A stretch of DNA of 64,000 nucleotides, taken from assembly GCA_000091205.1 (NCBI GenBank), contig AP006495.2; one strand, written 5' to 3'. The notes under the pieces were generated by a model. That model ran no database searches and had not been told where the DNA came from. It saw only the letters and a list, made by a program, of their open reading frames with translations. Origin of the DNA: Cyanidioschyzon merolae (taxonomy: Eukaryota). A program made the position numbers and the translations under genes. How positions within the stretch are numbered: the first letter of the stretch is position 1; each line of letters starts with the position of its first letter. Of the stretch, positions 1 through 64,000 are shown one piece after another.

Positions 1-2733
1 GATCGTCATCTGACTGAACAAGAGCACCCGATGTCCTGACTGACGCAGTTTGGGCAGCATACGGTCGAGGAGCTCGAACTTGCCCGATGTGCGCACGATC
101 CACAGCGGATCCAGGGCGCTGACCTCTTCCCAATCATAGAAGAGGTACGGATGATTGCACACTTTTTTCAACTGCATGACCACATTGTTGAAAAGACGTG
201 GCTTGCCGCCGGCGTTGAGCACCACCCCGATGTTGCTTTTCGCTTGGCGGTAGAGGATCTTTTGCCAGATAGATAGATCGCAGCGCAGCACGTGTTCGCG
301 TTTCTCGGGCAACTGATCCTCTACATCCGTTTTGAGACGTCGAAGTAAAAATGGGCGAAGAACGTGATGCAATCGGTTGATAATGAGCAAAACCTCCTCT
401 TCGGCGAGCTCCGGTTGGTCGCCAGTACCCAGGCTCTGAAACGGCGCACTAAACCAGGACTCGAAGGTATCGACACTATTGAAAATGTTCGGAAGTAGAA
501 AGTTAAGGAGCGCCCACAGTTCGGTGAGATTGTTCTGGAGCGGTGTGCCGGTCAAGAGAAGTCGATTTCGCGAGCGATACTTGACACCGAGTGTCATCGC
601 CAAGCGACAATGGGTGTTCTTCATGCGATGACCCTCGTCGACAATAATGTACTTCCAAAAGATCCGCGAGAGCGCTCGCTGGTCCCGTACGCAGTATTCA
701 TAGGTCGTCAACAGTACGTTGTATTGACCAGAGGCCATCTCGTATTGCTGAATCATGCGACGCGCGCTCTTGTCACCCCGATAGACGACCATTTTCATAT
801 GGGGTGCCCATGCTCGAAACTCGCGGACCCAGTTGCTGAGTGTGCTGAGCGGGACGACAATGAGATGTGGCCCCTGGACCCCTTTGTACTCCATGAGGTA
901 CGCCAACAGCGCAATCGTCTGGATCGTCTTGCCTAGACCCATTTCGTCTGCCAAGATGCCATTCAGATTGTTATTGTAGAGGGAAACCATCCACTGCAGA
1001 CCTTCGATCTGGTAGGGTTTGAGTTGGCCTCCACGCAGGGAGCTCGGCTGTTGCTCCACGAGCTCTCCAATGGAGTGGGTCTGCTGGTAGTACTCTTCTC
1101 GTCGCCGCCGCATGGCATCGAGCATATTTTCCGCGGGTGCTTGGGTGTCGTCCTTGTCGTCGACGCCATCATCATCATAGTCGTTGTCGTCGACGCCGTC
1201 ATCGACAGCGGCAGCTGTCGCTTCCGTCGCGTTTCTCATTCGACGCTCTTGTTCGCGCAACTGTTTGCGCTGGGCAGCCTGTGCCTTGCGGGCAGCCTCG
1301 CGCGCTTTGAGACCCACGAGTCCTTGTGCGTCCACGGCTTCGTTCACTCCGACGACATCTTTCTGTGCCTGCACCTTGGCGGTGATCAACGAAAGATAGT
1401 TCTCCGTCTGGCGAAGCACCTCCATGATGCGACTGTTCTTGGTTGCATCCAGCATGCGCAGGTACGCCTCTTCATCGTTCGCTCGAAGCGCTCGGAGCCG
1501 TTCCTGCTCTTCACGACGAGCTCGACGCTCTTCCTCGCGCATGCGGTCGCGAAAGTGCTTGTGCAGTGCCCTGTTCACGGCTTGACGTTCCTGGTTAATT
1601 TGCGTCCGAGCATCGCGGAAAGACTTGCCGTGCTCGAGAAGGCTCTCGAGGTACCGGGCGTGCCGGGCCCGTCGACGCTCCTCCTGCTCGGCCCGGTGAC
1701 GTTGGTACGCGAGTTTTTCATTCTCGCGTTGCCGCGCAGCTCGTCGACTGGCTGCGACCAGCGCTCCGAATTCCACAGCTTCACTTGTGATGCCGTACTC
1801 TGCCAGTGGATCCCGTCGCTGGCGATAGTAGGCCGCAATCGCCTCGGTTTCGACGGGTGCAACCAACAGGTACATTTCATTCAGCAGCGCTCGCCGAATG
1901 TTTCGCTGGCGATGGTGCAGCTGCAGTGCACGTCGCTCTATCTCCACCTTGATGGTGTCGTGCTCCTCCTCGGTCGCATGCTGCAAAAGCTCGTAGCGCT
2001 CTTGCAGGCGGCGCTCTATGCGCTGTTCCTGCTGCTCGAGCGCGTCGAGCCACTGTTCTATGGCAACGCGTTCGCTTGCTAACCCTGCTGCCAGAGAGCG
2101 CTCCGCGTCAGCGCCGCCATCAATATCCGTGAAGCCTGCAGGGTGCTCAGCGAGCGCCCACGACGGCCACATGAGCTGACCCCGCTCCCCAGCAGCAACG
2201 TCTGGCTGCGCGAGGCACTGGATGAGCGCGCGTTCGACACTGGAACCCCGACCAGCCAAGCGAATAGCTTGCAAGGCTGCGCGAAGCAATCGGTTCTGCC
2301 GCAACGGCAGTAAAAGGTCTTGTTGGGAAGTACCAACGGCCCGGAGGTGGGCAGGCAGCGACCCTGTGTTCGGCACCGGGCTTTTGCGCACCGTTCCAGA
2401 CAGAGCAGTGAAGCCGTTCAGCAGTTCTCGTTCGTTCGTCTCGGTGCCATACGCCTGATTCAACCAGTCATTGGTCTTCAGGTCGTTCAAAAACCGACCA
2501 AAGTCTTCAACACTGCACAACTTGGCCAGTCGCTGGAGCAGTTCCAGCAGCCGCTGGGCAGAAGCCGACTCCGGTGGCTGCCCGCACAAAGCGCTTACCT
2601 GTTGAACAAGCGTCCAAAACTGTTCCTCTGTACCTGACGCAACTCCATCTTGTGGATCCTGCCCGGATACCAGTGCAGTTTGCCCCAAATCGACTTTATC
2701 ATCCGGCCCCACGGTCATCGTTTCCAGCAACAT
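1..2733 (-). CDS. SWI2/SNF2-family chromatin-remodelling ATPase, Snf2/Brahma/Sth1 subfamily. The gene is 3'-truncated by the window edge and the start codon is tentative.
   Basis: Reverse-strand translation gives LKPYQIEGLQWMVSLYNNNLNGILADEMGLGKTIQTIAL (helicase motif I), DEGHRMKN (motif II), LLLTGTPLQNNL and KFELLDRMLPKL. Upstream is an R/E/Q-rich coiled-coil of HSA type. The frame is open from 2772 to position 1, and the first Met going downstream is at 2733. It is missing from the ORF track because no stop falls inside the window. Confidence 0.85.
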   Translation of the reverse strand, partial: MLLETMTVGPDDKVDLGQTALVSGQDPQDGVASGTEEQFWTLVQQVSALCGQPPESASAQRLLELLQRLAKLCSVEDFGRFLNDLKTNDWLNQAYGTETNERELLNGFTALSGTVRKSPVPNTGSLPAHLRAVGTSQQDLLLPLRQNRLLRAALQAIRLAGRGSSVERALIQCLAQPDVAAGERGQLMWPSWALAEHPAGFTDIDGGADAERSLAAGLASERVAIEQWLDALEQQEQRIERRLQERYELLQHATEEEHDTIKVEIERRALQLHHRQRNIRRALLNEMYLLVAPVETEAIAAYYRQRRDPLAEYGITSEAVEFGALVAASRRAARQRENEKLAYQRHRAEQEERRRARHARYLESLLEHGKSFRDARTQINQERQAVNRALHKHFRDRMREEERRARREEQERLRALRANDEEAYLRMLDATKNSRIMEVLRQTENYLSLITAKVQAQKDVVGVNEAVDAQGLVGLKAREAARKAQAAQRKQLREQERRMRNATEATAAAVDDGVDDNDYDDDGVDDKDDTQAPAENMLDAMRRRREEYYQQTHSIGELVEQQPSSLRGGQLKPYQIEGLQWMVSLYNNNLNGILADEMGLGKTIQTIALLAYLMEYKGVQGPHLIVVPLSTLSNWVREFRAWAPHMKMVVYRGDKSARRMIQQYEMASGQYNVLLTTYEYCVRDQRALSRIFWKYIIVDEGHRMKNTHCRLAMTLGVKYRSRNRLLLTGTPLQNNLTELWALLNFLLPNIFNSVDTFESWFSAPFQSLGTGDQPELAEEEVLLIINRLHHVLRPFLLRRLKTDVEDQLPEKREHVLRCDLSIWQKILYRQAKSNIGVVLNAGGKPRLFNNVVMQLKKVCNHPYLFYDWEEVSALDPLWIVRTSGKFELLDRMLPKLRQSGHRVLLFSQMTI

Positions 2734-4695
2734 ATGCGCAAGGTGATGTCGATTCGTGTCAAACGCTGCGTCCTACGGCAGGGCGCGTGCCGCGCTGTTG
2801 GGCGGGCGATGGCGTTGCTGTGCAAAGGAATTCCTTTACGGCACAAGGGAAACGTGGATGCTGGCGCAGCGCCGTACCCTCGAGTCCGCTTCTTTGATTT
2901 CAACTCAATTTCGTTGCACCCTCGCTGTGGTGTACTAGCAGGCGATCGACCTCAGGATGCAATATACCGGATGGAATGTGGATGAGTTGCCTGTAGGATA
3001 GATTCTTTACTGAAGTGTGCATCGAGGACTGCTTTCATTAATCAGGTCAGACATACCACAGTAATCAGACTTCTACCGAAATGGCAACTCCGGAATTCCG
3101 CGAACGTCGCTATCCAGATAAAGCACATGAACGTCGGTTTGTTTTCCCAGTCGATGAGACTTGCTTCGGACGAAGCGCTCGGAGCGTATATGGGTATGTC
3201 GGAAAGGATGCCCGTTGCACGTCCGAATGAACTCGAAGAGAACGATAGCATGATATATTCTGGGTGCAGGGGATTCATTTTGCGGCCTCAGGTTCGCTGG
3301 TAGTGGAGGCCCATGCAACAGCACCAATCACTTTGTCAAATCATTGCAGACTGGTGCCTGACGTCTGGCGACGTCCCCCTATTGGACGATGTGGTATTTG
3401 ACAATTCCGTTTGCGTTCGAGCTTTTGTGAATTTTATAGATGTCGAGCTGCTTCTCATTCCACAGTAGGTTCCGTGGTTCATCCCCATCGAAGGAGCGTT
3501 TCCTAATCGCCAAACGTAATGATCGCAAAACTGGGCGAATCGCTGAAGCGTCCCCCACACGTTTTTACTCCGAGGGCGCATTTCGTGTTTCTTCCACAAG
3601 TCCTCCTCGCTCCGGGATGGTGTGTACCTAAGAGTAGCAAGAAACGTGTTCATTTTTGAAGAAATACAATACCGAAGGAATGATCTGGGCTGTCCACTGT
3701 AGAAGGTCGAGATGGACCGAGGGCAGCGCATGGCTTCGGCGACAGAAAAATACGGAGCGATGACAGAGCACAAACTGGCATCAAGGTCTCGAGTTCGAGG
3801 ACTCGTTGCATTGGTGAGTCCCACCAGACGCAATAAACGCATGAAATTCATGACCCAACGCTTCAACGCTGCCATCAATACGACGAGATGTGTGGTACCG
3901 AAAAAGAGACCCACGGAGCTGAGGTGATCCAACTGAGTGGGAGCAGCTCTTCACCGATAGAATCGGCGAAGAGCTTCAACGCAACAGTAAGCGTAAATTA
4001 CCATGCAATCCAATGGAAGGACGTTGCCAGAAGCCGGAAAAAGTCTTCGATCATTCGACGAAATAGATCCTGTTGTATGAGCCTTATCTACGGGCCAGTA
4101 CTGAGGCCGCCAAATGAATCCACTGCAGCTAGATCAGAGGACGAAGAATACCTCGTTCCGATCGAGATCGATCGTCGATACAACGGGCGCCCTGCTCCTC
4201 GAATACCCATCTACAGTCCAACTATTTCGTCCGAGGCAAGCCGCACCAACTGAAGAAGAAAACCAACGTCCCTACACTGTGCACGGATCGCAACTTTCCA
4301 GTAAAGATGTCGTTGCTGTTTCGATGGAAATGGCCGTGATAGAACTAGAGTATTTTTCCGGACCGTATCCCAGTGTTCCCAGGATCACACGAACAAGCAG
4401 TAGAGCAGCAGAGACGCCCCCAGCTGCTACCAGGATCGCTTCTGCTTTCCCGAAACTATTCAACCGTGAACTTTTCTACCATTGATTTGAACCACGCTCT
4501 GACAAAACCAGCTTTTGAAGCGGTAAGCATCCAGCTCCTTCTTTCAGTATTCCTCATCCATCTGAGTACTACGGTACACCTGACGACCCCACGAAGGAAT
4601 GCAGTCCTCCTGGCACGATTCCGGAGAGCATCCATCCTACCGGCGATTTGTCTATAATCCAGAATCCGCATGACATAAGTGATGTCAATCGCCTG

Positions 4696-4728
<33 letters not shown>

Positions 4729-5055
4729 GGTGGAACGCAATTGACATGACAAGCGCCGACGCAGACGCGACGGACGGCAGAGAACGTCTGATGCACCACT
4801 CGTTTCGGTGCCCCGGTGGACTGCTCATCGGTGCAACGCTCTTCAAGTTCGTGTTCGTGCGTATCACGAGCACTGGTACACACTCGGGAGGACTGCGTTT
4901 TGTGGAGAGGGCTATCGAAGAGTGTGCGCTCTCGGACACGGGCAATAAGAGCGCTCGGTTGCTGTTCTTCTATTCTGTTGTTGTTGTTGTTGTTGCTATT
5001 GTTGTTGCACCTTGCTTCTGGTGACACACACCGAGTTTTCGCAAAAGGCAACGTA

Positions 5056-8000
5056 ATGCCAGGCAGCACACAGCGTGGTGGTTGGCGGGAACAACGACCA
5101 GCGCTTTCTCGAGGTACGCCGGTGAACCAGCGACGCTGGTCAGCGTGGCTTCCGCGACTCTCCTCATTGGTCGATGAGCAGCCCGTCCAGGACGTGCTGG
5201 ATGAGGTCCAGCAGCTGCTACTCGAACGCAGCACCTGGGTCACCTATGAGGACGGGGCGCGAGGCGGTGCATCCGGGCGCGGTGCAAACAAGCCGCCGGC
5301 GCCTTTTTCGTCTGCTGGCTGGGAACGGCTCCAGACACTCCTCGAAGTTGAAAAGGCCCTGGTTTCGGCACTGGGCCATCACTGCGAAGACGTGCGAGAT
5401 CGCGCCGTCGTCTTGCTCAGTGTGCTGTACGATGGGCACCCGCTGCAACTCGCCGGTGATGCGCTTCCTGTAGCCGTGACTTGTGTCGGAGAACCGGTCA
5501 CAGTTTGCATTCCATTTGCGAGCGAAGCAGATCGCGAGGCCTTCCAACCACAACGTGCCGTGTTGCGTCTGTTTCGGCCCTGGCCAAACAAAAACAAGAA
5601 TGGATATACTCGTGAAGTGCTGAGCAAACAGGCAACGAATAGTCTGCAGCTCGGAGGTAGTCGACCTCCGCGTTCGCCCAGCTCAGATGGCCCGCAACAA
5701 CGAAAACCGTCGTTGGCTACAGAGACAGGCCCGAATGCGACAAGCACGTCGCCTTCACGAGAGCAGACCGCTCAAGACTGGACAAACGCGGAAGAGGAAG
5801 CGGAACAGGAGCTTCCCGTAGGCACACACGCACTCTGGGCCGCTTGTCATGGACACTGGCAAAGCTACCCCATCAGCGTGCAGGGCGAGAGCATCCTCGT
5901 TCATCTGGGCAGTTTCGAGCAGCCGGGCTTTTACGACTGGTACATCGCTCGAGCTTCGGATGGTGTCGCCTCTCCGCTGGTAATCGCTCATCCGGTTGTC
6001 TATGCCGATGTACCGGGTATGGACTTTAGACGCCTGCGCGGCCGCTTCATCGTCCAGCCGAGGGGAGCGCGAGCCCATCGCCTCTATGAGATACCTGTTG
6101 ACCAGGTTGGCGCTCGCTGGGATGCCACCACAGGGGCGCTACTCTCCAGGGGCTCCTTCGATGCGGTGCAGGAGCTTCTGCCCCGTCTGGCAGCGAGCGG
6201 TATCACCGGGATATACGTGAGCGGCTGCCTGGAACGTCGCCTCGATGAGCACGAGCCGACACCGCACACCGTTGTCGATCGAGCGATGCCTGCCACGATC
6301 CTCGGCGGGGTGCACAAGTTCCGTCGAATGTGTGCAGAGGCCCGTCGACATCAACTGGCAACCATCGTGGACTGCTTGGATCGAGTGTCGCTGGCTCGAG
6401 CACACCGCCGCTACCGACGCATCGGCTATGTGCGTATTGTGGATGCGAAACGTCAGGTGCCTGCACTACCTCATCCTGGAACAGACTGTCACGAGGTCCA
6501 ATGGGAGGATACCGCTCTCCTGAACTACCGTCGCCTTGAGAGCTGGTATTCGCTCATTGAGGATATTTCGCAGATGGCGACTGAGCACGGTGCTGGCGGC
6601 GTTCGCCTCGACAATGCGCAGTGCGTTCCCTGTGTACTCGCTCCGGACGTTACCGAACTCGCACGTATCGACAACGACGGGATTGCGCACTATGACGACG
6701 AAGAGAAGGCATTTGGCGACGTGGTGCTGGCGAACGTCGAGGGTGGCTACTGGCGCACAGACGCCGCCATCGACGGCTATCCGAATCCTCTGCTGCTGAA
6801 ACTCACCCGCGAAATGTGGCACTGGAACCCCTCGTTCCTGGTTCTTGGTGAATCTCACTTTCATCGCGAGCGCAACCTCATTGTGAGCGGCCTGATTCCC
6901 CATACGCTGCGGGTGGCAACCATACTGGCCGGTATTTCGGGCAAGTCTCTCCGCCGCGATGGTTCCGTGCGCGCTCTCGGGGAGAACAAGCATCCCACTG
7001 TGGACTTTATCGCGCGTCTCTATCGCAATGATGCACATGCGATTCCCTCGGGGGCAATCATGGTCGGGGGCACCTGCTCCGACACCTCGCCCTACCCGAG
7101 TGTGCTCTATGGACGCCGAGCCTGGACCGCAGTCGATATGCTTTGTTTCCTGCCCGATATCCCGCTCTTACTTCTGGGCGAGGAGGATGGACGCGCCTAC
7201 CGCATCAACATGGCATCCGTCTCCCGAGAAGTAGATCCCGACACCAATCTGGAGCTGGAGGTGCCCAAGTCTCCGCGCCTGGGAGGTCACGGCCTGCCGC
7301 GCGGCTCCAGCGTCGCCTCGGGCATGAGCATGCTGCACCTGCAACAAACCAGTATGGGTGACGTACGGCGCCTGAAGCGCTCCGGCTCCCGCGAGACCGG
7401 TCTAGCGCGTCTGTCGAGTACCAACCTGCTGGGACGCAACACAACGAACCGTCGCGCGGACTCGGGAAGCATGTCGGGTGCGGCTGCTGCCATGGTGCGT
7501 TCGCGCTCCACCGAGGATATGCTGAAACTTTCGATTCGCTCGGTGTCAGCGGAGGATATTCGCCAACTCGATCTGGCCGAAGAGGATATTCGACGCGAGA
7601 TTGGTCCACAAGAGGGCTACGACATTCGCCAGATTCGCGGTCACTATGAGCATCGTCTACGTCTGCGGGCATCCTACGAGGCACTTCGCGAAGGACACAT
7701 GGTAGCACTCGTGGTGCGCGAGCAGGCCAAGTACCAGGTACTGGCCTTTGCTCGCTTCACGAGACAGCAAATCGTGCTACTCTTTATCAATGTTCGCGGT
7801 GGACACGACGGGGCACCGTTTGCCGTTCCCGTTGACACCATCGTAGATCTGCGACCGCTAGCAGAGGCACTTGTTGCGGCCGCTTTTCGAAATGGATGCA
7901 CGTATTTCGGTCCTTGGGATCGCATCATTGAACTGCGGGATTGTTTCACGGGGGCTCGAGAGCCGTCACGCTATGCGTTCGAAGAGTTTCTCTTTCGCCG

Positions 8001-10266
8001 CTTGCAGATCACGTTGAAGCCGCTAGAAACGCGGATCCTGGAACTGTGTCCTAGCTCGGAAGCGGCCGAGTCCAGCACCGATCTGCATCAGCAAACCGTC
8101 CAGCGTCTCGACGAAGACGATGAAATGTTGTTGGACGCCCGTGCCAACTGGCTCGCTGGCTACCTCGCTCGACACTGTTACGACTTGAAGGCTTTTGCCC
8201 GAGCGCTCGGCTTTCTCCAAGGCCTGCTTGCGCCCGGTAAGCAGCAACTGACCGAGGCTCGAGCTCGCCATCTGATGTGTGTCTGCCTGCAGCGAACAGC
8301 GCTGCTCGCCGGTGAGCAAGAGTATCCGCCACACGGTTTCCGTGCTGTCTCCGGCGAGCGTCTGCTTGCTTATCTTATGGTGCTGTCGAGTTGTGGAATT
8401 GATGCACTTCGCACCGTTGCACGACGCATCCTCTCCGGGAATCGAATGGGTCCGATCGTGCTCTTCAGTCCGGAGCTCGGTCGTTTCTCGAGCATCGGAG
8501 GTCTCGGTACCATGGTCGATGAACTCTCCAAAGGTCTCGCTGATCTCGGCCTCGACGTGTACGTCATCTCGCCAGCCTATACCTTCAATCGTCGTGGAGA
8601 GACGCGCTATCTCGAACGGGACGGTATTCGCTGGACCCGCAATATCGATGTGCGTATCGGGAACGTTGGTGTCGCCACGCTGGGCATCTTCGAAGGCATT
8701 GAAAACAGTGTTCGTCTGATTTTCTTTGAAAATCACTCGTACTTCCCGCGAGTCTACCAGGATCTGGGCTCTCAGGCGCGCATGATGGAGATGCTGGTCC
8801 TTGCGAATCGGGGAGTGCTTGAAATATGCTGCCACAAGCAGTTGCGACCCAGCCTCTTGGTGACCAACGATTGGATGGGGGGTCTGGTTCCCGCCTACGG
8901 GCGACTGGGCTATTTTGGTGGCTATTTCGACGACACCTGTTTCTTCCATATTGTGCACAACCTTGGCGATGCAGCCTACGAGGGTCGTCTCTACCCGAGT
9001 CCAGCTGAGGCCGGATTCGAGGCCATTCATCAGCTACCTCGCGACATTGTCATTGATCCTACCTGGAATCGCGTCGTTGTGAACCCCAGTCGTGCCGCCT
9101 TCAAGTGTGCGCACAGCTGGGGCACCGTCTCGCCGAGCTACCTGGAGGAGTTGCTCACGAATCACCCACTGCGTCCCGTGATGCGTCTCTGTCGAGCGCC
9201 ATTCGGGACGTCCAACGGTATTCGTGTGCAGGATCGTTTGGCGTTACTGCGTCGGGTAGCGTCGAGCCACGAGGAGGCCAAGAGCGTTCTCCAGAGCAAA
9301 TACTTTGGAGTGACGGATCCGGGGATTCCGGTGTTTGCATTTGTCGGGCGTCTGACGAGTCAGAAAGGGGTGCACCTGATTCTCTCGGCAACAGATGCAC
9401 TGATGAATCTGGCTGGCCCCAGCAAGTGCCAGATCCTCATAGGCGGCATGGCGAACCGGGCGGATCCGTACGGTGCGGACTGTGCTCGACGCTGCAACGA
9501 GCTCAAGCAACGCTACCGGGGGTATTTTTCTGCTGACCCGGATAACTTTTTCCATGATGGACCGTTGGTCAACTTGGGCGCCGACTTTTGCCTCATGCCC
9601 TCGTTGTTCGAGCCCGGCGGCATTGTACAGCAGGAGTTCTTCGTGGTAGGCACCCCGGTGATCGCGTACCGCACCGGTGGCCTGAAAGACACGGTGATCG
9701 AATGGGATCCGGTGGAGCTCACCGGATCCGGGTTCGTATTCCACGAGTATACGATGGATGATTTTCTGGCTGCTTGCAAACGAGCGCTCCGCGTCTACGC
9801 CAAGCCGGACGAGTACCAGCTTCTGCGGGAGTCGACCCGCGAGTTTGTCATTGATGTTGCCCAGGTTGCCGAGGCGTGGTCGCGGGAATTCCATCGGGTC
9901 AAGAACATCATCCCGTGTCGGGATGATGTGTTGGCTCTGGATCTGGAAGCGGTGGCGAGCGAGCTCTCCAGTGCCGTCAAGGATGGTGTTTGTGTACCAG
10001 CGGTGCCCGTGGATATCGATTGGCCCGATGCATCCGCTTCCAGTGTCTCTGTGAAGGGTTCCTTTGATGGCTGGAGTCGTGAATGGCCCCTGCGTCGTGA
10101 CTCAGGCAAAGCAAACGCATGGGAGCGCACGTTCTGGCTACCACCGGGTACCTACGAGATCAAGTACCGCGTGGACGGCGAGTGGCTTGTTCACCCGCAC
10201 AAACCAGTAACGAATACGAGCGGGCTCTTGAATAACCTGCTGGAGGTGCCTCGACAGACCCCATAA
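5056..10266 (+). CDS. Large multidomain alpha-glucan synthase-like protein. From N to C it has a divergent GH13 (alpha-amylase family) domain, a GT5 glycogen/starch-synthase domain and a C-terminal CBM48 (AMPK-beta glycogen-binding) domain.
   Basis: GH13-like region: GITGIYVSGCLERR and GVRLDNAQ (compare GFRLDAAKH), followed by LGES. GT5 region: FSSIGGLGTMVDELSKGLADLGLDVYVISPAY and GTPVIAYRTGGLKDTV (glycogen-synthase C-terminal motif). CBM48 region: KGSFDGWSREWPLRR...LPPGTYEIKYRVDGEWLVHPHKP. The ORF call begins at a GTG at 4816; the first ATG in frame is 5056. Confidence 0.85.
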   Translation: MPGSTQRGGWREQRPALSRGTPVNQRRWSAWLPRLSSLVDEQPVQDVLDEVQQLLLERSTWVTYEDGARGGASGRGANKPPAPFSSAGWERLQTLLEVEKALVSALGHHCEDVRDRAVVLLSVLYDGHPLQLAGDALPVAVTCVGEPVTVCIPFASEADREAFQPQRAVLRLFRPWPNKNKNGYTREVLSKQATNSLQLGGSRPPRSPSSDGPQQRKPSLATETGPNATSTSPSREQTAQDWTNAEEEAEQELPVGTHALWAACHGHWQSYPISVQGESILVHLGSFEQPGFYDWYIARASDGVASPLVIAHPVVYADVPGMDFRRLRGRFIVQPRGARAHRLYEIPVDQVGARWDATTGALLSRGSFDAVQELLPRLAASGITGIYVSGCLERRLDEHEPTPHTVVDRAMPATILGGVHKFRRMCAEARRHQLATIVDCLDRVSLARAHRRYRRIGYVRIVDAKRQVPALPHPGTDCHEVQWEDTALLNYRRLESWYSLIEDISQMATEHGAGGVRLDNAQCVPCVLAPDVTELARIDNDGIAHYDDEEKAFGDVVLANVEGGYWRTDAAIDGYPNPLLLKLTREMWHWNPSFLVLGESHFHRERNLIVSGLIPHTLRVATILAGISGKSLRRDGSVRALGENKHPTVDFIARLYRNDAHAIPSGAIMVGGTCSDTSPYPSVLYGRRAWTAVDMLCFLPDIPLLLLGEEDGRAYRINMASVSREVDPDTNLELEVPKSPRLGGHGLPRGSSVASGMSMLHLQQTSMGDVRRLKRSGSRETGLARLSSTNLLGRNTTNRRADSGSMSGAAAAMVRSRSTEDMLKLSIRSVSAEDIRQLDLAEEDIRREIGPQEGYDIRQIRGHYEHRLRLRASYEALREGHMVALVVREQAKYQVLAFARFTRQQIVLLFINVRGGHDGAPFAVPVDTIVDLRPLAEALVAAAFRNGCTYFGPWDRIIELRDCFTGAREPSRYAFEEFLFRRLQITLKPLETRILELCPSSEAAESSTDLHQQTVQRLDEDDEMLLDARANWLAGYLARHCYDLKAFARALGFLQGLLAPGKQQLTEARARHLMCVCLQRTALLAGEQEYPPHGFRAVSGERLLAYLMVLSSCGIDALRTVARRILSGNRMGPIVLFSPELGRFSSIGGLGTMVDELSKGLADLGLDVYVISPAYTFNRRGETRYLERDGIRWTRNIDVRIGNVGVATLGIFEGIENSVRLIFFENHSYFPRVYQDLGSQARMMEMLVLANRGVLEICCHKQLRPSLLVTNDWMGGLVPAYGRLGYFGGYFDDTCFFHIVHNLGDAAYEGRLYPSPAEAGFEAIHQLPRDIVIDPTWNRVVVNPSRAAFKCAHSWGTVSPSYLEELLTNHPLRPVMRLCRAPFGTSNGIRVQDRLALLRRVASSHEEAKSVLQSKYFGVTDPGIPVFAFVGRLTSQKGVHLILSATDALMNLAGPSKCQILIGGMANRADPYGADCARRCNELKQRYRGYFSADPDNFFHDGPLVNLGADFCLMPSLFEPGGIVQQEFFVVGTPVIAYRTGGLKDTVIEWDPVELTGSGFVFHEYTMDDFLAACKRALRVYAKPDEYQLLRESTREFVIDVAQVAEAWSREFHRVKNIIPCRDDVLALDLEAVASELSSAVKDGVCVPAVPVDIDWPDASASSVSVKGSFDGWSREWPLRRDSGKANAWERTFWLPPGTYEIKYRVDGEWLVHPHKPVTNTSGLLNNLLEVPRQTP

Positions 10267-12243
10267 GGTGTCACGCTTAACGCTAGCGGAAACGCGGCAA
10301 GTTGGAGGTTTCGTTCGGGAGGCTTTTTGCCTGCGGGATACGTGCATTGCGCATGCTAGAAACAGGGTCTTGAGGGCGCGAGAGCGCGCTGCACTGTAGA
10401 CGCGTTTGCGCTCCCAGGTCGTGGCTTCGAAGGCGTGCATGGCCCCCTGCGGGCGACTTTACGCATGGACCAGTGCTGGTGACGGTGGTGATGGTTGCGT
10501 GCAGGCAGCCGCTCTGGAGAGTGTCCCCAATGCGTAGCTAGGGCAGCGGTTTTCGTCGATATCTTGAACTGCATCCCGCTGGTGTCGCTGCTGCTGGTAA
10601 TGCGCTCGGGGACGACACGCGAGGTCATGTCGCGTGCCTCCTCGGCAGCGGTTGGTGCAGTCTCTACGCGCGCTGTTCCCGCTCCCGAATGACCTCGTCT
10701 AACGACAATGGCTCTGGTGCCTGAGCCCTGCCTCGACGCCGCAGCATCAATGACGCAACGCAGCGGGGCGTTGTTGGTATTGCGCTGCACGCGGTTGCAG
10801 CTTGACGGCAGCGATCGCTTTTCGACTCAGCGTATCATGTTGTAAACGCATGCAGGAGTGGAGGTAGAGCGCAAGCGACAAACGCAGCGCATCGAGAGAT
10901 GTATGGCATCGGTACTTGGCAGGTCGGGTACACCATAGAACGAGCAGCGTGGAACGGGGCTGTTGAACTCGGGCGTGTCCAGGAAATTTTGGATGTCTTT
11001 TACACTGTCGTGAACAGCATCCGAGGTGTGCTGGTGCTCTCCGACTGCTTCGTTTTCCTTTTTGTTACGAACGGCTTCGTATTCGCCCATCTGTTCATTC
11101 CCCTGCGAACTCCGTTACCAAAAGTCGAAGGGTAATGATGGACGCGCAAGTGCCGAAGTCGCTGCTTCCGCGTCATGTTCATGATGATGCATTTTAGGCA
11201 TAGGCGGTCGTTGCGATGGACAACGTTGTTTGTGTACAGCCTGGGTTCGCGGTTCAAAGCGTTGATCCTTGGCTTGCGTCACATGTGCCGATAAGTGCTC
11301 ATCGAATCTCATTCGTACGCTGTCAAGTGACCTACGAACGCCTGGTTCATCGCTCAGTACGTCCTGTTGACGCATCCAGAAGGCTGCCGTCGATGCACGT
11401 CTCCGATTCCGCGTCTAGTGCGGCATCCCAGGATCACAGGCCTGCTCTAGGAGATGCTGTCTGCTGTACGCGCAAGTATACGCTTCCCATTCGATAGAGG
11501 ATTTGTGGAATGCGAACTTGTCCACCACCGCGAAACATGTACTGGGAGTAGAATCCAGTCTGCAGATCAGGTCGTGAAATATCGGTCGTTTTCCGCTCCC
11601 TCGTTACCAAACGTAGATGCACGCGCAGCGGGCATTCACGACTTTGATGACTCAAGTCCGATTCCAGGACTTTTTTTGCTTGCAAACGGAAGAGAAGGGA
11701 CCCTCTGGGCTCGTATCCCATGAGACGGTTCTTGCTTCCGTGGAATGCCGTTTTGTCAATGTCAACAAAGAGGGGCGATTCCGTCTTTCGTACGCAATCG
11801 ATGATTCACCATGACATGTCCGGGAAACGCTTGCGATGGACCTGTGCAATAGGCGACAAGTGATGATGTCGATTATTTTTTCGCGTCTGTCCTTGAAGCT
11901 ACGTACCCATCCGTCAGCGCTTATTACTCCGCTTCGATCCTTGATACAGAAACTCGATGAAAAAAATCGATACGCAAAGAAAAACAGTGATCCATTCAGT
12001 GTCCCATATTTTATTCGACCGCACCTGAACGTACCGATTCACATCGATGAAGACGCTAGTACTAGCTGCCGTAGCAGCCTCCCATCGCTCGAAGAGCACC
12101 GACGCTGCGCAACTGGAACTCGACCCAGCGACCTGTTGCGTTCGGTACACGAGTTCGACGCGCCACCAGACACGGCAAGCGTCATCTATCACAGGACGGC
12201 GTTCGCACGTTGTCGCATATGCAACGCTGCCCCGATAACCGTC

Positions 12244-14202
12244 TCAGGTGGCGTTTGCGAGACTTGCCGCTCCCGCGACCCGTTCGTAGAGCCGTCCGAG
12301 ACGCAGAACACCGACGTCATCACCGAAACGGCCAATGAGCTGCATGCCGGTTGGCAGACGAGCGCTGGGATTCGCTGGTAGCGTCAACGCTGGCAGACCA
12401 GCGAGGCTGGCGGGTACCGTCAGGACGTCTTCAGCGTAGAGGTCGATGCCGGCTTTCGCGCCCAGCGCAAACGCCCCGGTAGGCGATACCGGGCTCAGCA
12501 AAAAGTCGCAGTGCTGAAAAGCGCGCCAAAAGTCATCGGTAACAAGCCGTCGAACCTGCATGGCTCGTCGATAATAGGCATCCACATAGCCGGCGGAGAG
12601 CGCAAAGGTGCCCAGCATGATGCGTCGCTTCACTTCGGGGCCAAAGCCCCGAGTCCGTACACGACGTGTCATCTCTGCCGCTGTACGAGCGCCATCTTGC
12701 CGGACGCCGTATCGAACACCATCGTAGCGAGCGAGGTTTGCACTGGCCTCGCTTGAAGCCAGGATGTAGTATGCCGCACATGCTGCCTGGAAGCTGGGCA
12801 TCGACACCGGCACCACGGAAGCACCAAGCGACGAAAATGTTGCGATGGCCTCCTGGAGAGCCAGGCGCGCCTCCGATGCTAGTTGCGGCATCTCGAGCGC
12901 TTCCGTCCAGACGCCAAGGCGAATGTTTGCAAGCGGCTTGCGCTCTTCGACGAGTGCCTCTTCGATATCCGGGAGCGCGTCCAGGGATATTCCGGTATCC
13001 GCGAGTGTAGTGAGGTCATGCGGATCGGGGCCAGCGATCACCGCCAGGCAGCGCGTGATGTCCTCCACCGAGCGTCCTATAGGTCCCACCGTGTCCAGCG
13101 ACGACGCGTAGGCAATGAGTCCATAGCGGGAGACCCGGCCGTAGCTCGGCTTAAGGCCGACCACACCGCAGAATGCTGCTGGCTGGCGAATAGAGCCGCC
13201 AGTATCCGAACCGAGTGACAGCAGCGCCGAGCTCGCTGCCACAGAAGCTGCACTGCCACCAGACGAGCCACCTGGGACCCGGGTGAGGTCTCGAGGATTG
13301 CGCACCACCCCAAACGCACAGTTTTCCGAGCTACTCCCCATGCCGAACTCGTCTAATGCCGTCTTCCCAAGAATAATCGCACCTTGTTCTCGTAAGCGTC
13401 GGACGCACGTCGCGTCTTCCGCAGGTTGGTAGTTCTCCAGCAGAAGCGATCCAGCGGTCGTCGGTAGCGCCCTGGTCAACAGGTTATCCTTGATGGAGAT
13501 AGGAACACCAGCGACGAGTCCGAGTGCTTCGCCGCGTTCACGCTTTTGATCAATCAGGGCAGCCTGCTCTCGTGCGAACTGTTCATCTACATTGATGTAA
13601 GCGTGGATATGAGGTTCGGTCTCTTGCAGTCGTTGGAGATAGCGCTCGACTACTTGCATTGCCGTCCAGGTGCCGGTCTGGACCTTTTCAACGATCTCGC
13701 TGGCGCTCGCCTGCAGGATAGGATCCGGGCCCAGTGCCGGTACACTTGCTGCTCGCGTCGCCCGCAACTTTGAGGACGAAGACTCACCAAGGCAGACGAT
13801 CCTTGATGCAAAGTGGGCCGCTGCAGGTTTCGGACCTATCCACCACCGGTTTCGACTCACGGGTAGCTGCCGCGTCCTCGTACGCTGACGATACTGCGCA
13901 GTACCGCAAGAATCAGTCCAGCTTGAAAACTTCGGAGCGAAATCGCTTGGTGCAAGTTGCTTCTCGACTCGATGCACCCGCCGCCGCTGCCACTGCCTCA
14001 CACCGATGCAGAGAGCGGAAACTTTTCGCATCCCCGTGAGTGCCTCGGTCACTCGTGGGTAGCGGCAGCTCCAGCACTGTGCTTGCGGTCGCTGCAACAG
14101 AACTGAGTGCACCTCCGAGGCGACATAGCCCTGGACTGGACTAGTCCTGCTGAAGAAAAGTCGACTGTTGACAGTCGTTGGCCGTGAAGTGAGACACGAC
14201 AT
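12244..14202 (-). CDS. gatA: Glutamyl-tRNA(Gln) amidotransferase subunit A (GatA, amidase-signature family), probably organellar, with an N-terminal extension of about 140 aa.
   Basis: IKDNLLTRALPTTAGS...DEFGMGSSSEN...GGSSGGSAASVAA...LGSDTGGSIRQPAAFCGVVGLKPSYGRVSRYGL aligns nearly motif-for-motif with bacterial and mitochondrial GatA. The true start may be internal. Confidence 0.85.
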   Translation of the reverse strand: MSCLTSRPTTVNSRLFFSRTSPVQGYVASEVHSVLLQRPQAQCWSCRYPRVTEALTGMRKVSALCIGVRQWQRRRVHRVEKQLAPSDFAPKFSSWTDSCGTAQYRQRTRTRQLPVSRNRWWIGPKPAAAHFASRIVCLGESSSSKLRATRAASVPALGPDPILQASASEIVEKVQTGTWTAMQVVERYLQRLQETEPHIHAYINVDEQFAREQAALIDQKRERGEALGLVAGVPISIKDNLLTRALPTTAGSLLLENYQPAEDATCVRRLREQGAIILGKTALDEFGMGSSSENCAFGVVRNPRDLTRVPGGSSGGSAASVAASSALLSLGSDTGGSIRQPAAFCGVVGLKPSYGRVSRYGLIAYASSLDTVGPIGRSVEDITRCLAVIAGPDPHDLTTLADTGISLDALPDIEEALVEERKPLANIRLGVWTEALEMPQLASEARLALQEAIATFSSLGASVVPVSMPSFQAACAAYYILASSEASANLARYDGVRYGVRQDGARTAAEMTRRVRTRGFGPEVKRRIMLGTFALSAGYVDAYYRRAMQVRRLVTDDFWRAFQHCDFLLSPVSPTGAFALGAKAGIDLYAEDVLTVPASLAGLPALTLPANPSARLPTGMQLIGRFGDDVGVLRLGRLYERVAGAASLANAT

Positions 14203-15442
14203 TCCCGAAACTCGTTACAGGCTCTGCGACAAAACACTGCAGCGACACCAAAGTGCAAAAGAGCGCGGTTCCGACCGCGGGCTTCGGCGACCGTTGACCA
14301 GCCAGCTACCAGCAACAAGCACCTGTGCTAGCACAGCTGTAACCCTCAACCAGGTCGTCGACGCACCTATACGATAAGGGGCTTTGTTCTGCGCACGAAG
14401 CCAGAATCCACGGCTCGCTCTCGTCGACGTCGTTCGTTCGACGCAGATGAGATCGAAGCGAAGTTGTCGGTAAAGTCATTGCTGCAGGGCTTGCTTGCCT
14501 TCGATCATGCCGATCCGTCGAGAAACGGTACAGAGAGCCATAATGGATATCAGGGGATGTGTGATTCCACGACAGCGCTCCACAGATATCTTCCTGTCAT
14601 GCGATATCCCTGGATTCGGGTAGATCATCGGGGGCTCTTATGCTTCTTGGATTCGCTGGAAATTCGAGTCGTGCGAATCTGTGATCGTCTGTGAACGACA
14701 CGCGAACATCACGCCAGGTGTCTATGGACGACGCACCGGCATTTCTGGAATGCTGAAAGACGGTGCATCCGTGGCAAGCTCCAGGCGTGAATCCAAGCGC
14801 TAGCTCCGGGTCACCGATGCTTTTTCTTGTCATCGCGGGTGGTCAGCGTTTCAGCGCAATGCGTAGTGCACTGAGTATTGGATGAATTCCTCGACGGTAT
14901 GCTCGACAAGAAGCCGATGGTCGCTGTGGAAGCACGACATATTTCCGGGTGTTGATCGAGGCATTCAGGTACAGGTGCCGAAACGATAACAGGCTTGCGA
15001 TGCCACCAGCATCGCAAGCCTATCACCGCCAATTGGTTACTCGATTTGACTGTCGCTCAGCTTACCGTATACCACGTGGTGCATCCAGCACTGTTTCACT
15101 GTATGCTTCTCTAACGCTTTCAGTGGGTGCCAGCACTCCTAATTCGTGAATGTTGTCGAGCAGTCATCAACGGGTATCGTGCAGTGTCGATGCCTATGCT
15201 CGGTGAACACGCGCGCTGCGAAGAAGCTGTGGTGCCGTCCCTGCGCGCTACCGAACGCCCAGTGCCATTGGCTGGCAACAAACCTCGTGACTTGTCTGTG
15301 CTTTGCTTTTTCAACGCGTTGCATATGACGGTGATTGCGCGCGTCTTGCCTTCGTACTACCGAAACCAGTGGAGATCCGAGCTCTGTCTCGTGTGCGCTT
15401 GATATTGATCGTTCGCAGCAGCCGTTTGGGTGCGTATTTGCG

Positions 15443-15832
15443 TTACGAATGAGTCGTCCAATGCATCCTCCTCTGTACGAGACGGTGCTCAGCGCGCTCG
15501 ATTAGGGTCATGTTGCGGTCTGTGCAGTCGTTCGAATGTCTCCTGATGTCTGCAATGCTCCACTCGCGATGAAACCGAGCTCCGAAAAACTCAGCAGCCC
15601 TTTCTGATTTTCGTTTGAGGTCTTTGGCTCCAGCTCTGACGCCAATCATCCGGGGATGCACGGTCATCACAACGCCCTTGAATTCATCTTCCATGAACGT
15701 CTGAACATGGGTGCCGTTGCTCGACTCAAATCTAGGCTTCACAAAGTGTGTGCAGATGGGTATGCCGCCGACCTCCATTGATGCTGCGAATGGCTTTCCA
15801 TTCCCTCGCTGGAAACGACGAACATGAACCAA
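15443..15832 (-). pseudogene. Possible decayed C-terminal fragment of a TnpB/Fanzor-like ORF (copy D).
   Basis: Weak similarity to the zinc-finger/RuvC-III region of the A and B copies: FMEDEFKGV versus VDEFRTSY, and DRNMTLIERAE versus NRDFNAALHIRR. It lies at the expected distance and orientation downstream of the copy-D leader. Confidence 0.25.
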
Positions 15833-17699
15833 GCACCTCCAATGCCCGTGGCAAACCTATTCAAATGCTTCATACTTGCTCGTTGACGTCAGCCGTAGCT
15901 CGCGGAGAAGCGCCACACCGAACAGATGCGTTTGTCGTGACATGCGCGGCATGTATTCGATACATGGGCAGTGCAGGGAATACCCGCTGGAGGAGGCTAG
16001 GGCGCTCGTTTACAGCGAGGAAATTCGCCATATGCATCGGACGGCTCTGTTCCGGGAAACGTAGTAGTTGCGCATGATGCGAGGAAGGCAGGCTTCCTGT
16101 CCCAAGCATCCCGGCTAGATGACCGCTGTCGGGCCGATGCTGAGAGCAGCACGTTGCCCTTGAAGGATGGCAGGGAGCTCTGGCTCGCGTTGCGACATAT
16201 CCGCAGAACTCGCAACCAACTCGAGCTCTTCTGCCTCCATCCGGCTCATCAGTTGCTTCCACTAGCACCAGGAGGATCCGTTCCATCCGTCATTATCGAT
16301 CTGGGCCAGTAAGGTGACTATACAACGCCCACAAGCTGTGCTTCTTGAAGTGCTCGACACGAACCCGCATGTGAATTTGGCTGTTGCGATTAGTTCGACG
16401 CTTTCTGAGACCAGCGCTGTAGATGCTCTGGTCGCCCCAGTCCAGCTGCGACGTGTCCAGGTACTCTCCGAAGCGCGTTGTGAACTCACTGATCCTACAA
16501 CCAGACCCTATGTCATATTCTCTATCCGGTGTATCGGAGTTGTTGTCGCACGAAGGTTTGATCCATCAATTCCTGATGAATGTTGATAGCTGGCAGCCCT
16601 GCGTCCCGGACTCGTATGAACAGCTGCTCGTCGAGGTACGGCAAGTCGGGTAATACTAGGTGAGCATTCCCAAAGCCAGAAGATAAGCGAAGTTGAATGG
16701 CGTCACGGATAGTTTTTGGATATGAAGCATATGCGCATCTGTCGAATGAATGCTTGTACATAAAAATTCCATTGGACATTGCAGAAGACGTCATGGACGG
16801 GATGGGTCCAAATCCCGGGGCCTCACACGAAAAGCAGCACAACGCCGATACCCGCTACGTGCTCTTTGGCAGCATATTTGTGACGAGGAGCGACATTGTC
16901 TCGGAGGCAGACCAGGGAATGCAGGAAGCCGAAGCCGCTAGTTGCGTTGACGATGCATGAGGTGTTTCATGATCCTTTCCGTATGGAGCATTGTTACCGA
17001 CTGCATGATTGCGTCTCCACTAGGGGTGAAGTTGTTGTGAGGATCGCTTCTCGCTTCGCTACGAGCAGTAGGCTGCCGCTCTGTAAGCACCCATGGACAG
17101 GTCGATCACTCCTCCCGAGTAGCGGTTCATAGCGCGAGACGAGCACCTGTTCCTCATGGGATGCGCAATCCTCTTTCAGGGCGAACCCGATAAAGTCTTG
17201 TCTAAAAAAGAATGGGACGGTCTCCCGTAGACAGGCGCGATTTTTTCGTTGCCCATCCGTGCCGCTTCATCCCCGTTCATATGCACCGTGCGAAAAACGT
17301 CACATACTGTGGTATCTCATGGAGTATCGCCCAGAGAGCATTCGGATTGCAACGGAATAACAAGAAAACAGCCTAGTAGATGGTGTCGGATTGGTTCTTT
17401 TCGGGTGCACGACGCTCGGAATGAAGGATACGAGAACGATCGGTCATCCAAGTGCTGAATTTTGAACGAGCGACCTGGACAAGCGAGGTGTTCTCTTCGC
17501 AGGCGAGCGGCGACAGCATTACGTATTTGCACAGCGCCTTCGTCAATGAAGAGAGGACATACCTTCTGCCAGATACCTGAGAAAAAAATCAAACATAAGC
17601 AAAAGAGCTTCCCATTAAAGATAGGCGGGAATGCGCTTCGATCTCTGCGGTTCGACCGGTCGATGCTTCATCTTCAAAATTACGAGATAAAAGAGCACA

Positions 17700-19150
17700 G
17701 CTAAGGTAGGCATAGGCCTGCAGCACCTAAGGGAGCGAAATGTTTCGCCTCTATAGAGTCTATATAGATATCTACCGACGCACAGGCGCATCCTAGTCGT
17801 TTTTGACCGGCACCTGTTATCGGTGTCAGTTGCTCTCCCAGCACACTTCGAGACCGAGAGGCTGCCGCATAGAGTTGTATCGCGTCAGCCCCTCGGGTCT
17901 CGTCTTCAACAACGCACATCGTCTGATCTGGATAGCAGCACTGAAGTCTCGGCTCACGGAAACCATGCGTTTAGTTGCCTCTGTTTGAACTCACAAGTGC
18001 CAGGCGTCCTCGAACGAGCGCCCTCTGTGTCACCACAGTCTCGTAATCATCCCGTCAGGCAAACACGTTTTCTCGTCTATCTCCAATCGACATCTTCTTC
18101 TTCTTCGTTGCTTGCTCTTCTGCGCCTGATTGTCGCCGAGAAGGAGATCTTCCACGTTCTTTCCTGGCAGCCGGCGAAACGGGGCCTCCAGGATCCGCCA
18201 CGCTCACTTCCATCACTTTATTTTGTTTTGAATATGAACCCGATGTCGAACGCGTCTGCCTTGAACCGCGAAGCATGACTTGAATACACGAGTGTGAAGG
18301 CTGAAGCACAGCCGACTTGCCGGACGATACGTTGCAATGACTTTAACGCAAATACAGCTCGGACGTCAGAGGAACCCGCTCATCATCATCGTGATCGCGT
18401 TTCTCCTCAACGGCGAGATACGCATCGCATCCCATGCCTGCCAGATTTGGAGGTGCGCGTATCGACCCCGCTATATAGAAAAAAGAACACAAACGAACAT
18501 CTAACTAGCAACGAGATAACGATTTCTTTCCACCGCTACGATCAAAGTCAAACAGAGGAAACGTTTTCCGTATTGTCGAAAGTTTACCTTCCAGACGAAA
18601 GGTCCCGCAAGCCGGACGAGTCGATCGGGCTCTCGCGCCATATTCCTCCGTAGGGGCGGGTGCTGTAATGAGACCTGAGCAACTCGTCGGCAACGCAGTT
18701 TATTCTGGGACTCGGAGCGGGTAGCCTGCGTCTGCGCGTCGCCCTGGTCGCAGTGGACTCCTAGCAGCTCGCTTCCCGCTGTCGCAGGCAGTGGATCTGT
18801 CAGCACATCTTCCATGCTTCCAGAATGCTGATGAATCTCGATTCCGTATTCACTGAATCATGCCGCAAGCGGACGCCCTCAGTAGTATCCCAAAGCGGCG
18901 CTGTCTCTGTGCTCCATCCGCACCATCTGTAGCGGTGCTATTGCGGGTGCTTACCGCGGGTACTAGATGCTCGACAGAACGTACGAAACTACAAGTACGT
19001 ACAGCAGAATGCATACGTAATGGGACTTGAAGAAAGGATCCAGCATCATGGACGTTTTGTCGATTACCAATACCCATCCCACAGTCGGGGATCCGCGGTC
19101 CATCGAGACGTACTGCCGAATCGCACCAATCAGCGCAATGATCTCCTTGA
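17700..19150 (-). mobile_element. Decayed copy (D) of the conserved roughly 1.3 kb leader of the Fanzor-like repeat, plus a remnant of the ORF N-terminus.
   Basis: Long nucleotide homology to A 38750-40070 (reverse complement) and B 59066-60190. Shared strings include GACGCCCTCAGTAGT, CTATTGCGGGTGCT, AGCCGGACGAG, GGCAGCCGGCGA and CTTGAATACAC. The short peptide MCVVEDETRGADAIQLY...VDIYIDSIEAKHF resembles the ORF1 N-terminus of copies A and B. Confidence 0.5.
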
Positions 19151-19243
19151 CGCCCGGTATTCGAGCTCCTTCTCTACGATCAGGAAACGTACGCTTGCAG
19201 CGCTGCGTTGCGGTAGGCAGTAGAAGCACGGAGCTCGTTACAA

Positions 19244-21226
19244 GTGGCTTTGTCTGGTGCACCAATGGTACCTGGTGTTGCGTTTTTGGCGTGCCCGGTG
19301 CCGCTCCGATGGCAGGTGACGCATCCAGCGTCCGACGGTACCGCGGCACCTCGTCGGCTGCAGCAGTCACGTCGTTGGGCGGCGCTGTGGCAGCCTCGCG
19401 GAACGCGCACTTGGCTTCAGTGCTCGTCTGCCTCTCTCGACAACTCGAACTTGGGACGGACTGAGCGGTTACGGGGCTCAGTGACGCTGTCCAGTCTGGG
19501 TGATGACTGGGTTGAGGCGTTCACGCGGGCGGTGAACGCACTGCTCGAAAACCCGGAGAGCGACGTACCGAAACAGTTGCTCGAGTCGTTACTGGCTCCA
19601 GATGCCAGATGGAGTGGAGACCTGATTGAACGCGCTACAACGCGGGCGTCCATTATCGACAAACTGGAACGGGCTGTTCACTTCTGGGAGTGCGCTGGCT
19701 GGTACATCCCGCCGAACGGTGTACGGTATCGGACAACGGCGGCGGAGCGCACCACTGCTTCCACCTCCGCGACTATCCACGTGGATATAGAGTTTATGGT
19801 GTCAGGACTGTGGCCTTTACCGTGGCGGCCACGCGTCGCCAGTGCTGGCACCTTATCCGTGGAACTCGAGCTCACAGGTGATGTATCCAGGAGCAGGTTG
19901 CGGGCACGGAATATCAAAGACAGACTCGAACAGGCAACACTGCCGGTTCTCACGCAACTTGTACCGAGTTTGTCAGACTTTGCCGCTGTGTACGTTGCAC
20001 CAATGCCGGAGAACGATGCGGTTTTCCGTCGACGTGCCAGTCAGAGCACTCTGCTGGACGCTTCTGCACAGCGGCCGTCAGCGCTTAAGCGCAGTCCTGA
20101 GTACATCGACGGCAGCCACGAGCAACAACCAAGTGAAACCGCTGCCGCATCGCCACCTGCGACACAAGCAGAGCGTCAGCGCGCGAATACCCTGCCCACT
20201 GGACCTGAGAGCGTAAGCCGCGGTGGTTTTCGTTTACCGCCACGATGCTATCGCGAGCCTCCGTATCGACCGTATGTTGAGTGCTTCCTTCTGCCGGGAA
20301 TGACGCGCCCCGCCTCGATAAAGTCAGCGTCGGGGTCGATGTTTCCTGTATTGCCCGCATTCGTTTTTAACTTTAGTCGATTTCGGAACCGTCTGGTGCT
20401 GGATCCTCAACAGTTCGCCTTTGTAACACCTGTTCAGGTGCGACGCTGGCTCCTCGACGAACTCGACCAGAACGTTGGCGCTCTTCTGGATAGAGCCGAC
20501 TCGGTGCCTGCGCCCCGAGAGGAGCTATATCTTCCCGAAGCGTTCGATGTCTTCGATACTGAGGATCTTTTCGACGAGATTCAAAGTCAGATCGCGAGTT
20601 GGTCGTCTCCTGTTGACGATCATGACGCATCGGTGCTGCAATGGCGCATCCCTGTTCCGATTCGTTTTGGACGAGGAAGGCGGGTTGTTGTTGCACCGCA
20701 CCCGTATGCGGATGCGCTGGGACGGGGTGAAACCCCGTCGGACGAAAACCTGAATGGTGCCCCAACGGGTGCTCAACAGTTTTCCTCTGCAGCGCTTCCA
20801 CGCTCCGTTTTTCGGATTCCGAGCGCAGTCTCTCCGGTTACGGTGGAGCGCTTAGAGCGCACGGGCGCTCCGCCGCTGCCTTCGATATCCGCCAACGGCC
20901 GCGTGCTTGTGCGTTATGCGCTCAGCGAAGGCACGGGGTGTGTATTCTTCGCTCGTCGGTTTCGGGGTATGCTCACACCGGGACGTCTCGCTCGGCTCCG
21001 CTACGACCTGCTGATGGATTTGCGTCTTGCTGGTCGCGTGCCGGCTGGTTGGCTACCCCACGAGTCCCGATGGCGACTTTCTTGTTATGATTGCTCGGTT
21101 GGATTCGATGAAAACGCGGAGATCTCCGTTGCTGTTTACCGCTCGAGTCGCCCGCTGTTTTGTATCTTTGAACTAGCACTTGAGGTGCCGCGGGCTTTCT
21201 CACAGGCAGATACGGCAGCATCGTAA
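19244..21226 (+). CDS. Hypothetical protein with a possible NTF2-like fold region.
   Basis: Uninterrupted 660-aa ORF with no recognisable catalytic motifs. Coding status is uncertain in a GC-rich genome. Confidence 0.4.
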   Translation: MALSGAPMVPGVAFLACPVPLRWQVTHPASDGTAAPRRLQQSRRWAALWQPRGTRTWLQCSSASLDNSNLGRTERLRGSVTLSSLGDDWVEAFTRAVNALLENPESDVPKQLLESLLAPDARWSGDLIERATTRASIIDKLERAVHFWECAGWYIPPNGVRYRTTAAERTTASTSATIHVDIEFMVSGLWPLPWRPRVASAGTLSVELELTGDVSRSRLRARNIKDRLEQATLPVLTQLVPSLSDFAAVYVAPMPENDAVFRRRASQSTLLDASAQRPSALKRSPEYIDGSHEQQPSETAAASPPATQAERQRANTLPTGPESVSRGGFRLPPRCYREPPYRPYVECFLLPGMTRPASIKSASGSMFPVLPAFVFNFSRFRNRLVLDPQQFAFVTPVQVRRWLLDELDQNVGALLDRADSVPAPREELYLPEAFDVFDTEDLFDEIQSQIASWSSPVDDHDASVLQWRIPVPIRFGRGRRVVVAPHPYADALGRGETPSDENLNGAPTGAQQFSSAALPRSVFRIPSAVSPVTVERLERTGAPPLPSISANGRVLVRYALSEGTGCVFFARRFRGMLTPGRLARLRYDLLMDLRLAGRVPAGWLPHESRWRLSCYDCSVGFDENAEISVAVYRSSRPLFCIFELALEVPRAFSQADTAAS

Positions 21227-21957
21227 GTTCGTGAAGGCTTTCGATGCGAGCGATTTCGCTTGTTCCACGTATCGACAGTTGTGTTTCAGTTCCCGAGCGT
21301 AGATACCGGATACCATGCGAGGACGTGTCGCGACATGGAGTCCAGCCTCGCTCGCGGGTAACTTGTGCGTTGCACCTGGATGAGCAGACATCGGACTCGA
21401 GCCGAGCTCGAGTTGCCAGCAGTGCCAGAGATGCCCCATCCAGTACGTACGTGTGGTCTGTGTGCTGCAGCTGTCGACGTCAAGTCGCTTCGGTCAGTCG
21501 ACTTTGCATGTCCATTACGTGACCATGAGGTAAGTTCTTGTAGCGGCCTCGCGGGGGCGGTGCAGCTTCTCGTTCTCATTGTTGTTTCGTGCGCAATGGC
21601 TAGCATTTTGAGTCTGTTGGCGCCATGCGCTGACCCCAGAAGCGACGATGCTCTGGATATCGCAACCGCTGCTCTAGGTGTCCGAAAACATGGCCAAATC
21701 AAAACGAACCGAGCGTGGTGGCATAGTCGCTGCAGCATCCTGCTTTTTCACACATGTCTGGAGTACTGCGGTGCGTTGACGCTTTGCTCTGCTACCTTGT
21801 TGACAACTGCCTATGCTTATTCACATGAATATGCGTAAGAGAGTCCGCACTGCGGTTGTCTTGCCGCGAAAGAGGCGTCTTCGTGCCCGCAGTTGTGCGG
21901 CGTGCATCCTGTCAGTGCACTCTGCTCGTTCCCGGGGTCCATCGAAGAGCAAGAGCC

Positions 21958-22341
21958 TCATTCGCGCCACTGGGCACCACACTCCAAACACCGATAAAAC
22001 GTGGTCATAGGCTCGTCTGCACTGCGTGTTTGCAACTGGTAAAAGCTGGCCTTTCGTGCGCTACAGCGCTCGCAACGAACCTGGCTTGTTTCTTGACCAG
22101 CTGACTCTGCACCGAGCACCACAAGCTCCTCTGGTTGCTGTAGGGTCTGCGACACTCCCGCTCGGACTTGGTTTCTGTCTCGGGCGGTCCAGGGATGGAG
22201 CGGCTCTGTCCAAGTGGTGTTCGGCGGTGGCGTGTAGCAGTACCCGCAGCGTCGACAGAGCAGACAGGTCAGCACCTGATCAACGCGCCGCTGATGCTGC
22301 ACTGTACGCACTCTTTCATAGCAAACTGGACAGTAGAGCAT
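21958..22341 (-). CDS. RPC11: RNA polymerase III subunit C11 (RPC11/POLR3K), TFIIS-type zinc-ribbon protein of 127 aa.
   Basis: N-terminal zinc ribbon MLYCPVC...TCLLCRRCGYCY and C-terminal ribbon CERCSARKASFYQLQTRSADEPMTTFYRCLECGAQWRE. The SADEPMTTFY acidic hairpin is C11-type. The track ORF 21958..22824 carries a spurious N-terminal extension. ATG confirmed at 22341-22339. Confidence 0.8.
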   Translation of the reverse strand: MLYCPVCYERVRTVQHQRRVDQVLTCLLCRRCGYCYTPPPNTTWTEPLHPWTARDRNQVRAGVSQTLQQPEELVVLGAESAGQETSQVRCERCSARKASFYQLQTRSADEPMTTFYRCLECGAQWRE

Positions 22342-25300
22342 CAGGTCTTCGCATACGGTGGGAGCGGTCGGCGTGTTCCCGCCCTCAGCGACGCTGAACT
22401 CCAGTCTGAACGAGAACGAGTTGCGGGCAATGTGCTTGCCGCGTTCGCTGCTGGGCATGCCACCGACTAGTGTGTCAGGTGGATATGGAGCATTGGAGTG
22501 CTCGCTCGTTCTCTCTATCTGTCTGTCTATCTCTGTGCTCTTGCTTTGCTGTTTTATACGAACTGGTTTGGGTGGACAACTTCGACATTCAAAGCACGGC
22601 AATGAGGCGTTACGGATGCATACGAGTTTAGAAGATGCTCGGTTGCCTTTTCGAGGCCAAGTCGACGCTTTACCGCTGGCGTCTGAGACGGCATCGCGAT
22701 CAAGCGGATACGCAACACACTCGGGCAGGTTCGGTGGTAACGGAAGCGATGGCGTTATCCAATGCATACGTAGGAGCCTGTCATGCTCTCCTTTACTTCC
22801 GAGTCGCGTGGTCAATGCATGCATTGTTCCATTCCTCGCTTTTTCTGTTTCGAGTTCTCACCCGTGGGCGCAGCGATTCGTAATGCTAGATGAAAGAGCG
22901 GAAAACGCAATGATTTCTCGTGATGAGCTCTTCGGAAGCTCATGCCGAATCTTGCCTGACCTTCGCATGTCCAGGAGTCGATGCCGTTCGAAAGACAGAT
23001 TCTGCGTTGTTTGTGATCATCGAGAAGTCTGCATTTTACTGAAGCAATGTATCGTTCACGAAATGTAGTCCCAGCGGCTCGCATCTCTTCGGTTTCCACG
23101 GGGATCGGTTTTGGACTCGCACCAGCGCTATGGTAGTAACCACTTCGCGTGGAGCGTGTTTCATCGCTTCGCACGAAGGCAGCGCAGCTGTATCAAAGCT
23201 TCCCTGTTTGTTCTCTAGCTTGGAATGGCTTGACGGTTCTTGTATCGCGATGACGAAAGTAGCGTTGCAAAAATCCTCTGTCGAGTAGAACAGCGTGCGC
23301 TTCCGCGTATGACAGACAGCGTACTCGTCGAGTGGTCTACCCCAATGAGCCTGTGGATGTAGGATGAGGGACAGGGCGCAGAAATGGAGGACGCTTACGA
23401 AGGGCGTCCTTTTTACCCGTTGAGGGTATTTTTCGAGCGCTGGAGGAAGCGCTCATACGTCGCAGGTCAAGGCTTGGTGAATCTGAGGTAGACATATGGG
23501 AACACCCGTCCACAATCAAGTGCCAGCGCTGGTAAGTGCACACCTCGGTTGTATACATAGAGGATGGAAATGGCAGGGGAAGCGTGGATCGAAAGCACGA
23601 ACTGTGCGACAAATGCGTCGACAGCAGCCAGAAGCGGTGCAACCTAGAGATTCCATGCTGCCACCAGCATCGCTCGGCTGCTGGCGACGGAGCAAGAGGG
23701 AAACCAGGGACCCGCGCACTTCATGCGGGGCGACAAGCGGCAGCGAGAGGAAGCACTCGGAGGAATCGTGCGAAAACGCTAGTGTTCATAACGCTATGAA
23801 GAGACTCAAACTTTAGTGTACACGAATGCGCTAGGGTACCTGTCCCATTTGGTGCTGATATGGGTCTCTAGGCACAGGAGACTTCCCGAGCTCCATGTCC
23901 TGAGCGCGCACCTGTCTGTCCGGGAGACAAACGGAAGTGCATTGACATCTCCTGTCGGTTGCAAGGACAAGTGTATATGGAGACAATGACTAGTTGGCAG
24001 GGGATTTGCAAGTCGCAGCTATCGCCGCGTTCACGCGGAACGCGCTAGCTTCATCCAAGCACTTGGCCCTGCGCGGTGTCCAAGACACCTGCTTGTTTCC
24101 GCCTTCGACGACGCCTGATCTCCGACGCATCATAATGACGATGAGTATGCTTTGTGGTTGCTATACATCCTTTAGAGTTGTGCTGCGGAAAACGGAATAT
24201 CTATCATGAGTTTGTCTGTGAACCGTGTTTGTTGGCAGTTCATTGTGCTGGCGCGATCACCATGGCCCTCTAGTGTTTACGCCATCATCCACGACACTGG
24301 ACCTACTGCATTTCTCCGCTCTGTCAGCGGTGACACTGGGACGCGCTGCGTATGACGAACGCGGCGTACTTCTGTTCATGATTCCGGGGTGGAAGCGGCC
24401 GTTGCCGTCCTGAGTGCTGCGAATGGATTGAAAGTTCCGCTTTCGGAATCGAGGAGTCGTCTGCTTGACACGCTGGGGAGAAAATGCAAAGACTTTTACT
24501 TTTGCTGAAACAGCCTTGATTTCTGGCACGATTGGGATCTGCAGCAACGACAACTGCACGATTATTGGTGATCCTGGTCCAACATGAGTGTCCGGTACTT
24601 GGTCGAAGGTAGCGCGAATTCACCATCCCGACTTGCTGTGATAGACGTGACTTTTCTAGGTTTTCTGGAATACACCAGGACGCTGGCTTCCATGCCTGGA
24701 TAAAGCGAGTTTCGAAGGCGCTCATAGCAAGATGCCCCGTCCATGTCTACATACACCAACGTTCGTACTTCAGGAGCCAACGATGCTCATCCGATTTTAC
24801 CCAGTCCATATCTTACGCTCATCGTGCAGCAATGGATGACGGATATTCACGGCTACCGGTGAAATGTGCAACGATCCGCTCCGGGACACTCAATGCAGCG
24901 CGAGCGTACCGTGTTTCTGACCCGGTAAGCAGCGCATCACAAGTGCGCTCGGTAATTGATGGTTCAGCTTCAAATACAAGCGCGCGTGCATCTTTCGCAG
25001 TGCACGAAAGTTGTCGCTCTCTGCGTTGCATCTTCCGGCAATGATGGCTCTGTCTGGGCAGCACGAGTATATCTGTGCGCTATTTTTGAGCTTGGATGGC
25101 ATTTAGCACCCCTTTTGAGCATACCCTTGCGTCCTATCCACTTGATGTAGACCAAGTATGCATGAGCAAGATCGCGAGTGCCGCCTAACATCCACTTCAC
25201 GTCGTGTTCGTAGCTTCTTCTGTTGCTTATCTCCGCGTGGCTATTCTAGGTCTATGGGAAAGAACAAATTTGCGCGTAGCACTTGGAGCCTCCAGCGCAC

Positions 25301-25953
25301 GCATTCGATCTTTCCCAATGCCGCAGACGTCGGCTTCGACGTACGGCAAGGTATTTTTTTGGCGGGCACTGAACGAGGTAGTTGCATATGGTTCATATCT
25401 ATAAATAACTGTACATATGCATCCCCTGGCGCGAAAATCTCTTTCTCGCCTTCTTCCCCCAGGAATACATGCCCGTCACCAGCCGCTGGTTACCAAGATC
25501 AGCGCCGTTCGATCACCCCCAAGTACCGAGAACCATAGAGTTTAGCCCAGGATCCATGACAAGTTCAAACACAGTCTCTGACTCTTTCATACCTACCAGG
25601 CATCTTTCTTGAGTCCCTCTACCATGATATCATTTCCAAATATCTAAAGGACCAAATACGTCCATAAGCACCATCCCATCATTTCTATGCATCTCAGAAA
25701 TCAAGCACCAGTACGTGAACGTACGATCCGATGAGCATTTTCGCGCCTTCTTTCAAACGTGTTGGCGCCTCCCGCGCATCCATCCTGCAGAGCGCTGCGG
25801 CGCCTCGCGCGAAAGCCAACTGCCCTGGCGCCAATCGACGGACGCAGACCGCCGCTGGCGCTGTGCAAGAGCTCTCGAGCAACAACAAGGTACGCGCTTG
25901 AACATTGTCGAAGTGGACTTCCCAGCAGAGAGAGCCGAAGATTTGAACCAGCA

Positions 25954-28389
25954 ATGGAGCGGTGTGTAGTGAAACGTGATGGTCGTCGACAGCCGGTAAA
26001 GTTTGACAAAATCACTGCGCGAATCAAAAAGCTGGCCTACGGTTTGGACCCGCTCGTGGACGTCACCGAGGTTGCGCAGAAGGTGTGCGCTGGTGTATAC
26101 GACGGGGTGCATACCTCGGAGCTTGATGAGTTAGCTGCTGAAACTGCAGCGTACATGAGCACACGGCATCATGACTATTCGATTTTAGCTGCGCGGATCG
26201 CGGTAAGCAACTTGCACAAGAACACCGAAAAGTCATTCAGTGCGGTGATGGAACGCCTATATGCCTACAGGTCTCCGAAAACGAACGATCCAGCGCCGCT
26301 GATTGCGAGCGACGTCATTGAAATAGTGCGCCGCCACGCCGAAACGATAGATGGCGCTATCATCTACGACCGCGATTTCTCTTACGACTACTTTGGGTTC
26401 AAAACTTTGGAGCGCTCGTATCTGTTACGAATCGACGGCAAGGTGGTCGAGCGTCCCCAGCAAATGCTGATGCGCGTGGCGATTGGCATCCACAAGGAGG
26501 ACCTAGATGCCGCACTAGAAACCTATGACTATATGAGTCAAAAGTACTTTACGCATGCGAGTCCGACGCTCTTCAATGCCGGCACACCGCGCCCACAGCT
26601 CAGTTCGTGTTTCCTCCTGAGCATGACGGAGGACTCCATCGAGGGAATCTATGACACACTGAAGCGCTGCGCAGTGATTAGCAAGAGCGCGGGCGGTATC
26701 GGTCTGGCGATCCACAACATTCGAGCAACGAAATCTTACATTCGCGGAACGAACGGATCGAGCAACGGTATCGTGCCGATGCTTCGTGTCTTCAATGACA
26801 CAGCCCGCTATGTGGATCAGGGGGGTGGGAAACGCAAGGGCGCCTTTGCTGTATACCTGGAGCCATGGCATGCTGATATCTTTGAGTGGCTTGATCTGAA
26901 GAAGAACCACGGCAAAGAGGAAGCACGTGCACGAGATCTCTTCTATGCACTTTGGACGCCGGATCTATTCATGCGGCGAGTGGAGGCCAACGAACAGTGG
27001 TCCCTTTTCTGTCCGAATGAGGCGCCTGGTCTTGCGGATGTCTGGGGCGATGCGTTCGACGAACTCTATCAGCGCTACGAGGCTGAAGGCAGGGCACGAG
27101 AGGTGATCCCTGCGCGAAAGCTCTGGTTCTCGATTCTCGAGTCGCAGATTGAGACAGGCACGCCCTACATGCTCTACAAGGATCATTGCAACCGGAAAAG
27201 TAATCAGCAGAATCTAGGCACGATCCGCTGCTCCAATCTCTGCACCGAGATCGTAGAGTACACTGCACCAGACGAGGTTGCGGTGTGCAACCTCGCGAGT
27301 ATCGCTCTGAACAAGTTTGTGGTGCCAGGAGACCGTGAGCGCGGAACTTGTCCCGTATTTAACTTCGACGAGCTCGCCTTTGTGACTCGCATGGTTACCA
27401 AAAACCTGAACAAGATTATCGATGTGAACTTTTACCCCATTCCCGAGGCACAGAACTCGAATCTGCGTCACCGCCCGATTGGCATTGGTGTCCAAGGACT
27501 CGCTGATGCCTTCATCCTCATGCGGATGCCATTTGAAAGCGATGAGGCTCGTGCGCTGAACCAGGAAATCTTCGAGTGTATCTACTACAACGCATTGCAA
27601 GCGTCGATCGAGCTTGCGGAGCGCGACGGACCGTATGCCTCTTTCGAGGGCTCACCAGCGGCACGAGGACAGCTTCAGTTTGATCTTTGGAACGTGAAAC
27701 CGACTTCATCTCGTTGGGATTGGGATGCGCTTAAAGAGCGTATCACTCTTCACGGACTGCGTAATTCGCTACTGGTTGCCCCGATGCCGACTGCGTCCAC
27801 CTCGCAGATCCTGGGCAACAACGAATGTTTCGAGCCGTATACCTCGAATCTGTACACCAGGCGCGTGCTCGCTGGAGAGTTCACCGTCGTGAATCAACAT
27901 CTTGTCCGTGACCTGCAGGAGCTCGGCCTCTGGAACCCGCTCGTGAAGAACAAGATCATCGCCCACGGTGGCTCGATCCAGCAAATCCCTGAGATCCCCC
28001 AAGACATACGAGACCTCTATAAGACCGTCTGGGAGGTCAGCCAACGGCGCCTACTCGACCTGGCTGCTGATCGCGGTGCCTTCATCGACCAGAGCCAGTC
28101 CCTGAACGTTTACATCGCGCAACCAACGATCGGCAAGTTGAGCTCGATGCATTTCCACGGTTGGCGTCTTGGCCTCAAAACCGGTATGTATTACCTCCGG
28201 ACGCGACCAGCAGCTGATGCTATCAAGTTCACGCTCGATCAGCGTATTCTCAAGGAAGAGAACCACACCGCTGTCAATGGATCGCAACTGCCGTGCAATC
28301 TCACGCCGCGTACCAGCGCAGCTGAGCAGTTCGCTGCACTCGCCTGCTCCCTAGATAAGAAGGATGACTGCATCGCGTGCGGAAGCTGA
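25954..28389 (+). CDS. RNR1: Ribonucleoside-diphosphate reductase large subunit (R1, class Ia).
   Basis: [24 protein letters not shown] (ATP cone), LSSCFL, NLCTEI and the C-terminal CxxC tail (CIACGS). The track ORF starts upstream at 25759, but the conserved N-terminus begins at the ATG at 25954. Confidence 0.95.
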
Positions 28390-28650
28390 GCTGTTACCGA
28401 TGATCGACTCTAAACCGTCTCAAATTATCCCATGATCGACTAGGTATGTACCAGAGCGTCTTGACGAATACCTCTTGTCGTGTTGAGGCACTGATCAACG
28501 AGCTTTCTCGTGCCTGCTGAGCTGCAGGTGCAGCGGCACTGGATTATCCACTGGGCGTGTCGTGCGTACCGTGTGTGTCGAGTCTGGTGGCGGCAACACG
28601 TGCGCTGCGTACGTCTTGCCGCGGAAGTGACGAAATGCCAAGGTAGTGAG

Positions 28651-29176
28651 AAACGTAATCCCTGATAGCAAAATGTATATCTTCGTATTCAATACATGAA
28701 CGCCTCTGATTCCCTTTGGAGAGAAGGACTATGCGAAGGCACTGAGAAACCTAATCCCTGATAGCATCATGTATATCTTCGTATTCAATACATGAACGCC
28801 TCTGATTCCCTTTGGAGAGAAGGACTATGCGAAGGCACTGAGAAACCTAATCCCTGATAGCATCATGTATATCTTCGTATTCAATACATGAACGCCTCTG
28901 ATTCCCTTTGGAGAGAAGGACTATGCAGGCACTGAGAAACGTAATCCCTGATAGCATCATGTATATCTTCGTATTCAATACGTGAACGCCTCTGATTCCC
29001 TTTGGAGAGAAGGACTATGCGAAGGCACTGAGAAACCTAATCCCTGATAGCATCATGTATATCTTCGTATTCAATACATGAACGCCTCTGATTCCCTTTG
29101 GAGAGAAGGACTATGCAGGCACTGAGAAACGTAATCCCTGATAGCATCATGTATATCTTCGTATTCAATACATGAA
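28651..29176. repeat. Tandem minisatellite of about 5.6 units of 96 bp (93-96 bp variants).
   Basis: Direct repeats of GGCACTGAGAAACCTAATCCCTGATAGCATCATGTATATCTTCGTATTCAATACATGAACGCCTCTGATTCCCTTTGGAGAGAAGGACTATGCGAA. Unit starts are at about 28651, 28738, 28834, 28928, 29024 and 29118. Each unit contains the inverted repeat CATGTAT...ATACATG. Confidence 0.95.
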
Positions 29177-29247
29177 ACAATGCCGTCTCACACCCGAAAT
29201 CAATTCCGACCGCCTGGCTGCAGCTTGGCCTCGGACCGGGTCAGGAG

Positions 29248-30078
29248 GTGCTGGTGCCTCACGCCCTGAGCATGTCAGGCGCTGCTCAGAAAACCAAGTC
29301 AAAGCACGCAACGTTTACAGAGTGCCTGCAACGGGAAGCGGAACGCGTGCAGCGACGAGAGCCGGCAGCGCTCGCGACCTGGCTTGCGGAACTTGCCGCT
29401 GCGAGCGACGACGCACAACAATCCGAAGAACTAGTTACGGAATGGCACAAGTTTTTCCAAGACTTTGTTGCACGCCAGCAGTTTCGTGTCTTTGTGACCG
29501 GTGATCAGGTGCCAGACCAGGGCGGTCGAGCAATCGCGCTCGCAGTTCGGCACAGCATCCGTCGTTCGGTGGAAACGGAGACAAAGCCAGAGGTTGCACG
29601 GATGACTACCGGAGCTTGCGTTACCGGGGCAGATGCTGCCCAGAAACTGCTCCCGGGGCTGTTACGACCAGACGTGCTTGTCTTGGCACCGGCAGCGGAG
29701 CGGGTGTGTCGGGCAGCGGCTGCAGTGGGAGCGCTTTCGCGCTTCCGCCGCTCCCGTTGGACTTGTTTGAAAGTGATCGCTCGTCACGAGCGACTAGAAG
29801 TTAGCATAGAACGCTGTAAGGCCTTGGCAAGAACACAAGAACGCCATAGGAACGGTGTCATCGTGCTGGGAACGCCTCATCGTATCAGCGAGTTGATGCA
29901 GCGTCAAGTACTTGGCGCACCGCGGAAAGCACTAGTACTCGATATGAGCCTTGACGTGAAATGCCGCCGTTTGTTGCGTATGCCTGGTGTACAGCAAGCT
30001 GCCCTGCATTGTCTGCGGATGATTGCAAAAGATCTTGCAGGTGATCATAGCCTTCCGGAGCTCGTCTTCTACGCCTAG
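29248..30078 (+). CDS. Hypothetical protein with faint resemblance to a degenerate helicase domain-1 or CMS1-like fold.
   Basis: 276-aa ORF with VIVLGTPHRISELM and LVLDMSLD. No firm family assignment. Confidence 0.3.
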   Translation: MLVPHALSMSGAAQKTKSKHATFTECLQREAERVQRREPAALATWLAELAAASDDAQQSEELVTEWHKFFQDFVARQQFRVFVTGDQVPDQGGRAIALAVRHSIRRSVETETKPEVARMTTGACVTGADAAQKLLPGLLRPDVLVLAPAAERVCRAAAAVGALSRFRRSRWTCLKVIARHERLEVSIERCKALARTQERHRNGVIVLGTPHRISELMQRQVLGAPRKALVLDMSLDVKCRRLLRMPGVQQAALHCLRMIAKDLAGDHSLPELVFYA

Positions 30079-30510
30079 ACGGTAACGATGGCCGGTTGCT
30101 GGCACCCAGCTCGCGTGCGGACTTGCGTGTACGCCTCAGTCCGACGAGATATCCCCTACGAGAAATGAGAATCCGAAAAAACTACGGCGGATTTCTGTTG
30201 ACTGATCCTCGGTACACATCGTGAGCGATTTCCGGTTCCAAGCGGTTGAGAGCATCACCGCTGGCCTCGATGCAGCGCTGCAGGTGACTGCGTTTTCACA
30301 GCGCCCTGCTGCGGTTGTAAATACTGGCCATTCACATAACAGAGCCGAGCGACTGGCAATGTTTGGTGCCTGGGAAACGACCATTGGCGGGCGTAGGGCA
30401 TCCCGGCCGGTTTGCTATCCAGAGATGACGTTGCCGAAGAGAAACGTACGCTTTATGGCCAATGGAGACGTCCAGCGCATCGCTCGAGATCGTTGGCACC
30501 CAAGAAGGTA

Positions 30511-30538
30511 GCCAGCCAGCCAGCCAGCCAGCCAGCCA
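30511..30538. repeat. (GCCA)7 microsatellite.
   Basis: gccagccagccagccagccagccagcca, lying in the intergenic space between two convergent 3' ends. Confidence 0.95.
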
Positions 30539-30602
30539 ATCATTACTTGAGGCGTTGCAGAGCGCACACCGATGATGAAGCTCTGGTGCCGCTGTCACCT
30601 GC

Positions 30603-32621
30603 TCATTGTCTCGTGCGACGTCGCTTGCGCTCCTTTGATGATGGATCCGGCGCTAAAGCCCCTGCATTAGGCTCCTTGTCGGGTGCATCAGTAGCACCAT
30701 TCGGTGCCTGATCGGGAGCATGTCCTCGACCAGCGTCCGATCGACGGCGTAGCGAACGTGTATGCTGCTTCGGGATGTCGTACTCCGTCGAGTCGCTCGC
30801 ACCAGCCGAGGATGTATCCTGAACAGCGCAGGACCCGGATTCCAAGTCCTTGCGTGCGCGTCGTCTATCGTCACGAGGTGCACGCTCCTTGTCGACACTG
30901 CGTTCAGGCTTCACGTGCCCGCGTGATGCATTCTTCTCTTCAGGATCGCGTGAACGTTGCTGCGCCCTCCGTTGAACAGACTTCACGGGCGCTTGTGGCG
31001 CGGGCGCAGCTACATCGCTGTTTTCGCAGACCCTTGACAGCCAGTCGAATCGTTGCCTCAGTTCCGTATCCTGATCGTAGGGTCCAAACTGCCGCAAGCG
31101 CTGCAAGATGGCAAACTCCAGCTCGTGCTCTGTCGTCTGTGCCAGAATCCGACGAAAATGATATAAAAGATCATGAAAATAAAGCAAAGGTACTTGCTCC
31201 TCGCATACAAGCAGCGCACCAATTCGTTGCGCGGGTTTTGGATCGCCCAGTAGAAGATGGGCCAGCGCTAGTCGAGCTCGAAGTCGTAATGGTAAAACAT
31301 CCGCTGGGTCCGTGATTCCATTGGAACAGGTCATTCGTGATTGCTCCTTCTCGTCTGCAGTGGCAGGAGCGTTTCCATCCTTGCCTGCTGGCAGCGACTT
31401 GGTCCCAGAGACAGTCAACGTCGATTCACGAGATCGCCTTCGAGCAATGCGGACGGCGGTGAGCATTAGCGTTAGATAGTTCATGGTAGCAGCGACCTCG
31501 GCGGCCTTTCCCTGGAGCAACTGGGCATCCGCCAAGGCCTCTTGAGCTCGCACATGTGCGAGCAGAGGTCTCTGTGATCTACGTTCTGGTTCCACGAGTC
31601 CGTACCGAGTTCGAGCTGAGTCTCTGAGTCCAGTCGCACTTCGAGGTCCGCTGTAGAGTGGTGGCAACCCCGTAAGCGCCTGCTCGAAACCAGTTCCGAC
31701 GGCCAATGCAGAGGTGTTCGAGGATCCCGCCCGAACGCGCTCTCGACGACGCATATCATCCAACCATTTGGTCAAGAGTGTCTCCGCAGTCGCTGCCTCG
31801 CCGCGTTCCAGATACAGACGTGCCAGGTTGACGACGGCATCCTCGTCAGCGGGTTCCATGCGCAGCAACTGCTCGAAGCCAGCTGCTGCCCGCTTCTCAT
31901 CGCCTATCTGCAGGAATAGGTAGGTACGTTCACGCAGCGCTTCCTCATCATGGCCGCGTGTGGCGCTCAGCGCTTTCGTCAAGCAGTGAATCGCTTGTCG
32001 AGGCTTGCCCATGCGAACGCTTTCAGAGGCAATGTACTTCCACCAGTCCACATCGTGCGGGTTCAAATGCGCGGCAATGAGCGCCAAGTCGAGTGCTTTG
32101 CTCCACTCACCGCGAGCGCTATGGATCAAACTCAGCGTCTTGTATGCCGGGACTGCTTTGGGATCCTTCACAATGACTTCATGGCAAGCAACCACAGCGT
32201 CATGGAGCTGGTTCTCCAGGTAGCAGAGGTGTGCCCTGGCCAACAGCGGCTCCAACTCTGGTGCAAGCCGGGCTGCAGGCCGACGACCTCTTTGTCGTCC
32301 GCGTCGTCCGCGTCCAAAGCTCAGTGCTGCAGCGTCTTCTGTCTCGTCAGCGATTCCGAAAACCTGTCTTTCGAGACGCGCACCAAAAACGTCCTCCTCG
32401 TCGGGTGCAGCGCTAGGTCCTCGCTCCAGATAATAGTTCGTGGCTGCAGCCAACGCCGTACTCGAGACCGTCGCTGGATGAAACTCCGTTTTGGACCAAG
32501 GTCGCCGGGTCTCGACTCCGTCCAGCGTTTGAAACTCGGCACTACCAGGAACGATTGCACGCTCGTCAGCAACATCGCTTTCCGAACCGTCCGGGCTTGT
32601 CTCCCGGAAGCACGTCGACAT
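30603..32621 (-). CDS. TPR-repeat subunit of TFIIIC (Tfc4/GTF3C3-like).
   Basis: Acidic N-terminus, then a basic RGRRGRQRGRRP stretch, then LARAHLCYLENQLHDAVVACHEVIVKDPKAVPAYKTLSLIHSARGEWSKALDLALIAAHLNPHDVDWWK, which matches the N-terminal TPR arm of Tfc4/TFIIIC102. The first ATG is at 32621 (track ORF begins at a GTG at 32660). At about 670 aa it is shorter than canonical Tfc4. Confidence 0.7.
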   Translation of the reverse strand: MSTCFRETSPDGSESDVADERAIVPGSAEFQTLDGVETRRPWSKTEFHPATVSSTALAAATNYYLERGPSAAPDEEDVFGARLERQVFGIADETEDAAALSFGRGRRGRQRGRRPAARLAPELEPLLARAHLCYLENQLHDAVVACHEVIVKDPKAVPAYKTLSLIHSARGEWSKALDLALIAAHLNPHDVDWWKYIASESVRMGKPRQAIHCLTKALSATRGHDEEALRERTYLFLQIGDEKRAAAGFEQLLRMEPADEDAVVNLARLYLERGEAATAETLLTKWLDDMRRRERVRAGSSNTSALAVGTGFEQALTGLPPLYSGPRSATGLRDSARTRYGLVEPERRSQRPLLAHVRAQEALADAQLLQGKAAEVAATMNYLTLMLTAVRIARRRSRESTLTVSGTKSLPAGKDGNAPATADEKEQSRMTCSNGITDPADVLPLRLRARLALAHLLLGDPKPAQRIGALLVCEEQVPLLYFHDLLYHFRRILAQTTEHELEFAILQRLRQFGPYDQDTELRQRFDWLSRVCENSDVAAPAPQAPVKSVQRRAQQRSRDPEEKNASRGHVKPERSVDKERAPRDDRRRARKDLESGSCAVQDTSSAGASDSTEYDIPKQHTRSLRRRSDAGRGHAPDQAPNGATDAPDKEPNAGALAPDPSSKERKRRRTRQ

Positions 32622-34709
32622 AGCGGACGCCTGGGGTTCATCAAAGCGTACCTCTCCCACGCCTAGTTCGGGCTCTATTCCGAGAGTCCAGCGTACACCT
32701 GCTCGTTAGAGTTGTTGCCGGGAAGCTGCTGGCCGCGAGGCTCAGGTCTTTGTGCCCCTCGCCCGCCGAGTGACCCAGCTAGTCGTAGCAGGTCGACAGA
32801 GCGCTCCCTGCCGAACTTTCTCGGTATACGAAACAAGTGGTTTTCGATCCAGCGCTCACGACGACAAGCGTTGCTCTCCAACGATGCCGAAACGAACGCT
32901 TTACAGTTGGATGCCGCTCGTTCCCGTGACCGAGGGACGCACTTGGTATACAAGTTCTTTTTTTTTGTTTTGGCGCTCGCGTGACTTGCGGTACGAACAG
33001 CTGGTAACGCATAGCGCCTGGGTACAATCATTCGAGTTTACCCGCGATACTACAGGACAACCTTCGGGGGCGCTGGAGGTTTTCGCTCCCCAGGAGCATT
33101 GCAAGGACTCGGACTCCGGGAAGGCATTTCCCGGGCGTCACTGGATATGAGACACGAGCTGTTGTAGGTGCCGAAACTGGTGCTTGCGCTTGCTAGCAGA
33201 TAGCTTGGGTCGGATGGAGTAACTTGGGTTGAGCTGGCTCGAATCATTCGAGGCGACGCTGCTCACCCGAATGGCGTAGGGAAGCGGATATCATAGCTCC
33301 TGGTCCAGGAGGGCACTCAAATAATGAGATTTGTGTAGGAAGGTGTTCAATTGAAGAGTGGCAACGTTCTCTGAATGCGGCAGGTACCTCAGCAGGAAAC
33401 GCCTCAGGATATCTTTGTTGTTGTTGTTGTGGTTACACCGGTGTTTCCCTGGTGTACCTGAAGCGTATGGGCGGTATGCGTCCGTGTATACACAATTTCT
33501 GTATACTTATGCTTCATTCCTCGTTCATCTCTTTTCTTGATGCCTCTTCAGACGTTTGTAATTCGTAAACTTGAGGTTTTCTCCCAGAACAAGTCACGGT
33601 GAGCCCGGCAGCAGCAGTCGCAGCGCGCAAAGTATCCAGCAGCAGATCGAGTCGAGTACAATCGGAGATATCGGAACATGCATTGGCTTCCATGAACATG
33701 TCCTTTACAGAGGCGAAACAGATCTTAATTGTGTTGGTCCATGAAAGGAAAGCTGGAATGAATGAAATGAACCCTCTTATGTTTTCTTCTGTTTTCCGAA
33801 GAGAAGAGGATTTGTTGAACGCGCTGCTGTCCGTGTTGCAACAGGTACCGAGAGGAAAATCCAGGCCAGAGAGCAAGTCAAGATATTCAGGCCGCCTACG
33901 CTCCATGTGGTCTAAGCAGAAACCCATTCTCAAATGGAAGCGAATGCGGCGATGACAAATCCATGAAGCATACCGTTTTCCATGGAAAACAGAAGATATT
34001 GGAGCCACTTGAAGCGTATCCTGCAGCAGGTTTCATGTTGCTATGGAACGCCATTCCTTCCACATCATTAAAGAGAAGAGGATTTGCCGTCTGAGAGGAG
34101 CTCATTATTTGACGAGAGAATTTCAGTGAACTGCTGAAAAACGCATCAAAGAACGACGTGGACTGGTTGTTTTCGCCTCGATCGAGCCGCAAGAATCGCT
34201 GCCTCTACGAGTTACCGTCGAACGGAAAGATGCTACCCTTGACGAGTTTGTGATAGGAGCATTGGGTACACAGGGAACGGAGAACAACGGAGGCTTCTCC
34301 ATGCGCATTCGAGAACGATATCGGTTATTTTACGAAGCCGTATTCGCGTATGCTGCGAACCATCATCATGACACCAGTGACGTAAACTATTCCAACGGTA
34401 GTGCGTCAAAGGAGCAACTCCGAAATAACCACCGAGTATCCTTAAACGACGTATGGATCCGGAAGCTTCAACGCCGCATGTCGAATATCGGAGCTGTACA
34501 TCTGAAAAAACAAGTCGCAAAAATGCTCCAATCAGAAACACAGCCAGCAGTTCAGCGTACCGTCCTCGCCTGACACGGGTTTCGCGCTCATACGTCCGCT
34601 GCTCGCACCAGGTTGCCGCAGTTTTTCAGCCATGAACATCTGTCTCCAAGACTATCAAGCACTGACTCGCCGTCGCTCCAGTTGGCTCGCCGCCTCACCG
34701 CCGGGTTTC

Positions 34710-37700
34710 TCACGAGGCTAGCGATTGCCAGGAAGCCGACGAAACAGGAGCCAGCAACGATGGTAGACGCATCAGCGCCTGGTCGACTTCAGCACCGTGA
34801 TCCCGTTCGGGTTTGTTCACGACGGTGCTCGCGAGGAAGAATTCGCAGCTGCGTCGGCGCAATGGATGTGGACCGCTCAACTGCAAAAGCGACGCATCGA
34901 GTTCTTCGGAAAGCCCCGGATTCTCGCTGATCTCCTGGCGAACGCGGTCGAATAACGCTCGACTGTAGACTCGGCGACCGGGCATCGGCCTGGATGACGG
35001 TAACGTGGTCTGTGTCGACGGCACTCGTTCGTCAGCAACAACAGACGCTGTTGTATGCACATCCGCTTCTGCACTCGACGACGACGACGACGACGACGAC
35101 GAGCTATCGGGCATGGCGCTGGTGGACGATTCCCCGGGCCCGGTGGACGTGTTCGTCGTGAGCGAAAAGATACTCTCGTCGTGTTCATAGTACTGGATGA
35201 GTTCGCGTGACGGATATCGCTGAAAGTGCTCGGAGAGCGCCAGCCCAGTTCGAATCGCAAACGCATACACGTGCATGAACAGATTCGGAAAGCGACTTGC
35301 AAAATATGTGTACAGATTGGAGTTGGTCGATGCTTTGGCACGAGTTGTCTCGAGCGTGGAGGTGTTCACGGCGTTGTCGCGGGAGCGCACTTCCATGGGG
35401 TCATCCTCCACCGGAATGGGGCCCAGGAGCGCCTTCACCGCATCCGGCTGTTGATGGTAGTGGGTGCGCTTGTTGCGAGCGAGACGCAGCAGATCAACAA
35501 TGCTCGAACCGTTATAACTCCTCCCGCGCAGGCTCAGCAGCACACTGGTATCCATACGAAGGCTCCAGTTGCCCAGCGGGCCCAGCACTGTCGACTCGCA
35601 GCCCCGTTCGATCTCTTGTCGAAGGTATCGGCTGTCTGGGTGCTCGAACAGCGCATCACTCACGTCAATGAGAAACTGGAGTTTCCGAGCGTCACTCCAG
35701 AAAAACGGATGACCAAGGAGCGCCTTTGCCGACGGACGCCGCTCTGGTTCATGCTGAATCGCAAGGCGAACGAGGTCAAAGGCCTCGGGCCAAGCACGAA
35801 GCGCGCTGAGGTCCGCTGCACCCGCCAGGATGTTCGCATCACGTTGAAAGACAAGCTCTCCGAACGGGTGACTCCCCATTGTTAGTACATAGTAGGTAAT
35901 ACAGCCGACACTGAAGATGTCAACTGCTCGAGTTAGCCGCGCAGGTCGTGCCGCATCCGCTCCACCGTTCTCCGAATGCGTCATTGACTCGCAGGCGGTT
36001 GCGTCGCCAGCTCGCTCCCGGGCATCATCGACAGCGCTTGTTTCGCTGTGCACACTATTGAGTCCCTCGAAAAGCGAGGCGCCCCGGAGAACCTCCGGGG
36101 GTCGCCACCCCACCGAGCCCACAGCAGTCGCACCAGCTGTGAAGGAGCCCCGACCCGCATCCAACCGTTTTGCAAGACCAACGTCTGCGATTTTCACGAT
36201 ATCATCAGACCCTATGGCCAGCAGCACATTCGCCGGCTTCAGGTCGCGATGTACAATGCCGTGATCATGTAATTCCGCAATACCTAGCAGGAGACCACGA
36301 AGCGCCCGGACGGTGGCAGGCGGCGGACCGAGCTGCAGCGGACCCGCCGCGCGTCTATCGACCTCTGTGGACAGCTCGTCCAGCAGTGGACAACGAGTCG
36401 CAGGAAGCTCGCCTCGTTCTACACGATCCTGCAAGGAACCTGCACAAAGCTCCAGCGCTACGTAGATAAAGTCGCCGCTCTCCTCCATGGCGTAGTATCG
36501 CAAGATGTGTTGACAGGATTCGTCGAGTTCAATCAGAACCTCAATTTCTCGCCGCGCAATTTGGTAGAAACTTTTCAAAAGTCGTTTGACTGCAACCCTG
36601 CGGTATCCAGGTAGAAGGAGTCCCTCGTAGACACTAGTTCCATGGCTCCCGTATCCGATGACGTTCGGCGAAATGAGAAGCCGTCCCACTTTCTGGTAGC
36701 CGGTCGGCAACGGTGCCTCACTGCCTGTTGCAGAGTCCGTTACAGAGCGCGGGCGTTCGACTCGCTGAATTGGAACCGGCTTCGGTACCAGCGAAGAGCG
36801 CTCAAAGCCTCGTGACCTGTCGTTCTCCTGGGCGCGGGCAGCTCGCGGCTGCGTTGCGCCAGTCATCATCATCACCCGCTTCGTCTCCCGACGCCGCAAC
36901 ACTGGTGGCGGACTCGGTGTCCTTTGACGCTCGCTCGAGTGACGCTGCTCACGCTCGGTCCGTCGCATGCGCCATATGGTCCAGAGTGCGAGCGCTAGAG
37001 CTAGCGGCCCAATGCCTGCAAAAAATATCGCGACCACAAGAAGCACGCCTCCGTGGACGGGCGCGTGGTCATACACCGATGTGCCAAACGAGCTGTAAGC
37101 GTTCTGTGGCATCCCGCGCGGCTTTCGATACAACTCAGCAGACGGCGGCAGGCACATTTGCTGCCATTCATCCCGGTATCGCAAAGTCGTAGGCGGGTCC
37201 GGTGATTGCAGCGGCACGGGGCGAGACCATTGCCAAAAGTGCCGGGTAGCGCGAACGGCGTCGCTGGTGCCTCCATCAGGCAGTGCTACCGGTGAGCTTG
37301 CCGCAGTGTCTGTGATAAGAACGATATCGCCGATAGCGCGGAGCGATAAGATCGGGTATGGAAACTCTGCAGACCACATCGTGGTGCCTCTGTCGGCGTC
37401 GCGTACGACGACAAAGCGTCCATTATCTGCCAGTATCGCAACATAGCGAGCCTTATTCTGGACAGGTCGCGCAGCTCGGGGCACTTGCGGGTCTTCGGGA
37501 TCGAGCGGAGACTCTTCGAGGGTATCACTGCTCACCATGTGGCGCGCGGGACAGCGTGATTCCCCCGCCAAAACTCTTCGTCCGAAAAGAAAGGGTGCTA
37601 AAAACTCGCCCGCATAATGCGCGGGTTCGTCCAATAGATACATTTCATAGTCAGCGTAGGTCACGTTCCAGCTTGCTTCTCCTGTTAGTGGATCCACAAA

Positions 37701-38504
37701 CCGCATGCCCGAGTCCGTCCGCGTAATCACGAGCACTGGTTCCGCATTCTCTTTTTCAAGGGGCTGCTCCGAGTGCCTCTGATCCGGGCGCGAGCCGATC
37801 CCAGTTGCACCGCCTCCAGCTGAGGTCGCATCATCCCATTTACAGCGCCTGCTTGCCTCGTCATCCTCGAAGGATATGCGACGGAGAAGCTCGCCATCCC
37901 GGAGCCGCACTGTAAACGCCCGAGTCTCGCGCCGTTGTATTGGAATGCCGTACGGCACCGCAGGTGCAGGCGCTGGCTGCGATGGAAGCGGTTTGCTTAC
38001 CTCCGCAACACGAGCGTCGCCATGATACGGCTCTGGGGACGGCACCGACTGGTCTCGATTAAGAGTGTTAGCCGGCGGTCCGTCTGTGCCCTTCCCGGAA
38101 CGCTGGCGTTGCTGCGTCGACGCCGCTGCCTCCCTCCGCGCAAGACCCGACGTCGGGCTATGCCCTAGCTGGTCGTCGCTCTTGGCGCGTGTATTATACC
38201 CGCCATCCAAAGCCACAGGGTCCGTGTTAATATGCCACAAGGTTTGTCCCGACGGGACGTCCAGCGCGCGCACGGTACCGTCTAACAGGGCGGCGATGAG
38301 CATCGTTGGCCGACCAGCCCGCGAGCCAGTTGCACCTTGGGGAAAGAGCTGGTCGCCTGAGCTCAACTCAGAGTTCTTTCGTGTGGAGCGGTGCTGGCGA
38401 AAGGCGTCCGCTCCCAGCGTGAACAGAACACACTGCAGTACGATGGGTGTCAAGAGCAGCAGGGCGAGAAACGGGCGAAACCGCCCTCTCCGCGCACTGC
38501 CCAT
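34710..38504 (-). CDS. IRE1: IRE1-type serine/threonine kinase/endoribonuclease. It has a signal peptide, a luminal domain, a TM segment, a kinase domain and a KEN RNase domain, followed by a Ser-rich C-terminal extension of about 200 aa.
   Basis: Signal peptide MGSARRGRFRPFLALLLLTPIVLQ begins at the ATG at 38504. TM segment LLVVAIFFAGIGPLALALALWTIW. Kinase motifs HRDLKPANVLL and ADVGLAKRL. IRE1-specific HPFFWSDARKLQFLIDVSD and the KEN C-terminus LRLARNKRTHYHQQPDAVKALLGPIPVEDDP...YFASRFPNLFMHVYAF. The track ORF begins 207 nt upstream at 38711. Confidence 0.9.
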   Translation of the reverse strand: MGSARRGRFRPFLALLLLTPIVLQCVLFTLGADAFRQHRSTRKNSELSSGDQLFPQGATGSRAGRPTMLIAALLDGTVRALDVPSGQTLWHINTDPVALDGGYNTRAKSDDQLGHSPTSGLARREAAASTQQRQRSGKGTDGPPANTLNRDQSVPSPEPYHGDARVAEVSKPLPSQPAPAPAVPYGIPIQRRETRAFTVRLRDGELLRRISFEDDEASRRCKWDDATSAGGGATGIGSRPDQRHSEQPLEKENAEPVLVITRTDSGMRFVDPLTGEASWNVTYADYEMYLLDEPAHYAGEFLAPFLFGRRVLAGESRCPARHMVSSDTLEESPLDPEDPQVPRAARPVQNKARYVAILADNGRFVVVRDADRGTTMWSAEFPYPILSLRAIGDIVLITDTAASSPVALPDGGTSDAVRATRHFWQWSRPVPLQSPDPPTTLRYRDEWQQMCLPPSAELYRKPRGMPQNAYSSFGTSVYDHAPVHGGVLLVVAIFFAGIGPLALALALWTIWRMRRTEREQRHSSERQRTPSPPPVLRRRETKRVMMMTGATQPRAARAQENDRSRGFERSSLVPKPVPIQRVERPRSVTDSATGSEAPLPTGYQKVGRLLISPNVIGYGSHGTSVYEGLLLPGYRRVAVKRLLKSFYQIARREIEVLIELDESCQHILRYYAMEESGDFIYVALELCAGSLQDRVERGELPATRCPLLDELSTEVDRRAAGPLQLGPPPATVRALRGLLLGIAELHDHGIVHRDLKPANVLLAIGSDDIVKIADVGLAKRLDAGRGSFTAGATAVGSVGWRPPEVLRGASLFEGLNSVHSETSAVDDARERAGDATACESMTHSENGGADAARPARLTRAVDIFSVGCITYYVLTMGSHPFGELVFQRDANILAGAADLSALRAWPEAFDLVRLAIQHEPERRPSAKALLGHPFFWSDARKLQFLIDVSDALFEHPDSRYLRQEIERGCESTVLGPLGNWSLRMDTSVLLSLRGRSYNGSSIVDLLRLARNKRTHYHQQPDAVKALLGPIPVEDDPMEVRSRDNAVNTSTLETTRAKASTNSNLYTYFASRFPNLFMHVYAFAIRTGLALSEHFQRYPSRELIQYYEHDESIFSLTTNTSTGPGESSTSAMPDSSSSSSSSSSSAEADVHTTASVVADERVPSTQTTLPSSRPMPGRRVYSRALFDRVRQEISENPGLSEELDASLLQLSGPHPLRRRSCEFFLASTVVNKPERDHGAEVDQALMRLPSLLAPVSSASWQSLAS

Positions 38505-40071
38505 AGCAGTCTCACTGTTCGGTTCGTTACAGACAATCCTTCTGTTAGGGATTAAGAAACGCTCCCCAAAATCACCCACGTTGAGAAAGAAAAAAGAAAA
38601 CTTGCCTCCAGAGGCTATGCAACGATAGCTTCTAGAGACGTTTCGAATGGTGGCATGGCCTCCGAACCGTTGTACCCCGTGGCAAGATCGAGTCTGTACA
38701 TAATTATCCAAAAGTTGAAGGCGCTCGATACGCCGGACAGCGCTGCGCGGCGCTGCTACCGGGACACGTTGCGGCTATCGCGCGATCGCGTATCGCGTGA
38801 CTGTCGATTGAATCCTTTTTGTCCAGATATATTCCTTATTTGGACAGAGCGATATGGACGCAGGTTGTTTTTTGATGGCAAAACGCTGATATGGACCATG
38901 GATGCCAGTCTGGGGGATAGATATTGCAACAAATGAAAGCGCTCAGCAATGTTCACTCTCGTTCCGAGTTCCACGACGCACATTTTCGCACGGCTATACT
39001 GGTCGCTTTGCACGTTCCCTGGTGCGCCGCATACTGGCAGTGAGCACCCGCAATAGAGCCTATGCTGCTCGTGCGGATACTGAACGGAGACAGAGCGGCT
39101 TTGCTATATCAGTGGGGGTGTCGGCTCGATGCGTGGTGCATTCGACACGGAACCAGGGTACATTATCATTCTGGGGCCTGCCAGCTGCGAATGCAGACCC
39201 ACTGCCTGTGGCAGCGCGAATTGATTCGCAGGGAGTCCTCTGCGACCAGCACGACGCCCAGAAGGAGCTTATCCGCTCCGAGTCCCAGAGTAACCCGCGT
39301 TTCGGACGAGTTGCGTAGACCTCACTACAGCACTAGGGACTGGGGGAAGCGTGAAGCACGAGCCCGGGAGACTCTTGCGGCTCGCGGGACCCTCTGCTTC
39401 TACGGTAAACTTTCGACCATACGGAAAGCTTTTTGCCCCTTTTGACGTTTATCGTAGAGAGGCAAAGACATCTTTATATCGTTGCTAGGTAGTAGTGAGT
39501 TTCAGTTCTACGTTCGATATAGTGCGGTCGGTTAGCGCTCCTCCGTATTCAGCATGCATGGGACACGACTCGCATGTCGTCGTTGAAGGGAAACACGATC
39601 CTAACTATTCGTTGACTTGCTATTCTACAGTACAAGATCTATTTGCGTGAAAGTCGTAGCAAAGTATAGCTTTCAATTCAATCGCGTGTCAAGCCTCAAC
39701 TAAGTGTATTCAAGTGATTTTTTGCGGTTTATAGCAGAAGCGTTCAACGTGCGTTGTTTATCCAAAATTAAAAAATGGGAATAGTATAGAGAAGGAGGTG
39801 GAGGATCCTGCAGGCCGAGTGTCGCCGGCTGCCAGAAAAAAACGGAAAATAATGCCGAGTCCAGAAGAAAAGGAGGAGAATAAGAAGCAAGGGAGGGAGC
39901 CCCCGTAGTCAATGGCTGCACGAAAGACGACACTGCGACGACATGGTAGTCGAAGCCTGTCTTCCCAAACATATCAAGGATCCCTACAAGCAAAAGATGC
40001 GAGAGGCCATCAGAAGCCGTATCCATTCGTACTCCAGGTAGGTTCATAAGGTTTCTGGAGGACTGAATCAT

Positions 40072-41914
40072 ATGTTGAGGGAGATATACGATGACGTTAC
40101 GGACACCAAACCGGTCGAGGTTCCGGAAGAATTTTTCGACAAGACCTTTATTCGTCACCTGATGGTTAGAACAGGAGAAACGTCGGGGGGAAATGATGGA
40201 GTGCATGCACTCCACGAAAACTACGCAGAATACCACTCCAATGGTACTCGATACAGCGTTCACCCGTGTATTTACGAATACGGGGCGAAGAAGTACCTCA
40301 CGAACCTGAAGAACCATATGACGATGAACCTCGAACGTTTCATGATACGCACCGTGTTTGCACTTTATCCGGGCCTGTCTTGCAATAGGATATGGGGCAT
40401 CATCGAAATCATCTCGAACGATCGTCAACATGAAGATGAGATCGAATTCGTCGACAAGAAGACATCACGCAGGAGAAAGAATGAGGATTCTGTAATCCGT
40501 ACGGTTATGCAAGAGCACCGTGCGGTACTGGGCTGGCGAATCCAACAGACAAGATATCAGAGTTGAAAAAAGATAAGGAAAGATACTATCGCCTCGTCCC
40601 GCGCCATGTTGTGTTTCTGGACCGAGAACTCGAACGCAAGGCAGAGGTGAAGCTGGGTGAGGAAAACAATGAAGAGTGGGAGAAACGGAATGCAGTCCTA
40701 ATGGCGAAGCGCTTCAACGTGGTTCCAATGTGCAAGATCAAGTCACATTTTATGACTATCGACTTCGGCGTCCTTTACGGCATAATGAAGGAGATCAGTC
40801 CGGAGTTCAATGTTAGTAGGGAGGAACTCTCCGGTGAAAACCGGGATACGTACAGTAAGAAGAATATCTTCTATTTCAAACGTCTCAAAGTGAGCAAACA
40901 AAAGGTATTTGCTGGGTTGATCGAAATCGATGGAGTAGTCATGTGTGTACACTATCGGCGGTTGACGAAAGATCGTCCAGTCCCGCCCTCTGCTGCGCCC
41001 TCGACGAAGCATGAAGAAAACGAACAAGCGGATCCTGCGACCGAGAAAGTGCGAGGTACCGACTTTGACGTTGGCACGGACCCCGGCAACGCAAATATCA
41101 TAAGCATCGCAGAACCCAAGCGTGCCGTGCGGAAGATGGTATTGACGGTAAATTACGTCGGAAAGGCATGCGTCTTTTGACATCCTCGAGAGCAAGATAC
41201 TATCGAGAATCGGGAATCATGAATGCGAAGAACAAATTCGACAAATAGAATTCAGGAATGAAAGAACACCTGGAAGCTTTGAGCGAGGTGACAAGCCGAG
41301 GAGCGGACTTTGAAGCTTTTCTGAAATTCGTGGAAGTTCGCGTTGCTCATTGGGATGCGCTATGGAAAGAGTACACCAAGCCCAGTTGGGCTCGTCTGCG
41401 TATGAATCTATACGGTGGGAGGCAGCGGGCGATCGCGAACTTTTTCAATCAGTTGAGCGCCTTGAAGGAGAATGAAAGTCAGAAGCTTGTTGTAGCATAC
41501 GGAGCAGGGCGCTGGAAGACCCAAAAGGGGTGTATGCCAGCTCCGACGACGAGGGTGAACAAGGAGTGCGCAAGGCGTTTCATTACGATACCCGTAGATG
41601 AGTTCCGAACATCGTATACACACCATGAACTGGGGTGTACATTTCAAAGAGTGGAGCTGGAAAAGTGTCAATGGAGCCCTGAGGAAATCGCAAAGTACGG
41701 ACTGCTGACGGAGGAGCAAAGGGAAAGGAGGGCAAAAGTTCAAGGGCTACTCGCACTGGTGAGTACAACCAGTGACGGCAAGAAACGTATGGAGTTTGTG
41801 AACCGAGATTTTAACGCCGCTCTCCATATACGGAGATGTGCGGTGCTGGAGGAAAACCCCCAGAGTAGACAAGAGGGAATTTTGATGGAGAACCTCTCAA
41901 GTCGAACTATATGA
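40072..41914 (+). pseudogene. TnpB/Fanzor-like (OMEGA-family RuvC) nuclease gene of about 614 codons, broken into three frames in this copy.
   Basis: RuvC-I-like motif [30 protein letters not shown] segment where TnpB has the RuvC-II Glu, consistent with a Fanzor1-type rearranged site. Zinc-finger-region motif VDEFRTSYTHHELGC...KC. C-terminal RuvC-III motif FVNRDFNAALHI (RDxNAAxNI). ORFs 40072-40566, 40563-41180 and 41258-41914 are in frames 1, 0 and 2. A 1-nt deletion relative to B near 40530 causes the first shift. Confidence 0.7.
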
Positions 41915-42080
41915 GAAAAAATTGGAAGCAGTAGTAGGTGGCCGGTCCAAAAAAACTGGGAGGCGTCTGCACGTCAGTTGGAGACGTTTTGTCTAGGGCG
42001 CGTTCACCGCCACTACTGTACACCGTTGGCGTCGTTCGAGTGCGAAAGGCGTTTGCAGTTGGCTTCGTCACGCATCCATA
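41915..42080 (+). ncRNA. Candidate omega-RNA / right-end scaffold region of copy A (hypothesis).
   Basis: Non-coding tail immediately after the stop, conserved in A, B and C. Shared strings include GTCTAGGGCGCG, CGCCACTACTG and GGCGTCGTTCGA. The inverted segments CAGTAGTAGGTGGCCGG / CCGCCACTACTG and CGTCT..AGACG could form stems. The position matches where TnpB and Fanzor guide RNAs are encoded. Confidence 0.3.
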
Positions 42081-42635
42081 CATATTTGCATGTACAGTAT
42101 ACGTACGCGAGCAAGGAGACAGAAATGAGCGCTGCTGTGTACTTGTATACATCCGATAACGCTTTAACGCATGCATGTATTTGCATGTAGAAGTATATGC
42201 AGGCAGGCAATGATGTAGATATGCATCCATGCTTTCAAGCATGGGCTTACATGCGATTCTTGTATATACCGCAGATCCCAGGCGAAGCGATGCCTTTCCG
42301 TGAGGTTCTCTAAGACGTCAAGCCGCGCGATCCCCGTGCATCACAGCTGTTCCTACGTGGCATGAGAATACCGTCGAATAGGGGTCTATTTTCGTTCTTC
42401 TTTCGTATCATGTGCGAATGAATAATACCTCGTCTTTCTGTGATGCTTTTGAGAAAAGAACGTGCAGCAATACTGAAACAGAAGGCACGCGCATGCCGCA
42501 CGCCAAACCGTCAACTTTTCTCAGTACCCTGGTTTCCCGATATGACTTTATGATTCGATTCACAGAGATGGAGCTCTGTGTCGAGCGTCAGCGCCAACGT
42601 TGGGCAACCGGATCACACTCGAGAATTATCACTGC

Positions 42636-44408
42636 TCACGTGATCTCGTATGCTCCCACAGGAGATAGCGTTGCCGGCGTCGCTTCTGAGGACGAACGTG
42701 TTCGGCTGGATTCCCAGCCCAGAGGTTCCACAGTTACCGGGTTGTAGAGACTCTCCGGTTTCTGCCGCGTACCTAGACGCCATCCAAGCCAAAAAATTGC
42801 CACGCATCCGAGAAAAACTAGCACGCCGCTGAGTACACCTAGGATGAACACTACACCCCATTTGCGCCGAGCGGTATCCCTGGCTATATAGTCGGGTGTG
42901 TTCGTCACCGTAAGCCAGTCGTTCTTAGACGGCCGACAAGCTTCCGCACGGATCTCGCTCGAACGTGCAGACGAGGATCGTTTTGAGACAAGCTCCATGA
43001 ATCGTCTTAGTGTACATATCGGTTCACAGCCCGGGAGCTCGAATACCTCCCAATTATACCGCACGACGACGTACCACTTGTCCAGCGCCTCCCGAGGCAT
43101 GAAATCATCGGAGCGTTGCTGCATTTGGGGCAGTTGTTGCTCTCGTTGTCGTTGTGCATTTGGTGCGGTACGTATATCGGATGTGCTTATGGCTGCGCTT
43201 CCCGCTTTAAGAATGCCATTCGGAGGCTGCTTGTGAAGCTCACGAAGCTCCACGATAATCGTGGAACCGAACGGCGGTGCTCGTTCAGGATGCATACCGA
43301 GCACTGCCAGCAGGGCTGCCAATGTCGTGTCGTGCCCAGAGAAGAGCACGAACTTCTCCGTTCGAAGGCCAGCGATTTTCGTCCGCAGCAAGTTCAGTAT
43401 ATGGAGTGCCAAGGGACCACCCGTCAGATTCGCGGCTTCCGCGCTCCGGTAAAGGTCCGCAAAGCAGAATCCATAGAGGGTTCGAACTCGTTCGCGGACC
43501 GAGTGATTCACCTCGGGAGGCAGCTCGATACCCTGCGCTGCATCGCATTCCCATACATCATAGGCAGTCGCAACATCGTCCAGCGTGGCTGGTCGACCTA
43601 GCCCCATAATATTTCTGCCGAGGTATTCCAGCCACAGCTGATTCGCGGCCTCAAGCTCCCTCCAGGCCCCTGATAGACGCGTTTGCATCTTGAGTTCCTG
43701 CCAGCGAGCGCACCCTACACCAGGCAGCATCATAATATCTTGAGACGTCTCTATGGTGTGCACAGGTACTGGCTGGTACTGCACCCTTGTATCTGATGTG
43801 TTGGTATAAAAGAGCCCCAGGAGTTGATTCGTAGCCGAAACCAGGGCCCGATCGATATCACTACTGCGCACATGCACGTCCACCACGTTGTAGCGCACCG
43901 GCAAGAAACCGTCATAAACATAGCGGAGTATCCTACCTAGTTCAAACTGCTGATGGATACCGATCGGGGTGAGCTGGCCGATCCCCTCGGGCCACTTGTG
44001 GTATGGCAACGGGTCACGTGGGTATGTCCCGAGCGGAACGCGGGCGCCGTGTCGACAAACCTCAATAATCATGATCAAAGAGGTGTTCTGGTTAGCCGCC
44101 AGCACCTCCTCGCGTACCCTGTGTGCCCAGAGCGGGGGCCAGGACTCCACACGCCGCGATGCGAGTCGTTCCAGGGGGTCGGCTCCGACAAGTCGTCCAC
44201 TCGATCGACTGCGTGTACTGTTGGCGGTGAGCACTGCTTCCAAGCTGCTCCGAACGTCCAAGTCACTCAGGGCTCGCTGTCTGCCTTTCGGGTTACTGCT
44301 ATTTGGAGACTCGTCTCCAGTGGGTAACCTCACGAGGGGCCCCGTCCTTCCGAACTCGCCAACGAGCAGCACCAACAGTACACCGAGAGCCAGTAGTCTG
44401 AGCGTCAT
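42636..44408 (-). CDS. Membrane-anchored histidine acid phosphatase (branch 2 histidine phosphatase).
   Basis: Signal peptide MTLRLLALGVLLVLLVG. RHGARVP signature (CRHGARVPLG). Catalytic FSGHDTTLAALLAVLG. C-terminal TM segment VVFILGVLSGVLVFLGCVAIFWLGW followed by a short cytoplasmic tail. Confidence 0.85.
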   Translation of the reverse strand: MTLRLLALGVLLVLLVGEFGRTGPLVRLPTGDESPNSSNPKGRQRALSDLDVRSSLEAVLTANSTRSRSSGRLVGADPLERLASRRVESWPPLWAHRVREEVLAANQNTSLIMIIEVCRHGARVPLGTYPRDPLPYHKWPEGIGQLTPIGIHQQFELGRILRYVYDGFLPVRYNVVDVHVRSSDIDRALVSATNQLLGLFYTNTSDTRVQYQPVPVHTIETSQDIMMLPGVGCARWQELKMQTRLSGAWRELEAANQLWLEYLGRNIMGLGRPATLDDVATAYDVWECDAAQGIELPPEVNHSVRERVRTLYGFCFADLYRSAEAANLTGGPLALHILNLLRTKIAGLRTEKFVLFSGHDTTLAALLAVLGMHPERAPPFGSTIIVELRELHKQPPNGILKAGSAAISTSDIRTAPNAQRQREQQLPQMQQRSDDFMPREALDKWYVVVRYNWEVFELPGCEPICTLRRFMELVSKRSSSARSSEIRAEACRPSKNDWLTVTNTPDYIARDTARRKWGVVFILGVLSGVLVFLGCVAIFWLGWRLGTRQKPESLYNPVTVEPLGWESSRTRSSSEATPATLSPVGAYEIT

Positions 44409-44712
44409 CGGACCGTGCTAGCGAAAGCAGAGCGTCCTAGAGACGACTCCACAGCGCTTCACCGTGTACTGAGTGTCGAGCCTACAGGCCACTTGAACTG
44501 TAGTGTTCACGTGGCTTCTCCGTTTTGCCGCATCGTCCGGCACCGCCCCGGAATAGGCATTGCTGCAAACGGTACGTCGTTTCACGAGCACTTGGGCGTT
44601 CGTTGGATATCGTCGGAGCTTGCCAGCGTGTTCAGGCGCATCTAGTTCCAGCCAAGCGCTGGGTGAGCGTAAGGTACGCCCTGCGCTTTACCCGCTCGCC
44701 GTACGCTGTTCC

Positions 44713-47622
44713 ATGGTGCTTCTACACATTATCGACGGAGACGCAGCCCCAGAGGTCGGGCCTGCAACAGAGCGACGACGAAAAGCGAACACCGCAAAGC
44801 GAGCAAAGCGACGACAGTCGAAGGATCACCCCGCACCACTAGAGGCTGTTGGTGATCCAGAGAAGCGTGCAACGTCCGGAAGTGCACTGGAGGCACGGAG
44901 CAATGCACGAACTCCGAGAGCAACCGCGGTTGTCGCCTCGTGCACAGAAGTTTCTCGCCAGAGCGCCATAGCAACTGTTGAACAGCAGCCTTCTGCCCTG
45001 CACTCGGGTGCGCTCGGTTTAGACTCTGATTCTCATGCACGAACGCCGACTGGACTTACTGCACCAGGTACAGGTGTCGAGCCTCACTCTGATCAAGAGC
45101 GTTTGCACGCTACGATATCATCGAAGGGCGCTCCAAGCGCAACTGGACCGCTAGGTGTTGCCTCATTGGCAGCATTCGTCGGGGCAACTTGTCGAGGCAA
45201 AGGAACTCGAGCGGGCACAGCGGTTTGCATCGGGACCGAGCGAAAATCCGCACGAAGGCATCGGAATACCGCCGGAACCTCGGGCGATGGTACCGTATTG
45301 ACCACCAATGCTCATACCACTGCACGAAAGCCGAAGCAATCTACCAGTTTGAACCGATCCCCGCCACAGAAGGTTGATGGAAACGAGTCGAAATGCGCTG
45401 CTGTTTTGGCATCAGGTACCGAAGGTCTTGCGGTTCAGGAGCACGCGCGGCACAACCATTCACAGGGTGTCTCGCTTGCACAAGTAGAGTTCCGAGCGCT
45501 TCCGCTCGATCCTTCGCTGTGCTATCACGTCCAGCATCGACTTGGCTGGCAACAGCCAACCAGGATTCAACAACGGGCAATTGATGCGCTGCAAAGTTCA
45601 GTGCAGAGGTCCAGTGATCGGCCTACGTTGCCTTTATGGAGTATTCGCGCGCACACCGGTACCGGTAAGACCGCAGCATACCTGTTACCAATAATTCACT
45701 GGATGCTACAAAAGCACCCACGAATGGAACGCTCTTATGGAACGGTTGCCGTTGTTCTGGCTCCGACGCGGGAGCTCTGCGTCCAAATCGAGGACATGGC
45801 TCGTGCGTTCCTGCGCCCATATCACTGGCTTGTCGCTTCAGCGTTTGTCGGCGGTGAGAAACGCAAATCTGAAAAAGCACGTCTGCGTCACGGTACGAAT
45901 CTGGTTATCGGCACACCGGGTCGATTGTGGGACCATCTCCAGCAGACCTCCAGTTGGCATTTGGAGCATTGCGAGTGGTTCATACTCGATGAGGCGGATC
46001 GGATGCTCGATCTAGGCATGGCAGATACCGTTCGATCTGTGTGGACTGAAGTCTTGCAGCGACATCGCAGCGGTAATGCGACGCGATCCGCAACTGCTCT
46101 CAATGGGACGAGCGTCCCGGTGGGTCCGTTACGAACCGTGTTTGTATCTGCTACGATGCGTTCAGAGCATGTGGAAAAGCTCTGCGAGATATGCGCTCTC
46201 GATAAGCTCGCTGACGGAGGTAACGCTCCAGCAGCGACAATGCAGTGCATCGACGACGACGATGCTGCTGCTGCTGCTGCTTCTACTACAGCGGATACGC
46301 GTCATCGTGCTGCAGTCGCAGTCGATGCTCATGCGGTTCATGAACGCACGGGTCATGGCGATTGCGAGCAAGCAATAGAGCGCGGGGATGAGACGCGCCT
46401 GCTCGTGCATGCGGCCTCGAACTTGTACTCTAGAGCACGGCGGAGCACGCAGCTCGACGCCTTACCCGGAGACCTGTCCAGCAGTCCTATCCTGCATTGC
46501 TTCCGCCTGGTGCCGACACGCTACCGCCTTGCTGAACTGGCCTGCGTCCTGCACGCTTTCGGCAACGGCGTCCTTCAGCGGGCCCTGGGTCCTTTGCTAC
46601 CTTGCACGGACGAGTTCATTCGACCCGAATCAAGGAAAGCGCTGGTATTCGCATCGACGTGCGCGTCAGTGGACTTTCTTTACGAACTCTTCCGACAACT
46701 GGGGAAGAGGCAAGAGCCGCTGTTACCAGAGGAGCAGGCTGAAGTATCCCCACCAGAGCCAGTTCTCAATTCGAACGGTTCCGCCTATTCAACAGGTCTT
46801 CAATGTCAGCTCTTTCGCATTCATGGAAGTATGACGCAGACGGAGCGTATCCGAACTTTTCGTGCTTTCCGAAAAATGCTTTCAACGCCTTGTCTTCTGT
46901 TTTGCACCGATGTTGCAGCGCGTGGTCTGGACATTGCGGATCTCTCGCTCTCCGTACACTACGATCCACCGACTAGCGACGGCGACCAGGAATACTGGCA
47001 CCGCGTCGGTCGCACGAGCCGTATGGGTTCGGTGGGCGCTTCTGTGGTCATCCTCCAAGAACACGAGTCCGGTTACCTTTCATGGATGGCATCCAGGTAC
47101 GGCTTCGAGTGGCGATCGCTTCCCTGCCTCGCACAACAGGTGCAAGCACGTGACGGCATTCGTTCGATGTCGGGCTCCAGGGAGGCTGGTGGTGCATTTG
47201 GCGAGGCTCACCACAGCGTCCGAGCTGAGACCTATGCCGCCCATCAGTCGTTCCTACAGGAAATTCGGTACCTGGTGGAGACTGTGCCCTCTCTGGAGCC
47301 ACTCGCTAGAAAAGCTTTTTCAAGTTACGTGAGGAGCTATCGAACCCATTCCCGGGATATGCGGCACATCTTCGATGCTCGCTGCCTTCATTTGGGCCTT
47401 TTGGCGGATAGTTTTGGTTTACGTGTCGTGCCTCGGTTTGCAGGTGCAGACCACGAGCCTCCATTGACCAGGATGCCGTCGCGGAGCACACGTGCGCTGC
47501 CCAGGAAACGCGCTCCGGTTTCGAACGCACTTGTAGAACGCTCCGCAGCTAGGCAGAGGCGACGTCCGAGCGACCAGCTGCTTTCGACGACCATCGATCG
47601 ACGGAGCGAGTTTTTGGCTTAG
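44713..47622 (+). CDS. DEAD-box ATP-dependent RNA helicase, DDX31/Dbp7-like, with a long low-complexity N-terminus.
   Basis: HTGTGKTAAYLLPI (motif I), PTRELCVQI (Ia), TPGRL (Ib), ILDEADRMLDLG (II), VFVSATM (III) and HRVGRTSRMG (VI). There is a DUF4217-like C-terminus (SYVRSYRTH...GLLADSFGL). The track ORF begins at a TTG at 44560; the first ATG in good context (CCATGG) is at 44713. Confidence 0.9.
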   Translation: MVLLHIIDGDAAPEVGPATERRRKANTAKRAKRRQSKDHPAPLEAVGDPEKRATSGSALEARSNARTPRATAVVASCTEVSRQSAIATVEQQPSALHSGALGLDSDSHARTPTGLTAPGTGVEPHSDQERLHATISSKGAPSATGPLGVASLAAFVGATCRGKGTRAGTAVCIGTERKSARRHRNTAGTSGDGTVLTTNAHTTARKPKQSTSLNRSPPQKVDGNESKCAAVLASGTEGLAVQEHARHNHSQGVSLAQVEFRALPLDPSLCYHVQHRLGWQQPTRIQQRAIDALQSSVQRSSDRPTLPLWSIRAHTGTGKTAAYLLPIIHWMLQKHPRMERSYGTVAVVLAPTRELCVQIEDMARAFLRPYHWLVASAFVGGEKRKSEKARLRHGTNLVIGTPGRLWDHLQQTSSWHLEHCEWFILDEADRMLDLGMADTVRSVWTEVLQRHRSGNATRSATALNGTSVPVGPLRTVFVSATMRSEHVEKLCEICALDKLADGGNAPAATMQCIDDDDAAAAAASTTADTRHRAAVAVDAHAVHERTGHGDCEQAIERGDETRLLVHAASNLYSRARRSTQLDALPGDLSSSPILHCFRLVPTRYRLAELACVLHAFGNGVLQRALGPLLPCTDEFIRPESRKALVFASTCASVDFLYELFRQLGKRQEPLLPEEQAEVSPPEPVLNSNGSAYSTGLQCQLFRIHGSMTQTERIRTFRAFRKMLSTPCLLFCTDVAARGLDIADLSLSVHYDPPTSDGDQEYWHRVGRTSRMGSVGASVVILQEHESGYLSWMASRYGFEWRSLPCLAQQVQARDGIRSMSGSREAGGAFGEAHHSVRAETYAAHQSFLQEIRYLVETVPSLEPLARKAFSSYVRSYRTHSRDMRHIFDARCLHLGLLADSFGLRVVPRFAGADHEPPLTRMPSRSTRALPRKRAPVSNALVERSAARQRRRPSDQLLSTTIDRRSEFLA

Positions 47623-49508
47623 ACGCGGCTGTTACGTTTGGATGAGGGATCTTTCGGTGCGCTCGGTCCTGAACATCCCACTTGATATACTGTGCCGTGC
47701 ACTGCGTTTCGGGCTCGGGGACATCTCGCCGTTTGTGGATCGATGAGAATGGCGGCTTTTTGTGCGACGAATTGACGCAGTTTCTTTTTGTTTTCCGAGC
47801 CTCGGACGAAAGGTTTTCAGTGCCTTTGTGACCGATTCGAGTAGTGTATGGAGAGCGTTTTGCTTCTCAAATCGTGCACTGTTCAGAACTTGTACAGCAA
47901 CTTGGTATGGGCTACCTTGGTCAGATTTGTTTGCAGGGAACATAGAGCGTGCGGGCGTTTCATCGTTGTAGCAAGCAGGAATCTCAGGAGATTTCCCGAG
48001 ACGCGTGAATACTTTGTATGATTGCCGAAGGTACCCGAGTCCGTCTATATTTGTGTGTGCACACTGGAATGCATCCATGTTCATGGTTTTTAACGACTAA
48101 TCTGCTGAAATGCTCGTAGACGCGCATCTGCGTATTCGCATTTGCATATTCTGGACCGCATGTGTGCAGGCGTGTGTGCATCACAGGTGCCTCGCAAAGA
48201 CAACGTCTAAAAAATGAGAGAGCACCGCGCTTCGTGGCTTGTTGGTGTCGGTACACGCTGCTCTACGCTGCTGATTCACGTGAAAGGATGGTGTGGAGTT
48301 GCAAGGCAGTCTGCAGACTGCAGCCGCTGGTTCCGTGGAAAAGGCCTCTCTAGGTTCAAGCTGGATATCTGTTCTCTATTTCAACAGTATGACACGCACA
48401 GCAATGCTGCTACCTGCCTGCATTGTGTGCTCCTATTATGGGGTATTCTTTGGCGCTGCGCTGATCGATTTATGATGGATCTCATTCCATGGGTATGGCG
48501 CAGATATCTTTCATGAATAGATATGCAGAACGCTCTGGCGGATGTGGAAGACCACTGGAATGCAAACACCGTTGCCTCTTACCACAAGCGTATATCCACT
48601 TTCAGCGATCACAGGTTCAGGAATCAGGAATGGGCTGCGGAGAAGCGGCTTTGGATTCTTGACCCGTCCCCCGTAGTGTCCCGCCTAGGGCGACCTCGCC
48701 AGAGCCGCCCGAGTACGCGTCCACAGCGCACAACTGCGGCAGCGGTACAGGCTTGTTCGCGAGCGTCAGACAACCGCCTATCCAGGGAGCAAGTCTGGTA
48801 CGGCACGATTTGCGAACTTGAACAGCTCAGTGAACCGGTGGAAGAGAGCGTGCCAGTGCTCATGGGCCAAGGTGCTGCGGATGCCTTTGCTTTCTCCAGC
48901 CTGTCTTGCGTGCTCGCTAGTATTTCTCGAGTCACCGTAGCCGGTTGTAGAAAAATGACTAGGAACGGGTTATAGGTTAGGTAAAGCATGTTGCCCTTAT
49001 CTTGGAAGATTCTAATCTTGTAGAATGTCTTCCTCAGTGTGCAAGGATGTGTGAGAGTTCAGAACCGATGTCGATGGTGCCGAAATGTACACGAAACGAG
49101 ACTTGTGGCTTTATTTTGTAGTACATGCACGTCGACGTGAAGTAGAAGGAATTCACTGAGCTCATTCGGGCGTACGCGCTCAAGTCTGGGCCTCGTCCAT
49201 CTCTCACTGGCTCCACCACCCTTTGCAGGCTTTCTCTGTGCGGCTGCCTCTTGATCCTCTCTGATGGCTCCGGGCTGTCGATACGTCGGTCTCTCCTGCA
49301 GATCCAACTCCGTGACTAGCAGTCAAAGCGAACTGGTGGCAGTGTTGATGGAGATTTTTTCACCGCATTCGGCAGTTTCCTACGTCACTCTTGAACAGAT
49401 GATCTTGGTGAGCTCTACGTCGCTCGCCGTATTCCTCCTCATTACGAGCAGCCTAGGTGCACCATTCGCAGCGGTAACCCATGGATGAGGTCAGGAGTTC
49501 CTATACAC

Positions 49509-50207
49509 TCACCACACTCGCTCTTTTCGTATCCCGATCTTTGGCACGTACACGCTTGCTTCACTGCTCACTGCGTGTCCTTGATGGATACAAGAGGCTG
49601 TTTCTGGAAGCCATTCCCGGTTTCTGCGCTCAACGACGTATCCTGGGATCGTGGGCACCTTCTGAAACATCCCATCGGCGAGTACGCTTTCTCTAGAACC
49701 ATCAAGTGCATGCTGTTCCATTTGACAGAGCGTATGTGGAACGCGATGTTGTCCATGAAAAAAACAGCAACTGCAGGGAAAATCCAGACTGGAGATCATG
49801 TCGATCATTTTCGATCCGTCGACGCATATTTCCTGCAATGCGCTGATGCACTCGAAACTGTAAACGATCGCACCGAAGGCTTCCGTCAGAGTCCAACATT
49901 TTTTTCCATGCCAACCTGGTAGACTGTTACACATATTCGCATATCCCATTGCAATAGCCATGCTGGTGTTGAATGCCGTTCCGTCGATCGCCATATAGAG
50001 TAAACTGGATTTGCTCTTCAAACAAACTAGGATAGTTGACGTTTCGATCCCAGTGACGCTTTGGCAATACCTGGTGAACAAGTCGCCAAATGACTCTACC
50101 AGGTAGTTTCCGTAAACAATCCAGCGCTGCAACTGGGTTCGCGCACAAGTTGCCAAGAACCAGAGAGATCGAATCCTTGAACAACGTTTGAACTGATCAA
50201 TAGTCAC
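49509..50207 (-). pseudogene. Relic of a PIF/Harbinger-type DDE transposase, degenerate.
   Basis: LWFLATCARTQ...ESFGDLF (compare the Harbinger motif LRFYATG...GDTFGIS), AIDGTAF (compare GAIDGTHI, first D) and LADGMF (compare LLGDSGY, second D). It sits in a locally AT-richer island at about 49.0-50.3 kb. Confidence 0.35.
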
Positions 50208-50841
50208 ACCAAGAATGGAGAAGATCAGATATTCGTCCTTATGAACTGAATGGTGATATCGCGTATTCTGCGAACCCTTGTTTGCGGCTGTCGCGAAGCA
50301 CCTTCACGCAGGTGTCGTAACGAGCTCCGACGGCAAAGCGCTACCGGACCCACTCCAGAAAGACGTACAATCATCCTAAAACGACATAGGAATCAGTAAG
50401 CCCTCATCGCTGCACCTCGAATACCCAGGTCCTGCATAAAAACACAGTTCGGAGAGAAGCGTGCGCGACTAGTCCAGTGTTCCGTGGATATCGGACACGA
50501 CTGCGCTGCGACTGTTGGCGCTTGTGCGAACTTTAGACAAGTTTTCTGGTGACGTTCTCTTGGGGACGCTCTGAACACTATAGACGTCGCCGCTACCATA
50601 GCGTACATAAGCTACACCCCGCATCGGGACGCTGTCTTGCTTTCGTGTGCGTGTGAACGGCACTGCAGAAACCTGAGCAGCACCCGGTGCCACAGGTCGG
50701 TGCGAAGCTTCCGGGCGAGTCGGGTTCCAAGGCCCGCACCCGAAACTCCGAGTTACCAGCGGGGTTCACTTGATCGGTTGTGACCCTTCGCGTCCGCGCC
50801 CTGGCGGACGGGCATGCACGAGTACAGGTTTAGACTCGCAA

Positions 50842-53259
50842 ATGGACTCACTTGTCACTGGAGCACACGCCGAGTCTGAACAAACCAAAAGCTTTCCAGA
50901 CTCGACTTTGAAGAGCGTCCCGGACCGGTACAACCTCCCAGGGGATAGTGGCGATGCGAAGAAGCAGCGTCGTTTGCTTCAGTTTTCGTTCTTTCGTCCA
51001 GACAGACTCCAGCCGGAGGTGGACACGCTCACCGAGGCACTCGTGCCTCTGGACGTCGTCGATGAGCCAGACCCACCGGTTGTCTGTGCCATCGGCTGGC
51101 TCTGCACTCGAGAGGAAGACGAGATCGCTAGCGCAGTCGAGCGTCTAGCCGTTGAAGGCCGCCTCGCAGAGTACTATGGTACAACGGACTTGGCCGAGGC
51201 TGTCGATAGGGCGCTCTCCCGCGCTCAGCAAGGTGCTGTAGCGGCAAGTTCGACGCGGAACCGGATGCCTGTCCTCAAGGGAACTCCGATTGGACCGATA
51301 CGCTCCTGGTGTATCCAGTTTGGCATCGAACCACGCATCTACGTGGAGACGGATGACGCCTGGTACCACGTGGTGTATTACGGAGCATCCCCAGAGTACG
51401 CTCCGTTGTTTGAGTCAGCGCGCTCAAAGTTCGAGATCGCTGTGCGAGCAGATCTACTTTGTGCGAAAAACCCCGGCGTGCGGCTACGACCTGCTGTGGA
51501 TCTTACGTATGGATACGTGACGTTTGCCTTGACCTTGCCTTTTGCAGGGATGCGTTCATATACCGAGGAGCATGTCCATGAAGTGGCTCCTTTCCTGCTC
51601 GAGCAAGCAGCGGAGCTCGATAGTTATTTACCTGAATCACATTTCCTCTCCGTGCTTGCCCGCCGGGCACCAATCGGTGGAGCACCCTCGCAGTCGCTTT
51701 CAGCAGACGCGCTACCGAACGAGAAGCGCCGACATTTCATGTATCACCTCCGACATCTGTTGGCAGAGATATGCCGACGGAGCGATGCCCGGGAGCTTCG
51801 TGAACTCACCAATCCTCAAAAGTATCCAGGATATGAGCAGGCAGTGCCTGTGCCTTTGGATCTGAACCTGATCATGCATCGTTTGCATACTGCGGAAGGA
51901 TATACCGCAGACGATCCGGCGGCTGTTGTGCGGGATGTTCGCCAGGTTTTCCACAACTGTCGGCTTTTTCTGCAGGTCTCCGATAAGGAGTCGCAAAAGA
52001 TACTGGTGCGGGCGACTCGGGTTGAACACTTTTTCGACGAACGACTGCTGCAGCTTGAGCTTGCGCTGCGAGATGGCTCGCTTCCACCGGCAGTCGGCCA
52101 GCTCGGCGCGTCTCTGGATGCATCAACAGTAGCGTATGATCACGCGCTCACGTACGAGGGCGACGGAAACGGGCAACAACACGCAGCAGCTGGGTCGGAA
52201 GGGGCACGAACGCCTGATGCAGCCGATATTTCGGGCCCCGAGTGGTCGCACCAACTTGCAGATACCGGTTCGGTGGAGGCATTGCGGGGCAAACGCACGG
52301 CGAAGCGTCGACGGCCGTCGGAGCAGTCGGCCGGCAAGGGCATCGGCAACGGCCGCGACCCCTTGTCCGCTGTTGTAGATCCCGTCACTGAAGGCACCGC
52401 TTCCAAGCCGAACGAAGATGCTCGTAGCGGTATACGTGGGAACAGTGGAGTTGCTGCTGCTGCTGCTGGTGCTGCTGTTGCTACACTTCCCAAACCGGTC
52501 TGCGCATATCCGATCTGCACACACGAACCGCGCCGTGGTTCAAAGTACTGTTCGGACGAATGTGGGTGCGCTGTGGCTGTACTCCGTCTGGCGGAATCTG
52601 TAGAGACATTGCCGCGAGCTGCTCGTAAAGCCCTCCTGGCTGCAGAGGTGGTGGTTCGGGGCTTTGCGGCCGCCGGAAAAGAGGCGCAACGAGCTGCAGA
52701 ATTGCTGCTCCGAGAGCAAGAGAAGCGAGAACAGGAGGCACAAACAGCGCATGCGTCGCAGGACGCTCCGCAAAACGATCGAGGTATGCCTCCAGAGTTC
52801 CGACCACCACCTCCACTTGCAGCGACTGCATCGGCTGCGGAAAAAGCAGCCTATGCGAGTTTGAATGGCGTTATCGAAGAAGCGACCAAGCTGCACTGCC
52901 AGCTGAAGCGCGTGGACGCGCAGATTGCGGAAACCAGCGTCCTTGTGGCTGCGGCTCCCGAGGGTTACTGCGGGTTTGGTGGATACTGTCAGTGGTCGTG
53001 GCGTGGAGGTCAGCGACCTAGCCCAATTGCTGCAGGGCTGCGTACTGCAGATGCACCCGAGACTGGATCGGAAAACGTGCAGTCTCGACCGTGTCCAATT
53101 CATGGAAATTGGCGAGTGAACAAGCCGCTTGAGTATCACCGGGAGCGCCAGCATGTTATATCGCGCCTTCAGGACCTCAGTGTCATGTATCGCCGACTCT
53201 GGGAGCACCTGAAGCTAGGAATCCCGCATCAGAGCGAATCCATGGAAACGAATGGCTAG
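50842..53259 (+). CDS. Bromodomain-containing nuclear protein with a Cys-rich segment and a C-terminal coiled coil.
   Basis: Bromodomain-like NPQKYPGYEQAVPVPLDLNLIMHRLHTAEGYTADDPAAVVRDVRQVFHNCRLF. Cys cluster CAYPICTHEPRRGSKYCSDECGC. The track ORF begins at a TTG at 50770; the first ATG is at 50842. Confidence 0.7.
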   Translation: MDSLVTGAHAESEQTKSFPDSTLKSVPDRYNLPGDSGDAKKQRRLLQFSFFRPDRLQPEVDTLTEALVPLDVVDEPDPPVVCAIGWLCTREEDEIASAVERLAVEGRLAEYYGTTDLAEAVDRALSRAQQGAVAASSTRNRMPVLKGTPIGPIRSWCIQFGIEPRIYVETDDAWYHVVYYGASPEYAPLFESARSKFEIAVRADLLCAKNPGVRLRPAVDLTYGYVTFALTLPFAGMRSYTEEHVHEVAPFLLEQAAELDSYLPESHFLSVLARRAPIGGAPSQSLSADALPNEKRRHFMYHLRHLLAEICRRSDARELRELTNPQKYPGYEQAVPVPLDLNLIMHRLHTAEGYTADDPAAVVRDVRQVFHNCRLFLQVSDKESQKILVRATRVEHFFDERLLQLELALRDGSLPPAVGQLGASLDASTVAYDHALTYEGDGNGQQHAAAGSEGARTPDAADISGPEWSHQLADTGSVEALRGKRTAKRRRPSEQSAGKGIGNGRDPLSAVVDPVTEGTASKPNEDARSGIRGNSGVAAAAAGAAVATLPKPVCAYPICTHEPRRGSKYCSDECGCAVAVLRLAESVETLPRAARKALLAAEVVVRGFAAAGKEAQRAAELLLREQEKREQEAQTAHASQDAPQNDRGMPPEFRPPPPLAATASAAEKAAYASLNGVIEEATKLHCQLKRVDAQIAETSVLVAAAPEGYCGFGGYCQWSWRGGQRPSPIAAGLRTADAPETGSENVQSRPCPIHGNWRVNKPLEYHRERQHVISRLQDLSVMYRRLWEHLKLGIPHQSESMETNG

Positions 53260-56132
53260 TGGAAGCGAACGCTGAACACCGGCTGTCTGTGCAACTGCTA
53301 GCTGTTTGCAGACGCGTATAGCACAAGATCGCGAGGCATGTGAACGTCTCGACGTCGACCGGAGTTGATTCCCTAGCAAACCGAAAGCGGAGCTCGAAAT
53401 GCTTGATACGATGTACGCTCTCAGTGTCGATCTCGTATGCATCTCGAGCACCCACACGTACCGCTCGTGTACGCGTAAGCTGGGCAATCGCTCCACGAGT
53501 AGCCATGCACGAGGCTCTGTACCTTCTATTCTTGATGTTACCGCGGTTCGCGGCAATCCGGAACGTCTGGCTTTCGAAGTTTTTTCAAATGCGCGTCCTC
53601 ATCCTAGACTTTGAGGTCATCGTCCGCTGAGTAGAAGCGTCTCTAAACAGCACATCTCTAGAACAACAGCACGCAGGATTTTAGCATGGACGACACTATG
53701 TAATATACAGAGCACCTGCTAGACGAGCAGAACATGTTTGGTTTGACGCATTCGGAGTTGTGTGATGTTTGGAGCGCTGTCGCGTGACCCAAGTCGAGTT
53801 TGTCGGGCGCAGCGTGCGTCAGACTTGCGCGACGAGCTGACTACTCTGTGGACTCGCTTGCACCAGGTATTTCGCCGAATTCGCTGGGCAGCGCTCGTCA
53901 CCAGATCCAGTGCCGATACGCTACGAACACGAACGAGTCCTTGGACACATCTAGGTTACGGGGTAGGTGCCGAAGTTGGCGATCACACTGCCAACGGTAT
54001 TAGCGCTCCCGTAACTTACATATGCGCGGTTCAGGCAGCCGACTCGGTGCGAGTCTGACTATTGGAACCCGAAGCCTGCACTGGAGGGCAGACCAAACGA
54101 ATTCCGTTGAGCAGCAGCCTCTCTTGACTTGGGCGTGTGCTGGTGGCAGCCCTGTTTTAATGTTATATGGCGTTACTTGCGCTGCAGCGATACATTCGCG
54201 CCTCATTCCAACGGAATCGTACCGTGCTCGAACGCAGGTACAATGTACGTTTGTCCTAGTCAGATGGAACGGATGATCGAAGGTAAATCGAGCGATTACG
54301 CTGAATTTTGGGTCTATTCTCATGAGCATCAACACCAGCCTTTGTAGGCTTTTCTTTACGCGACTGCTTCCATTTCCATCACCATACGTAGAGCCTTGAA
54401 TGCACTGGTATATCGATTCCCTCTAGTTTCATTATCAGCTGTCGAAGCATGTTGATACCAGCCTCCAAATTCCAAATATGCTTCTTTCTGATGTTTTCTA
54501 CCTATTTCATGCACAGAAAGACGTTGCGATGAACGACGCGCTTACCATCCTCATTATCTTGGTTCGCAGTTTCGGTGCGTCCTTCGCACTAGTCAGATTT
54601 GGACGACGGTGAGATGTACCCATGTGTCTACCACAGCATTTCTTCTGAAGGATGTCCCTTGGTACATGGGCGCTTGATTCATCGATCAGTGCATGCGCTT
54701 CGTGGACACAGAAGGGTTTAGTTGAGAATATCCTCAGTTCTCCGCTAAAGGCGCCGCACCTAATGATCACTGATCTTTCCTGGGCAAACGTCTCGGATGC
54801 TGCTCTGTGCGCCACGTACGGAAGCGCAAGCTGTTTCATTCGACGGAGCTTTTGTAAAATCCGGTAATATACCTTAGGAAACAAGTCCCGGAAGGACATT
54901 ATAGGCAGGAGAACAAGCCTCGAAATTCCGATTCGTCTGCACCCGCTTCGTGCGAAGCTCCGTCGCGCTCTCAAAAGGATGCAATTGCTGCGATGGCGAC
55001 AGCTCGAGACCCAGACCCTTTTGCCTGCACACTGAGGAGACGGGAGCCTTAGGATGATACCCCCAAAAAGGTACTATGTAATTTTTAAATGACTATTTCT
55101 CGATCGCGACCGATAGAGAAGGATGCATGTTTGAAGGGATCTCGATTATGTGACGTGGCAAGTTCATCGAACTTTCGGCACCTGCTTTTGAACAAGTCTT
55201 CAAATCTCGAGGTACAGCTCCTTTTTGGGGTCAATCCTGCATCGCTAACTGCTCCACCCGCCTGCTCCCGTGGAACAGCAAGATCGGACGCTCGCAGAAC
55301 GCATGATTTGAGCATGCTGCACGGAAGAAAAGTAGACGAATCGTGGCGCATACCTACGTATTAGAGAAAGGTATCGGATCGTCTTTTGCACCCTTCCTTG
55401 AATGCCTCGCGAATCATCTAGACGACACTGACGTAGCGAATTCCAACTCGAGAGCTTCGAATGAGCCACTCTGAATTGAAGGAAGAGCATTCTATAAATG
55501 CCAAGGAATCCGAAAGTCCTTATCGATGCGCTTCGAATGCCGAGGCTGTACACCCAGAAATAGTTTGGTCAAATATCGAAATACGGTAGCGGAGCTTGCT
55601 CGACGGAACACCACCTGGTCTGCGACGGGTGTAGAAATCAGCGCGAATGCCGTTGACGCATTTCCCAGGCGCGCAAAGCATCCCGCACGATCGATCATGG
55701 AGCGTATTGACGCTGCTCCGATGCCTAGAGTTATCGAACGAAACAACGAGTTGTCTGCGTCAAAAAGGCATCCGAAGGAAACGCAACCGAGATATTTTCA
55801 AGGCGTAAAACCGACGGAAAGCCTTCGGGGTTCACAGTGCAACGCTAGGCGCTTTCGGAAAAGCGATGGCACTCGTTTGATGCATCTCTCCGTCTCGACT
55901 CCAGTTCACGTTGGCTTCGGCGCTTGTTTGTTTCGCGGAGGCAGCTGGAGCGCCCGATGTTGCCCCCCGAACGCAGAGCACAGACGCTGGGCGTAACGTA
56001 CATGCAACCAAGTCTTTTACCTAGAGAAATAGGGTCTGCATCTATAAGGTACATACACAGAGACGAATGCAAACAAATATCCTCCATTGGTGCATAGGAA
56101 CAAATCTTTCAGAGGAATCTGGTTTCGCGTCC

Positions 56133-57023
56133 CTAGTTCCCAAAGGCGCCCAGCAGTTGCTCAACAGCAGGCTTGACACGTTTTTCATACCAGGACGGAT
56201 CCGGACAGAGCTCCTGGATTTTGCGCGCCATTGCTTGCCAGCCGTCTTTAACACGGCTCAAATCCAGCCCAAGTTCATGGTAGAGCTCCAGTAGTAATGC
56301 AACGTTGCGTCGGTGCAAAAAGTCAACTGGCGGTGCATTCTCCTCCTGAGCCAGCACCGCATAACTCACAATGCGAAGCTGATCGCGCATGTCGTTGGCG
56401 AGCTGTTCCTCGATGGCTTCGGTGCGGCTCAGCGTTGCCAGATTTTTTCCCTCGTAGCATTCTTTCTTCACCCTTGCAGCCGCAATGCCAGCTTCGATGA
56501 TCGCCTCCGCATTGGTCGTAATGACTGCCGCCACGTCAGCGCCCTGAAAACTCCTCCTACCACGATATGACTCAATCTCTTCGATAGGGACGAACATCAG
56601 CGCTGTATCATTTTTCCGGCAGGTGTTCGCGGCTTCTGTATGGAAGCCGTCACCACACCGAAGAAGCGACTTGTGACTGCGCAAAAACGCCCGCAGGGCC
56701 TGCGCACGCCTCGACATGTGATCCGTCTTTGGGACCGAAGTTGGAGCGGGCGCACCATTGTTCTGGGAAGCAGCACCAGCGCCGTCACGCGGGCCGGCAC
56801 CCACCGGGAACGGTGGAGTTAATGTCGAGGTGATCTGCAGCGCCCGACAAGCACGCTTTGCGTTCGCCAACGAGCATGGGGAAACCCGCCGGAGCGACCT
56901 CCCGTGCGAGGAAAGCCAACGGCTACTCCAAACGAAGCCAGTCGACGCCTTCCTAACCAACGCTACACTTGAAGCCTTTCGATGTTTCGGTGAATAATGC
57001 AAAAAAATGTTTGTAAAAGCCAT
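56133..57023 (-). CDS. Hypothetical conserved-looking protein; the start is ambiguous (ATG at 57023 or at 56717).
   Basis: Uninterrupted ORF. The C-terminal half is not low-complexity (FVPIEEIESYRGRRSF...NAEAIIEAGIAAARVKK...LLELYHELGLDLSRVKDGW). The first 25 or so codons overlap the tail of repeat copy B. Confidence 0.4.
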   Translation of the reverse strand: MAFTNIFLHYSPKHRKASSVALVRKASTGFVWSSRWLSSHGRSLRRVSPCSLANAKRACRALQITSTLTPPFPVGAGPRDGAGAASQNNGAPAPTSVPKTDHMSRRAQALRAFLRSHKSLLRCGDGFHTEAANTCRKNDTALMFVPIEEIESYRGRRSFQGADVAAVITTNAEAIIEAGIAAARVKKECYEGKNLATLSRTEAIEEQLANDMRDQLRIVSYAVLAQEENAPPVDFLHRRNVALLLELYHELGLDLSRVKDGWQAMARKIQELCPDPSWYEKRVKPAVEQLLGAFGN

Positions 57024-60000
57024 GTTCGAGCGCACGACACGCACCAACAAACGCCCCTCTAAAGTCGAACGACGCCAGCGGTATGCAGTAGTGGCGTGTG
57101 ACGCGCCCTAAACAAGACGACTCCAACTGACGTAGAGACGCCCACCAGGCGTTCTCGGCGGTCCATGTACTAATGCTTTCAATCATGTCTCATATAGTTC
57201 AACATTGGGAGGTTGTCCAATAAAGTTCGCTCTTGTCCATTATGAGGTCTTCTTTCCATCACCGCACATTTGTTTATATTAATTGCGCCATAAACATCTC
57301 GGTTCACAAACTCCATACGTTTCTTGCCATTAGAAGTTGTACTTTCTAATGCGAGCAATCCTCGAACAATCGCCCACCTTTCCATTTGCTCTTCCGTCAG
57401 CGCTCCGTACGTTTTTATATCCTCAGGGCTCCGCTGGCACTTTTCTCTTTCGGCTCTCTGAAGTGTACATCCCAACTCGTGGATTGTATACGATGTTCGG
57501 AACTTATGTACAGGTATCCTAGCGAAACGCCTTGCGCAATCCTTATATATTCTTGTCGTGGGAGCTGGTGTAGTCCCTTTTTTGGGCGCCCAGCGCCCTG
57601 CTCTGCACGCTACTACGAGCTTTTGACTTTGATCCTCTTTGAGGGCACTGAACTGATTGAAAAAGTTGACGAATCCACGCTGCTTCCCACAGCACAGATA
57701 CATTCGCGATAGAGCCCACATGGGCTTTAGATATTCTTTCCAAAGCGCCTCCCAATGAGCAACGCGAACTTCCATGAATTTCAGAAAAGCTTGAAAGTCT
57801 GCTCATCGGATCGTCAGCTCGCTCGAAGCTCTCAGGTGCTCCTTGATTTATGCATTCCATGTCTCAGTTTTCTTCCTCGCATTCTTTATACCGGATTCTC
57901 GATAATATCTAGTTCTTGAGAACCTCAATAGACGCATGTCGCTCTCACGTAAGCTGCCGTCAATGCCATCTTCCGCACGCTTGGGAGCAACGATGGTTAT
58001 GCTATTCGTATTCGCAGGGTCCGCCCCAACGACAAAGTCGTTATCCTGCACCTCCTGCGTCGCTGGATCTGCCTCTTTGATTTCTTCATGCTTCGCAGAG
58101 GGCGAAGCGAAAGGCACGATAGGACGATCCATCTTCAACCGCCAATAGTGCACACACATGGCTACACCATCGGTTTCGACCATCCCAGCGAATACCTTTT
58201 GTTTGCTCACTTTGAGACGTTTGAAATAGAAGATACTCTTCTTACCGTATGTCTCACGGGCTTCACCGGAGAACTCCTCCATTGTAGCATCGAACTCGGG
58301 ACTGATCTCTCTCATGATGCCATGAAGGGTTCTGGAGTCGATACTCACAAAATGTGACTTGATGTTGCACATTGGAACCACGTTGACGCGCCTCCCCATT
58401 AGAATAGCCTTCCGTCTCTCCCACTCTTCATTTGTCTCTACACTCAGCTTCATTTCCGCCTTGCGTTCGAGCTCTCGGTCCAGAAACACGAAATCGCGCA
58501 GAATGAGGCGATAGTATCTTTACTTGTCTTTTTTCAACTCTGATATCTTGTCTATTGGATTCGCCAACCCCAGTACCGCACGGTGCTCTTGTATAACCGC
58601 ACGGATCACAGAAGCTTCATTCGTGCTCCTGAGTGACGCCTTCTTGTCGACGAATTCGACCTCATCTTCATACTATCGATCGTTCATGGTGCCATTGATC
58701 ATCGCCCATATTCCTTTGCGAGAGACGCCCGTGTGGAGTGCAAACACGGCGCATATCATGAAACGTTCGAGGCTCTCTGTTAAATGGTTTTTCAGGTTCG
58801 TAACGTACTTCATCGTTCCGTATATGTAAATATTCGAGTCACCCTTGCATCGAGTACCCTCGAAGCAGAATTCCGCGAAGATTTCGTGAAGAGTGCGAAC
58901 CAGCTCATTTTCCCTCTGCGCTTTCCCTGTACCAAGCATCAAGTGACGAATATGTGTCTGGTCGAAGAGCTTGTCCGGAAGCTCGACCGTTTCCATGTGC
59001 GTCACGTCGCGATACGTCTGCATCACCAAATGCATCAGTCCTGTCGACGCCTTGACAATACTCATGGAGTACGAGTTGACATGTTTTTTGATAGTGTCTC
59101 GAAACTTTTTCTTATATGGATATTCTTTATACGTTTACGAAGACCGGCGTTCACCACCATGTTGTCATAAAGTAGTCTTTCTTGCATGCATCGACGTAGG
59201 GCCTCCCCCTTTTGCTTCTTCATCTCCCCCTGTCCTCTGGACTCCACACTGTTTTCGGTATTTTTTTTCCGGCAGCCGGCGATAATGGGCCTACAGAATC
59301 GTCGACTAGCTTTTTCATAACTTTCTTTTTTTAGCTTTTCTTCTCAAAACAGAACTCTCTTTGAACGCGTCTATTATGTGTTGCGAGAAAACTCTTGAAT
59401 ACACTTGTCTTAGGTTCGAAACACATATGAACTGAAAAACTGTACTTTGCTAGGGCTCGAACGGAAATCCAACTATTACAGCTAAACAACACGCTCCTGA
59501 TCACGATAGCGTTTTCCTTCAACATCGGCGGCATTCGCGTCGTGTCTCATGCCTGCCTGATTTCCCACGGGTGCTAACCGATAGCTCTATTTAGAACAAA
59601 GAAAAAAGAACAGAGACTCGCAGTCCGCGAGCAACGATATAGCGATTTCGTACCCGCTCTACAATAAACGTTGAAAGAGGAAAATCATACAGAATTTTAG
59701 AAAGCTTACTTTCCAGGCGCAAGGTCCAGCGAGCCGGACGAGTATGCAAGGCTCGTGCTCCATGCTCCCCCAGTGGCAAGCGCTTTAGTGCGACCTGACC
59801 AACTCATGCACCAAGCAGTTTATTCTTGCGCGAGGAGCGGGTATGGTGCAAGTGGTCATCGCATTGCTCGAAGATGATTCCTAGTATATTGCTTCGCGCT
59901 GCCGCAGGCTGCACGTCTGTCTCCGCAGTTTGCAGGCTCCCTGAATGATAACGAGTCCGGATTCCGTCTCAGTGGAGCCACACCTCGAGACGACGCCCTC

Positions 60001-60190
60001 AGTAGTCTCGCAAAGCCATTCTTTCGCTGTGATGAGGCTGCACCTTCGGTGTAAGCAATAGGGAAGGCTCGGCACGCTAGAGAACTACAAAACGGCCAGC
60101 ACATCTCGAACGAATTATAGGTAATGGAGTTTGAAAGTAGGCTGAAGAATATCGAGCGCTTTCATTTCTTTCAATATTCATTCCGCTGTC
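56960..60190 (-). mobile_element. Copy B of the Fanzor-like dispersed repeat (leader + ORF + tail).
   Basis: Collinear nucleotide homology with copy A across the leader (59066-60190 versus A 38750-40071), the ORF and the tail (56990-57178 versus A 41915-42080). Boundaries are approximate. Confidence 0.6.
57179..59065 (-). pseudogene. TnpB/Fanzor-like nuclease gene, copy B, interrupted by nonsense mutations.
   Basis: Paralogous to the copy-A ORFs, for example MFLDRELERKAEMKL...[16 protein letters not shown]...[18 protein letters not shown] and KRMEFVNRDVYGAININKCAV. In-frame stops include a TAG at 58675-58673 (where copy A has CAA), a TAA at the ELKKDK junction, and a TGA where copy A has GGA before ADFxAFLKF. 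Confidence 0.7.
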
Positions 60191-60396
60191 AGCGATCCAT
60201 AAAGCAAGTCAACATTTTATCATCAAATGAAACGCCAGAATCAGGTGCTCACCATTTAGGAACACGCGCCGACGCAAATATCGCCGCCGTTGGTCGGCAG
60301 GTACGGCCCGACCTCGCGGGGCAGGCTTCAACTTTGCTGAACGTTCGCTGAACCTCACGTTTCAATTTCTTTAAAGCGTCTGCTGAGGCTTGTCCA

Positions 60397-61443
60397 ATGG
60401 TTGACGAGAAAGGCGATCTCTGTTTATGGGAGCATCTGGTGGCTGGCGGCGGGGCGACACTCTCCGCCGTCAGCGTTATGCACCCGTTGGACACGATCAA
60501 AATCTACATGCAACGCGCTCAGGTGGCAACCGCAGGCGGCAGCGCTAACGTCCGGCCGACAATGCTCGGCGCTGCGCAAGAAATCTTGGCTCAAAGAGGG
60601 CCCGGAGGATTTTACGCCGGCCTAGGTGCCAATCTCAGCGGGCAAGTGCCAGCAGGCGCGATCAAGTTTGCAACTTACGAGCTGCTGAAGCAACACGCCG
60701 TGCAGAAGCGGCTCCCGGCTGCAGCACAGGGTTGGGGCGAAGTCGCCTCTGCAGCGCTGGCGTTTCTGGCCTGCTCTGTAGTTCTGGTCCCCGGTGAGGT
60801 CGTAAAGAGCCGCCTCCAGGCCGGTTTGTATCCGAGCTTCCGCGAAGCGCTTCTGCGTATCATTGAGCAGGATGGCGTTTCTGGACTCTACAGGGGCTAC
60901 TGGGCCACAGTTACGCGTGACGTCCCGTATACGATGCTCGAGTTTGGGCTATACGAGCAGTTTAAACGAGCGTGCATGTGGTCTGTTAAGCGCGATCGAC
61001 TACATTCCTCAGAGGAATGGACCATGGGTGGCCTCGCTGGCGGCGTAACCGGTTGGTGTACCACCCCGCTCGATGTCATTAAGACGAAACTCATGACGTG
61101 TGCACGCTCGCAATACCGCGGCTACTGGGACGCCGCTCGTGACGTTTGGCATCGAGAAGGGCTGAGCGGCTTCTTCACCGGGGGACTCGCCCGCGTGCTG
61201 TGGTTGGTCCCGTTCACAGCGGTGTTCTTCGGCAGCCATGAGATCATCAAGCGATTTTTACGAAGTCGTAAGCGGCAATATTCTACGTTGCGAAGCACCA
61301 GAATCCCTCGGATGGATCCGGAGGCGTCTGCGTCCTCTAACTGCACCTGTCGATACAAGTCCATCAAGTGGTTCGGATCGAGTACTCTTATCTGTGACGT
61401 CCGGATCAAGCCTGCGTATCGCTCGCCTCGACATCCGTTCTAG
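60397..61443 (+). CDS. Mitochondrial carrier family protein, S-adenosylmethionine carrier-like (SLC25A26/Pet8).
   Basis: Three carrier repeats with HPLDTIKIYMQ, PGEVVKSRLQ and TTPLDVIKTKLM, matching the SAMC signatures FPLDTIKTRLQ, PTEVVKQRAQ and TTPLDVAKTRI. ATG at 60397. Confidence 0.85.
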   Translation: MVDEKGDLCLWEHLVAGGGATLSAVSVMHPLDTIKIYMQRAQVATAGGSANVRPTMLGAAQEILAQRGPGGFYAGLGANLSGQVPAGAIKFATYELLKQHAVQKRLPAAAQGWGEVASAALAFLACSVVLVPGEVVKSRLQAGLYPSFREALLRIIEQDGVSGLYRGYWATVTRDVPYTMLEFGLYEQFKRACMWSVKRDRLHSSEEWTMGGLAGGVTGWCTTPLDVIKTKLMTCARSQYRGYWDAARDVWHREGLSGFFTGGLARVLWLVPFTAVFFGSHEIIKRFLRSRKRQYSTLRSTRIPRMDPEASASSNCTCRYKSIKWFGSSTLICDVRIKPAYRSPRHPF

Positions 61444-61667
61444 AAATCTGCTTCACGGGAATGATGCCGTTGTACGCAAACAGCGCAAGCCTGTTTTCGA
61501 CACTTTGATTGTGCCGCGTTGCAAAGCGTACCTCATGGCGACCGCCTTCCCTCTCGGCAAGCACTCGAACACCATTGACATAGGATCACGCCCGTGTTTA
61601 CCGAATGCGTCGCGACTCCATCGTACTAAGGATCCAAGCGATATCCTCTCCCGAAGCAAGCTAATAT

Positions 61668-63650
61668 TCAGCTATCCGCTAAGTTCGTATTCGCGTCTAG
61701 GGGCCGCCAGCCAAGGTCTTGCAAGGCCGTCAAAGAAGCCGATACGCTAGAGCTCCGCCAGCGCGGCGACTTCCAGATCGAGCCGCCCCGAGTCTCCTCC
61801 GTCCAGAGCGGAGCACCGGTATCCCCAACGTGATAGCTGTTCTCGATTCGTACGTTCGTTACACCGATCTGGGCAAACGCTTTCGTCAGCTGCGCGAAGG
61901 GATCCTCGGTGACGCTCCAGTGCGGATCCGCAATGGATACCGAGCGCCCTGACGACACCGAATGTGAGATCGGTGAGTTATCGGGCAAGCATGGGTTCCC
62001 CGTCGCTGGTTTCCTTCGTTCGCCAACAGCACCGAGAGAGACAGAACAAGAGCGCCTAATCGCGCCGCTTGCCATTTGAATTGCCGGGTCCCAGGAGATG
62101 AACGCCTGCTGTGTCAACGGTTCGACCTCTGGGTGTAGCGCTGTACGATTACCTGTAGCGTCACGTTCTGACAAAGAAATACGCTCGTATTCGTCAAAAG
62201 AACGCCATGCGTTGACCATAGCCCCTGATGCTTGAGGCGGTGCCCCTTCGGCTGCATCACCCACAAGCCTTGTTGAGCGTTCTGAGGCCGCGCGCGTCCC
62301 CAGGCCGGGCTCCGCATGCCACGACAAGGGCGAACTGCTTCCCCAGATGCATCCAAGCTTAAACAGATCGTTCTCTCTTGCTGCACTAATCTTGGGAGAG
62401 GCGAACTCGTCAAAGACGAAGTCGTCCTCATTTGGACCCGCCTCGGCACCCGAGATACTCCCTGCGTCCTGCCTCGCATCGATATCAGAGAGCGGCTGCA
62501 GCGTCGCGTTGGAGCAGGGCTTCTTCGTCTGCGTACAGGTCGCGGATCGAAACGCATGCAACGGTGGTGGAGGCCCGTACCTACTCTGGAGAAAAGCCTC
62601 CCGGGATATGGCATCTGTGTTGGAGGCAAACTCATGTCGGTATAAACACGCGGGATCCACGCAGCGTTTCTGGGTCGGTGGCTGCGGCGGTTTTGCGCCG
62701 TTGGATGCCCGCTTTCGAGATATGACCTTTGCGCCGGCGAATGCAACCGCTACCGTATCGCTTGCATCGAGTGGCCTTATTGACGGGTTCCGTCCAGATG
62801 TCCATTGTGCAGACTCAATCTGGCTCTGTTTCCATTCAACGAATGTTTTCAGGTATTGCTCACAGGCCTGGACAAATGCCTCACAATAGCGCACCGTGCC
62901 ATAGGAGACGTGCACTTCATGGCCTTGCCAGCGCGCCCCGTCGTAAAGCTGTATTGCGCGGGTGGCTGCCGCCTCATCTGCATACTCCACATAGACGCCA
63001 GTTCCCTGGACAAAGAGAACTCGTTGGATTCTCCCCGTCTTTCCGAACATGTCCGAGCGCCGAATTGTGTGCTCGGACCAGAGAGATTGGTGCAATCCAC
63101 GAATGCAGATCAAGTTCCGCTGCACGATAAAGGTCTGACGCATTGTTCGTATCCGCTTGGCGAGCTCGTACTCCCGCTGCTCCTGACGTTCCCTCTCTAG
63201 CTGTTCTTGGCGAAGCTGTCGCTCCTTTTTGCGCCTGTTTATTTCACGTAGTCGTTCCTTCTCTGCAAGACGTTCATCACTAAGCTCCTCGCGGAGTTGA
63301 AAGCGGCTCTCGTCGTACGGCGTCCGGCACGCGGGGCACCGGGGGACCTGGCCCTCCTCGCACGCTGTGCGAAGGCGACTCAGGCACCACAGGCACACTT
63401 GATACCCGCACGCGCAAGGAAAGAATGCTTTCTCTGCGGCATCCAGTTCCTCAAGGCAGAGCGGACACTCGCTGCTCTCTTCCGAAGGTTCGCAAGGTGC
63501 CTCATCGGCTGACTTTCCAGAAGCGTGACGGTGCGTAGCCTGGCGCCGCGTCCGTCCGTTTCTTGCCCGCCCGCCTGTCGGCTGCCTAACGCGTTTCAAA
63601 GAAAAAGAACTGTCAGAGGTATCCACAAGTTTGGCACCGCTGAACGCCAT
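61668..63650 (-). CDS. NOT4: CCR4-NOT complex subunit 4 (NOT4/Mot2): RING E3 ligase with an RRM and a C3H zinc finger.
   Basis: RING: CPLCLEELDAAEKAFFPCACGYQVCLWCLSRLR...CPACRTPYDE. RRM: VYVEYADEAAATRAIQLYDGARWQGHEVHVSYGTVRYCEAF. C3H: CVDPACLYRHE. ATG at 63650-63648. Confidence 0.9.
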   Translation of the reverse strand: MAFSGAKLVDTSDSSFSLKRVRQPTGGRARNGRTRRQATHRHASGKSADEAPCEPSEESSECPLCLEELDAAEKAFFPCACGYQVCLWCLSRLRTACEEGQVPRCPACRTPYDESRFQLREELSDERLAEKERLREINRRKKERQLRQEQLERERQEQREYELAKRIRTMRQTFIVQRNLICIRGLHQSLWSEHTIRRSDMFGKTGRIQRVLFVQGTGVYVEYADEAAATRAIQLYDGARWQGHEVHVSYGTVRYCEAFVQACEQYLKTFVEWKQSQIESAQWTSGRNPSIRPLDASDTVAVAFAGAKVISRKRASNGAKPPQPPTQKRCVDPACLYRHEFASNTDAISREAFLQSRYGPPPPLHAFRSATCTQTKKPCSNATLQPLSDIDARQDAGSISGAEAGPNEDDFVFDEFASPKISAARENDLFKLGCIWGSSSPLSWHAEPGLGTRAASERSTRLVGDAAEGAPPQASGAMVNAWRSFDEYERISLSERDATGNRTALHPEVEPLTQQAFISWDPAIQMASGAIRRSCSVSLGAVGERRKPATGNPCLPDNSPISHSVSSGRSVSIADPHWSVTEDPFAQLTKAFAQIGVTNVRIENSYHVGDTGAPLWTEETRGGSIWKSPRWRSSSVSASLTALQDLGWRPLDANTNLADS

Positions 63651-64000
63651 TCAAAAGTCGAACGATGCCGAAGGTGTACAGTAGTGGCGGCAAACGCGCC
63701 CTAGACAAGACGTCCTCAGGCGACGTGCAGACGCATCTGTCTTTTTCGACCGGCCACCTACTACTGGTTCCAACTTTGTCTCATACAGTTCCACTTTGAG
63801 TGATTGTCAAGCAAAGTCCACTCTTGGCCACTCTGGAGGTCTTTTCTCCAGCACCGCACATTTCCTTGTATTGATTGCGGCATTAAAGTCACGATTCACG
63901 AAATCAATCCCTTTCTTGCCACTATTAGTTGTACTTAATAATGCAAGTAGCCCACGAACTTTTGCCCTCCTTTCCATTTGCTCATCCGTCAGCGGTCCGT
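63651..64000 (-). mobile_element. Copy C of the Fanzor-like repeat. Only the tail and the last 64 or so codons of the ORF are in the window; it runs off the right edge.
   Basis: The tail 63651-63806 is nearly identical to the copy-A tail (CCAGTAGTAGGTGGCCGGTC...GTCTAGGGCGCG...CCGCCACTACTGTACACC...GGC(A/G)TCGTTCGA). The C-terminal coding fragment 63807-64000 on the - strand reads LSTTNSGKKGIDFVNRDFNAAINTRKCAVLEKRPPEWPRVDFA*, with a perfect RDxNAAxN RuvC-III motif. Confidence 0.6.

Follow-up and report, generated by a model that had tools for sequence, protein, structure and literature searches.

The question raised by this locus is what is contained in the ~1100 residues that precede the catalytic domain of a large glucan synthase, and whether the fusion of which they form a part is peculiar to its lineage. 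In red algae and in many heterotrophic protists, storage alpha-glucan is made via one GT5 enzyme that uses UDP-glucose; green plants need at least five synthases. Within the 64-kb window (the whole stretch of DNA that was analysed), an uninterrupted open reading frame extends on the plus strand from 4816 to 10266, with its first ATG at 5056 and a TAA stop codon at 10264-10266. The resulting intronless coding sequence in the ORF list (5056..10266, +) specifies a protein of 1736 aa. It is the product of CMM317C, the already named starch synthase gene of Cyanidioschyzon merolae: the published qPCR primers for CMM317C (PMC9424615) map within this ORF at 6420-6439 (+, exact) and 6515-6534 (-, one mismatch), and the JGI protein P0001 is identical to the ORF product at 1712 of 1714 residues (99.9%). 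CMM317C is an ordinary gene that had already been named, and both the gene and its family are known. It is the only GT5 gene within the window, in which no tRNA genes were found, and its neighbours (IRE1-like, bromodomain and RNR large subunit) are eukaryotic in type. An in-frame upstream extension starting at GTG 4816 was rejected as coding sequence, because this poly-Leu stretch is built from CTG/GTT repeats and lacks conservation in Cyanidiococcus. ORFs on the minus strand that overlap the gene, such as 8023-9030, were also rejected as unsupported shadows of the GC-rich coding strand and, in view of these ORFs, of the lack of tRNA genes and of the type of the neighbours, so was a bacterial-style reading of the window.

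The presence of a GT5 synthase domain and a terminal CBM48, as proposed in an earlier note made from the letters of this DNA, is confirmed by Pfam. The GT5 (GT-B) glucan synthase catalytic domain (8455..9858, +; aa 1134-1601), which is supported by Pfam, NCBIfam and PDB matches, is recognised by the models Glyco_transf_5 (PF08323; aa 1134-1370, 1.8e-33) and Glycos_transf_1 (PF00534; aa 1425-1580, 2.6e-13). Its motifs GRLTSQKG (aa 1431) and FEPGG (aa 1518) are kept and align to the solved synthase 6gnf, and the retention of the Arg/Lys of the former and the Glu of the latter indicates an intact GT-B domain. In the KTGGL motif, which reads SSIGGL in CMM317C, the Lys is replaced by Ser. The glgA model TIGR02095 matches at 2e-46, yet the score of 158.7 bits lies below its cut-off of 328.45, and CMM317C scores far under the cut-off of all GlgA equivalog models in NCBIfam; the PDB matches of the domain (GBSS, GlgA, SSI, and SSIV) are likewise limited to 59-67 bits. 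The protein ends in an AMPK-beta-type glycogen-binding module of the CBM48 family (10003..10254, +; aa 1650-1733), which is matched by Pfam AMPK1_CBM (PF16561; 9e-17, 61.5 bits against a cut-off of 26.8) and by the CBM of AMPK beta2 (4.1e-10). Aligned to AMPK beta2, the module retains four residues (W, K, W, N), viz. the Trp in GSFxxWS, both the Lys and the Trp in YKFxVDGxW, and the leading Asn of NN, which contact the glucan in the structures of the AMPK beta1 CBM; the Leu position is Ser. In a simple hydropathy scan, the N-terminus of CMM317C (MPGSTQRGGWREQRP) was not hydrophobic, no signal or transit peptide was seen, and no convincing transmembrane segment was detected (the top 19-residue Kyte-Doolittle mean of 1.61 falls within folded domains). 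The protein is thus predicted to be soluble, as the note had stated, and to be cytosolic in the manner of the floridean starch synthase family.

The region ahead of the GT5 domain is not a featureless extension, as it holds a GH13-fold module that is conserved and whose active site is half preserved. It begins with a short HEAT/TOG-like helical repeat (5131..5454, +; aa 26-133) carrying the conserved motif LGHHxxxVRxxAVVxLNVLYDGH. This is followed by a beta-rich module (5470..6060, +; aa 139-335) with a conserved GFYDW and invariant G/D/W columns in the alignment, for which strands were predicted at model residues 119-154, 247-279, and 308-314. It is interrupted by a low-complexity insert (5596-5805, +; aa ~181-250), and model residues 162-229 are disordered. 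No fold match was obtained for the beta-rich module alone; it is possibly the N-domain that is found ahead of many GH13 barrels. The GH13-fold module itself (6040..8055, +; aa 329-1000) consists of a (beta/alpha)8 barrel plus a C-domain beta-sandwich, and its catalytic site is degenerate. Its nature becomes visible only with a family profile and a structure model: the Pfam Alpha-amylase model (PF00128) did not match CMM317C at E<=1 and a phmmer single-sequence search of the PDB with the N-terminal half returned nothing, whereas a profile of 14 homologues matched 85 PDB sequences at E<10, of which the best 60 were all GH13 (top match 5.5e-5). The structure model agrees with this assignment, as both the barrel and the C domain of the GH13 fold are present in it. 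In addition, distant members of the family exceed the Pfam Alpha-amylase threshold (P0096 with 63.6 bits, P0128 with 38.3 bits). The proposal of a GH13-like N-terminal region is therefore upheld, and the HMM check that had been suggested for it gave a divided answer, in that the Pfam model misses CMM317C but the family profile finds GH13.

The motifs reported earlier are all located where expected (RLD at 517, NAQC at 520, LGES at 597, and RNDAH at 657), but not all of them belong to the catalytic block. The equivalent of GH13 region II is R517-L-D519-N-A-Q522-C523 (6604..6624, +), in which the Arg and the nucleophile Asp are kept and the His is changed to Gln. The HMM alignment places GvrLDnaqs on GFRLDAVHA of TreZ, and in P0096, a canonical bacterial fusion, the same column falls within GFRIDVAHA, which in turn aligns to DGFRCDVA of 4gkl. 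Glu599 in LGES (6850..6852, +) corresponds to the acid/base Glu of region III; this column is E in 84 of the 122 aligned family sequences, and LGES aligns with IGESYW of P0096 and, through it, with LLGE-VW of the amylase 4e2o. RNDAH (7024..7038, +; aa 657-661), which had been counted as part of the block, was rejected as region IV, because it lies in a predicted helix ahead of beta7 (model helix 350-363, protein aa 649-662) and the true column is found 18 residues downstream. There, S675-D676-T677 (7078..7086, +) takes the place of N-H-D and the transition-state-stabilising Asp is replaced by Thr. In the hmmalign columns, this position reads NHD in P0096 and NHS in P0021; the Cyanidiales have SDT or TDT, and other red algae THL or THS. 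GNHDEE of P0096 is matched to ENHDQPR in 4gkl and to ENHDNAR in 3dhu. As pLDDT is <50 for this part of the AF2 model, the register of region IV is taken from the sequence alignment only.

The earlier description of a partly conserved catalytic block thus stands for Arg517, Asp519, and Glu599, which are near-invariant across the red algae, but not for the region IV Asp or for the histidines of regions I, II, and IV. The columns of the latter are occupied in CMM317C by Arg443, Gln522, and Asp676, and of the catalytic triad Asp519 and Glu599 are present while the third position is Thr677. The changes of the region I His to Arg and of the region II His to Gln extend over the red-algal clade, and the region IV Asp is absent from all eukaryotic members sampled, being Thr, Leu or Ser in those that were aligned. 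In GH13 enzymes generally, loss of the third carboxylate reduces activity by orders of magnitude. The missing Asp and histidines make canonical GH13 transferase activity unlikely, and the module is most likely a pseudo-amylase, i.e., a binder and not a hydrolase or transferase. The view of the protein as a synthase-plus-transferase machine consequently draws little strength from a site in which only Arg517, Asp519, and Glu599 are left. A form of this view in which the module would still act, by analogy with Ags1, as an alpha-1,4-glucanotransferase or as a primer-generating or branching-type transglycosylase through Asp519 and Glu599, is in our judgement unlikely. If the module were only a scaffold, the Arg, the nucleophile, and the acid/base Glu would not need to be conserved, and their conservation could point to catalysis that is residual or altered; moreover, in the Cyanidiales an Asp (D676) adjoins the canonical region IV position, one residue ahead of it. 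Bacterial relatives in which GT5 is joined to a GH13 site that is fully canonical also exist, so that the ancestor was probably bifunctional, and the family is described as a single 'Swiss knife' enzyme sufficient for both priming and elongation (PMC6086201). However, the substitutions noted above, which in the Cyanidiales include that of the region IV His by the same Asp, and the failure of the Pfam model to recognise the module argue against retained catalysis.

Between strand beta8 (LLLLGEEDGRAY) and helix alpha8, the barrel is interrupted by a disordered Ser/Arg-rich insert (7228..7620, +; aa 725-855; S 14%, R 12%), for which pLDDT is <50 at model residues 404-553. It contains the sequence MVRSRSTEDM (7492-7521, +; aa 813-822), which conforms to an AMPK/SnRK1-type consensus, and R828-x-x-S831 (7537-7548, +), whose Arg and Ser, numbered R529 and S532 in alignment A1, do not vary among 14 sequences. 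Judging from these sequence features, the loop may be a phospho-regulatory element. This conserved loop, the helical repeat at the N-terminus, and the occurrence among the structural matches of rBAT, 4F2hc, and ISA2, which are GH13-fold partners and not enzymes, would also be in keeping with the N-terminal ~1100 residues being mainly an interaction or regulatory platform, which could serve in oligomerisation, in docking of glycogenin, branching enzyme or isoamylase, or in kinase input, with glucan binding left to CBM48. We consider this quite improbable, as the conserved residues (Arg517, Asp519, Glu599, and the beta8 GEE motif) line the former sugar-binding cleft, where carbohydrate contact fits better than a protein interface.

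The probable explanation, in our view, is that the GT5 domain carries out the chemistry, CBM48 and the pseudo-amylase module hold the glucan, and the Ser/Arg loop may regulate. The GT5 domain would act in the cytosol, extending alpha-1,4 chains at their non-reducing ends with glucose taken from UDP-glucose; the donor is assigned here by analogy with the family literature (PMC6086201). CBM48 and the GH13-derived module, the latter with a cleft in which Arg517, Asp519, and Glu599 are kept, would provide non-catalytic glucan-binding surfaces. These surfaces may keep the enzyme attached to semi-amylopectin as the latter grows and offer it acceptor chains, and by holding the glucan they may help one enzyme to act on every chain class, in line with the 'Swiss-knife' character attributed to the family. 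The loop with its invariant RxxS is likely to be phospho-regulatory. A more far-reaching and rather doubtful proposal is that a bifunctional GH13-GT5 protein of bacterial type was the ancestor of the eukaryotic GT5 synthase, or had a common ancestor with it, that the GH13 module is still essential (as a two-carboxylate non-canonical transglycosylase, a primer-handling site or an acceptor-selecting cleft), and that the RxxS loop couples it to SnRK1/AMPK-type energy signalling. If an essential GH13 module does persist, this would explain how a single enzyme primes and elongates all chain classes of floridean starch. If the module binds or processes acceptor chains, point mutants at D519, E599, and S831 would provide, in a genetically tractable alga, a concrete handle on how one enzyme does everything, and the module would also inform on where the eukaryotic GT5 synthase came from. 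Among the full-text papers covered by the literature search, none described a GH13-like module in this enzyme.

Comparison with known systems places CMM317C within the eukaryotic UDP-glucose-type GT5 glycogen/starch synthase family. An assignment to GT3 can be dismissed, since the Pfam matches of the protein are confined to GT5/GT4-type models and CBM48. The plant and green-algal SSIII/SSIV and the bacterial GlgA, which are ADP-glucose GT5 enzymes, share with it the GT-B fold, GRLxxQKG, and FEPxG, but the low scores to any solved SS or GlgA and the Ser in place of the KTGGL Lys set it apart. CMM317C has no Pfam match to CBM53 and also lacks the coiled-coil N-terminus of SSIII/IV, and in view of the GlgA cut-offs and the missing CBM53 it was not assigned to these groups. 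The inactive GH13-fold proteins (plant ISA2, rBAT/SLC3A1, and 4F2hc) are separate subunits or partners that are not fused to a synthase, and differ from CMM317C, which still has two of the three carboxylates. Fungal Ags1/Mok1 resembles CMM317C in having an N-terminal GH13-family module followed by GT5 in one polypeptide. Ags1, which makes alpha-1,3-glucan, has a signal peptide, an extracellular GH13, and a C-terminal multi-pass membrane domain, and is devoid of CBM48. In contrast, CMM317C has a non-hydrophobic N-terminus without a signal peptide, no transmembrane segment, a degenerate GH13 site, and CBM48 at its end, and an identification with Ags1 was rejected; its distinctness from both Ags1 and GT3 had been correctly anticipated. 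Related in their N-module are the bacterial GH13-GT5 fusions, viz. P0096 (MAG GCA_054042725.1, 1299 aa), P0128, and P0172 from Omnitrophota (4169 aa), in which a module of the same family is followed by GT5. P0096 matches the N-module profile at E 7.5e-45, aligns to solved amylases at 5.7e-17, and retains GFRID, GES, and NHD, i.e., a fully canonical GH13. These uncharacterised proteins are 25-29% identical to CMM317C within the GT5 domain but, unlike it, lack CBM48 and the Ser/Arg loop, and P0096 and P0128 score above the Pfam Alpha-amylase threshold.

The nearest relatives of CMM317C are the floridean starch synthases and the GT5 glycogen synthases of Blastocystis, Amoebozoa, and alveolates; over its full length it is orthologous to the proteins from Chondrus, Galdieria, and Cyanidiococcus. 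It is 80% identical to that from Cyanidiococcus and 46% identical, over 82% of the query, to the Chondrus 'Starch synthase', and the 'starch synthase' of Galdieria belongs to the same family. The fusion had been regarded as unusual and potentially diagnostic for the lineage. However, the GH13-like, GT5, and CBM48 build is common to every full-length red-algal orthologue and to 34 of the collected relatives of at least 1200 aa, and the N-module plus GT5 core, found also in Blastocystis, Cantina, Gregarina, Mastigamoeba, and Acytostelium, spans stramenopiles, an apicomplexan, Amoebozoa, and bacteria. A storage alpha-glucan pathway with GT5 rather than GT3, as had been suggested, is borne out and is already in the literature, where red algae are described as relying on a single enzyme, a UDP-Glc GT5 of eukaryotic descent, from a cytosolic family that uses UDP-glucose and in which one 'Swiss knife' enzyme is enough for priming and elongation (PMC6086201). 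The Cyanidiales differ from other members of the family in region IV (S/T-D-T versus T-H-L/S), in a region II that ends in Cys instead of Ser, and in the greater length of the low-complexity insert at aa 181-250. The domain order (GH13-like, GT5, CBM48) and the solubility are shared with the family and do not set CMM317C apart, and its orthologues and the CMM317C primers identify it as an ordinary member of a known family with the same architecture, the outcome that the earlier note had named as counting against its own reading.

The gene examined here lies in a single unbroken ORF (window 4816-10266, + strand), within which the coding sequence of CMM317C extends from the first ATG at 5056 to a TAA stop codon at 10264-10266 (5056-10266, +) and specifies a protein of 1736 aa. 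The in-frame stretch 5' of this ATG is made up of CTG and GTT repeats, and because it lacks conservation in the closest homologue, position 5056 is the likely translation start. A (CTG)12 repeat (4693-4727) and a (TGT/GTT)n run (~4975-5012) are located just 5' of the start codon, and spurious ORFs on either strand read them as stretches of poly-Leu and poly-Gln. The protein is identical to a JGI protein at 1712 of 1714 residues and it shows 80% identity to a protein from Cyanidiococcus yangmingshanensis and, across 82% of the query, 46% identity to 'Starch synthase' of Chondrus crispus. The published qPCR primers for CMM317C, the C. merolae starch synthase gene (PMC9424615), are both found inside the ORF, one as an exact match (6420-6439) and the other with one mismatch (6515-6534). 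These identities and primer positions place the DNA in the C. merolae nuclear genome and identify the ORF as the already known starch synthase gene CMM317C.

The neighboring genes, which code for an amidase, the ribonucleotide reductase large subunit, an IRE1-like kinase/RNase, a DEAD helicase and a bromodomain protein, are all ordinary eukaryotic genes. The IRE1-like gene (34710-38711, - strand) combines a PQQ-like beta-propeller, a protein kinase and a Ribonuclease 2-5A domain in one 1333-aa ORF, and the ribonucleotide reductase gene (25759-28389) is followed by an intergenic array of a 96-bp tandem unit (28635-29176; 5.7 copies, 96% matches). At 40001-42000, where no ORF of at least 250 aa was found, the GC content dips to 0.488 and the strand is purine-rich (GC skew +0.16, AT skew +0.18).

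In the C-terminal part of the protein, Pfam identified Glyco_transf_5 (PF08323, aa 1134-1370, 1.8e-33), Glycos_transf_1 (PF00534, aa 1425-1580) and AMPK1_CBM (CBM48, PF16561, aa 1650-1733, 9e-17); the NCBIfam match was to a GlgA-type synthase, with a score far under the curated cut-offs. The GT5 domain retains GRLTSQKG and FEPGG, both of which align to solved synthases, and at the donor-binding motif KTGGL (window 8482-8508, aa 1143-1151) its sequence is RFSSIGGLG. The Lys of this motif is Ser or Thr across the whole family (STAGGLG in other red algae), a loss that may be linked to UDP-glucose, rather than ADP-glucose, serving as the donor. The CBM48 aligns to AMPK beta2 (4.1e-10) and retains the Trp, Lys, Trp, and Asn through which AMPK beta contacts glycogen.

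The Pfam HMMs that recover the GT5 and CBM48 domains gave no Alpha-amylase match to this protein at E<=1, and a phmmer search of the PDB with the single sequence of the N-terminal half also gave no match. A profile of aa 300-1010, derived from an alignment of 14 homologues, matched 85 PDB sequences at E<10, and all 60 of the matches listed were GH13 members (best 5.5e-5). The matches ran colinearly through beta1-beta3 together with region I, then GVRLDNAQS aligned to GFRLDAVHA, then the beta8 motif vPllllGEE.G. A profile search of 1.84 billion representative proteins recovered 658 relatives at E<=1e-3, of which 109 reached E<=1e-30, and the Pfam Alpha-amylase threshold was passed by distant relatives with a C-terminal GT5 domain, viz. 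the bacterial fusion proteins P0096 (63.6 bits) and P0128 (38.3 bits). The matches to GH13 structures and these relatives make a predicted GH13 fold for the N-terminal module a sound assignment. Thus, the claim of the earlier note that GH13-like, GT5, and CBM48 modules are fused in a soluble protein is borne out by the Pfam and profile results and by a hydropathy scan of the whole protein, in which no hydrophobic N-terminus or convincing membrane segment was detected.

Hallmark GH13 columns were scored in 178 family sequences aligned to this profile, with the register anchored by P0096, whose GFRID, IGESYW, and GNHDEE align directly to regions II, III, and IV of the solved amylases 4gkl, 3dhu, and 4e2o. 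C. merolae retains Arg517 together with the Asp of region I (D439), the nucleophile (Asp519) and the acid/base residue (Glu599), whereas the region I His is replaced by Arg443, the region II His by Gln522 (followed by Cys523), and N-H-D of region IV by S675-D676-T677. Because the model is of low confidence in this stretch, the region IV register rests on the sequence alignment. The motifs RLD (517), NAQC (520), LGES (597), and RNDAH (657) are positioned as the earlier note had described; its partly kept catalytic block stands for Asp519 and Glu599, but RNDAH, which falls within a predicted helix and precedes region IV by 18 residues, was rejected as that region. Hence, two of the three catalytic carboxylates are kept, with Thr677 in place of the third, and the transition-state-stabilising Asp and three histidines are gone. 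A GH13 site of this kind is expected to have little or no canonical activity, which is also what the missing residues predict for the C. merolae module. The region IV Asp is also absent from Acytostelium, Mastigamoeba, and another family sequence, P0021, and among the family sequences aligned NHD is retained by the bacterial type only. Other red algae contain T-H-L or T-H-S, in contrast to S/T-D-T in the Cyanidiales (Cyanidioschyzon, Cyanidiococcus, and P0004; window 7078-7086, aa 675-677), a Cyanidiales-specific change that puts an Asp one residue ahead of the canonical position.

A beta-rich module (aa 139-335), in which GFYDW is invariant and a low-complexity insert occurs, gave no specific fold match. 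Between barrel strand beta8 and helix alpha8 there is a disordered Ser/Arg-rich loop (aa ~725-855, window 7228-7620), in which MVRSRSTEDM (aa 813-822) and IRSVS are nonetheless conserved (window 7492-7548, aa 813-831). R828-x-x-S831 within IRSVS is invariant in 14/14 aligned homologues, and MVRSRSTEDM fits an AMPK/SnRK1-type consensus. Together, these motifs are a candidate site of phospho-regulation, and the enzyme also bears an AMPK-beta-type CBM.

Most likely, the GT5 domain would perform the chemistry, the CBM48 and the GH13-derived cleft would hold the glucan and offer acceptor chains, and regulatory input would come through the Ser/Arg loop. The main rival, in which the GH13-like module keeps a non-canonical transferase activity, is favored by how strongly Arg517, Asp519, and Glu599 are conserved and by the canonical site of bacterial relatives, but with the Asp and His residues missing we regard it as unlikely, and the synthase-plus-transferase machine proposed earlier is doubtful. 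A third reading is that the N-terminal region is chiefly a protein-interaction platform.

The fusion is real, yet it is the ordinary architecture of a known family, and both CMM317C and this architecture are already known. PF08323, PF00534, PF16561, and the N-terminal module are present in every full-length red-algal homologue. In the collected set (at least 1200 aa), 34 relatives contain all three modules and 17 have the N-terminal module and GT5 without CBM48, some of the latter being truncated gene models and others genuinely without it. The named members are from Galdieria ('starch synthase'), Blastocystis, Cantina, a Gregarina, Mastigamoeba ('putative starch synthase'), and Acytostelium, and one paper reportedly deals with a characterised protist member, from Trichomonas. 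The earlier suggestions that the build is unusual and that it may be diagnostic for the lineage are not supported, since the N-terminal module with GT5 also occurs in the named members outside the red algae and in bacteria.

The bacterial proteins P0096, P0128, and P0172 fuse GH13 to a GT5 synthase domain, and they fall into one N-module family with the red-algal enzyme. P0096, a GH13-GT5 fusion coded at 6001-9900 of record L001 (MAG GCA_054042725.1), retains canonical GFRID, GES, and NHD blocks and has a typically bacterial neighborhood (SmpB, Era, and MiaB-like genes); P0172 (4169 aa) is from an Omnitrophota bacterium. Such fusions may represent the ancestor of the eukaryotic architecture or a donor to it. 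No mention of the GH13-like module was found in the papers examined, and only this half-degenerate module and its canonical bacterial relatives merit a specialist's second look.

The CMM317C GT5 domain is 43–59% identical to members of the family in other supergroups and 25–29% identical to the bacterial fusions, and its scores against the solved GBSS, SSI, SSIV, and GlgA are all only 59-67 bits. The latter scores are consistent with published work on the clade of UDP-glucose GT5 glycogen/starch synthases, which is of eukaryotic ancestry, occurs in red algae, glaucophytes, and many heterotrophs, and is equally distant from bacterial GT5 and from GT3 (PMC6086201). A Blastocystis member of this clade has been treated separately (PMC5608401), and in red algae one 'Swiss knife enzyme' of the clade is sufficient for starch synthesis (PMC6086201).

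Follow-up and report, generated by a model that had tools for sequence, protein, structure and literature searches.

Dead copies of the Fanzor1 element CMe-1A in a stretch of Cyanidioschyzon merolae nuclear DNA

The dispersed repeat in the 64,000-nucleotide stretch of C. merolae DNA analyzed here (the window) is almost certainly CMe-1A, with copies A and B representing full-length pseudogenes, copy C a copy cut by the window edge, copy D a deletion derivative and E a fragment. CMe-1A is a DNA transposon encoding a Fanzor1 protein, the eukaryotic counterpart of TnpB, an RNA-guided nuclease of bacteria, and was described in C. merolae in 2013 (Bao & Jurka, Mob DNA 4:12, PMC3627910). The paper gives a 3169-bp consensus (Additional file 2) whose ORF yields an intact 734-aa protein, about 150 copies that are each ~80% identical to the ~3-kb consensus, and an explicit listing of CMe-1 as Fanzor1 (PMC3627910). 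Family, copy number, consensus and Fanzor1 assignment have been public since then and are already known, and the suggestion of an earlier note on this DNA that the family was possibly new and lineage-specific has to be given up, as CMe-1A, with an intact ORF in its consensus, had already appeared in that paper (PMC3627910). Organism and element are the same, the copies can be matched codon by codon to the 734-aa consensus protein, and the divergence of the window copies fits the reported ~80% identity to the consensus, leaving no essential difference between the two. Literature searches for a C. merolae Fanzor/TnpB element, DUF8286 and PF26935 returned nothing relevant beyond Bao & Jurka 2013.

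Copies in the window and their surroundings

In blastn comparisons, positions 39089–42039 of copy A aligned with 60025–57065 of copy B (2983 nt, 74% identity), the tail of A with 64000–63643 (80%; copy C) and the leader of A with 18957–18155 (70%; copy D). This similarity is well above chance level, and the dispersed multi-copy repeat postulated in the earlier note is real. Copy boundaries were refined by alignment to the published 3169-bp consensus. Copy A, a full-length dead CMe-1A, occupies 38873–42051 on the + strand (consensus 1–3169) and shows 83.8% identity to the consensus in a global alignment with 3159 aligned columns; blastn gave 83.3% to consensus positions 2–3145. Copy B, likewise full-length and dead, lies at 57052–60225 on the − strand (consensus 1–3169; 81.1% identity, 3146 columns). 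The implication of the earlier note that A and B carry an ORF does not hold: both are pseudogenes, an ORF of about 614 codons is absent from every copy, and the consensus ORF comprises 734 codons.

Copy C at 63645–64000 corresponds to the 3' end of CMe-1A (consensus 2809–3169; blastn identity 83.9% over 361 nt). It is an edge-cut copy, as had been stated, and can now be placed on the − strand. Copy D at 17774–19111 (− strand) is a CMe-1A with an internal deletion, in which about 1.9 kb of the coding region is missing and three consensus pieces are kept, namely consensus 11–964 (19111–18155), 2840–3011 (18025–17856) and 3051–3092 (17814–17774), with blastn identities of 78.0%, 71.7% and 78.6%, respectively; in line with this layout, tblastn found only CMe-1 amino acids 1–36 and 640–706. 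An isolated, decayed remnant from the 3' part of the CMe-1A coding region (fragment E, consensus 2737–2982) was observed at 3680–3922 on the + strand, a position missed by the earlier note. It is 71.5% identical to the consensus in blastn and 51.6% identical to CMe-1 amino acids 608–702 in tblastn; its RuvC-III Asp is gone, the motif reading QRFNAAIN. When the window copies were searched with the 111-sequence family profile, the pieces of copy A matched with E-values from 3e-68 to 8e-8 and copy B with E-values from 3.6e-49 to 1.5e-38, while copy C gave E=3.4e-14 and fragment E 8.3e-9.

The earlier note had read the region 15.4–19.15 kb as one decayed full copy. This merged two relics, copy D with its internal deletion (17774–19111) and, at 14897–16719 on the − strand, an ancient remnant of another Fanzor1 lineage that has diverged more strongly (relic F). 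The latter consists of four colinear fragments with E<1 at profile positions 48–104, 117–170, 304–413 and 578–601, the best of them with E=3.4e-8, and of two further, weaker matches (E 4.5 and 8.2) at profile positions 468–535 that keep the order. The DPG motif of relic F is degraded to HPR. Tblastn revealed a weak colinear trace in agreement with the profile fragments, and DNA similarity of relic F to CMe-1A was not found.

The ORFs at 60397–61443 and 42636–44408 are exact matches to the C. merolae 10D proteins BAM81150.1 and BAM81146.1, which confirms the organism and places the window in the nuclear genome of this red alga. The neighboring genes, among them those for an IRE1-like kinase, a histidine acid phosphatase and a mitochondrial carrier, are eukaryotic. 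The copies occupy intergenic gaps between unrelated genes.

A Fanzor1-type protein: motifs, profile and predicted fold

All four peptide motifs on which the earlier note had relied are present on the + strand of copy A: GTDPGNAN at 41073–41096 (RuvC-I, with DPG), VVAYGAGRW at 41489–41515 (Gly at the canonical RuvC-II Glu position), VDEFRTSYT at 41594–41620 (alternative Glu) and NRDFNAA at 41801–41821 (RuvC-III). All three catalytic motifs of this copy (DPG, VDEF, RDFNAA) are readable, and the RuvC-III RD is retained in copies A, B and C. Among the 111 family members, the DPG motif is nearly invariant (D in 110, P in 107, G in 110), as are the RuvC-III Asp and Asn (109 each). The canonical RuvC-II site reads AYG, with Gly in 110/111 sequences, and an equal number carry the alternative Glu (VDEFRT) 33 residues downstream of this site. 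The combination of a DPG motif with an alternative Glu is the Fanzor signature (PMC10711439, PMC10530073), in which an inert residue takes the canonical RuvC-II Glu position and the alternative Glu follows downstream, directly before the Zn-finger region (PMC10530073, PMC10711439). The Gly at the canonical Glu position had been rightly recognized as a Fanzor hallmark from the letters of the window, but VDEFRTSYT had been taken for a zinc-finger-region motif; it carries the alternative catalytic Glu, and Zn-finger cysteines are unconserved in this clade.

A Zn finger of the CxxC...CxxC type between RuvC-II and RuvC-III is usual in the TNB domain of TnpB and Fanzor, though the original definition does not demand it. 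Its conserved Cys pair is absent in the 111-member family, where the positions after the alternative Glu read H/H/E/D/D/S and one Cys is common (RGLLWC, 72/111). We have treated this as a clade-level loss, that is, as a difference and not as an exclusion from Fanzor1, because Bao & Jurka placed CMe-1 among the Fanzor1 proteins and all other sequence and fold features are found.

The earlier note had proposed a profile search, the outcome of which depended on depth. With single sequences and with a small profile it was negative: Pfam returned no TnpB-related match for the separate ORF pieces or for a stitched 696-aa protein, going no further than to assign one part to DUF8286 (PF26935), and the PDB sequences gave no match to the stitched protein in phmmer or to an 11-sequence profile. 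The 111-sequence profile, in contrast, matched the solved Fanzor1 proteins PpFz (9cf0, E=1e-18), SpuFz (8gkh, E=4.5e-12) and GtFz (9cer, E=0.007). Distant family members match the TNB domain PF07282 in Pfam and pass the Pfam cut-off for Cas12f1-like_TNB (29.0 bits versus 26.3), and the representatives search collected 2955 relatives at E≤1e-3. Since the single-sequence Pfam and PDB searches were empty, the link to TnpB is carried entirely by the deep profile and the folds.

Structure prediction, the other check proposed, yielded a RuvC/Fanzor1 fold in AlphaFold models of two relatives, P0041 and P0001, which stand in here for the window copies. P0041 is 39% identical to the stitched A/B protein (pLDDT 91.8, pTM 0.89), and its best Foldseek match is SpuFz (E=1.5e-17, TM 0.65/0.71), then PpFz and GtFz, then Cas12f. 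P0001, a near-intact relative (pLDDT 84.3), is 68% identical to repaired A overall, and its top BLASTP segment against the stitched query reaches 78%; its Foldseek order is the same. With both models, the three solved Fanzor1 proteins are the top matches, with Cas12f, other Cas12 proteins and TnpB coming next, so that the predicted fold is of the TnpB/Cas12-type split RuvC kind and nearest to solved Fanzor1 structures. That the repeat, which lies in eukaryotic nuclear DNA, codes for a Fanzor1-type protein of the TnpB family is supported by the full-length DNA identity of 81–84% to CMe-1A, the profile, the folds and the conserved motifs. The CMe-1 protein is a Fanzor1, a nuclease of the TnpB/Cas12 type whose one RuvC domain is split and whose putative active site is composed of Asp (DPG), Glu (VDEF) and Asp (RDFNAA).

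The best structural matches, SpuFz of Spizellomyces punctatus (8gkh, 9ceu–9cez), PpFz of Parasitella parasitica (9cf0–9cf3) and GtFz of Guillardia theta (9cer–9cet), reach TM values of about 0.5–0.7 with E-values from 1e-14 to 1e-17. They share the DPG RuvC-I motif, the alternative Glu in (D)E(F/Y)xTS and the RuvC-III RD near the C-terminus, whereas sequence identity is just 11–16%, making this a profile-level homology. SpuFz and PpFz carry Cys pairs (CPRC, CPKC) after the alternative Glu, at a place where the CMe-1 clade has no conserved Cys. Fanzor1 proteins were reportedly shown in 2023 to be RNA-guided nucleases, and for SpuFz, PpFz and GtFz the guide RNAs and target-adjacent motifs are known from experiment, a point in which they differ from CMe-1. 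Bacterial and archaeal TnpB (IS200/IS605, IS607) and Cas12f, ranked next among the structural matches, belong to the same superfamily and have the split RuvC fold and the TNB domain in common with CMe-1. The CMe-1 element differs from them in being eukaryotic nuclear, in encoding a protein roughly 250–350 aa longer with a basic N-terminal stretch, and in having Gly at the canonical RuvC-II Glu position; unlike IS200/IS605 and IS607, it has no adjacent TnpA (Y1 or serine recombinase), and its host is a red alga.

Decay of the copies and alternative readings

Copies A and B are full-length pseudogenes, and nothing in the window is active. The coding remnant of copy A contains 5 frameshifting indels and 3 in-frame stops, its ATG has changed to ATT, and tblastn with CMe-1 breaks it into five frame-shifted pieces of 65–82% identity. 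The coding remnant of copy B (57108–59318, − strand) is thrown out of frame by 3 indels and interrupted by 6 in-frame stops; VDEF has become VHKF at 57485–57511, eliminating the catalytic Glu, and DPG has become DPA. Copy C has kept RDFNAAIN at 63870–63893, with an in-frame stop further downstream. Neither the window nor 80 related metagenome loci contained an intact copy, the longest of these loci being truncated or running out of frame at one end, so that activity should not be assumed even for the whole family. The Ka/Ks ratio of the copies versus the consensus is ~0.42, showing that protein-level selection acted while the family diversified, before these copies died.

That ratio, a sign of past purifying selection, together with the retention of all three catalytic motifs in copy A, might be taken to mean that one of the copies is a domesticated, Fanzor-derived host gene kept for a cellular function. 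We consider this extremely improbable: all copies carry multiple frameshifts and stops, copy A lacks a start codon, and the copies sit between, not within, unrelated host genes. A Ka/Ks below 1 is, moreover, what is usually seen when active master copies diverge prior to insertion.

Two further readings concern the identity of the repeat rather than the fate of its copies. The TnpB-like strings could in principle be chance matches in an unrelated repeat whose protein has no RuvC fold, as the empty direct Pfam and PDB searches with the stitched protein and the 11-sequence profile might seem to suggest. This is hardly conceivable given that the deep profile matches three solved Fanzor1 proteins, that two high-confidence models match Fanzor1 at E ~1e-17 and after it Cas12f, other Cas12 proteins and TnpB, and that each of the three catalytic positions is retained by 109 or more of the 111 homologues, with relatives at E≤1e-3 numbering in the thousands. 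It is also very improbable that we are dealing with an undescribed, lineage-specific Fanzor/OMEGA family whose near-intact copies would allow the first reconstruction of an active gene. Automated annotation is silent here, because it labels the protein only in part, as a DUF, and sees no TnpB match with single sequences, but the consensus and the intact protein have been published for the same genome, and A and B, which match that consensus at 81–84% over its full length, are both heavily disrupted. The repeat is thus best regarded as CMe-1A.

Layout of the element, guide RNA and mobility

A complete CMe-1A element measures ~3.17 kb and comprises a 5' non-coding part, an intron-less 734-codon gene and a hairpin tail of ~60 nt. 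By coordinate mapping, the 5' module of copy A (consensus 1–635) lies at 38873–39510 (+ strand). The 5' 635 bp of CMe-1A are 95% identical to the non-autonomous element TE-N2_CMe (Bao & Jurka, PMC3627910). The module is devoid of coding potential, its ORFs being without Pfam match, and a Pfam search of ORFs from A, B and D, six of them in the leader and six being pieces of the coding region, revealed no transposase domain; the element has no transposase gene of its own. The start of the Fanzor core and the 5' untranslated region (consensus 646–905) follow at 39521–39785 (+), the remnant of the 734-codon CMe-1 coding region at 39786–41996 (+) and the 3' tail after the stop codon, delineated by an alignment of 27 copies, at 41997–42051 (+). 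The core unit opens with a short GC-rich hairpin (consensus GCGCG...CGCGC) that recurs in most copies. The tail has two short hairpins, the second of which ends at the element terminus and is followed by TT. Conservation slightly exceeds the published consensus at both ends, continuing 5' into a T-run and 3' into TT, and CMe-1A has no TIRs (PMC3627910).

CMe-1A relatives in hot-spring metagenome loci have other sequences in place of the first ~645 bp: 30 BLAST alignments of >400 nt to these loci start at consensus 640–689, and upstream of these starts lie recurrent sequences that are dissimilar to each other. CMe-1A might be a modular composite, in which the mobile Fanzor core extends from about consensus 646, that is, from the 5' hairpin to the 3'-terminal hairpin, inserts at T-rich sites to leave a T-run on the left and TT on the right without TIRs, and has TE-N2_CMe as only one of several interchangeable 5' partners; we regard this as unlikely. 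Such a layout, with T-rich sites, hairpins and no TIRs, would recall single-strand transposition of the IS200/IS605 type. Flanks of the copies are T-rich on both sides, so that a short TSD and a target preference would look alike unless empty sites are compared; the 2013 authors likewise did not decide the point (PMC3627910).

By analogy with SpuFz, GtFz and PpFz, an active copy would bind a guide RNA transcribed from the element's 3' end, the guided cut would fall on DNA matching the sequence that adjoins the element, and cutting would presumably aid the element's persistence or spread. What we infer from these relatives is guidance by RNA, the place of the guide RNA and a role in transposition; the scaffold of such a guide (omega) RNA would be expected to end in the 3' tail of copy A. 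The terminal hairpin and the post-stop hairpin recur across the 27 copies, the terminal one being predicted in most of the per-copy folds. The mean z-score of the tail hairpins is only −0.74, a mild stability excess, RNAalifold gave a weak consensus for the last 270 nt of the 27 copies (−2.9 kcal/mol, no covariation term), and an Rfam search of the whole window returned no match. Because the consensus fold is weak and the stability excess mild, we do not claim a guide RNA.

As a discovery, the repeat carries little weight. What the window does illustrate is that a Fanzor1 relic can be recognized by a reader of the sequence alone from three short motifs, and that there is an annotation gap, the clade being covered only partly, as DUF8286, and its TnpB link being missed by single-sequence Pfam and PDB searches. 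The intact consensus ORF may interest engineers of compact nucleases, but only once its guide RNA can be defined. If CMe-1A were indeed a composite with a mobile core, the T-run would serve as target-adjacent motif, the guide-RNA scaffold would end in the terminal hairpin, and the consensus could be revived as a Zn-finger-less Fanzor1 from a hot-acid-spring alga. The C. merolae elements represent a Fanzor1 clade without the Zn finger, hosted by an alga of hot acid springs.

Copies of a published transposon and an older relic

The dispersed repeat is an already published transposon family, CMe-1A, present in the window as dead copies. In the 2013 study in which Fanzor1 and Fanzor2 were defined (PMC3627910), Bao and Jurka gave one Fanzor1 family for C. 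merolae, with about 150 copies, each ~80% identical to a consensus of roughly 3 kb, with TIRs absent and target-site duplications left undetermined by the authors. They reported 95% identity of its 5' 635 bp to a separate non-autonomous element, TE-N2_CMe, and supplied the 3169-bp consensus together with the 734-aa protein CMe-1 in their supplementary files. The earlier note, which had read the repeat from sequence alone as TnpB/Fanzor-like, was largely right in its observation and right in its interpretation.

Comparison of the window with itself bore out the dispersed repeat, aligning 39089-42039 (+) of copy A with 60025-57065 (-) of copy B at 74% identity over 2983 nt, the tail of A with 64000-63643 (-) at 80% identity, and the leader of A with 18957-18155 (-) at 70% identity. 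Copy coordinates were taken from alignment of the published 3169-bp consensus to the window. Copy A (38873-42051, +) covers the whole consensus at 83.8% identity, copy B (57052-60225, -) is 81.1% identical to the consensus, and copy C (63645-64000, -) corresponds to consensus 2809-3169 at 83.9%. Copy D lies on the minus strand in three pieces (19111-18155, 18025-17856 and 17814-17774, matching consensus 11-964, 2840-3011 and 3051-3092) and, judged by this alignment pattern, is an internally deleted CMe-1A. The earlier note overlooked fragment E (3680-3922, +), an isolated piece of about 240 nt that matches consensus 2737-2982, in the 3' part of the coding region, at 71.5% identity and in which the RuvC-III Asp is gone (QRFNAAIN).

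The ORF lists contain no continuous reading frame for either long copy: the pieces of A are spread across three frames, and B occupies a single frame broken by stops. Read in the consensus frame, A carries five frameshifting indels, three stops and a start codon changed to ATT; in B, six stops accompany three frameshifting indels. The motifs are still legible in A as GTDPGN, VVAYGAGRW, VDEFRTSYT and NRDFNAA. Their equivalents in B are DPA, VVACRAGRW, VHKFRTSYT and NRDVYGA, the third of which means that B has lost the catalytic Glu. A complete open frame was found in none of 80 related metagenome loci, whose content points to Cyanidioschyzon-like algae as their source. Ka/Ks values of ~0.42 for A and B versus the consensus and of 0.47 for A versus B are as expected for master elements diverging under protein-level selection, with copies decaying after insertion.

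When the family profile was run against the six-frame translation of the window, a search that also recovered all CMe-1A copies, it detected a further relic, F, at 14897-16719 (-). F consists of colinear fragments at profile positions 48-104, 117-170, 304-413 and 578-601, the best with E=3.4e-8 and with two weaker fragments in between. It displays no DNA similarity to CMe-1A, and its DPG has decayed to HPR. F is a heavily decayed and much older remnant of a second, more divergent Fanzor1 lineage. Bao and Jurka (PMC3627910) list a single Fanzor1 family for C. merolae. Relic F adjoins copy D, and the single decayed copy that the earlier note had placed at 15.4-19.15 kb fuses the real copy D with this relic of a different lineage.

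ORFs around the copies are ordinary eukaryotic genes (an IRE1-like kinase/RNase, a histidine acid phosphatase, a mitochondrial carrier and a phycobilisome-like protein), and two of them are identical to the C. merolae 10D proteins BAM81150.1 and BAM81146.1; the window is therefore nuclear DNA from this species. An ORF at 56133-57050 (-), adjoining the 3' end of copy B, matches the Pfam Phycobilisome-protein family in its C-terminal half (E=7e-8), consistent with a red-algal host. At 28635-29176 there is a tandem array that has no relation to the Fanzor element: a 96-nt unit is repeated 5.7 times (96% matches), and an alternating super-period of 190 nt is superimposed on it.

Relationship to Fanzor1 by profile, motif and fold

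A protein stitched from A and B had no match in Pfam or among PDB sequences, nor did an 11-sequence profile match the PDB. In a large protein collection, the stitched protein retrieved 46 close relatives, nearly all from JGI metagenomes, as well as more distant intact members of 660-700 aa (P0041, P0044, P0046). A profile search widened the family to 138 proteins of 600-700 aa, and an exhaustive search of cluster representatives yielded 2955 relatives at E<=1e-3. Precomputed Pfam labels assign part of the family proteins (P0001-P0161) to PF26935 (DUF8286), a domain of unknown function, and of two distant members, one exceeds and one just misses the Pfam cut-off of 26.3 bits for the Cas12f1-like TNB domain (P0159, 29.0 bits; P0150, 25.9 bits). 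With a 111-member profile, matches to solved Fanzor1 proteins were obtained, namely those of Parasitella parasitica (PpFz, E=1e-18), Spizellomyces punctatus (SpuFz, E=4.5e-12) and Guillardia theta (GtFz, E=0.007), with the family motifs DPG, (D)EFRT and RDxNAA aligning onto their Fanzor1 equivalents. That Pfam names part of the clade only as DUF8286, and that single-sequence searches of Pfam and PDB miss the TnpB kinship, reflects an annotation gap rather than biology.

The predicted fold was analyzed on two relatives of the window copies. P0041 shares 39% identity with the stitched window protein, and its AlphaFold model reaches a mean pLDDT of 91.8 and a pTM of 0.89. Against the PDB, Foldseek ranks SpuFz (E=1.5e-17, TM 0.65/0.71), PpFz and GtFz highest for this model, with Cas12f and other Cas12 proteins well below. 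P0001, the nearest almost intact relative (68% identity overall to repaired copy A, 78% in the best segment), gave a model with a pLDDT of 84.3 and the same ranking, in which TnpB also appears lower in the list. Both models thus place solved Fanzor1 structures first, and since profile matches and a RuvC-type fold were both found, the family assignment made in the earlier note stands. Tandem repeats of ~25 aa occur just upstream of the RuvC-I strand in P0001 (residues ~380-469; locus L004, 6001-8259), P0007 and P0010; they are an expanded linker preceding the catalytic Asp, and the stretch in P0001 is predicted to be disordered (pLDDT below 50).

Hallmarks of Fanzors are DPG as the RuvC-I motif, replacement of the canonical RuvC-II Glu by Pro or Gly, and compensation for this loss by an alternative Glu that lies shortly before the Zn-finger region (Yoon et al., PMC10711439; Jiang et al., PMC10530073). 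Within the 111-sequence family, the RuvC-I Asp, Pro and Gly are conserved in 110, 107 and 110 members, the alternative Glu within VDEFRT in 110 and the RuvC-III Asp in 109. Gly occupies the canonical RuvC-II site (AYG) in 110/111, so that the previous remark on Gly or Ala at this position was correct; VDEFRTSYT, which the earlier note assigned to the zinc-finger region, is actually the site of the alternative catalytic Glu. Zn-finger cysteines are not conserved across these 111 sequences of the CMe-1 clade, whereas SpuFz and PpFz retain them; this is a clade-level difference and no ground for excluding Fanzor1. CMe-1A encodes one protein, in which the D-E-D set is conserved and the fold is that of Fanzor1.

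The 3' end, termini and a separable leader

No transposase domain of its own was found in CMe-1A. By analogy with characterised Fanzors, the protein of an active copy would bind a guide RNA derived from the element's 3' end, and DNA matching the adjoining flank would be cut. Two hairpins lie within the 55-60 nt past the stop codon, the first directly after it (GGCGGG-TTT-CTCGCC) and the second reaching the element terminus, the latter being CGTTTTTC-TTTT-GAAAGGCG in one sub-family and, with shifted register, GTTCGA-CTT-TCGAAC in another. Several pairs are G-T, which is in line with RNA or a sense-orientation single strand. The stability excess of the tail hairpins is small (mean z -0.74), the alignment-wide consensus fold of the 3' end is weak and without covariation, and Rfam gave no match; a guide RNA at the CMe-1A 3' end would therefore be a reasonable expectation rather than a finding.

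Conservation extends slightly past both ends of the published consensus (38873 and 42051 in copy A, 60225 and 57052 in copy B). In 24 independent 3' and 17 independent 5' junctions (loci L008-L087), the 5' flank has a T-run at -7 to -1, in which T makes up 47-88% per position with the minimum at -1, and the 3' flank has TT (100% and 96%) and, after it, a weak TGTTG. These conserved flanks could reflect preferred targets or a short duplication, or the true termini could lie slightly further out; a short duplication is indistinguishable from target preference because both flanks are T-rich. At L041 (3642-3697), a gap of 54 nt separates two elements in head-to-tail arrangement, with a CMe-1A 3' end, a T-run and the next 5' end in succession, consistent with a common preference for T-rich sites.

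Among the metagenome relatives, which come from hot springs, about half of the BLAST alignments that exceed 400 nt, 30 in number, start at consensus 640-689 (loci including L004, L008, L016, L018, L022, L025, L031, L033, L037 and L041, further L055-L057, L069, L071, L083, L085 and others), a boundary that falls at 39510-39521 in copy A. These starts are preceded by recurrent, mutually dissimilar 5' sequences, one of which is a TE-N2-like end in reversed orientation, and a small GC hairpin (GCGCTC-GGT-GAGCGC or GCGCG...CGCGC) opens the Fanzor core in most copies. Of the long leader described in the earlier note, the initial 635 bp, corresponding to TE-N2_CMe, are therefore a separable module; on these alignments, this part is exchangeable and not integral to the Fanzor unit. 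Such modularity refines the 2013 description of CMe-1A without overturning it.

Follow-up and report, generated by a model that had tools for sequence, protein, structure and literature searches.

The conserved leader found upstream of three degenerate nuclease genes in this part of the Cyanidioschyzon merolae genome is, with a probability that we put at roughly 0.85, the non-coding 5' end of CMe-1A, a TE family of about 3.2 kb that has neither TIRs nor a transposase of its own and whose only ORF is Fanzor1. We analyzed one stretch of 64,000 bp, hereafter the window, in which a preliminary description had singled out the interval 38750-40071 as a leader shared by copies A, B and D. The result carries little weight as a discovery, since the family, its consensus and the correspondence of its 5' 635 bp to another TE were all published in 2013 from this genome. 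Its use is to clear a candidate mystery leader, to correct the start of the ORF and, with the nuclease ORF as internal positive control, to find the leader neither coding nor folded.

The repeat itself is real and far above chance. In a self-comparison of the window, A 39089-42039 and the opposite-strand segment B 60025-57065 aligned at 74% identity along 2983 bp (E=0), and A 39037-39844 aligned with D 18957-18155 (70% over 815 bp, E=2e-91). A three-way alignment recovered approximately 1 kb of collinear homology 5' of the nuclease ORF in A, B and D. As a reference we took the 3169-bp CMe-1A consensus (Additional file 2 of Bao & Jurka 2013, PMC3627910) and aligned it to the window; together with the other two comparisons it bore out the collinear homology claimed for the three leaders. 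The copies matched the consensus as follows:

Copy A, 38874-42031, + strand: consensus 2-3145, 83% identity.
Copy B, 60224-57073, - strand: consensus 2-3145, 80% identity.
Copy D, 19111-18155, - strand: consensus 11-964, 78%; the entire 5' non-coding region and about the first 20 codons.
Copy D remnants, 18025-17856 and 17814-17774, - strand: consensus 2840-3011 (72%) and 3051-3092 (79%); as one feature 17774-18025, consensus 2840-3092, the RuvC-III motif and 3' end.
Copy C, 64000-63645 (64000-63643 in the self-comparison), - strand: consensus 2809-3169, 84%; a 3' end cut by the window edge.
Copy E, 3680-3922 (3670-3912 by tblastn), + strand: consensus 2737-2982, 72%; an old fragment of the nuclease C-terminus.

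CMe-1A was described as having ~150 copies in C. merolae, each ~80% identical to a ~3-kb consensus, as encoding a Fanzor1 protein in an ORF listed as one exon, and as lacking TIRs, while TSDs could not be determined; CMe-1 also forms part of the Fanzor1 alignment of the same authors (Bao & Jurka 2013, PMC3627910). Similarity of the reported order was found for A and B over nearly the whole consensus and for D over positions 11-964, and the host is the same, three proteins of the window being identical to BAM81146.1, BAM81150.1 and BAM81151.1 of C. merolae 10D. No inverted repeat joins the ends of A: internal pairs of 14-22 nt, of chance quality, were the best that a search turned up. A, B and D thus belong to CMe-1A, a family known since 2013 from the same genome, and they are alike because they descend from one transposon family. 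The downstream gene had been correctly recognized as Fanzor. What is conserved in the leader is the terminal region of a TE already known, namely the 5' end of CMe-1A that corresponds to TE-N2_CMe, and the consensus holds no reading frame there, an outcome that the preliminary description had itself named as refuting its reading. Searching with pieces of the nuclease by tblastn, we also located a RuvC-III remnant (17984-17892) directly downstream of the D leader. In the alignment to the consensus, D lacks positions ~965-2839 and keeps both ends; with a 5' region and a 3' remnant, it is an internal-deletion derivative.

The leader is composite, and its boundaries, with those of the adjoining parts of A and B, are:

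38750-38872: unrelated flank, no match among related loci.
38873-39510, + strand: copy A, TE-N2_CMe-like module, non-coding; consensus 1-635 by global alignment, with coverage steps at ~38870 and ~39525.
39511-39785, + strand: copy A, core upstream region, putative promoter and short 5' UTR; consensus 636-905, common to all family copies.
39786-40071, + strand: decayed Fanzor N-terminus, 286 bp, codons 1-95 of the consensus ORF (734 aa).
39786-41996, + strand: copy A, Fanzor1 (CMe-1) pseudogene, with frameshifts near 39900, 40530, 41121, 41854 and 41899.
41997-42060, + strand: copy A, hairpin-bearing non-coding 3' terminus, which ends with ...GAAAGGCG, followed by TTTG...
59319-60225, - strand: copy B, 5' non-coding region; TE-N2-like 59599-60225, core 59319-59598.
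57052-59318, - strand: copy B, Fanzor1 pseudogene and 3' end; ATG kept at 59318-59316.

Three of the limits first proposed for the leader have to be moved. Homology begins at 38873 and not at 38750, coverage by related loci being zero upstream of ~38870. The non-coding part measures 913 bp (38873-39785) instead of about 1.3 kb, the remaining 39786-40071 being the N-terminal coding part of the nuclease, frameshifted in A. Likewise, the nuclease ORF had been started at 40072, and the ancestral ATG position is 39786. On our reading, the distal 635 bp (A 38873-39510) derive from TE-N2_CMe, a short non-autonomous element in its own right that was fused to the Fanzor unit on its upstream side; they now provide the 5' terminus of the CMe-1A subfamily, presumably as a cis-acting terminus. 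The proximal 275 bp (39511-39785) are the Fanzor unit's own, most likely a promoter and short 5' UTR. The last 286 bp of the interval are decayed N-terminal codons that include a KKRK motif resembling a nuclear localization signal.

The consensus ORF runs from 906 to 3110, comprises 734 aa and begins MEKEVEDPGGPVSPAAGKKRK. In copy A the start codon has changed from ATG to ATA at 39786, and a +1 insertion lies near 39900. Copy B reads in a single frame from ~59120 to the C-terminus with four in-frame stops; upstream of ~59120 it carries a 1-bp frameshift at ~59233 and a 2-bp insertion near 59124. The conserved stretch TCGCCGGCTGCCAGAAAAAAACG, situated just before ORF1 of the preliminary description, is coding and encodes SPAA(G/R)KKRK, which looks like a nuclear localization signal. 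With the reconstructed B protein as query we found ~60 close relatives in JGI metagenomes, including the 752-aa protein P0001. The N-terminus of P0001 (VSSPEEKEEK...) corresponds to A 39852, so that the ORF extends well upstream of 40072. The RuvC-like motifs GTDPGN, DEFRTS and NRDFNAA(L/I)(H/N)I are present in the translations of A and B and in P0001; when we looked for a CxxC...CxxC zinc finger between RuvC-II and RuvC-III, only two cysteines (HELGC...EKCQ) were found there. A live Pfam scan gave no match for pieces of the nuclease ORF or for P0001, only a weak precomputed PF26935 (DUF8286) being on record, and a phmmer search of P0001 against PDB gave no match. In P0001 (L005 11223-11367), P0007 and P0012, 2-4 tandem acidic repeats of ~25 aa immediately precede the RuvC-I motif GADPGN; the repeat is single in A and B, and the multi-copy relatives are intact or near-intact.

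Independent evidence for the composite leader came from 80 metagenome loci carrying the nuclease N-terminus, all from Cyanidioschyzon populations; one of them (L042) is 97-98% identical to the window at 53448-64000. None of these loci covers copy A before ~38870; coverage is ~20 at 38975-39525 and ~65 from 39550 on to the 3' end at ~42050. The TE-N2 module is found in only ~12 of ~40 distinct copies, about two thirds of the family, including the locus that encodes P0001 (L005), being without it, and copies of this kind begin at ~consensus 645-648. In the ~12 distinct copies that have the module, its junction with the core and its 5' end are identical and the flanks are unrelated. The module also occurs solo, at L081 1859-2495, where it ends at the same position as in fused copies, and at L030 426-1, where the contig ends within it and consensus 2-423 is represented; in L033/34 and L061/68 it is present without the core leader. 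The coverage step, the ends of solo modules and the starts of copies without TE-N2 thus reveal a module boundary at ~consensus 636-648 independently of the published account, according to which the 5' 635 bp of CMe-1A are 95% identical to the whole of TE-N2_CMe, an element of ~70 copies with no TIRs (PMC3627910). An origin of TE-N2 from a poly(A) retroposon, whose 3' end it would represent in antisense, was considered and abandoned; the run of T at the 5' boundary of TE-N2 measures only 4-8 nt. A suspected LINE zf-RVT C-terminus was also discarded, Pfam giving no match for the 353-aa ORF upstream of L007 or the 272-aa ORF upstream of L005.

The same loci disclosed a wider modularity: at least four (four or five) upstream sequences abut the core at one position, ~consensus 645-648. 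The alternative modules are TE-N2 in sense orientation, a TE-N2-like sequence in antisense (S2), S1 and S3. The core starts CGCGCTCGGTGAGCGCACC..., with a GCGCTC-GGT-GAGCGC palindrome at ~consensus 645; S1 ends ...GCGTCTCGCGCGGTGCACGCAT and S2, the reverse TE-N2-like module, ends ...GTCAATGAAAAAAAGAAT. In all S2 copies (L007, L010, L018, L020, L032, L034, L037, L043-L046 and L075) the junction, ...AAAAAAAGAAT followed directly by CGCGCTCGG, is identical to the nucleotide, and the 5' end of the TE-N2-like sequence abuts the core at the same nucleotide as sense TE-N2 does in CMe-1A. L005 has the core alone, preceded by sequence not common to other copies and lying inside other repeats. The new part of this analysis seems to be that, in related Cyanidioschyzon populations, a single core position is the junction for at least four different upstream modules. 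Several of the Fanzor copies are adjoined, in either orientation, by an ORF-like repeat that is 270-350 aa long and contains the Cys-rich motif CPCCGDEIPETLTYLGLQCPRWKQE; it was seen at L005 8832-9650 (-), L007 ~475-1530 (+) and L075 ~3670-4280 (+). The repeat gave no Pfam match and may be another unclassified TE.

How such a family arose is a matter for more tentative proposals. The composite of TE-N2 and Fanzor would have moved as a unit; as the tree is star-like, with no sorting of ORF similarity by leader type, we infer this unit amplification from the shared junctions and not from phylogeny. Alternatively, the history may have been one of repeated independent fusion or of recombination between copies. 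A Fanzor unit with a fixed 3' end and core start and variable 5' modules could reflect either 3'-anchored mobilization that captures or tolerates new 5' ends, in a Helitron-like or one-ended manner, or mutual targeting of ends by TE-N2-like elements and the Fanzor unit; we consider this proposal speculative and rather unlikely. If true, either form of it would provide a handle on the transposition mechanism of transposase-less Fanzor1 elements. Non-autonomous elements of Helitron type, which we considered for the host TE, have the termini 5'-TC...CTRR-3', insert into AT (or TT) and carry a 3' hairpin that lies 10-12 nt from the end. The present copies have hairpins close to their 3' end and are flanked on either side by T-rich sequence; a CTRR terminus is absent.

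A different account would have the core Fanzor unit, from ~consensus 645, inserting repeatedly and site-specifically beside TE-N2-like ends, which would make the leader a pre-existing neighbor. Such insertion would explain why four or five different upstream sequences, one of them TE-N2-like in the opposite orientation, meet the core at one position, why L005 has a core alone within unrelated sequence and why ORF similarity is not sorted by leader type. However, the junction within each type is identical to the nucleotide, which fits descent from a single junction better than repeated events, and a single 3169-bp consensus could be built from ~150 copies (PMC3627910). Nor did the junctions as a whole share any target motif. 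When we looked for alleles with an empty site, the only orthologous contigs (L001-L004, L040 and L042) proved to carry the same insertions. On balance we judge repeated insertion of the core to be quite improbable, and we retain the reading of the leader as the 5' end of CMe-1A.

Within this 5' end, the core region is present in ~65 loci, 39 of them distinct, and has a GC content of 43%, versus 52-56% elsewhere. Two blocks stand out, with most columns at least 90% conserved among the 39 distinct copies:

~39580-39600, + strand, copy A: conserved block GTTGAAGGGAAACGCGATCC, in 39 distinct copies.
39728-39750, + strand: putative TATA-like box followed by CAGAAGCGTTCAA, columns conserved to 90% or above across the 39 distinct copies.

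The TATA-like box reads TTTATAG in A (39728-39734) and TATATAA in most relatives, is followed by CAGAAGCGTTCAAAG and lies ~52 nt upstream of the ancestral ATG. The two blocks suggest that the core region is probably a compact promoter for Pol II together with a short 5' UTR, in which case most of the leader would not be co-transcribed with the gene. The suggestion that the leader is a promoter or ncRNA module is therefore plausible in its first half for the proximal 275 bp, with the conserved TATA-like block; its second half found no conserved fold to rest on.

At the opposite end of the element, coverage falls from 62 to 4 loci at 42025-42075, marking a sharp 3' end. The terminal stem covaries between copies, CGUUUUUC/GAAAGGCG in one form versus CGUUCGA/UCGAACG in another (as DNA, CGTTTTTC..GAAAGGCG versus CGTTCGA..TCGAACG; window 41950-42060). 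The alignments suggest that homology runs ~10 nt (TTTGTTGTTG) past the published consensus end. By analogy with TnpB and Fanzor systems, a hairpin-rich 3' end would be expected to be the place of the guide-RNA scaffold.

The leader has no conserved RNA fold on either strand. Rfam gave no match in the region, and RNAalifold returned -1.5 kcal/mol without covariation for 39 distinct core leaders. For the TE-N2 module, 160-column windows (13-17 copies) gave -0.2 to -2.7 kcal/mol on the + strand and 0 to -2.2 on the - strand. One local stem, TTTCCCCC-N19-GGGGGAAA at ~consensus 556-592, shows a few compensatory changes and is followed by a T-rich run, and this hairpin may be a small structural element. 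In IscB systems, a guide or omega-like RNA is encoded 5' of the gene. One could imagine that the distal module encodes a structured ncRNA working with the nuclease, for instance one of this 5' type, and it is within ~consensus 520-620, the best conserved part of the TE-N2 module, that the stem with its compensatory changes and T-rich run is located. Yet consensus folding energies are near zero on both strands, and about two thirds of family copies do without the module, among them L005 with its 752-aa P0001. The module is also found solo, away from any nuclease gene, both in our loci and in the published survey (PMC3627910), and the hairpin-rich region with covariation that one would expect is already present at the 3' end of the element. 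We hold such a structured ncRNA in the distal module to be very unlikely indeed.

No gene is maintained in the leader, and coding signal is absent from it. Across 15 copies, variability in the three codon phases of the leader was 0.210/0.206/0.202, with no 3-nt periodicity, versus 0.167/0.133/0.111 for codon positions 3/1/2 in the first 900 nt of the nuclease ORF. As the latter values come from largely the same copies, the periodicity test has power, and the family thus appears to have diversified under protein-level selection on the nuclease only. The statement that the leader holds no long ORF stands: in copy A a frame of 138 codons (38902-39318) stays open, and it is interrupted in nearly all of the others. 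Our 15-copy consensus keeps ~130 open codons in one frame; the leader of the published consensus is open for at most 118 codons, inconsistent in frame with ours, and neither consensus contains a credible ORF. A Pfam profile search with the leader translations gave no match, and a tRNA scan of the region yielded nothing relevant. The short peptide strings reported as recurring between copies do exist; they arise when the nucleotide block that is best conserved (~consensus 527-620) is translated. Within one copy they fall in different frames (in D, GKLSTIRK in frame 1 and TLIVAVERNRYLVA in frame 2), which indicates conservation of nucleotides and not of protein. Decayed upstream exons of Fanzor had been offered as one explanation of the leader, which is trivially true of 39786-40071, decayed codons of a single-exon ORF (906-3110, 734 aa), and fails for separate exons; the proposed second degraded gene of the transposon found neither codon periodicity, nor an ORF in either consensus, nor a Pfam match.

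We give next to no credence to a leader made of decayed upstream Fanzor exons or of the remains of another transposon gene, for instance a transposase since lost: the 138 open codons of A, the ~130 of our consensus and the recurring peptide-like strings are all that speak for it, whereas the leader varies without the 3-nt periodicity seen in the ORF of those copies, its open frame survives in hardly any other copy and not in the published consensus, the strings lie in different frames with no Pfam match, the consensus ORF is a single exon from its ATG at 906, and in DNA of 56% GC open frames are expected on both strands.

Neighboring ORFs in the window are of eukaryotic type and include an IRE1-type kinase/RNase, a mitochondrial carrier and a histidine acid phosphatase. 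Copy A lies head-to-head with the IRE1-like ORF (34710-38711, - strand), ~160 bp from its longest possible start (interval 38711-38873), and the transposon thus occupies the upstream region of that gene. Two ORFs of the same length, 660 aa, were noted, one beside D (19244-21226, + strand) and one beside C (61668-63650, - strand). The latter is BAM81151.1, CCR4-NOT subunit 4-like, and the former has no Pfam match; DNA similarity between the two was not detected in the self-BLAST. A tandem array with a 96-bp period and units 94-97% identical occupies 28635-29176, just upstream of an ORF at 29248-30078.

Among known systems, the closest is CMe-1A itself (Bao & Jurka 2013, Mob DNA 4:12), whose architecture is the same: a 905-bp non-coding 5' region, a single 734-aa ORF, a short 3' end and no TIRs. 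Relative to its consensus the window copies differ by decay, A having lost its start codon and acquired frameshifts, B having acquired stops and D an internal deletion. The 635-bp non-autonomous TE-N2_CMe is, by an identity taken from the paper, the first 635 bp of CMe-1A (PMC3627910), and its equivalents in the window are A 38873-39510, B 60225-59599 and D 19111-18478. TE-N2_CMe exists as an independent element, whereas in the window the module is always fused to a Fanzor unit.

Bacterial TnpB elements of the IS200/IS605 and IS607 groups have their omega RNA at the 3' end. As in those elements, the RuvC-type ORF of CMe-1A reaches almost to the right end, which is hairpin-rich with a covarying terminal stem. 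Unlike them, CMe-1A is without TnpA, resides in a eukaryotic host and has an N-terminus resembling a nuclear localization signal, and its long 5' non-coding region with a fused second TE has no counterpart in IS200/IS605 or IS607. A parallel for the variable 5' ends is provided by the MCi-2 Fanzor1 subfamilies of Mucor circinelloides (PMC3627910, Fig. 8A), in which a common nuclease-bearing 3' part is combined with differing 5' regions; the pattern in Cyanidioschyzon, with TE-N2, S1, S2 and S3, is the same. Host and sequences are different, and TSDs are a feature reported for MCi-2. The modular 5' ends of these elements in environmental Cyanidioschyzon genomes may bear on how transposase-less Fanzor1 elements move.

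Follow-up and report, generated by a model that had tools for sequence, protein, structure and literature searches.

In bacterial IS200/IS605 elements that encode TnpB, such as ISDra2, the sequence for the omega-RNA (reRNA) scaffold coincides in part with the 3' end of the nuclease gene and with the right end of the element, and the flanking DNA serves as the guide. The hairpin at the right end of these elements is also a DNA signal for transposition. To our knowledge, every Fanzor1 and TnpB system tested so far uses an RNA encoded at this right-end position. In the characterised Fanzor1 and TnpB systems the omega-RNA is always encoded at the right end; those known for Fz1 measure 75-150 nt and contain a 7-bp SL1 as well as a variable SL2 (PMC10432273, PMC11423790). 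The Fanzor1 element CMe-1A of Cyanidioschyzon merolae is ~3 kb long and occurs in ~150 copies, which are ~80% identical to the consensus (Bao & Jurka 2013, Mob DNA 4:12, PMC3627910). It has no terminal inverted repeats (TIRs), and its TSDs were left undetermined; its sole ORF encodes a TnpB-like Fanzor1 protein, and its 5' part is common to TE-N2_CMe, a repeat of ~70 copies that has only this 5' end in common with CMe-1A (PMC3627910). The tail of CMe-1A is thus not needed for the spread of TE-N2_CMe. The text of Bao and Jurka (2013) gives no right-end RNA, no hairpins and no exact ends. The element family, catalogued since 2013, and the principle of the right-end omega-RNA are already known; new here are a specific right-end RNA proposal for the CMe-1A family and the corrected 3' end of its nuclease gene.

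The window, which is the whole 64,000-nt stretch of DNA analysed, has ~55% G+C and long ORFs without introns. A mitochondrial carrier gene at 60397-61443 matched BAM81150.1 of C. merolae 10D exactly, and the neighbouring CCR4-NOT-like protein fell into the same 90% cluster as BAM81151.1, which identifies the window as nuclear DNA of C. merolae 10D; for the phosphatase ORF at 42636-44408 the database look-up gave no exact record. Copies A to D of the element (Table 1) were delimited by repeat finding and alignments, and the element copies are 74-82% identical to each other. Copy A (~3.2 kb) begins with ~1 kb of non-coding 5' sequence, which is followed by a decayed ORF and a right-end module. 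TIRs were looked for in the element and none were found. The host, the length of ~3 kb, the similarity of ~80% between copies, the lack of TIRs and of recognisable TSDs, the 5' part common to a second repeat and the sole ORF, a TnpB-like Fanzor1, are all as in CMe-1A. Copies A, B and C match the CMe-1A family as it is described in print.

Table 1. Position of the element copies and of their mapped features in the window.
Feature	Position	Strand	Remarks
Copy D, remnant with internal deletion	17774..19100	-	no A-type tail
Copy A, Fanzor1 element (CMe-1A-type)	38867..42058	+	left end from three-way alignments, right end from 61 copies
Fanzor1 ORF remnant of A	39943..41996	+	ancestrally ~680 aa; true stop TAG 41994-41996
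First half of the reported tail	41915..41996	+	ancestrally coding, as read from the aligned copies, for ...KVELYEKKLEAVVGGRSKKTGRRLHVSWRRFV*; out of frame in A
Hairpin H3, directly 3' of the stop codon	41997..42011	+	GGCG(S)...(S)CGCC; 4 bp in A, 6-7 bp elsewhere
Conserved block ACTACTGTACAC (42012-42023) and short variable linker	42012..42029	+	predicted unpaired; holds the 3' arm of the initially proposed long-range stem
Terminal hairpin H4	42030..42051	+	A: CGTC-G-TTCG-AGTG-CGAA-A-GGCG; other copies 10-bp stem, two registers
Last element bases, TT(T)G, and boundary	42052..42058	+	unrelated flank beyond
Copy B, decayed full-length element	57048..60230	-	
Copy B, ancestral stop	57108..57110		CTA on the + strand
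Copy B, non-coding tail	57048..57107		
Copy C, cut by the window end	63642..64000	-	
Copy C, ancestral stop	63701..63703		GGA>TGA stop upstream
Copy C, non-coding tail	63642..63700		

A strain contig (L090), 98% identical to the window, also carries copies B and C and shows the remainder of copy C. Near position 5627 of this contig there is a ~75-nt length difference to window positions 58021-58096, within copy B, and the BLAST segments overlap there in window coordinates. No empty insertion site was found: no metagenome locus was orthologous to the window flanks, and L090 was occupied by B and C. Copy D has a ~950-nt 5' region in common with A and B; beyond it, from the start of the A/B ORF on, it resembles the 3' end of a divergent Fanzor subfamily (L052, L013), an arrangement that recalls the relationship described for TE-N2_CMe in 2013. 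A second rearranged repeat, at 3070-4654, is made up of pieces of the divergent Fanzor subfamily that occurs in L027, L030, L043, L048, L052 and L076, namely a 5' region (3070-3621), the 3' part of the ORF (3680-3947) and an inverted 5' piece (3956-4654). Elsewhere in the window, between two long ORFs, a tandem array with a period of ~96 nt occupies 28545-29212; its units alternate and are 97-99% identical at a spacing of 192 nt.

The ORF of copy A is interrupted by in-frame stops at 40038 and 41246 and by several frameshifts. Stops and frameshifts are present in all of copies A, B and C, and all three are pseudogenes; among 80 metagenome loci none (0/80) had a fully intact ORF. The ~680-aa protein of copy A was obtained by stitching reading frames. 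The RuvC residues D (GTDPG), E (DEFRTS) and D (NRDFNAA) are kept in copy A and in the consensus, and in the stitched protein only two Cys residues remain between DEFRTS and NRD. An exhaustive HMMER search yielded 2,529 relatives. In the PDB, neither the single sequence nor a 7-sequence profile gave a match. A 72-member family profile matched 9cf0 (PpFz1, Parasitella; E = 2.7e-23), 8gkh (SpuFz1, Spizellomyces; E = 1.7e-14) and 9cer (GtFz1, Guillardia; E = 2e-11). The DPG, DEFRTS and NRDxNAA motifs were aligned with those of PpFz1 and SpuFz1 and are invariant or nearly so in the 72 relatives. By these profile matches the protein is assigned to Fanzor1, a family of TnpB-type nucleases. Pfam searches with the ORF pieces and with the reconstructed copy-A protein returned nothing relevant, and the precomputed annotation of the homologs contained only a weak DUF8286. 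As to a zinc-ribbon (TNB) domain, the Pfam family Cas12f1-like_TNB matched 17 of the 72 relatives; it matched neither the reconstructed copy-A protein nor P0052, an intact homolog and the only member of the closer group reported individually in this comparison. An AlphaFold2 model of P0052, built with 30 sequences, had a pLDDT of 42.7 and was too poor for use.

The metagenome homologs P0001, P0007 and P0010 contain an acidic unit of ~25 aa (...TKHEE-K-EA-PATQ-VQDNDLVVDA...) in one to four tandem repeats just upstream of the RuvC-I DPG; the variable repeat number shows that the nuclease tolerates an insert of variable length there. The most distant full-length homolog, P0063, is 29% identical, and in its contig (L083, 412-1599) a DDE_3 (Tc1/IS630-type) transposase ORF precedes and slightly overlaps it.

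Downstream of the TGA of copy A at 41912, the initial annotation had described a conserved non-coding tail, 41915-42080, as a candidate omega-RNA. The 80 related loci, which came from hot-spring metagenomes, provided 61 non-identical 3' ends. A 60-copy consensus had a single open frame that continued past the TGA of copy A and ended, as ...NFVGQPLKVELYEKKLEAVVGGRSKKTGRRLHVSWRRLV*, at the TAG at 41994-41996; in a longer form the C-terminal reading is ...NRDFNAAINIRRCAVLEKRPPELTRENFVGQPLKVELYEKKLEAVVGGRSKKTGRRLHVSWRRLV*, and the TAG falls inside GTCTAGGGCGCG. The TGA at 41912 results from two 1-nt deletions in copy A, near 41857 and 41899. The same frame is read through in the predicted proteins P0007 and P0010 and in the copies L074, L066 and L062, and a subfamily that is only ~55% identical in protein retains QPLRVEVYNEKLKTITDGRSNKAGKPLHV. 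An excess of variation at third codon positions was present in the extension (p = 0.036), was stronger in the upstream ORF and was absent after the stop; codon periodicity was gone in the last 30 nt of the ORF. The consensus frame, the read-through copies, the deletions in A, the third-position excess and the conservation in the subfamily together show that 41915-41996 encoded the C-terminus of the nuclease. The tail had thus been wrongly called non-coding over this first half, which contains the 5' arm of the proposed long-range stem (41929-41945) and the CGTCT/AGACG hairpin (41962-41988), and the truly non-coding tail is ~41997-42055.

The shared block itself is real. Downstream of the TGA of copy A one block is common to A (+), B (-) and C (-), and the motifs quoted for it were found with 0-1 mismatch (GTCTAGGGCGCG at A 41991-42002, CGCCACTACTGTACACCG at 42008-42025 and GGCGTCGTTCGA at 42028-42039). 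In addition to its coding left half, its right part had to be given up. Column identity in the 61 non-identical copies was 0.8-0.9 through the end of the ORF and 0.7-0.9 in the tail, and it dropped to ~0.4 at A ~42053-42060, a few nucleotides after GGCGTT(T)G. Information content was 1.2 bits at +1/+2 after GGCG and less than 0.3 bits from +6 on, and variability was 0.22 inside the right end versus 0.5-0.57 beyond the boundary. The alignment places the right end of the element at A ~42053-42058, so 42059-42080 is already unrelated flank; the coordinates had been drawn too far in copy B as well, which ends at ~57048 and not at 56990. Conservation collapsed within a few nucleotides of the right end and did not continue uniformly far beyond the block. 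The sequence beyond the block differs between copies, as had been predicted for a guide segment, but this is expected of a guide and of an ordinary insertion site alike and does not separate the two, since it is seen at every transposon end. Among the right flanks of 45 copies, the first ~10 nt were weakly G/T-rich (TTGTTGGTG-like, e.g. B 57036-57047) in many independent copies; this could be a target-site preference, or the element could end a few bases beyond the sharp drop.

The level of conservation in the tail was no higher than in the ORF. Copies A and B were 78% identical in the tail and 74-82% in the ORF, and copies A and C 82-88% in the tail and 81% in the ORF, which contradicts the initial view of a tail conserved in spite of ORF decay. 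Post-stop variability was 0.218 compared to 0.171 at third codon positions (60 copies, Mann-Whitney p = 0.15). As the tail is about as variable as third codon positions, its sequence gives little indication of purifying selection, and any transposon end would be expected to be conserved to this degree, no more than the ORF or neutral third positions. Since A, B and C are pseudogenes, they are similar through shared ancestry rather than through a function that they have today. These identities, together with the pseudogene state of all three copies, are what would be seen if the tail were a neutral relic, with a similarity due to shared ancestry, hairpins that are incidental to the founder sequence or belong to the 3' UTR of the nuclease mRNA, and no guide function. 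The variation was nevertheless patterned: stems and the ACTACTGTACAC block had values of up to 0.15, and loops and linker of 0.3-0.6.

The initial model was a ~165-nt non-coding omega-RNA closed by a long-range stem between CAGTAGTAGGTGGCCGG (41929-41945) and CCGCCACTACTG (42007-42018). Its arms are indeed complementary over nine positions (CAGTAGTAG, 41929-41937, and CCACTACTG, 42010-42018, with one A.C mismatch in A), 82.7% of the cells paired in 59 copies, the stem was part of the MFE fold both of A and of the consensus, each folded as a single sequence, and isolated compensatory cells occurred in L062, L020 and L067. As a structural anchor, however, it failed the covariation test, in which percent paired and covariation were matched by 112/500 and 105/500 shuffles, respectively. 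Position 52/129 was an A.C mismatch in 38 of the 59 copies, and when the stem was slid by +/-3 nucleotides 65-70% of the cells still paired, owing to a GTAGTAG repeat. RNAalifold did not recover the stem, and the solo copies of the tail module described below begin downstream of its 5' arm. This arm encodes E-A-V-V-G-G, so its conservation can be ascribed to coding. A long-range stem of this kind is therefore very unlikely.

Signs of structural constraint were confined to H3 and the terminal hairpin. The stem of H3 is more than 90% conserved and its loop is variable. None of 500 shuffles reached its values for percent paired, double changes or covariation score (0/500 on all three measures), and a compensated variant, AAGCGTG-TTT-CACGCTT, occurred in L020 and L067; in controls slid by -1 and -3, however, covariation was as high as in the true register. 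Its mean z per copy was -1.67. In the comparison with shuffles H3 was positive, and the long-range stem remained at the level of the shuffles.

The ACTACTGTACAC block that follows H3 had a variability of 0.00-0.15 per column, rising to 0.24-0.55 in the linker, and the linker segment showed no local fold (z = +0.47). The terminal hairpin H4 was the most stable local segment, with a mean z of -2.28 and 54% of the copies below -2, compared to a mean z of -0.7 for control segments from the ORF. It exists in two forms, CGTCGTTCGA-CTT-TCGAACGGCG and AACGTTTTTC-TTTY-GAAAGRCGTT, and for this reason covariation in one fixed register was not significant. A compensated TTCTA/TAGAA variant was also found, and a few copies had unrelated hairpins at the same place. 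The local CGTCT...AGACG hairpin (H2) pointed out initially is present at 41964-41968 / 41982-41986, but it lies inside the coding sequence and was borderline against shuffles (15/500, 38/500 and 37/500).

Overall, covariation in the tail was weak. With all local hairpins pooled, shuffles reached the observed values in 6/500, 4/500 and 9/500 cases, a level for which the tool warns that relatedness alone can produce it. RNAalifold recovered only 3 bp, the core of H3, from the 61 tails; with 21 'type I' tails the terminal hairpin was added to H3, and the covariation term was ~0. The 174-nt region of copy A folded no better than its shuffles (z = -0.95), and Rfam gave no hits in the whole window at the gathering threshold and only chance-level matches in 41800-42150 at E <= 10. 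The poor overall fold and the RNAalifold term of ~0 fit a neutral relic. Stems that are conserved while their loops vary, the H3 result of 0/500, a terminal hairpin kept in two 10-bp versions and a compensated variant, and the strong prior from the tested Fanzor1 and TnpB systems speak against it, and we consider a neutral origin of the module to be unlikely.

Two sets of sequences were discarded as a basis for deeper comparison. The divergent subfamily has another tail after CTGCACGTCAGT (L027, copy D) and, with L027, L030, L052 and copy D, offered too few independent copies. P0052 and P0063 (L082, L083), which are distant homologs, contribute one tail sequence each, with no similarity on which an alignment could be built.

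Hairpins at transposon ends can equally be explained as DNA signals. The 3' hairpins of Helitrons and the end hairpins of IS200/IS605 elements are recognised as DNA. The right-end hairpins of the present element, together with a hairpin at its left end, could likewise be cis-acting signals, possibly single-stranded, for the transposition machinery, and no guide RNA would be needed. The terminal hairpin lies 4-7 nt from the boundary and was preserved through changes of register and sequence. The left-end hairpin, at 38867-38884 in A and 60215-60232 in B (-), has the stem GTTTT...AAAAC in A and CATTT...AAATG in B, i.e. two compensatory differences, and GTTT...AAAC in other copies.

A solo copy of the last ~100 nt of the element, equivalent to A 41960-42063, was found in L036 (2786-2894), L038, L073 (1234-1334) and L080 (923-~1010). 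It adjoins a protochlorophyllide-reductase-like (POR-like) gene, and 16 nt downstream of it a full Fanzor element begins with its left end. This arrangement is shared by ~80%-identical lineages, and a tandem insertion or a remnant could account for it. A 'ghost' family of short elements was considered and rejected, as the solo tails of L036, L073 and L080 represent one orthologous locus. The extent of the solo module and the loss of codon periodicity at the end of the ORF suggest that the right-end module may start at the CGTCT/AGACG hairpin.

The position of the solo tail next to a left end (L036, L073 and L080) and the lack of TIRs, which was computed here and is also reported in PMC3627910, would suit such DNA signals. 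Against this stand a 3' end that is not the CTRR of Helitrons and the fact that the C. merolae element encodes no transposase. We judge the reading of the module as a DNA end signal to be rather unlikely. As the right end of IS200/IS605 elements serves both roles, this reading is also compatible with an RNA. We know of no transposase for the CMe-1A family. Hairpins at both ends, no TIRs or TSDs, no transposase and a solo module near a left end are the features behind a further reading, in which CMe-1A would move in the eukaryotic nucleus by a hairpin-dependent, IS200/IS605-like 'peel-and-paste' or circle-junction transposition, its right end doubling as the omega-RNA scaffold. This is highly improbable; if true, a eukaryotic element would have kept the whole logic of bacterial TnpB elements while lacking a TnpA that can be recognised.

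The proposal of an omega-RNA in this place holds with respect to the TnpB-type ORF and to a conserved block that reaches the right end; it had to be changed with respect to the coding half of the tail and the long-range stem. The module extends from the 3' end of the nuclease gene (stop at 41994-41996) to the right end of the transposon (~42053-42058). Because position, size and two-hairpin layout are the same as in Fz1 systems, an ancestral omega-RNA scaffold is the best explanation, and by this analogy the right-end module is, on balance, probably the scaffold of a dead Fanzor1 family with the features of CMe-1A. As A, B and C are pseudogenes, they are at best relics of an omega-RNA gene.

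In its ancestral, active form the element would have had a nuclease gene that extended to the TAG at 41994-41996, with a right-end segment of ~60 nt behind it, in the order hairpin, single-stranded ACTACTGTACAC block, variable linker, 10-bp terminal hairpin and TTTG. The omega-RNA scaffold would have been a transcript of this segment, perhaps extended upstream by the ~35 nt at the end of the ORF, where the CGTCT/AGACG hairpin lies. Read-through into the flanking DNA would have added a guide of 15-20 nt, as in SpuFz1. That the RNA was made, where it started, that the nuclease bound it and that the flank acted as the guide is inferred solely by analogy.

The closest system with a characterised RNA is SpuFz1 (Saito et al. 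2023, PMC10432273; Xu et al. 2024, PMC11423790), which has a homologous nuclease (8gkh, E = 1.7e-14) and an omega-RNA with the same layout of two stem-loops followed by variable sequence. In SpuFz1 elements inverted repeats are present and the TAM is CATA, and the RNA is known from sequencing and from a structure of the complex, whereas CMe-1A has no inverted repeats and its RNA is a prediction from sequence; the SpuFz1 RNA and the right end of CMe-1A have no sequence similarity. About five independent left ends were alignable for a TAM, with a fuzzy boundary. The position proposed for the scaffold, where the nuclease gene ends and up to the right end, the flank as its would-be guide and the right-end hairpin also have counterparts in IS200/IS605 elements with TnpB (e.g. 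ISDra2). Those elements, however, are bacterial and have the Y1 transposase TnpA and a defined left-end TAM.

The finding opens no new question, as right-end omega-RNAs of Fanzor systems are established, the family has been known since 2013 and the copies in the window are dead. If the proposal is correct, a scaffold of ~60-100 nt (41997-42055, or from 41960) with a guide of 15-20 nt would provide a concrete guide-RNA design, open to testing, for the Fanzor1 of an alga that is thermoacidophilic and genetically tractable, and a Fanzor1 family without TIRs would join the few for which an RNA has been proposed.

What the first reader, a model, noticed from the sequence alone, without database searches (positions are those of the whole stretch)
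63620..63680. Repeat ends sit on or next to host start codons; the B and C tails run into a shared ATGGC(T/G)TT start
Three of the four copies end within 100-250 bp of, or directly on, a host start codon. The leader ends lie about 250 bp from the IRE1 ATG (A), about 200 bp from the SAM-carrier ATG (B) and about 100 bp from the 19244 ORF (D). The tail of C ends on the very nucleotide before the NOT4 ATG at 63650. The tail of B runs into ATGGCTTTTAC, the first ATG of ORF 56133-57023, and C runs into ATGGCGTTCAGC. Both read MAF. There are further short matches downstream, such as GCGTT..AGG..GCCGAC..GGC. Either these elements target or persist in 5' regions, or the tail contributes promoter and start-codon sequence to downstream genes. 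Alternatively the true repeat boundary lies beyond what I could align by eye.
Basis: inference. Interest (0 to 1): 0.5.

Follow-up and report, generated by a model that had tools for sequence, protein, structure and literature searches.

The report
Fanzor transposon end supplies NOT4 start
The flagged spot is where the right end of a known Fanzor (RNA-guided nuclease) transposon of the red alga Cyanidioschyzon merolae meets the NOT4 gene; the NOT4 start codon lies inside the transposon end, the "shared MAF start" with a second copy is a coincidence, and across the family these ends sit next to host start codons far more often than chance.

Summary
The window is C. merolae 10D chromosome 13. 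The four repeats are copies of the known ~3.2 kb Fanzor1 element CMe-1A (Bao & Jurka 2013); D is a leader-only derivative.

An alignment of 47 independent copies places the 3' (right) end about 8-16 nt past a conserved GGCGTT, closing a long terminal hairpin.
- **Copy C** ends at 63635 +/-2, not at 63651. The annotated NOT4 ATG (63650-63648) and codons 1-5 (MAFSG) are therefore transposon sequence. The family consensus reads ACG where C reads ATG.
- **Copy B** ends at 57042, 18 nt before the CMM332C ATG. Its MAF start is ancestral: orthologues at element-free sites in Cyanidiococcus and a metagenome relative also begin MAFV.

C's ATGGCGTT is homologous to B's GGGGCGTT (57057-57050), not to B's ATGGCTTT, and the flanks beyond the ends show no similarity. 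The shared start is coincidence.

The right end lies within 50 nt of a long-ORF boundary at 16 of 47 sites, 12 of them same-strand start codons, against about 5.5% expected (p about 2e-9). Left ends sit about 130-320 nt from divergent genes.

Whether the tail, the presumed omega-RNA region, drives the downstream genes is untested.

The parts
63635..64000 (-). Copy C of the Fanzor1 element (CMe-1A family), 3' part only because the window ends. It holds the C-terminal remnant of the Fanzor ORF and the conserved non-coding tail up to the right end (RE).
   Evidence: Self-BLAST gives 80% identity to A and 75% to B. The RE profile matches 63769-63639 with E = 8e-37. The boundary comes from the 47-site alignment.
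63807..63998 (-). C-terminal remnant of the Fanzor ORF of copy C (...FVNRDFNAAINTRKC..., the RuvC-III motif), ending in a stop codon.
   Evidence: Translation. The motif corresponds to invariant D636/N638/A640/N642 of the family alignment.
63635..63676 (-). Terminal imperfect hairpin of the RE in copy C (CACCTTCGGCATCGTTCGA-CTT-TTGAATGGCGTTCAGCGGTG). It is partly degenerate in this copy, and its 3' arm contains the NOT4 ATG.
   Evidence: Per-copy folds and visible covariation, e.g. CACC/GGTG against CGCC/GGCG. Pair counts for the inner 12 bp are.
63648..63650 (-). NOT4 start codon, lying inside the element RE. The family consensus has ACG here, and an in-frame TGA (consensus CGA) directly precedes it.
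   Evidence: It is the annotated start of XP_005537187.1.
61668..63650 (-). Host gene for CCR4-NOT subunit 4 (RING E3, 660 aa). Codons 1-5 (MAFSG) are element-derived.
   Evidence: Pfam zf-RING_4, E = 1.4e-14, residues 62-113. Identical in length and start to BAM81151.1.
63615..63634 (-). The 20 nt directly beyond the RE of copy C. This is the position where a Fanzor/TnpB guide would be read from, and it corresponds to NOT4 codons 6-12.
   Evidence: Position inferred from the published architecture, an RE scaffold followed by about 20 nt of flank (10.1101/2023.08.09.552727). Not tested here.
57042..60236 (-). Copy B, full length at about 3.2 kb and degenerate. It has frameshifts and stops, and the catalytic Glu motif VDEF has changed to VHKF.
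   Evidence: left-end core at 60224; RE profile 57178-57045.
56133..57023 (-). Host gene CMM332C (phycobilisome-like, 296 aa). Its ATG lies 18 nt beyond the RE of copy B, and its MAF start is ancestral.
   Evidence: Pfam PF00502, exact match to XP_005537185.1, and orthologue alignments.
38862..42063 (+). Copy A, full length at about 3.2 kb. The ORF is broken into three frames but keeps the DPG, DEFRTS and NRDFNAA motifs. Its RE faces the 3' end of the acid phosphatase gene 574 nt away.
18155..19129 (-). Copy D, the leader (left-end) part only, matching the published TE-N2_CMe relationship. A 44 nt RE-like fragment lies at 17771-17814.
   Evidence: searches (left-end core at 19117; E = 5.7e-5), and PMC3627910.

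Best explanation
Positions 63620-63680 are the junction between the right end (RE) of a degenerate Fanzor1 transposon copy and the host NOT4 gene. The transposon belongs to family CMe-1A of Cyanidioschyzon merolae.

**The element.** It is about 3.2 kb long, with no terminal inverted repeats and no target-site duplication.
- It starts with a leader of roughly 1 kb. According to the literature, the 5' 635 bp of that leader also exists as the separate element TE-N2_CMe.
- Next comes a Fanzor1 (eukaryotic TnpB) ORF of about 700 aa.
- It ends with a conserved, structured tail of about 150 nt that closes in a long imperfect hairpin at the very terminus.
- By homology with characterised Fanzor1/TnpB systems, this tail is the omega/reRNA scaffold, and the guide would be read from the roughly 20 nt of host DNA just beyond it. 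This step is inferred, not shown.

**Copy C.** The element end is at 63635 +/-2. The NOT4 ATG at 63650 and its first five codons are therefore transposon sequence, from the 3' arm of the terminal hairpin. Relative to the family consensus TTCGAACGGCGTT, copy C reads TTTGAATGGCGTT. These are two CpG-to-TpG changes: one creates an in-frame stop and the next creates the ATG. No other ATG lies upstream of the RING domain, so NOT4 as annotated, and as conserved in every 660-aa strain variant examined, starts on a transposon-derived codon.

**Copy B.** This is a simple insertion 18 nt upstream of the ancestral ATG of CMM332C. The MAF of that gene predates the insertion, so the B/C resemblance is coincidence.

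**The family pattern.** The element typically sits in sense orientation between a divergent gene pair. The left end lies about 130-320 nt from one gene's ATG and the RE lies 0-100 nt from the other's. The downstream gene must then be transcribed from within or through the tail. The most likely reason is that transcription has to cross the RE to make the guide, which makes such insertions tolerable. This last step is inference.
For: **Fanzor1 identity.**
- A profile of 45 homologues hits the Fanzor1 chains 9cf0 (E = 5.7e-21), 8gkh (1.1e-17) and 9cer (3.5e-10).
- The AF2 model has pLDDT 87. Its best Foldseek hits are SpuFz, PpFz and GtFz, with E = 6e-17 to 4e-15 and TM 0.51-0.72.
- D398, E569 and D636 are invariant in the family alignment.

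**Family identity.** The organism is C. merolae 10D. Size, divergence and the absence of TIRs match the published description of CMe-1A and TE-N2_CMe.

**Boundary.** It comes from 62 tails covering 47 distinct flanks. Two unrelated copies carry the C-type terminus: GAATGGCGTTCAGCGA in L075 and GAACGGCGTTCAGCGG in L036.

**Tail structure.** 83.5% of cells are paired, against 34-61% for slid controls. The GU-rich hairpin implies a strand-specific structure, and 12 pairs show double changes (11/500 shuffles reach this).

**NOT4 start.** There is an in-frame TGA directly upstream, the RING domain starts at residue 61, and the next Met is at about residue 171. The annotation and the 660-aa strain variants examined use this ATG.

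**B's MAF is ancestral.** This follows from the orthologue alignments. Syntenic orthologous loci lack both elements. The reconstructed empty site of B aligns collinearly with L002.

**Flanks are unrelated**.

**Site statistics.** 16 of 47 sites lie within 50 nt of an ORF boundary, against 5.5% expected (binomial p = 2e-9). The left-end control gives 1 of 13. The downstream ORFs are ordinary host genes.

**Literature.** Published Fanzor1 reRNA consists of an RE scaffold plus about 20 nt of flank.
Against: - There are no expression data. Use of the NOT4 ATG, any omega-RNA from this family and any promoter activity of the tail are all unverified.
- Covariation in the tail is modest, and the structure was drawn from these same sequences.
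- RNAalifold alone recovered only a 4-bp stem, and Rfam has no match.
- The ancestral insertion point in NOT4 could not be mapped. The N-terminal 60 aa are poorly conserved and the DNA alignment to orthologues is not significant.
- The site statistics use an ORF proxy (first ATG, at least 150 aa) rather than curated genes, and most sites come from metagenome relatives, not from 10D itself.
- The 3' boundary varies by a few nt between copies, from GGTG up to GGTGGCGG.
Confidence: 0.8

Rival explanations
1. Shared functional start module. The tails of B and C both donate a homologous ATGGC(T/G)TT start (MAF), and perhaps a promoter, to the downstream genes.
For: Both ORFs start MAF directly at or after a tail. 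MAF is rare among ORF starts in these data, 4 of 131 ORFs of at least 250 aa, and those four may simply be these two gene families.
Against: - The two strings are out of register by 34 nt.
- B's MAF, and even ATGGCGTTTGTG, is present at element-free orthologous sites.
- The flanks are unrelated.
- The RE profile does not match the orthologous CMM332C starts.
Confidence: 0.05
2. Target-site similarity. The last 16 nt or so (GGCGTT...GGTG) are not part of the element but a preferred insertion target, so the NOT4 ATG is host sequence that the element landed next to.
For: The CMM332C start in relatives (TCGACATGGCGTTTGTG) looks like the RE terminus (TCGAACGGCGTTTGTTGGTG). IS200/IS605-type elements do use short specific targets (own knowledge).
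Against: - The segment is the 3' arm of a hairpin whose 5' arm lies inside the element, and it co-varies with that arm.
- It is present at more than 40 unrelated sites.
- In IS605-type elements the target flanks the left end, not the RE (own knowledge).
- RE-like motifs are not enriched in the flanks.
- The RE HMM finds nothing at the empty orthologous sites.
Confidence: 0.07
3. Compact-genome chance. In a 16.5 Mb genome with short intergenic spacers, any tolerated insertion will lie near a start codon, so the proximity carries no information.
For: Intergenic gaps are short, with medians of 490-1030 nt by the ORF proxy. Only three right ends are visible in the window itself.
Against: - With the same ORF caller, a random intergenic point lies within 50 nt of the next ORF 5.5% of the time. 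The observed fraction is 34% (16/47), p = 2e-9.
- Left ends of the same elements are not close: 1 of 13 within 50 nt, median about 200 nt.
- For at least three downstream genes the Pfam domain starts before the next Met, so the RE-adjacent ATG is needed.
Confidence: 0.08

Closest known systems
CMe-1A / TE-N2_CMe, the Fanzor1-carrying repeats of Cyanidioschyzon merolae (Bao & Jurka 2013, PMC3627910)
   Same: Same organism (10D), about 3 kb, copies about 75-80% identical to each other, no TIRs and no recognisable TSD. The elements encode only a Fanzor1 protein, and a leader-only derivative (copy D) corresponds to TE-N2_CMe.
   Different: The paper left the ends and insertion sites undefined. This analysis adds four things: a defined RE, a left-end core (GATGACAAAACG preceded by a T-rich tract), the terminal hairpin, and the position relative to host start codons. 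The Repbase consensus itself was not available for a direct alignment.
Characterised Fanzor1 RNA-guided nucleases: SpuFz1 (8gkh), PpFz (9cf0), GtFz (9cer) and SfAV Fanzor1 with its reRNA
   Same: Same fold and catalytic triad. An N-terminal basic, NLS-like stretch is present in intact relatives (MPPKGKRKKD). A conserved structured tail of about 150 nt lies at the RE, where the reRNA scaffold is found in the characterised systems.
   Different: Sequence identity is only 11-16%. No RNA, TAM or cleavage data exist for this family. The window copies A and B are pseudogenes, and B has lost the catalytic Glu.
Bacterial IS200/IS605 elements (TnpB plus omega-RNA at the RE, with subterminal hairpins)
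   Same: No TIRs, no TSD, a hairpin at the end, and a TnpB-type nuclease whose guide region abuts the RE. The GU-rich hairpin is strand-specific.
   Different: The element carries no TnpA (Y1) transposase, and none was looked for in the genome. The left-end and RE hairpins are not alike. The mobilisation mechanism is unknown.
Transposon exaptation as promoter or first codons, and promoter-proximal integration (e.g. Tf1 and Ty3 in yeasts; own knowledge)
   Same: The element end provides the first codons of a conserved host gene. The insertions are concentrated just upstream of start codons in a compact genome.
   Different: The donor here is the guide-RNA-encoding end of an RNA-guided nuclease transposon. 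No integrase tethering or promoter activity has been shown.

Membership tests
Fanzor1 (eukaryotic TnpB homologue) | TnpB/Cas12-type RuvC fold that resembles solved Fanzor1 structures | tested here: met
   Profile against PDB sequences: 9cf0 E = 5.7e-21, 8gkh 1.1e-17, 9cer 3.5e-10. The AF2 model of intact relative P0119 has pLDDT 87. The top seven Foldseek hits are all Fanzor1, with E = 6e-17 to 4e-15 and TM 0.51-0.72; Cas12f follows at E about 5e-5.
Fanzor1 (eukaryotic TnpB homologue) | Catalytic D-E-D triad of the split RuvC domain | tested here: met
   D398 (DPG), E569 (DEFRT) and D636 (NRDxNAAxNI) are invariant in 45 homologues. Copy A keeps all three motifs. Copy B has VHKF in place of VDEF. 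Both ORFs are frameshifted.
Fanzor1 (eukaryotic TnpB homologue) | Guide RNA (omega/reRNA) encoded at the 3' end or RE, with the guide read from the flank | tested here: inconclusive
   A conserved tail of about 150 nt is present. 83.5% of cells are paired against 34-61% for slid controls, with 12 doubly changed pairs (11/500 shuffles). RNAalifold recovers only 4 bp unaided, and Rfam has no match. No RNA data are available.
Fanzor1 (eukaryotic TnpB homologue) | RNA-guided, TAM-dependent DNA cleavage | not testable with these tools
   This needs biochemistry or a cell assay.
CMe-1A (Repbase family of C. merolae) | About 3 kb, encodes only Fanzor1, no TIR or TSD, copies about 80% identical to the consensus, found in C. 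merolae | tested here: met
   A and B are about 3.19 kb and 74.5-80% identical pairwise. The left end against the reverse complement of the RE scores at the shuffle mean. No TSD is seen in the flanks. The host is strain 10D. The description is in PMC3627910.
CMe-1A (Repbase family of C. merolae) | Sequence identity to the Repbase consensus; 5' 635 bp equal to TE-N2_CMe | not testable with these tools
Copy D (leader only, 18155-19129) fits the described relationship.
IS200/IS605-type (peel-and-paste) transposon | Y1 HUH transposase TnpA acting on similar subterminal hairpins at the left end and RE, with insertion 3' of a short target motif | tested here: not met
   The element has no transposase ORF. 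The RE hairpin and the candidate left-end hairpin are unlike each other. A T-rich ...TTTYC tract precedes the left-end core at 19 sites, but it may belong to the element. A trans-acting TnpA in the genome was not searched for.

The most novel reading that the evidence does not exclude
CMe-1A Fanzor1 elements insert, or survive only, in sense orientation within the short 5' leaders of host genes. Under this reading their guide-RNA-encoding right end serves as promoter or 5' UTR, and occasionally as start codon as for NOT4, for a substantial fraction of neighbouring host genes. A transposon built around an RNA-guided nuclease would then have become part of ordinary gene expression in an ultra-compact eukaryotic genome, with each copy's would-be guide matching the 5' end of the gene it feeds.
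Probability: 0.25. Interest if true: 0.75.

Novelty: new variant of a known kind. Interest (0 to 1): 0.5.

Why it matters
The repeat itself is already described. Three things appear to be unreported; full-text searches linking Fanzor to C. merolae or the Cyanidiophyceae returned only Bao & Jurka 2013 and one passing mention.
- A defined right end for this Fanzor1 family.
- A conserved housekeeping gene (NOT4) whose annotated start codon and first five codons come from that end.
- A strong, orientation-specific association of the right end with host start codons.

If the tail drives or permits expression of the downstream gene, that would explain how about 150 copies of a 3 kb element persist in a 16.5 Mb genome with almost no spare DNA. 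It would also link the outward transcription needed to make a Fanzor guide to host gene expression. C. merolae 10D supports gene targeting by homologous recombination (own knowledge), so each element could be deleted or its tail tested directly.

Tried and rejected
- **Direct protein searches.** Pfam and PDB sequence searches with the reconstructed window protein gave nothing. An 8-sequence profile also failed. A 45-sequence profile and a structure model were needed.
- **CMM332C start as an RE relic.** I tested whether the ancestral CMM332C start (TCGACATGGCGTTTGTG) is a relic of an older RE, or whether RE-like motifs recur in flanks. The RE HMMs do not hit the orthologous starts even at E < 10. 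Motif counts in flanks are no more than about 2-fold above background on 3-5 hits. Rejected as unsupported.
- **Mapping the NOT4 insertion point.** DNA alignment to the Cyanidiococcus and L002 orthologues was not significant.
- **A 666-aa NOT4 variant.** P0353 (MPQRKQMAF...) looked like a possible empty or extended allele. Its contig start merely duplicates internal NOT4 sequence, so it is an assembly artefact.
- **Pyrimidine-rich target.** I asked whether a T-rich target typical of 5' UTRs explains the orientation. Host upstream regions are not pyrimidine-rich, about 47%.
- **Terminal inverted repeats.** None found.
- **Rfam.** No family matches in the window.
- **Exact look-up of the NOT4 ORF.** The first look-up failed, although the identical 10D protein is in the cluster.
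Full report
**What the sequence is.** Three ORFs of the window are exact matches to Cyanidioschyzon merolae strain 10D proteins on an 866,983 bp chromosome record:
- the SAM carrier BAM81150.1;
- the phycobilisome-like CMM332C/XP_005537185.1;
- the acid phosphatase BAM81146.1.

The NOT4 ORF corresponds to BAM81151.1/XP_005537187.1, 660 aa, beginning MAFSGAKL. Both ATGs named in the finding are therefore the annotated starts.

**The repeat.** Self-BLAST gives four copies:
- A, 39037-42053 on the + strand;
- B, 57050-60025 on the - strand, 74.5% identical to A;
- C, 63643-64000 on the - strand, cut by the window end, 80% identical to A and 75% to B;
- D, 18155-18957, which matches only the leader.

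Translation of A and B shows a broken ORF of about 700 aa carrying the motifs [20 protein letters not shown] and FVNRDFNAA. Direct Pfam and PDB sequence searches failed.

The protein nevertheless has 173 homologues at E <= 1e-3 in the word-indexed search. A full HMMER scan seeded with the intact relative P0119 found 1,265 cluster representatives at that threshold.

Three results place the family in Fanzor1:
- A profile of 45 diverse members hits the solved Fanzor1 chains 9cf0 (5.7e-21), 8gkh (1.1e-17) and 9cer (3.5e-10).
- The AlphaFold model of intact relative P0119 has pLDDT 87.
- The seven best Foldseek matches of that model are all Fanzor1 structures, with TM 0.51-0.72. Cas12f follows far behind.

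Bao & Jurka (PMC3627910) already described this family in C. merolae as CMe-1A. They report about 150 copies, each about 80% identical to the consensus, about 3 kb long, with no TIRs and undetermined TSDs. They also report that the 5' 635 bp equals TE-N2_CMe. Copies A to C fit CMe-1A and copy D fits the TE-N2 relationship. I confirmed that there are no TIRs and no TSD.

**Where the tail really ends.** A three-way alignment of the window tails already showed conservation continuing through C's ATG. One scan of metagenome contigs with the C-terminal protein region returned 80 loci. These yield 62 non-identical tails, representing 47 distinct flanks.

Anchored on the conserved GGCGTT, the consensus terminus is ...GCCACTACTGTACACCGTTGGCGTCGTTCGACTTTCGAACGGCGTT(GT)TGGTG(Y). 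Beyond it every copy differs. The last 40 nt or so form a long imperfect hairpin, CACCGTTGGCG-TCGTTCGA-CTT-TCGAACG-GCGTTGTTGGTG.

Several observations support the hairpin:
- CACC/GGTG changes to CGCC/GGCG in L068.
- The inner stem TCGTTCGA/TCGAACG changes to ACGTTTTTC/GAAAGGCGT in other copies.
- In some copies the closing stem reaches back to the invariant GCCAC motif.

On the 42-sequence alignment, my four-helix model pairs 83.5% of cells, against 34-61% when partners are slid. Twelve pairs change on both sides, a value reached by 11 of 500 shuffles. The many G-U pairs make the structure strand-specific.

This support is moderate, not decisive. RNAalifold alone found only 4 bp and Rfam has no match. 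The position and size match the published Fanzor1 reRNA: a scaffold of about 120 nt at the RE plus about 20 nt of flank (10.1101/2023.08.09.552727).

**Copy C and NOT4.** In element sense, C reads ...CACCTTCGGCATCGTTCGACTTTTGA|ATG|GCGTTCAGCGGTG|CCAAACTT. The element therefore ends at 63635 +/-2, and the ATG (63650-63648) lies 14-17 nt inside it.

Two unrelated copies carry the same terminal variant: GAATGGCGTTCAGCGA in L075 and GAACGGCGTTCAGCGG in L036. This string is therefore element sequence.

Against the consensus TTCGAACGG, copy C has TTTGAATGG. These are two CpG-to-TpG changes: one makes an in-frame TGA and the next makes the ATG.

The RING domain starts at residue 61 and the next Met is near residue 171. 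The annotation and the 660-aa strain variants examined use this ATG.

Orthologues in Cyanidiococcus (L003) and a JGI relative (L002) have different N-termini, longer by 35 and 16 residues, and no element upstream. The exact ancestral insertion point could not be recovered.

**Copy B and CMM332C.** B ends at 57042/57041 (GGGGCGTTTGTTGGTG[C]) and the ATG is at 57023, leaving an 18 nt spacer.

The orthologous genes at element-free, syntenic sites start MAFVQS (L003) and MAFVDV (L002), with DNA ATGGCGTTTGTG. MAF is therefore ancestral host sequence.

Joining B's left flank to its right flank gives a sequence that aligns collinearly with L002's uninterrupted upstream region. The score equals the maximum of 200 shuffles. 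This indicates a simple insertion just upstream of the start codon.

C's ATGGCGTT is homologous to B's GGGGCGTT, not to B's ATGGCTTT. The flanks beyond the ends are unrelated, with p = 0.39-0.85. The 'shared MAF start' is a coincidence of two different origins.

**The general pattern.** I used one ORF caller throughout (first ATG, at least 150 aa, longest ORF kept where ORFs overlap).
- At the RE, the end lies within 50 nt of a long-ORF boundary at 16 of 47 sites. Twelve are same-strand start codons and four are opposite-strand stops. Within 100 nt the count is 22 of 47. ORFs running off a locus are missed, so these counts are conservative.
- For a random point in element-free intergenic gaps of the same sequences, the expectation is 5.5% within 50 nt and 10.9% within 100 nt. 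The binomial p values are 2e-9 and 6e-10.
- At the left end of the same family, 1 of 13 sites lies within 50 nt and the median distance is about 200 nt. At 11 of the 13 sites the left end faces the ATG of a divergent gene. The window values agree: D 136-148 nt, B 161-173 nt, A 358-370 nt.

The RE-adjacent ORFs are ordinary host genes: POT1-like, TACC, methyltransferases, eIF5B, Vps54, aldehyde dehydrogenase, carboxyltransferase, PPR and PI4K. In several of them the Pfam domain begins before the next in-frame Met, so the RE-proximal ATG is required.

**Mechanism, and what is inferred.** Four things are shown:
- the identity of the element;
- its ends;
- the transposon origin of the NOT4 start codon;
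- the ancestral origin of the CMM332C start.

Three things are inferred: the tail encodes the omega/reRNA; transcription crossing the RE, which is needed to make a guide, lets a downstream gene be expressed; and this is why insertions 0-100 nt from an ATG survive. Insertion preference for promoter-proximal DNA is an alternative that I could not separate from selection. I found no target motif at the RE side. The T-rich tract before the left-end core may belong to the element.

**Verdict.** The element is already known. The transposon-derived NOT4 start and the right-end/start-codon association appear to be new and can be tested directly in a tractable model alga.

Noticed in passing
window 28545-29212: A tandem array with a 96-nt period (at least 6 units). 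Alternate units are 97-99% identical and neighbouring units about 61%, which gives a 192-nt super-period. It lies between ORFs 25759-28389 and 29248-30078.
   Followed up: no
window 17771-17814 and 18155-19129: Copy D is not just a leader. A 44-nt fragment matching positions 12-56 of the RE-tail profile lies 340 nt beyond it on the same strand (E = 5.7e-5). This suggests an internally deleted element rather than an independent TE-N2 insertion.
   Followed up: partly
L003 11880-11910, L002 about 8560-8585, window 57005-57030: The ancestral CMM332C start region (CTCGACATGGCGTTTGTG) resembles the element's terminal arm (TTCGAACGGCGTTTGTTGGTG). Profile searches and motif counts do not support homology, and the resemblance remains unexplained.
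   Followed up: yes
19 left-end flanks, e.g. window 38862-38873 and 60225-60236: The 10 nt before the left-end core GATGACAAAACG are T-rich and end in YC at nearly all 19 distinct sites, and a TGAT(T) often lies 13-22 nt upstream. This could be the true 5' terminus or a TAM-like target motif.
   Followed up: partly
L042 1128-1209 and 1317-1451 (also L045, L051): A right end is followed immediately by a truncated left-end fragment, and an inverted left end lies 200 nt further on. The elements are nested or in tandem.
   Followed up: no
L084 1-85: The start of a metagenome contig duplicates internal NOT4 coding sequence. This creates a spurious 666-aa NOT4 (P0353, MPQRKQMAF...) and is an assembly artefact.
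   Followed up: yes
P0003 and similar database proteins: Some predicted Fanzor proteins in the databases read straight through the non-coding tail to the element end (...QPLKVELYETTLEAVVDGRSKRTRRRLHLGWRRFVQGGF...). Intact distant relatives stop about 15-20 aa after the RuvC-III region, so the tail overlaps the ORF end only slightly.
   Followed up: no
window 57848-58489 region (copy B): Copy B has lost the catalytic Glu (VDEF has become VHKF) as well as carrying frameshifts, yet it keeps a recognisable right-end hairpin.
   Followed up: no
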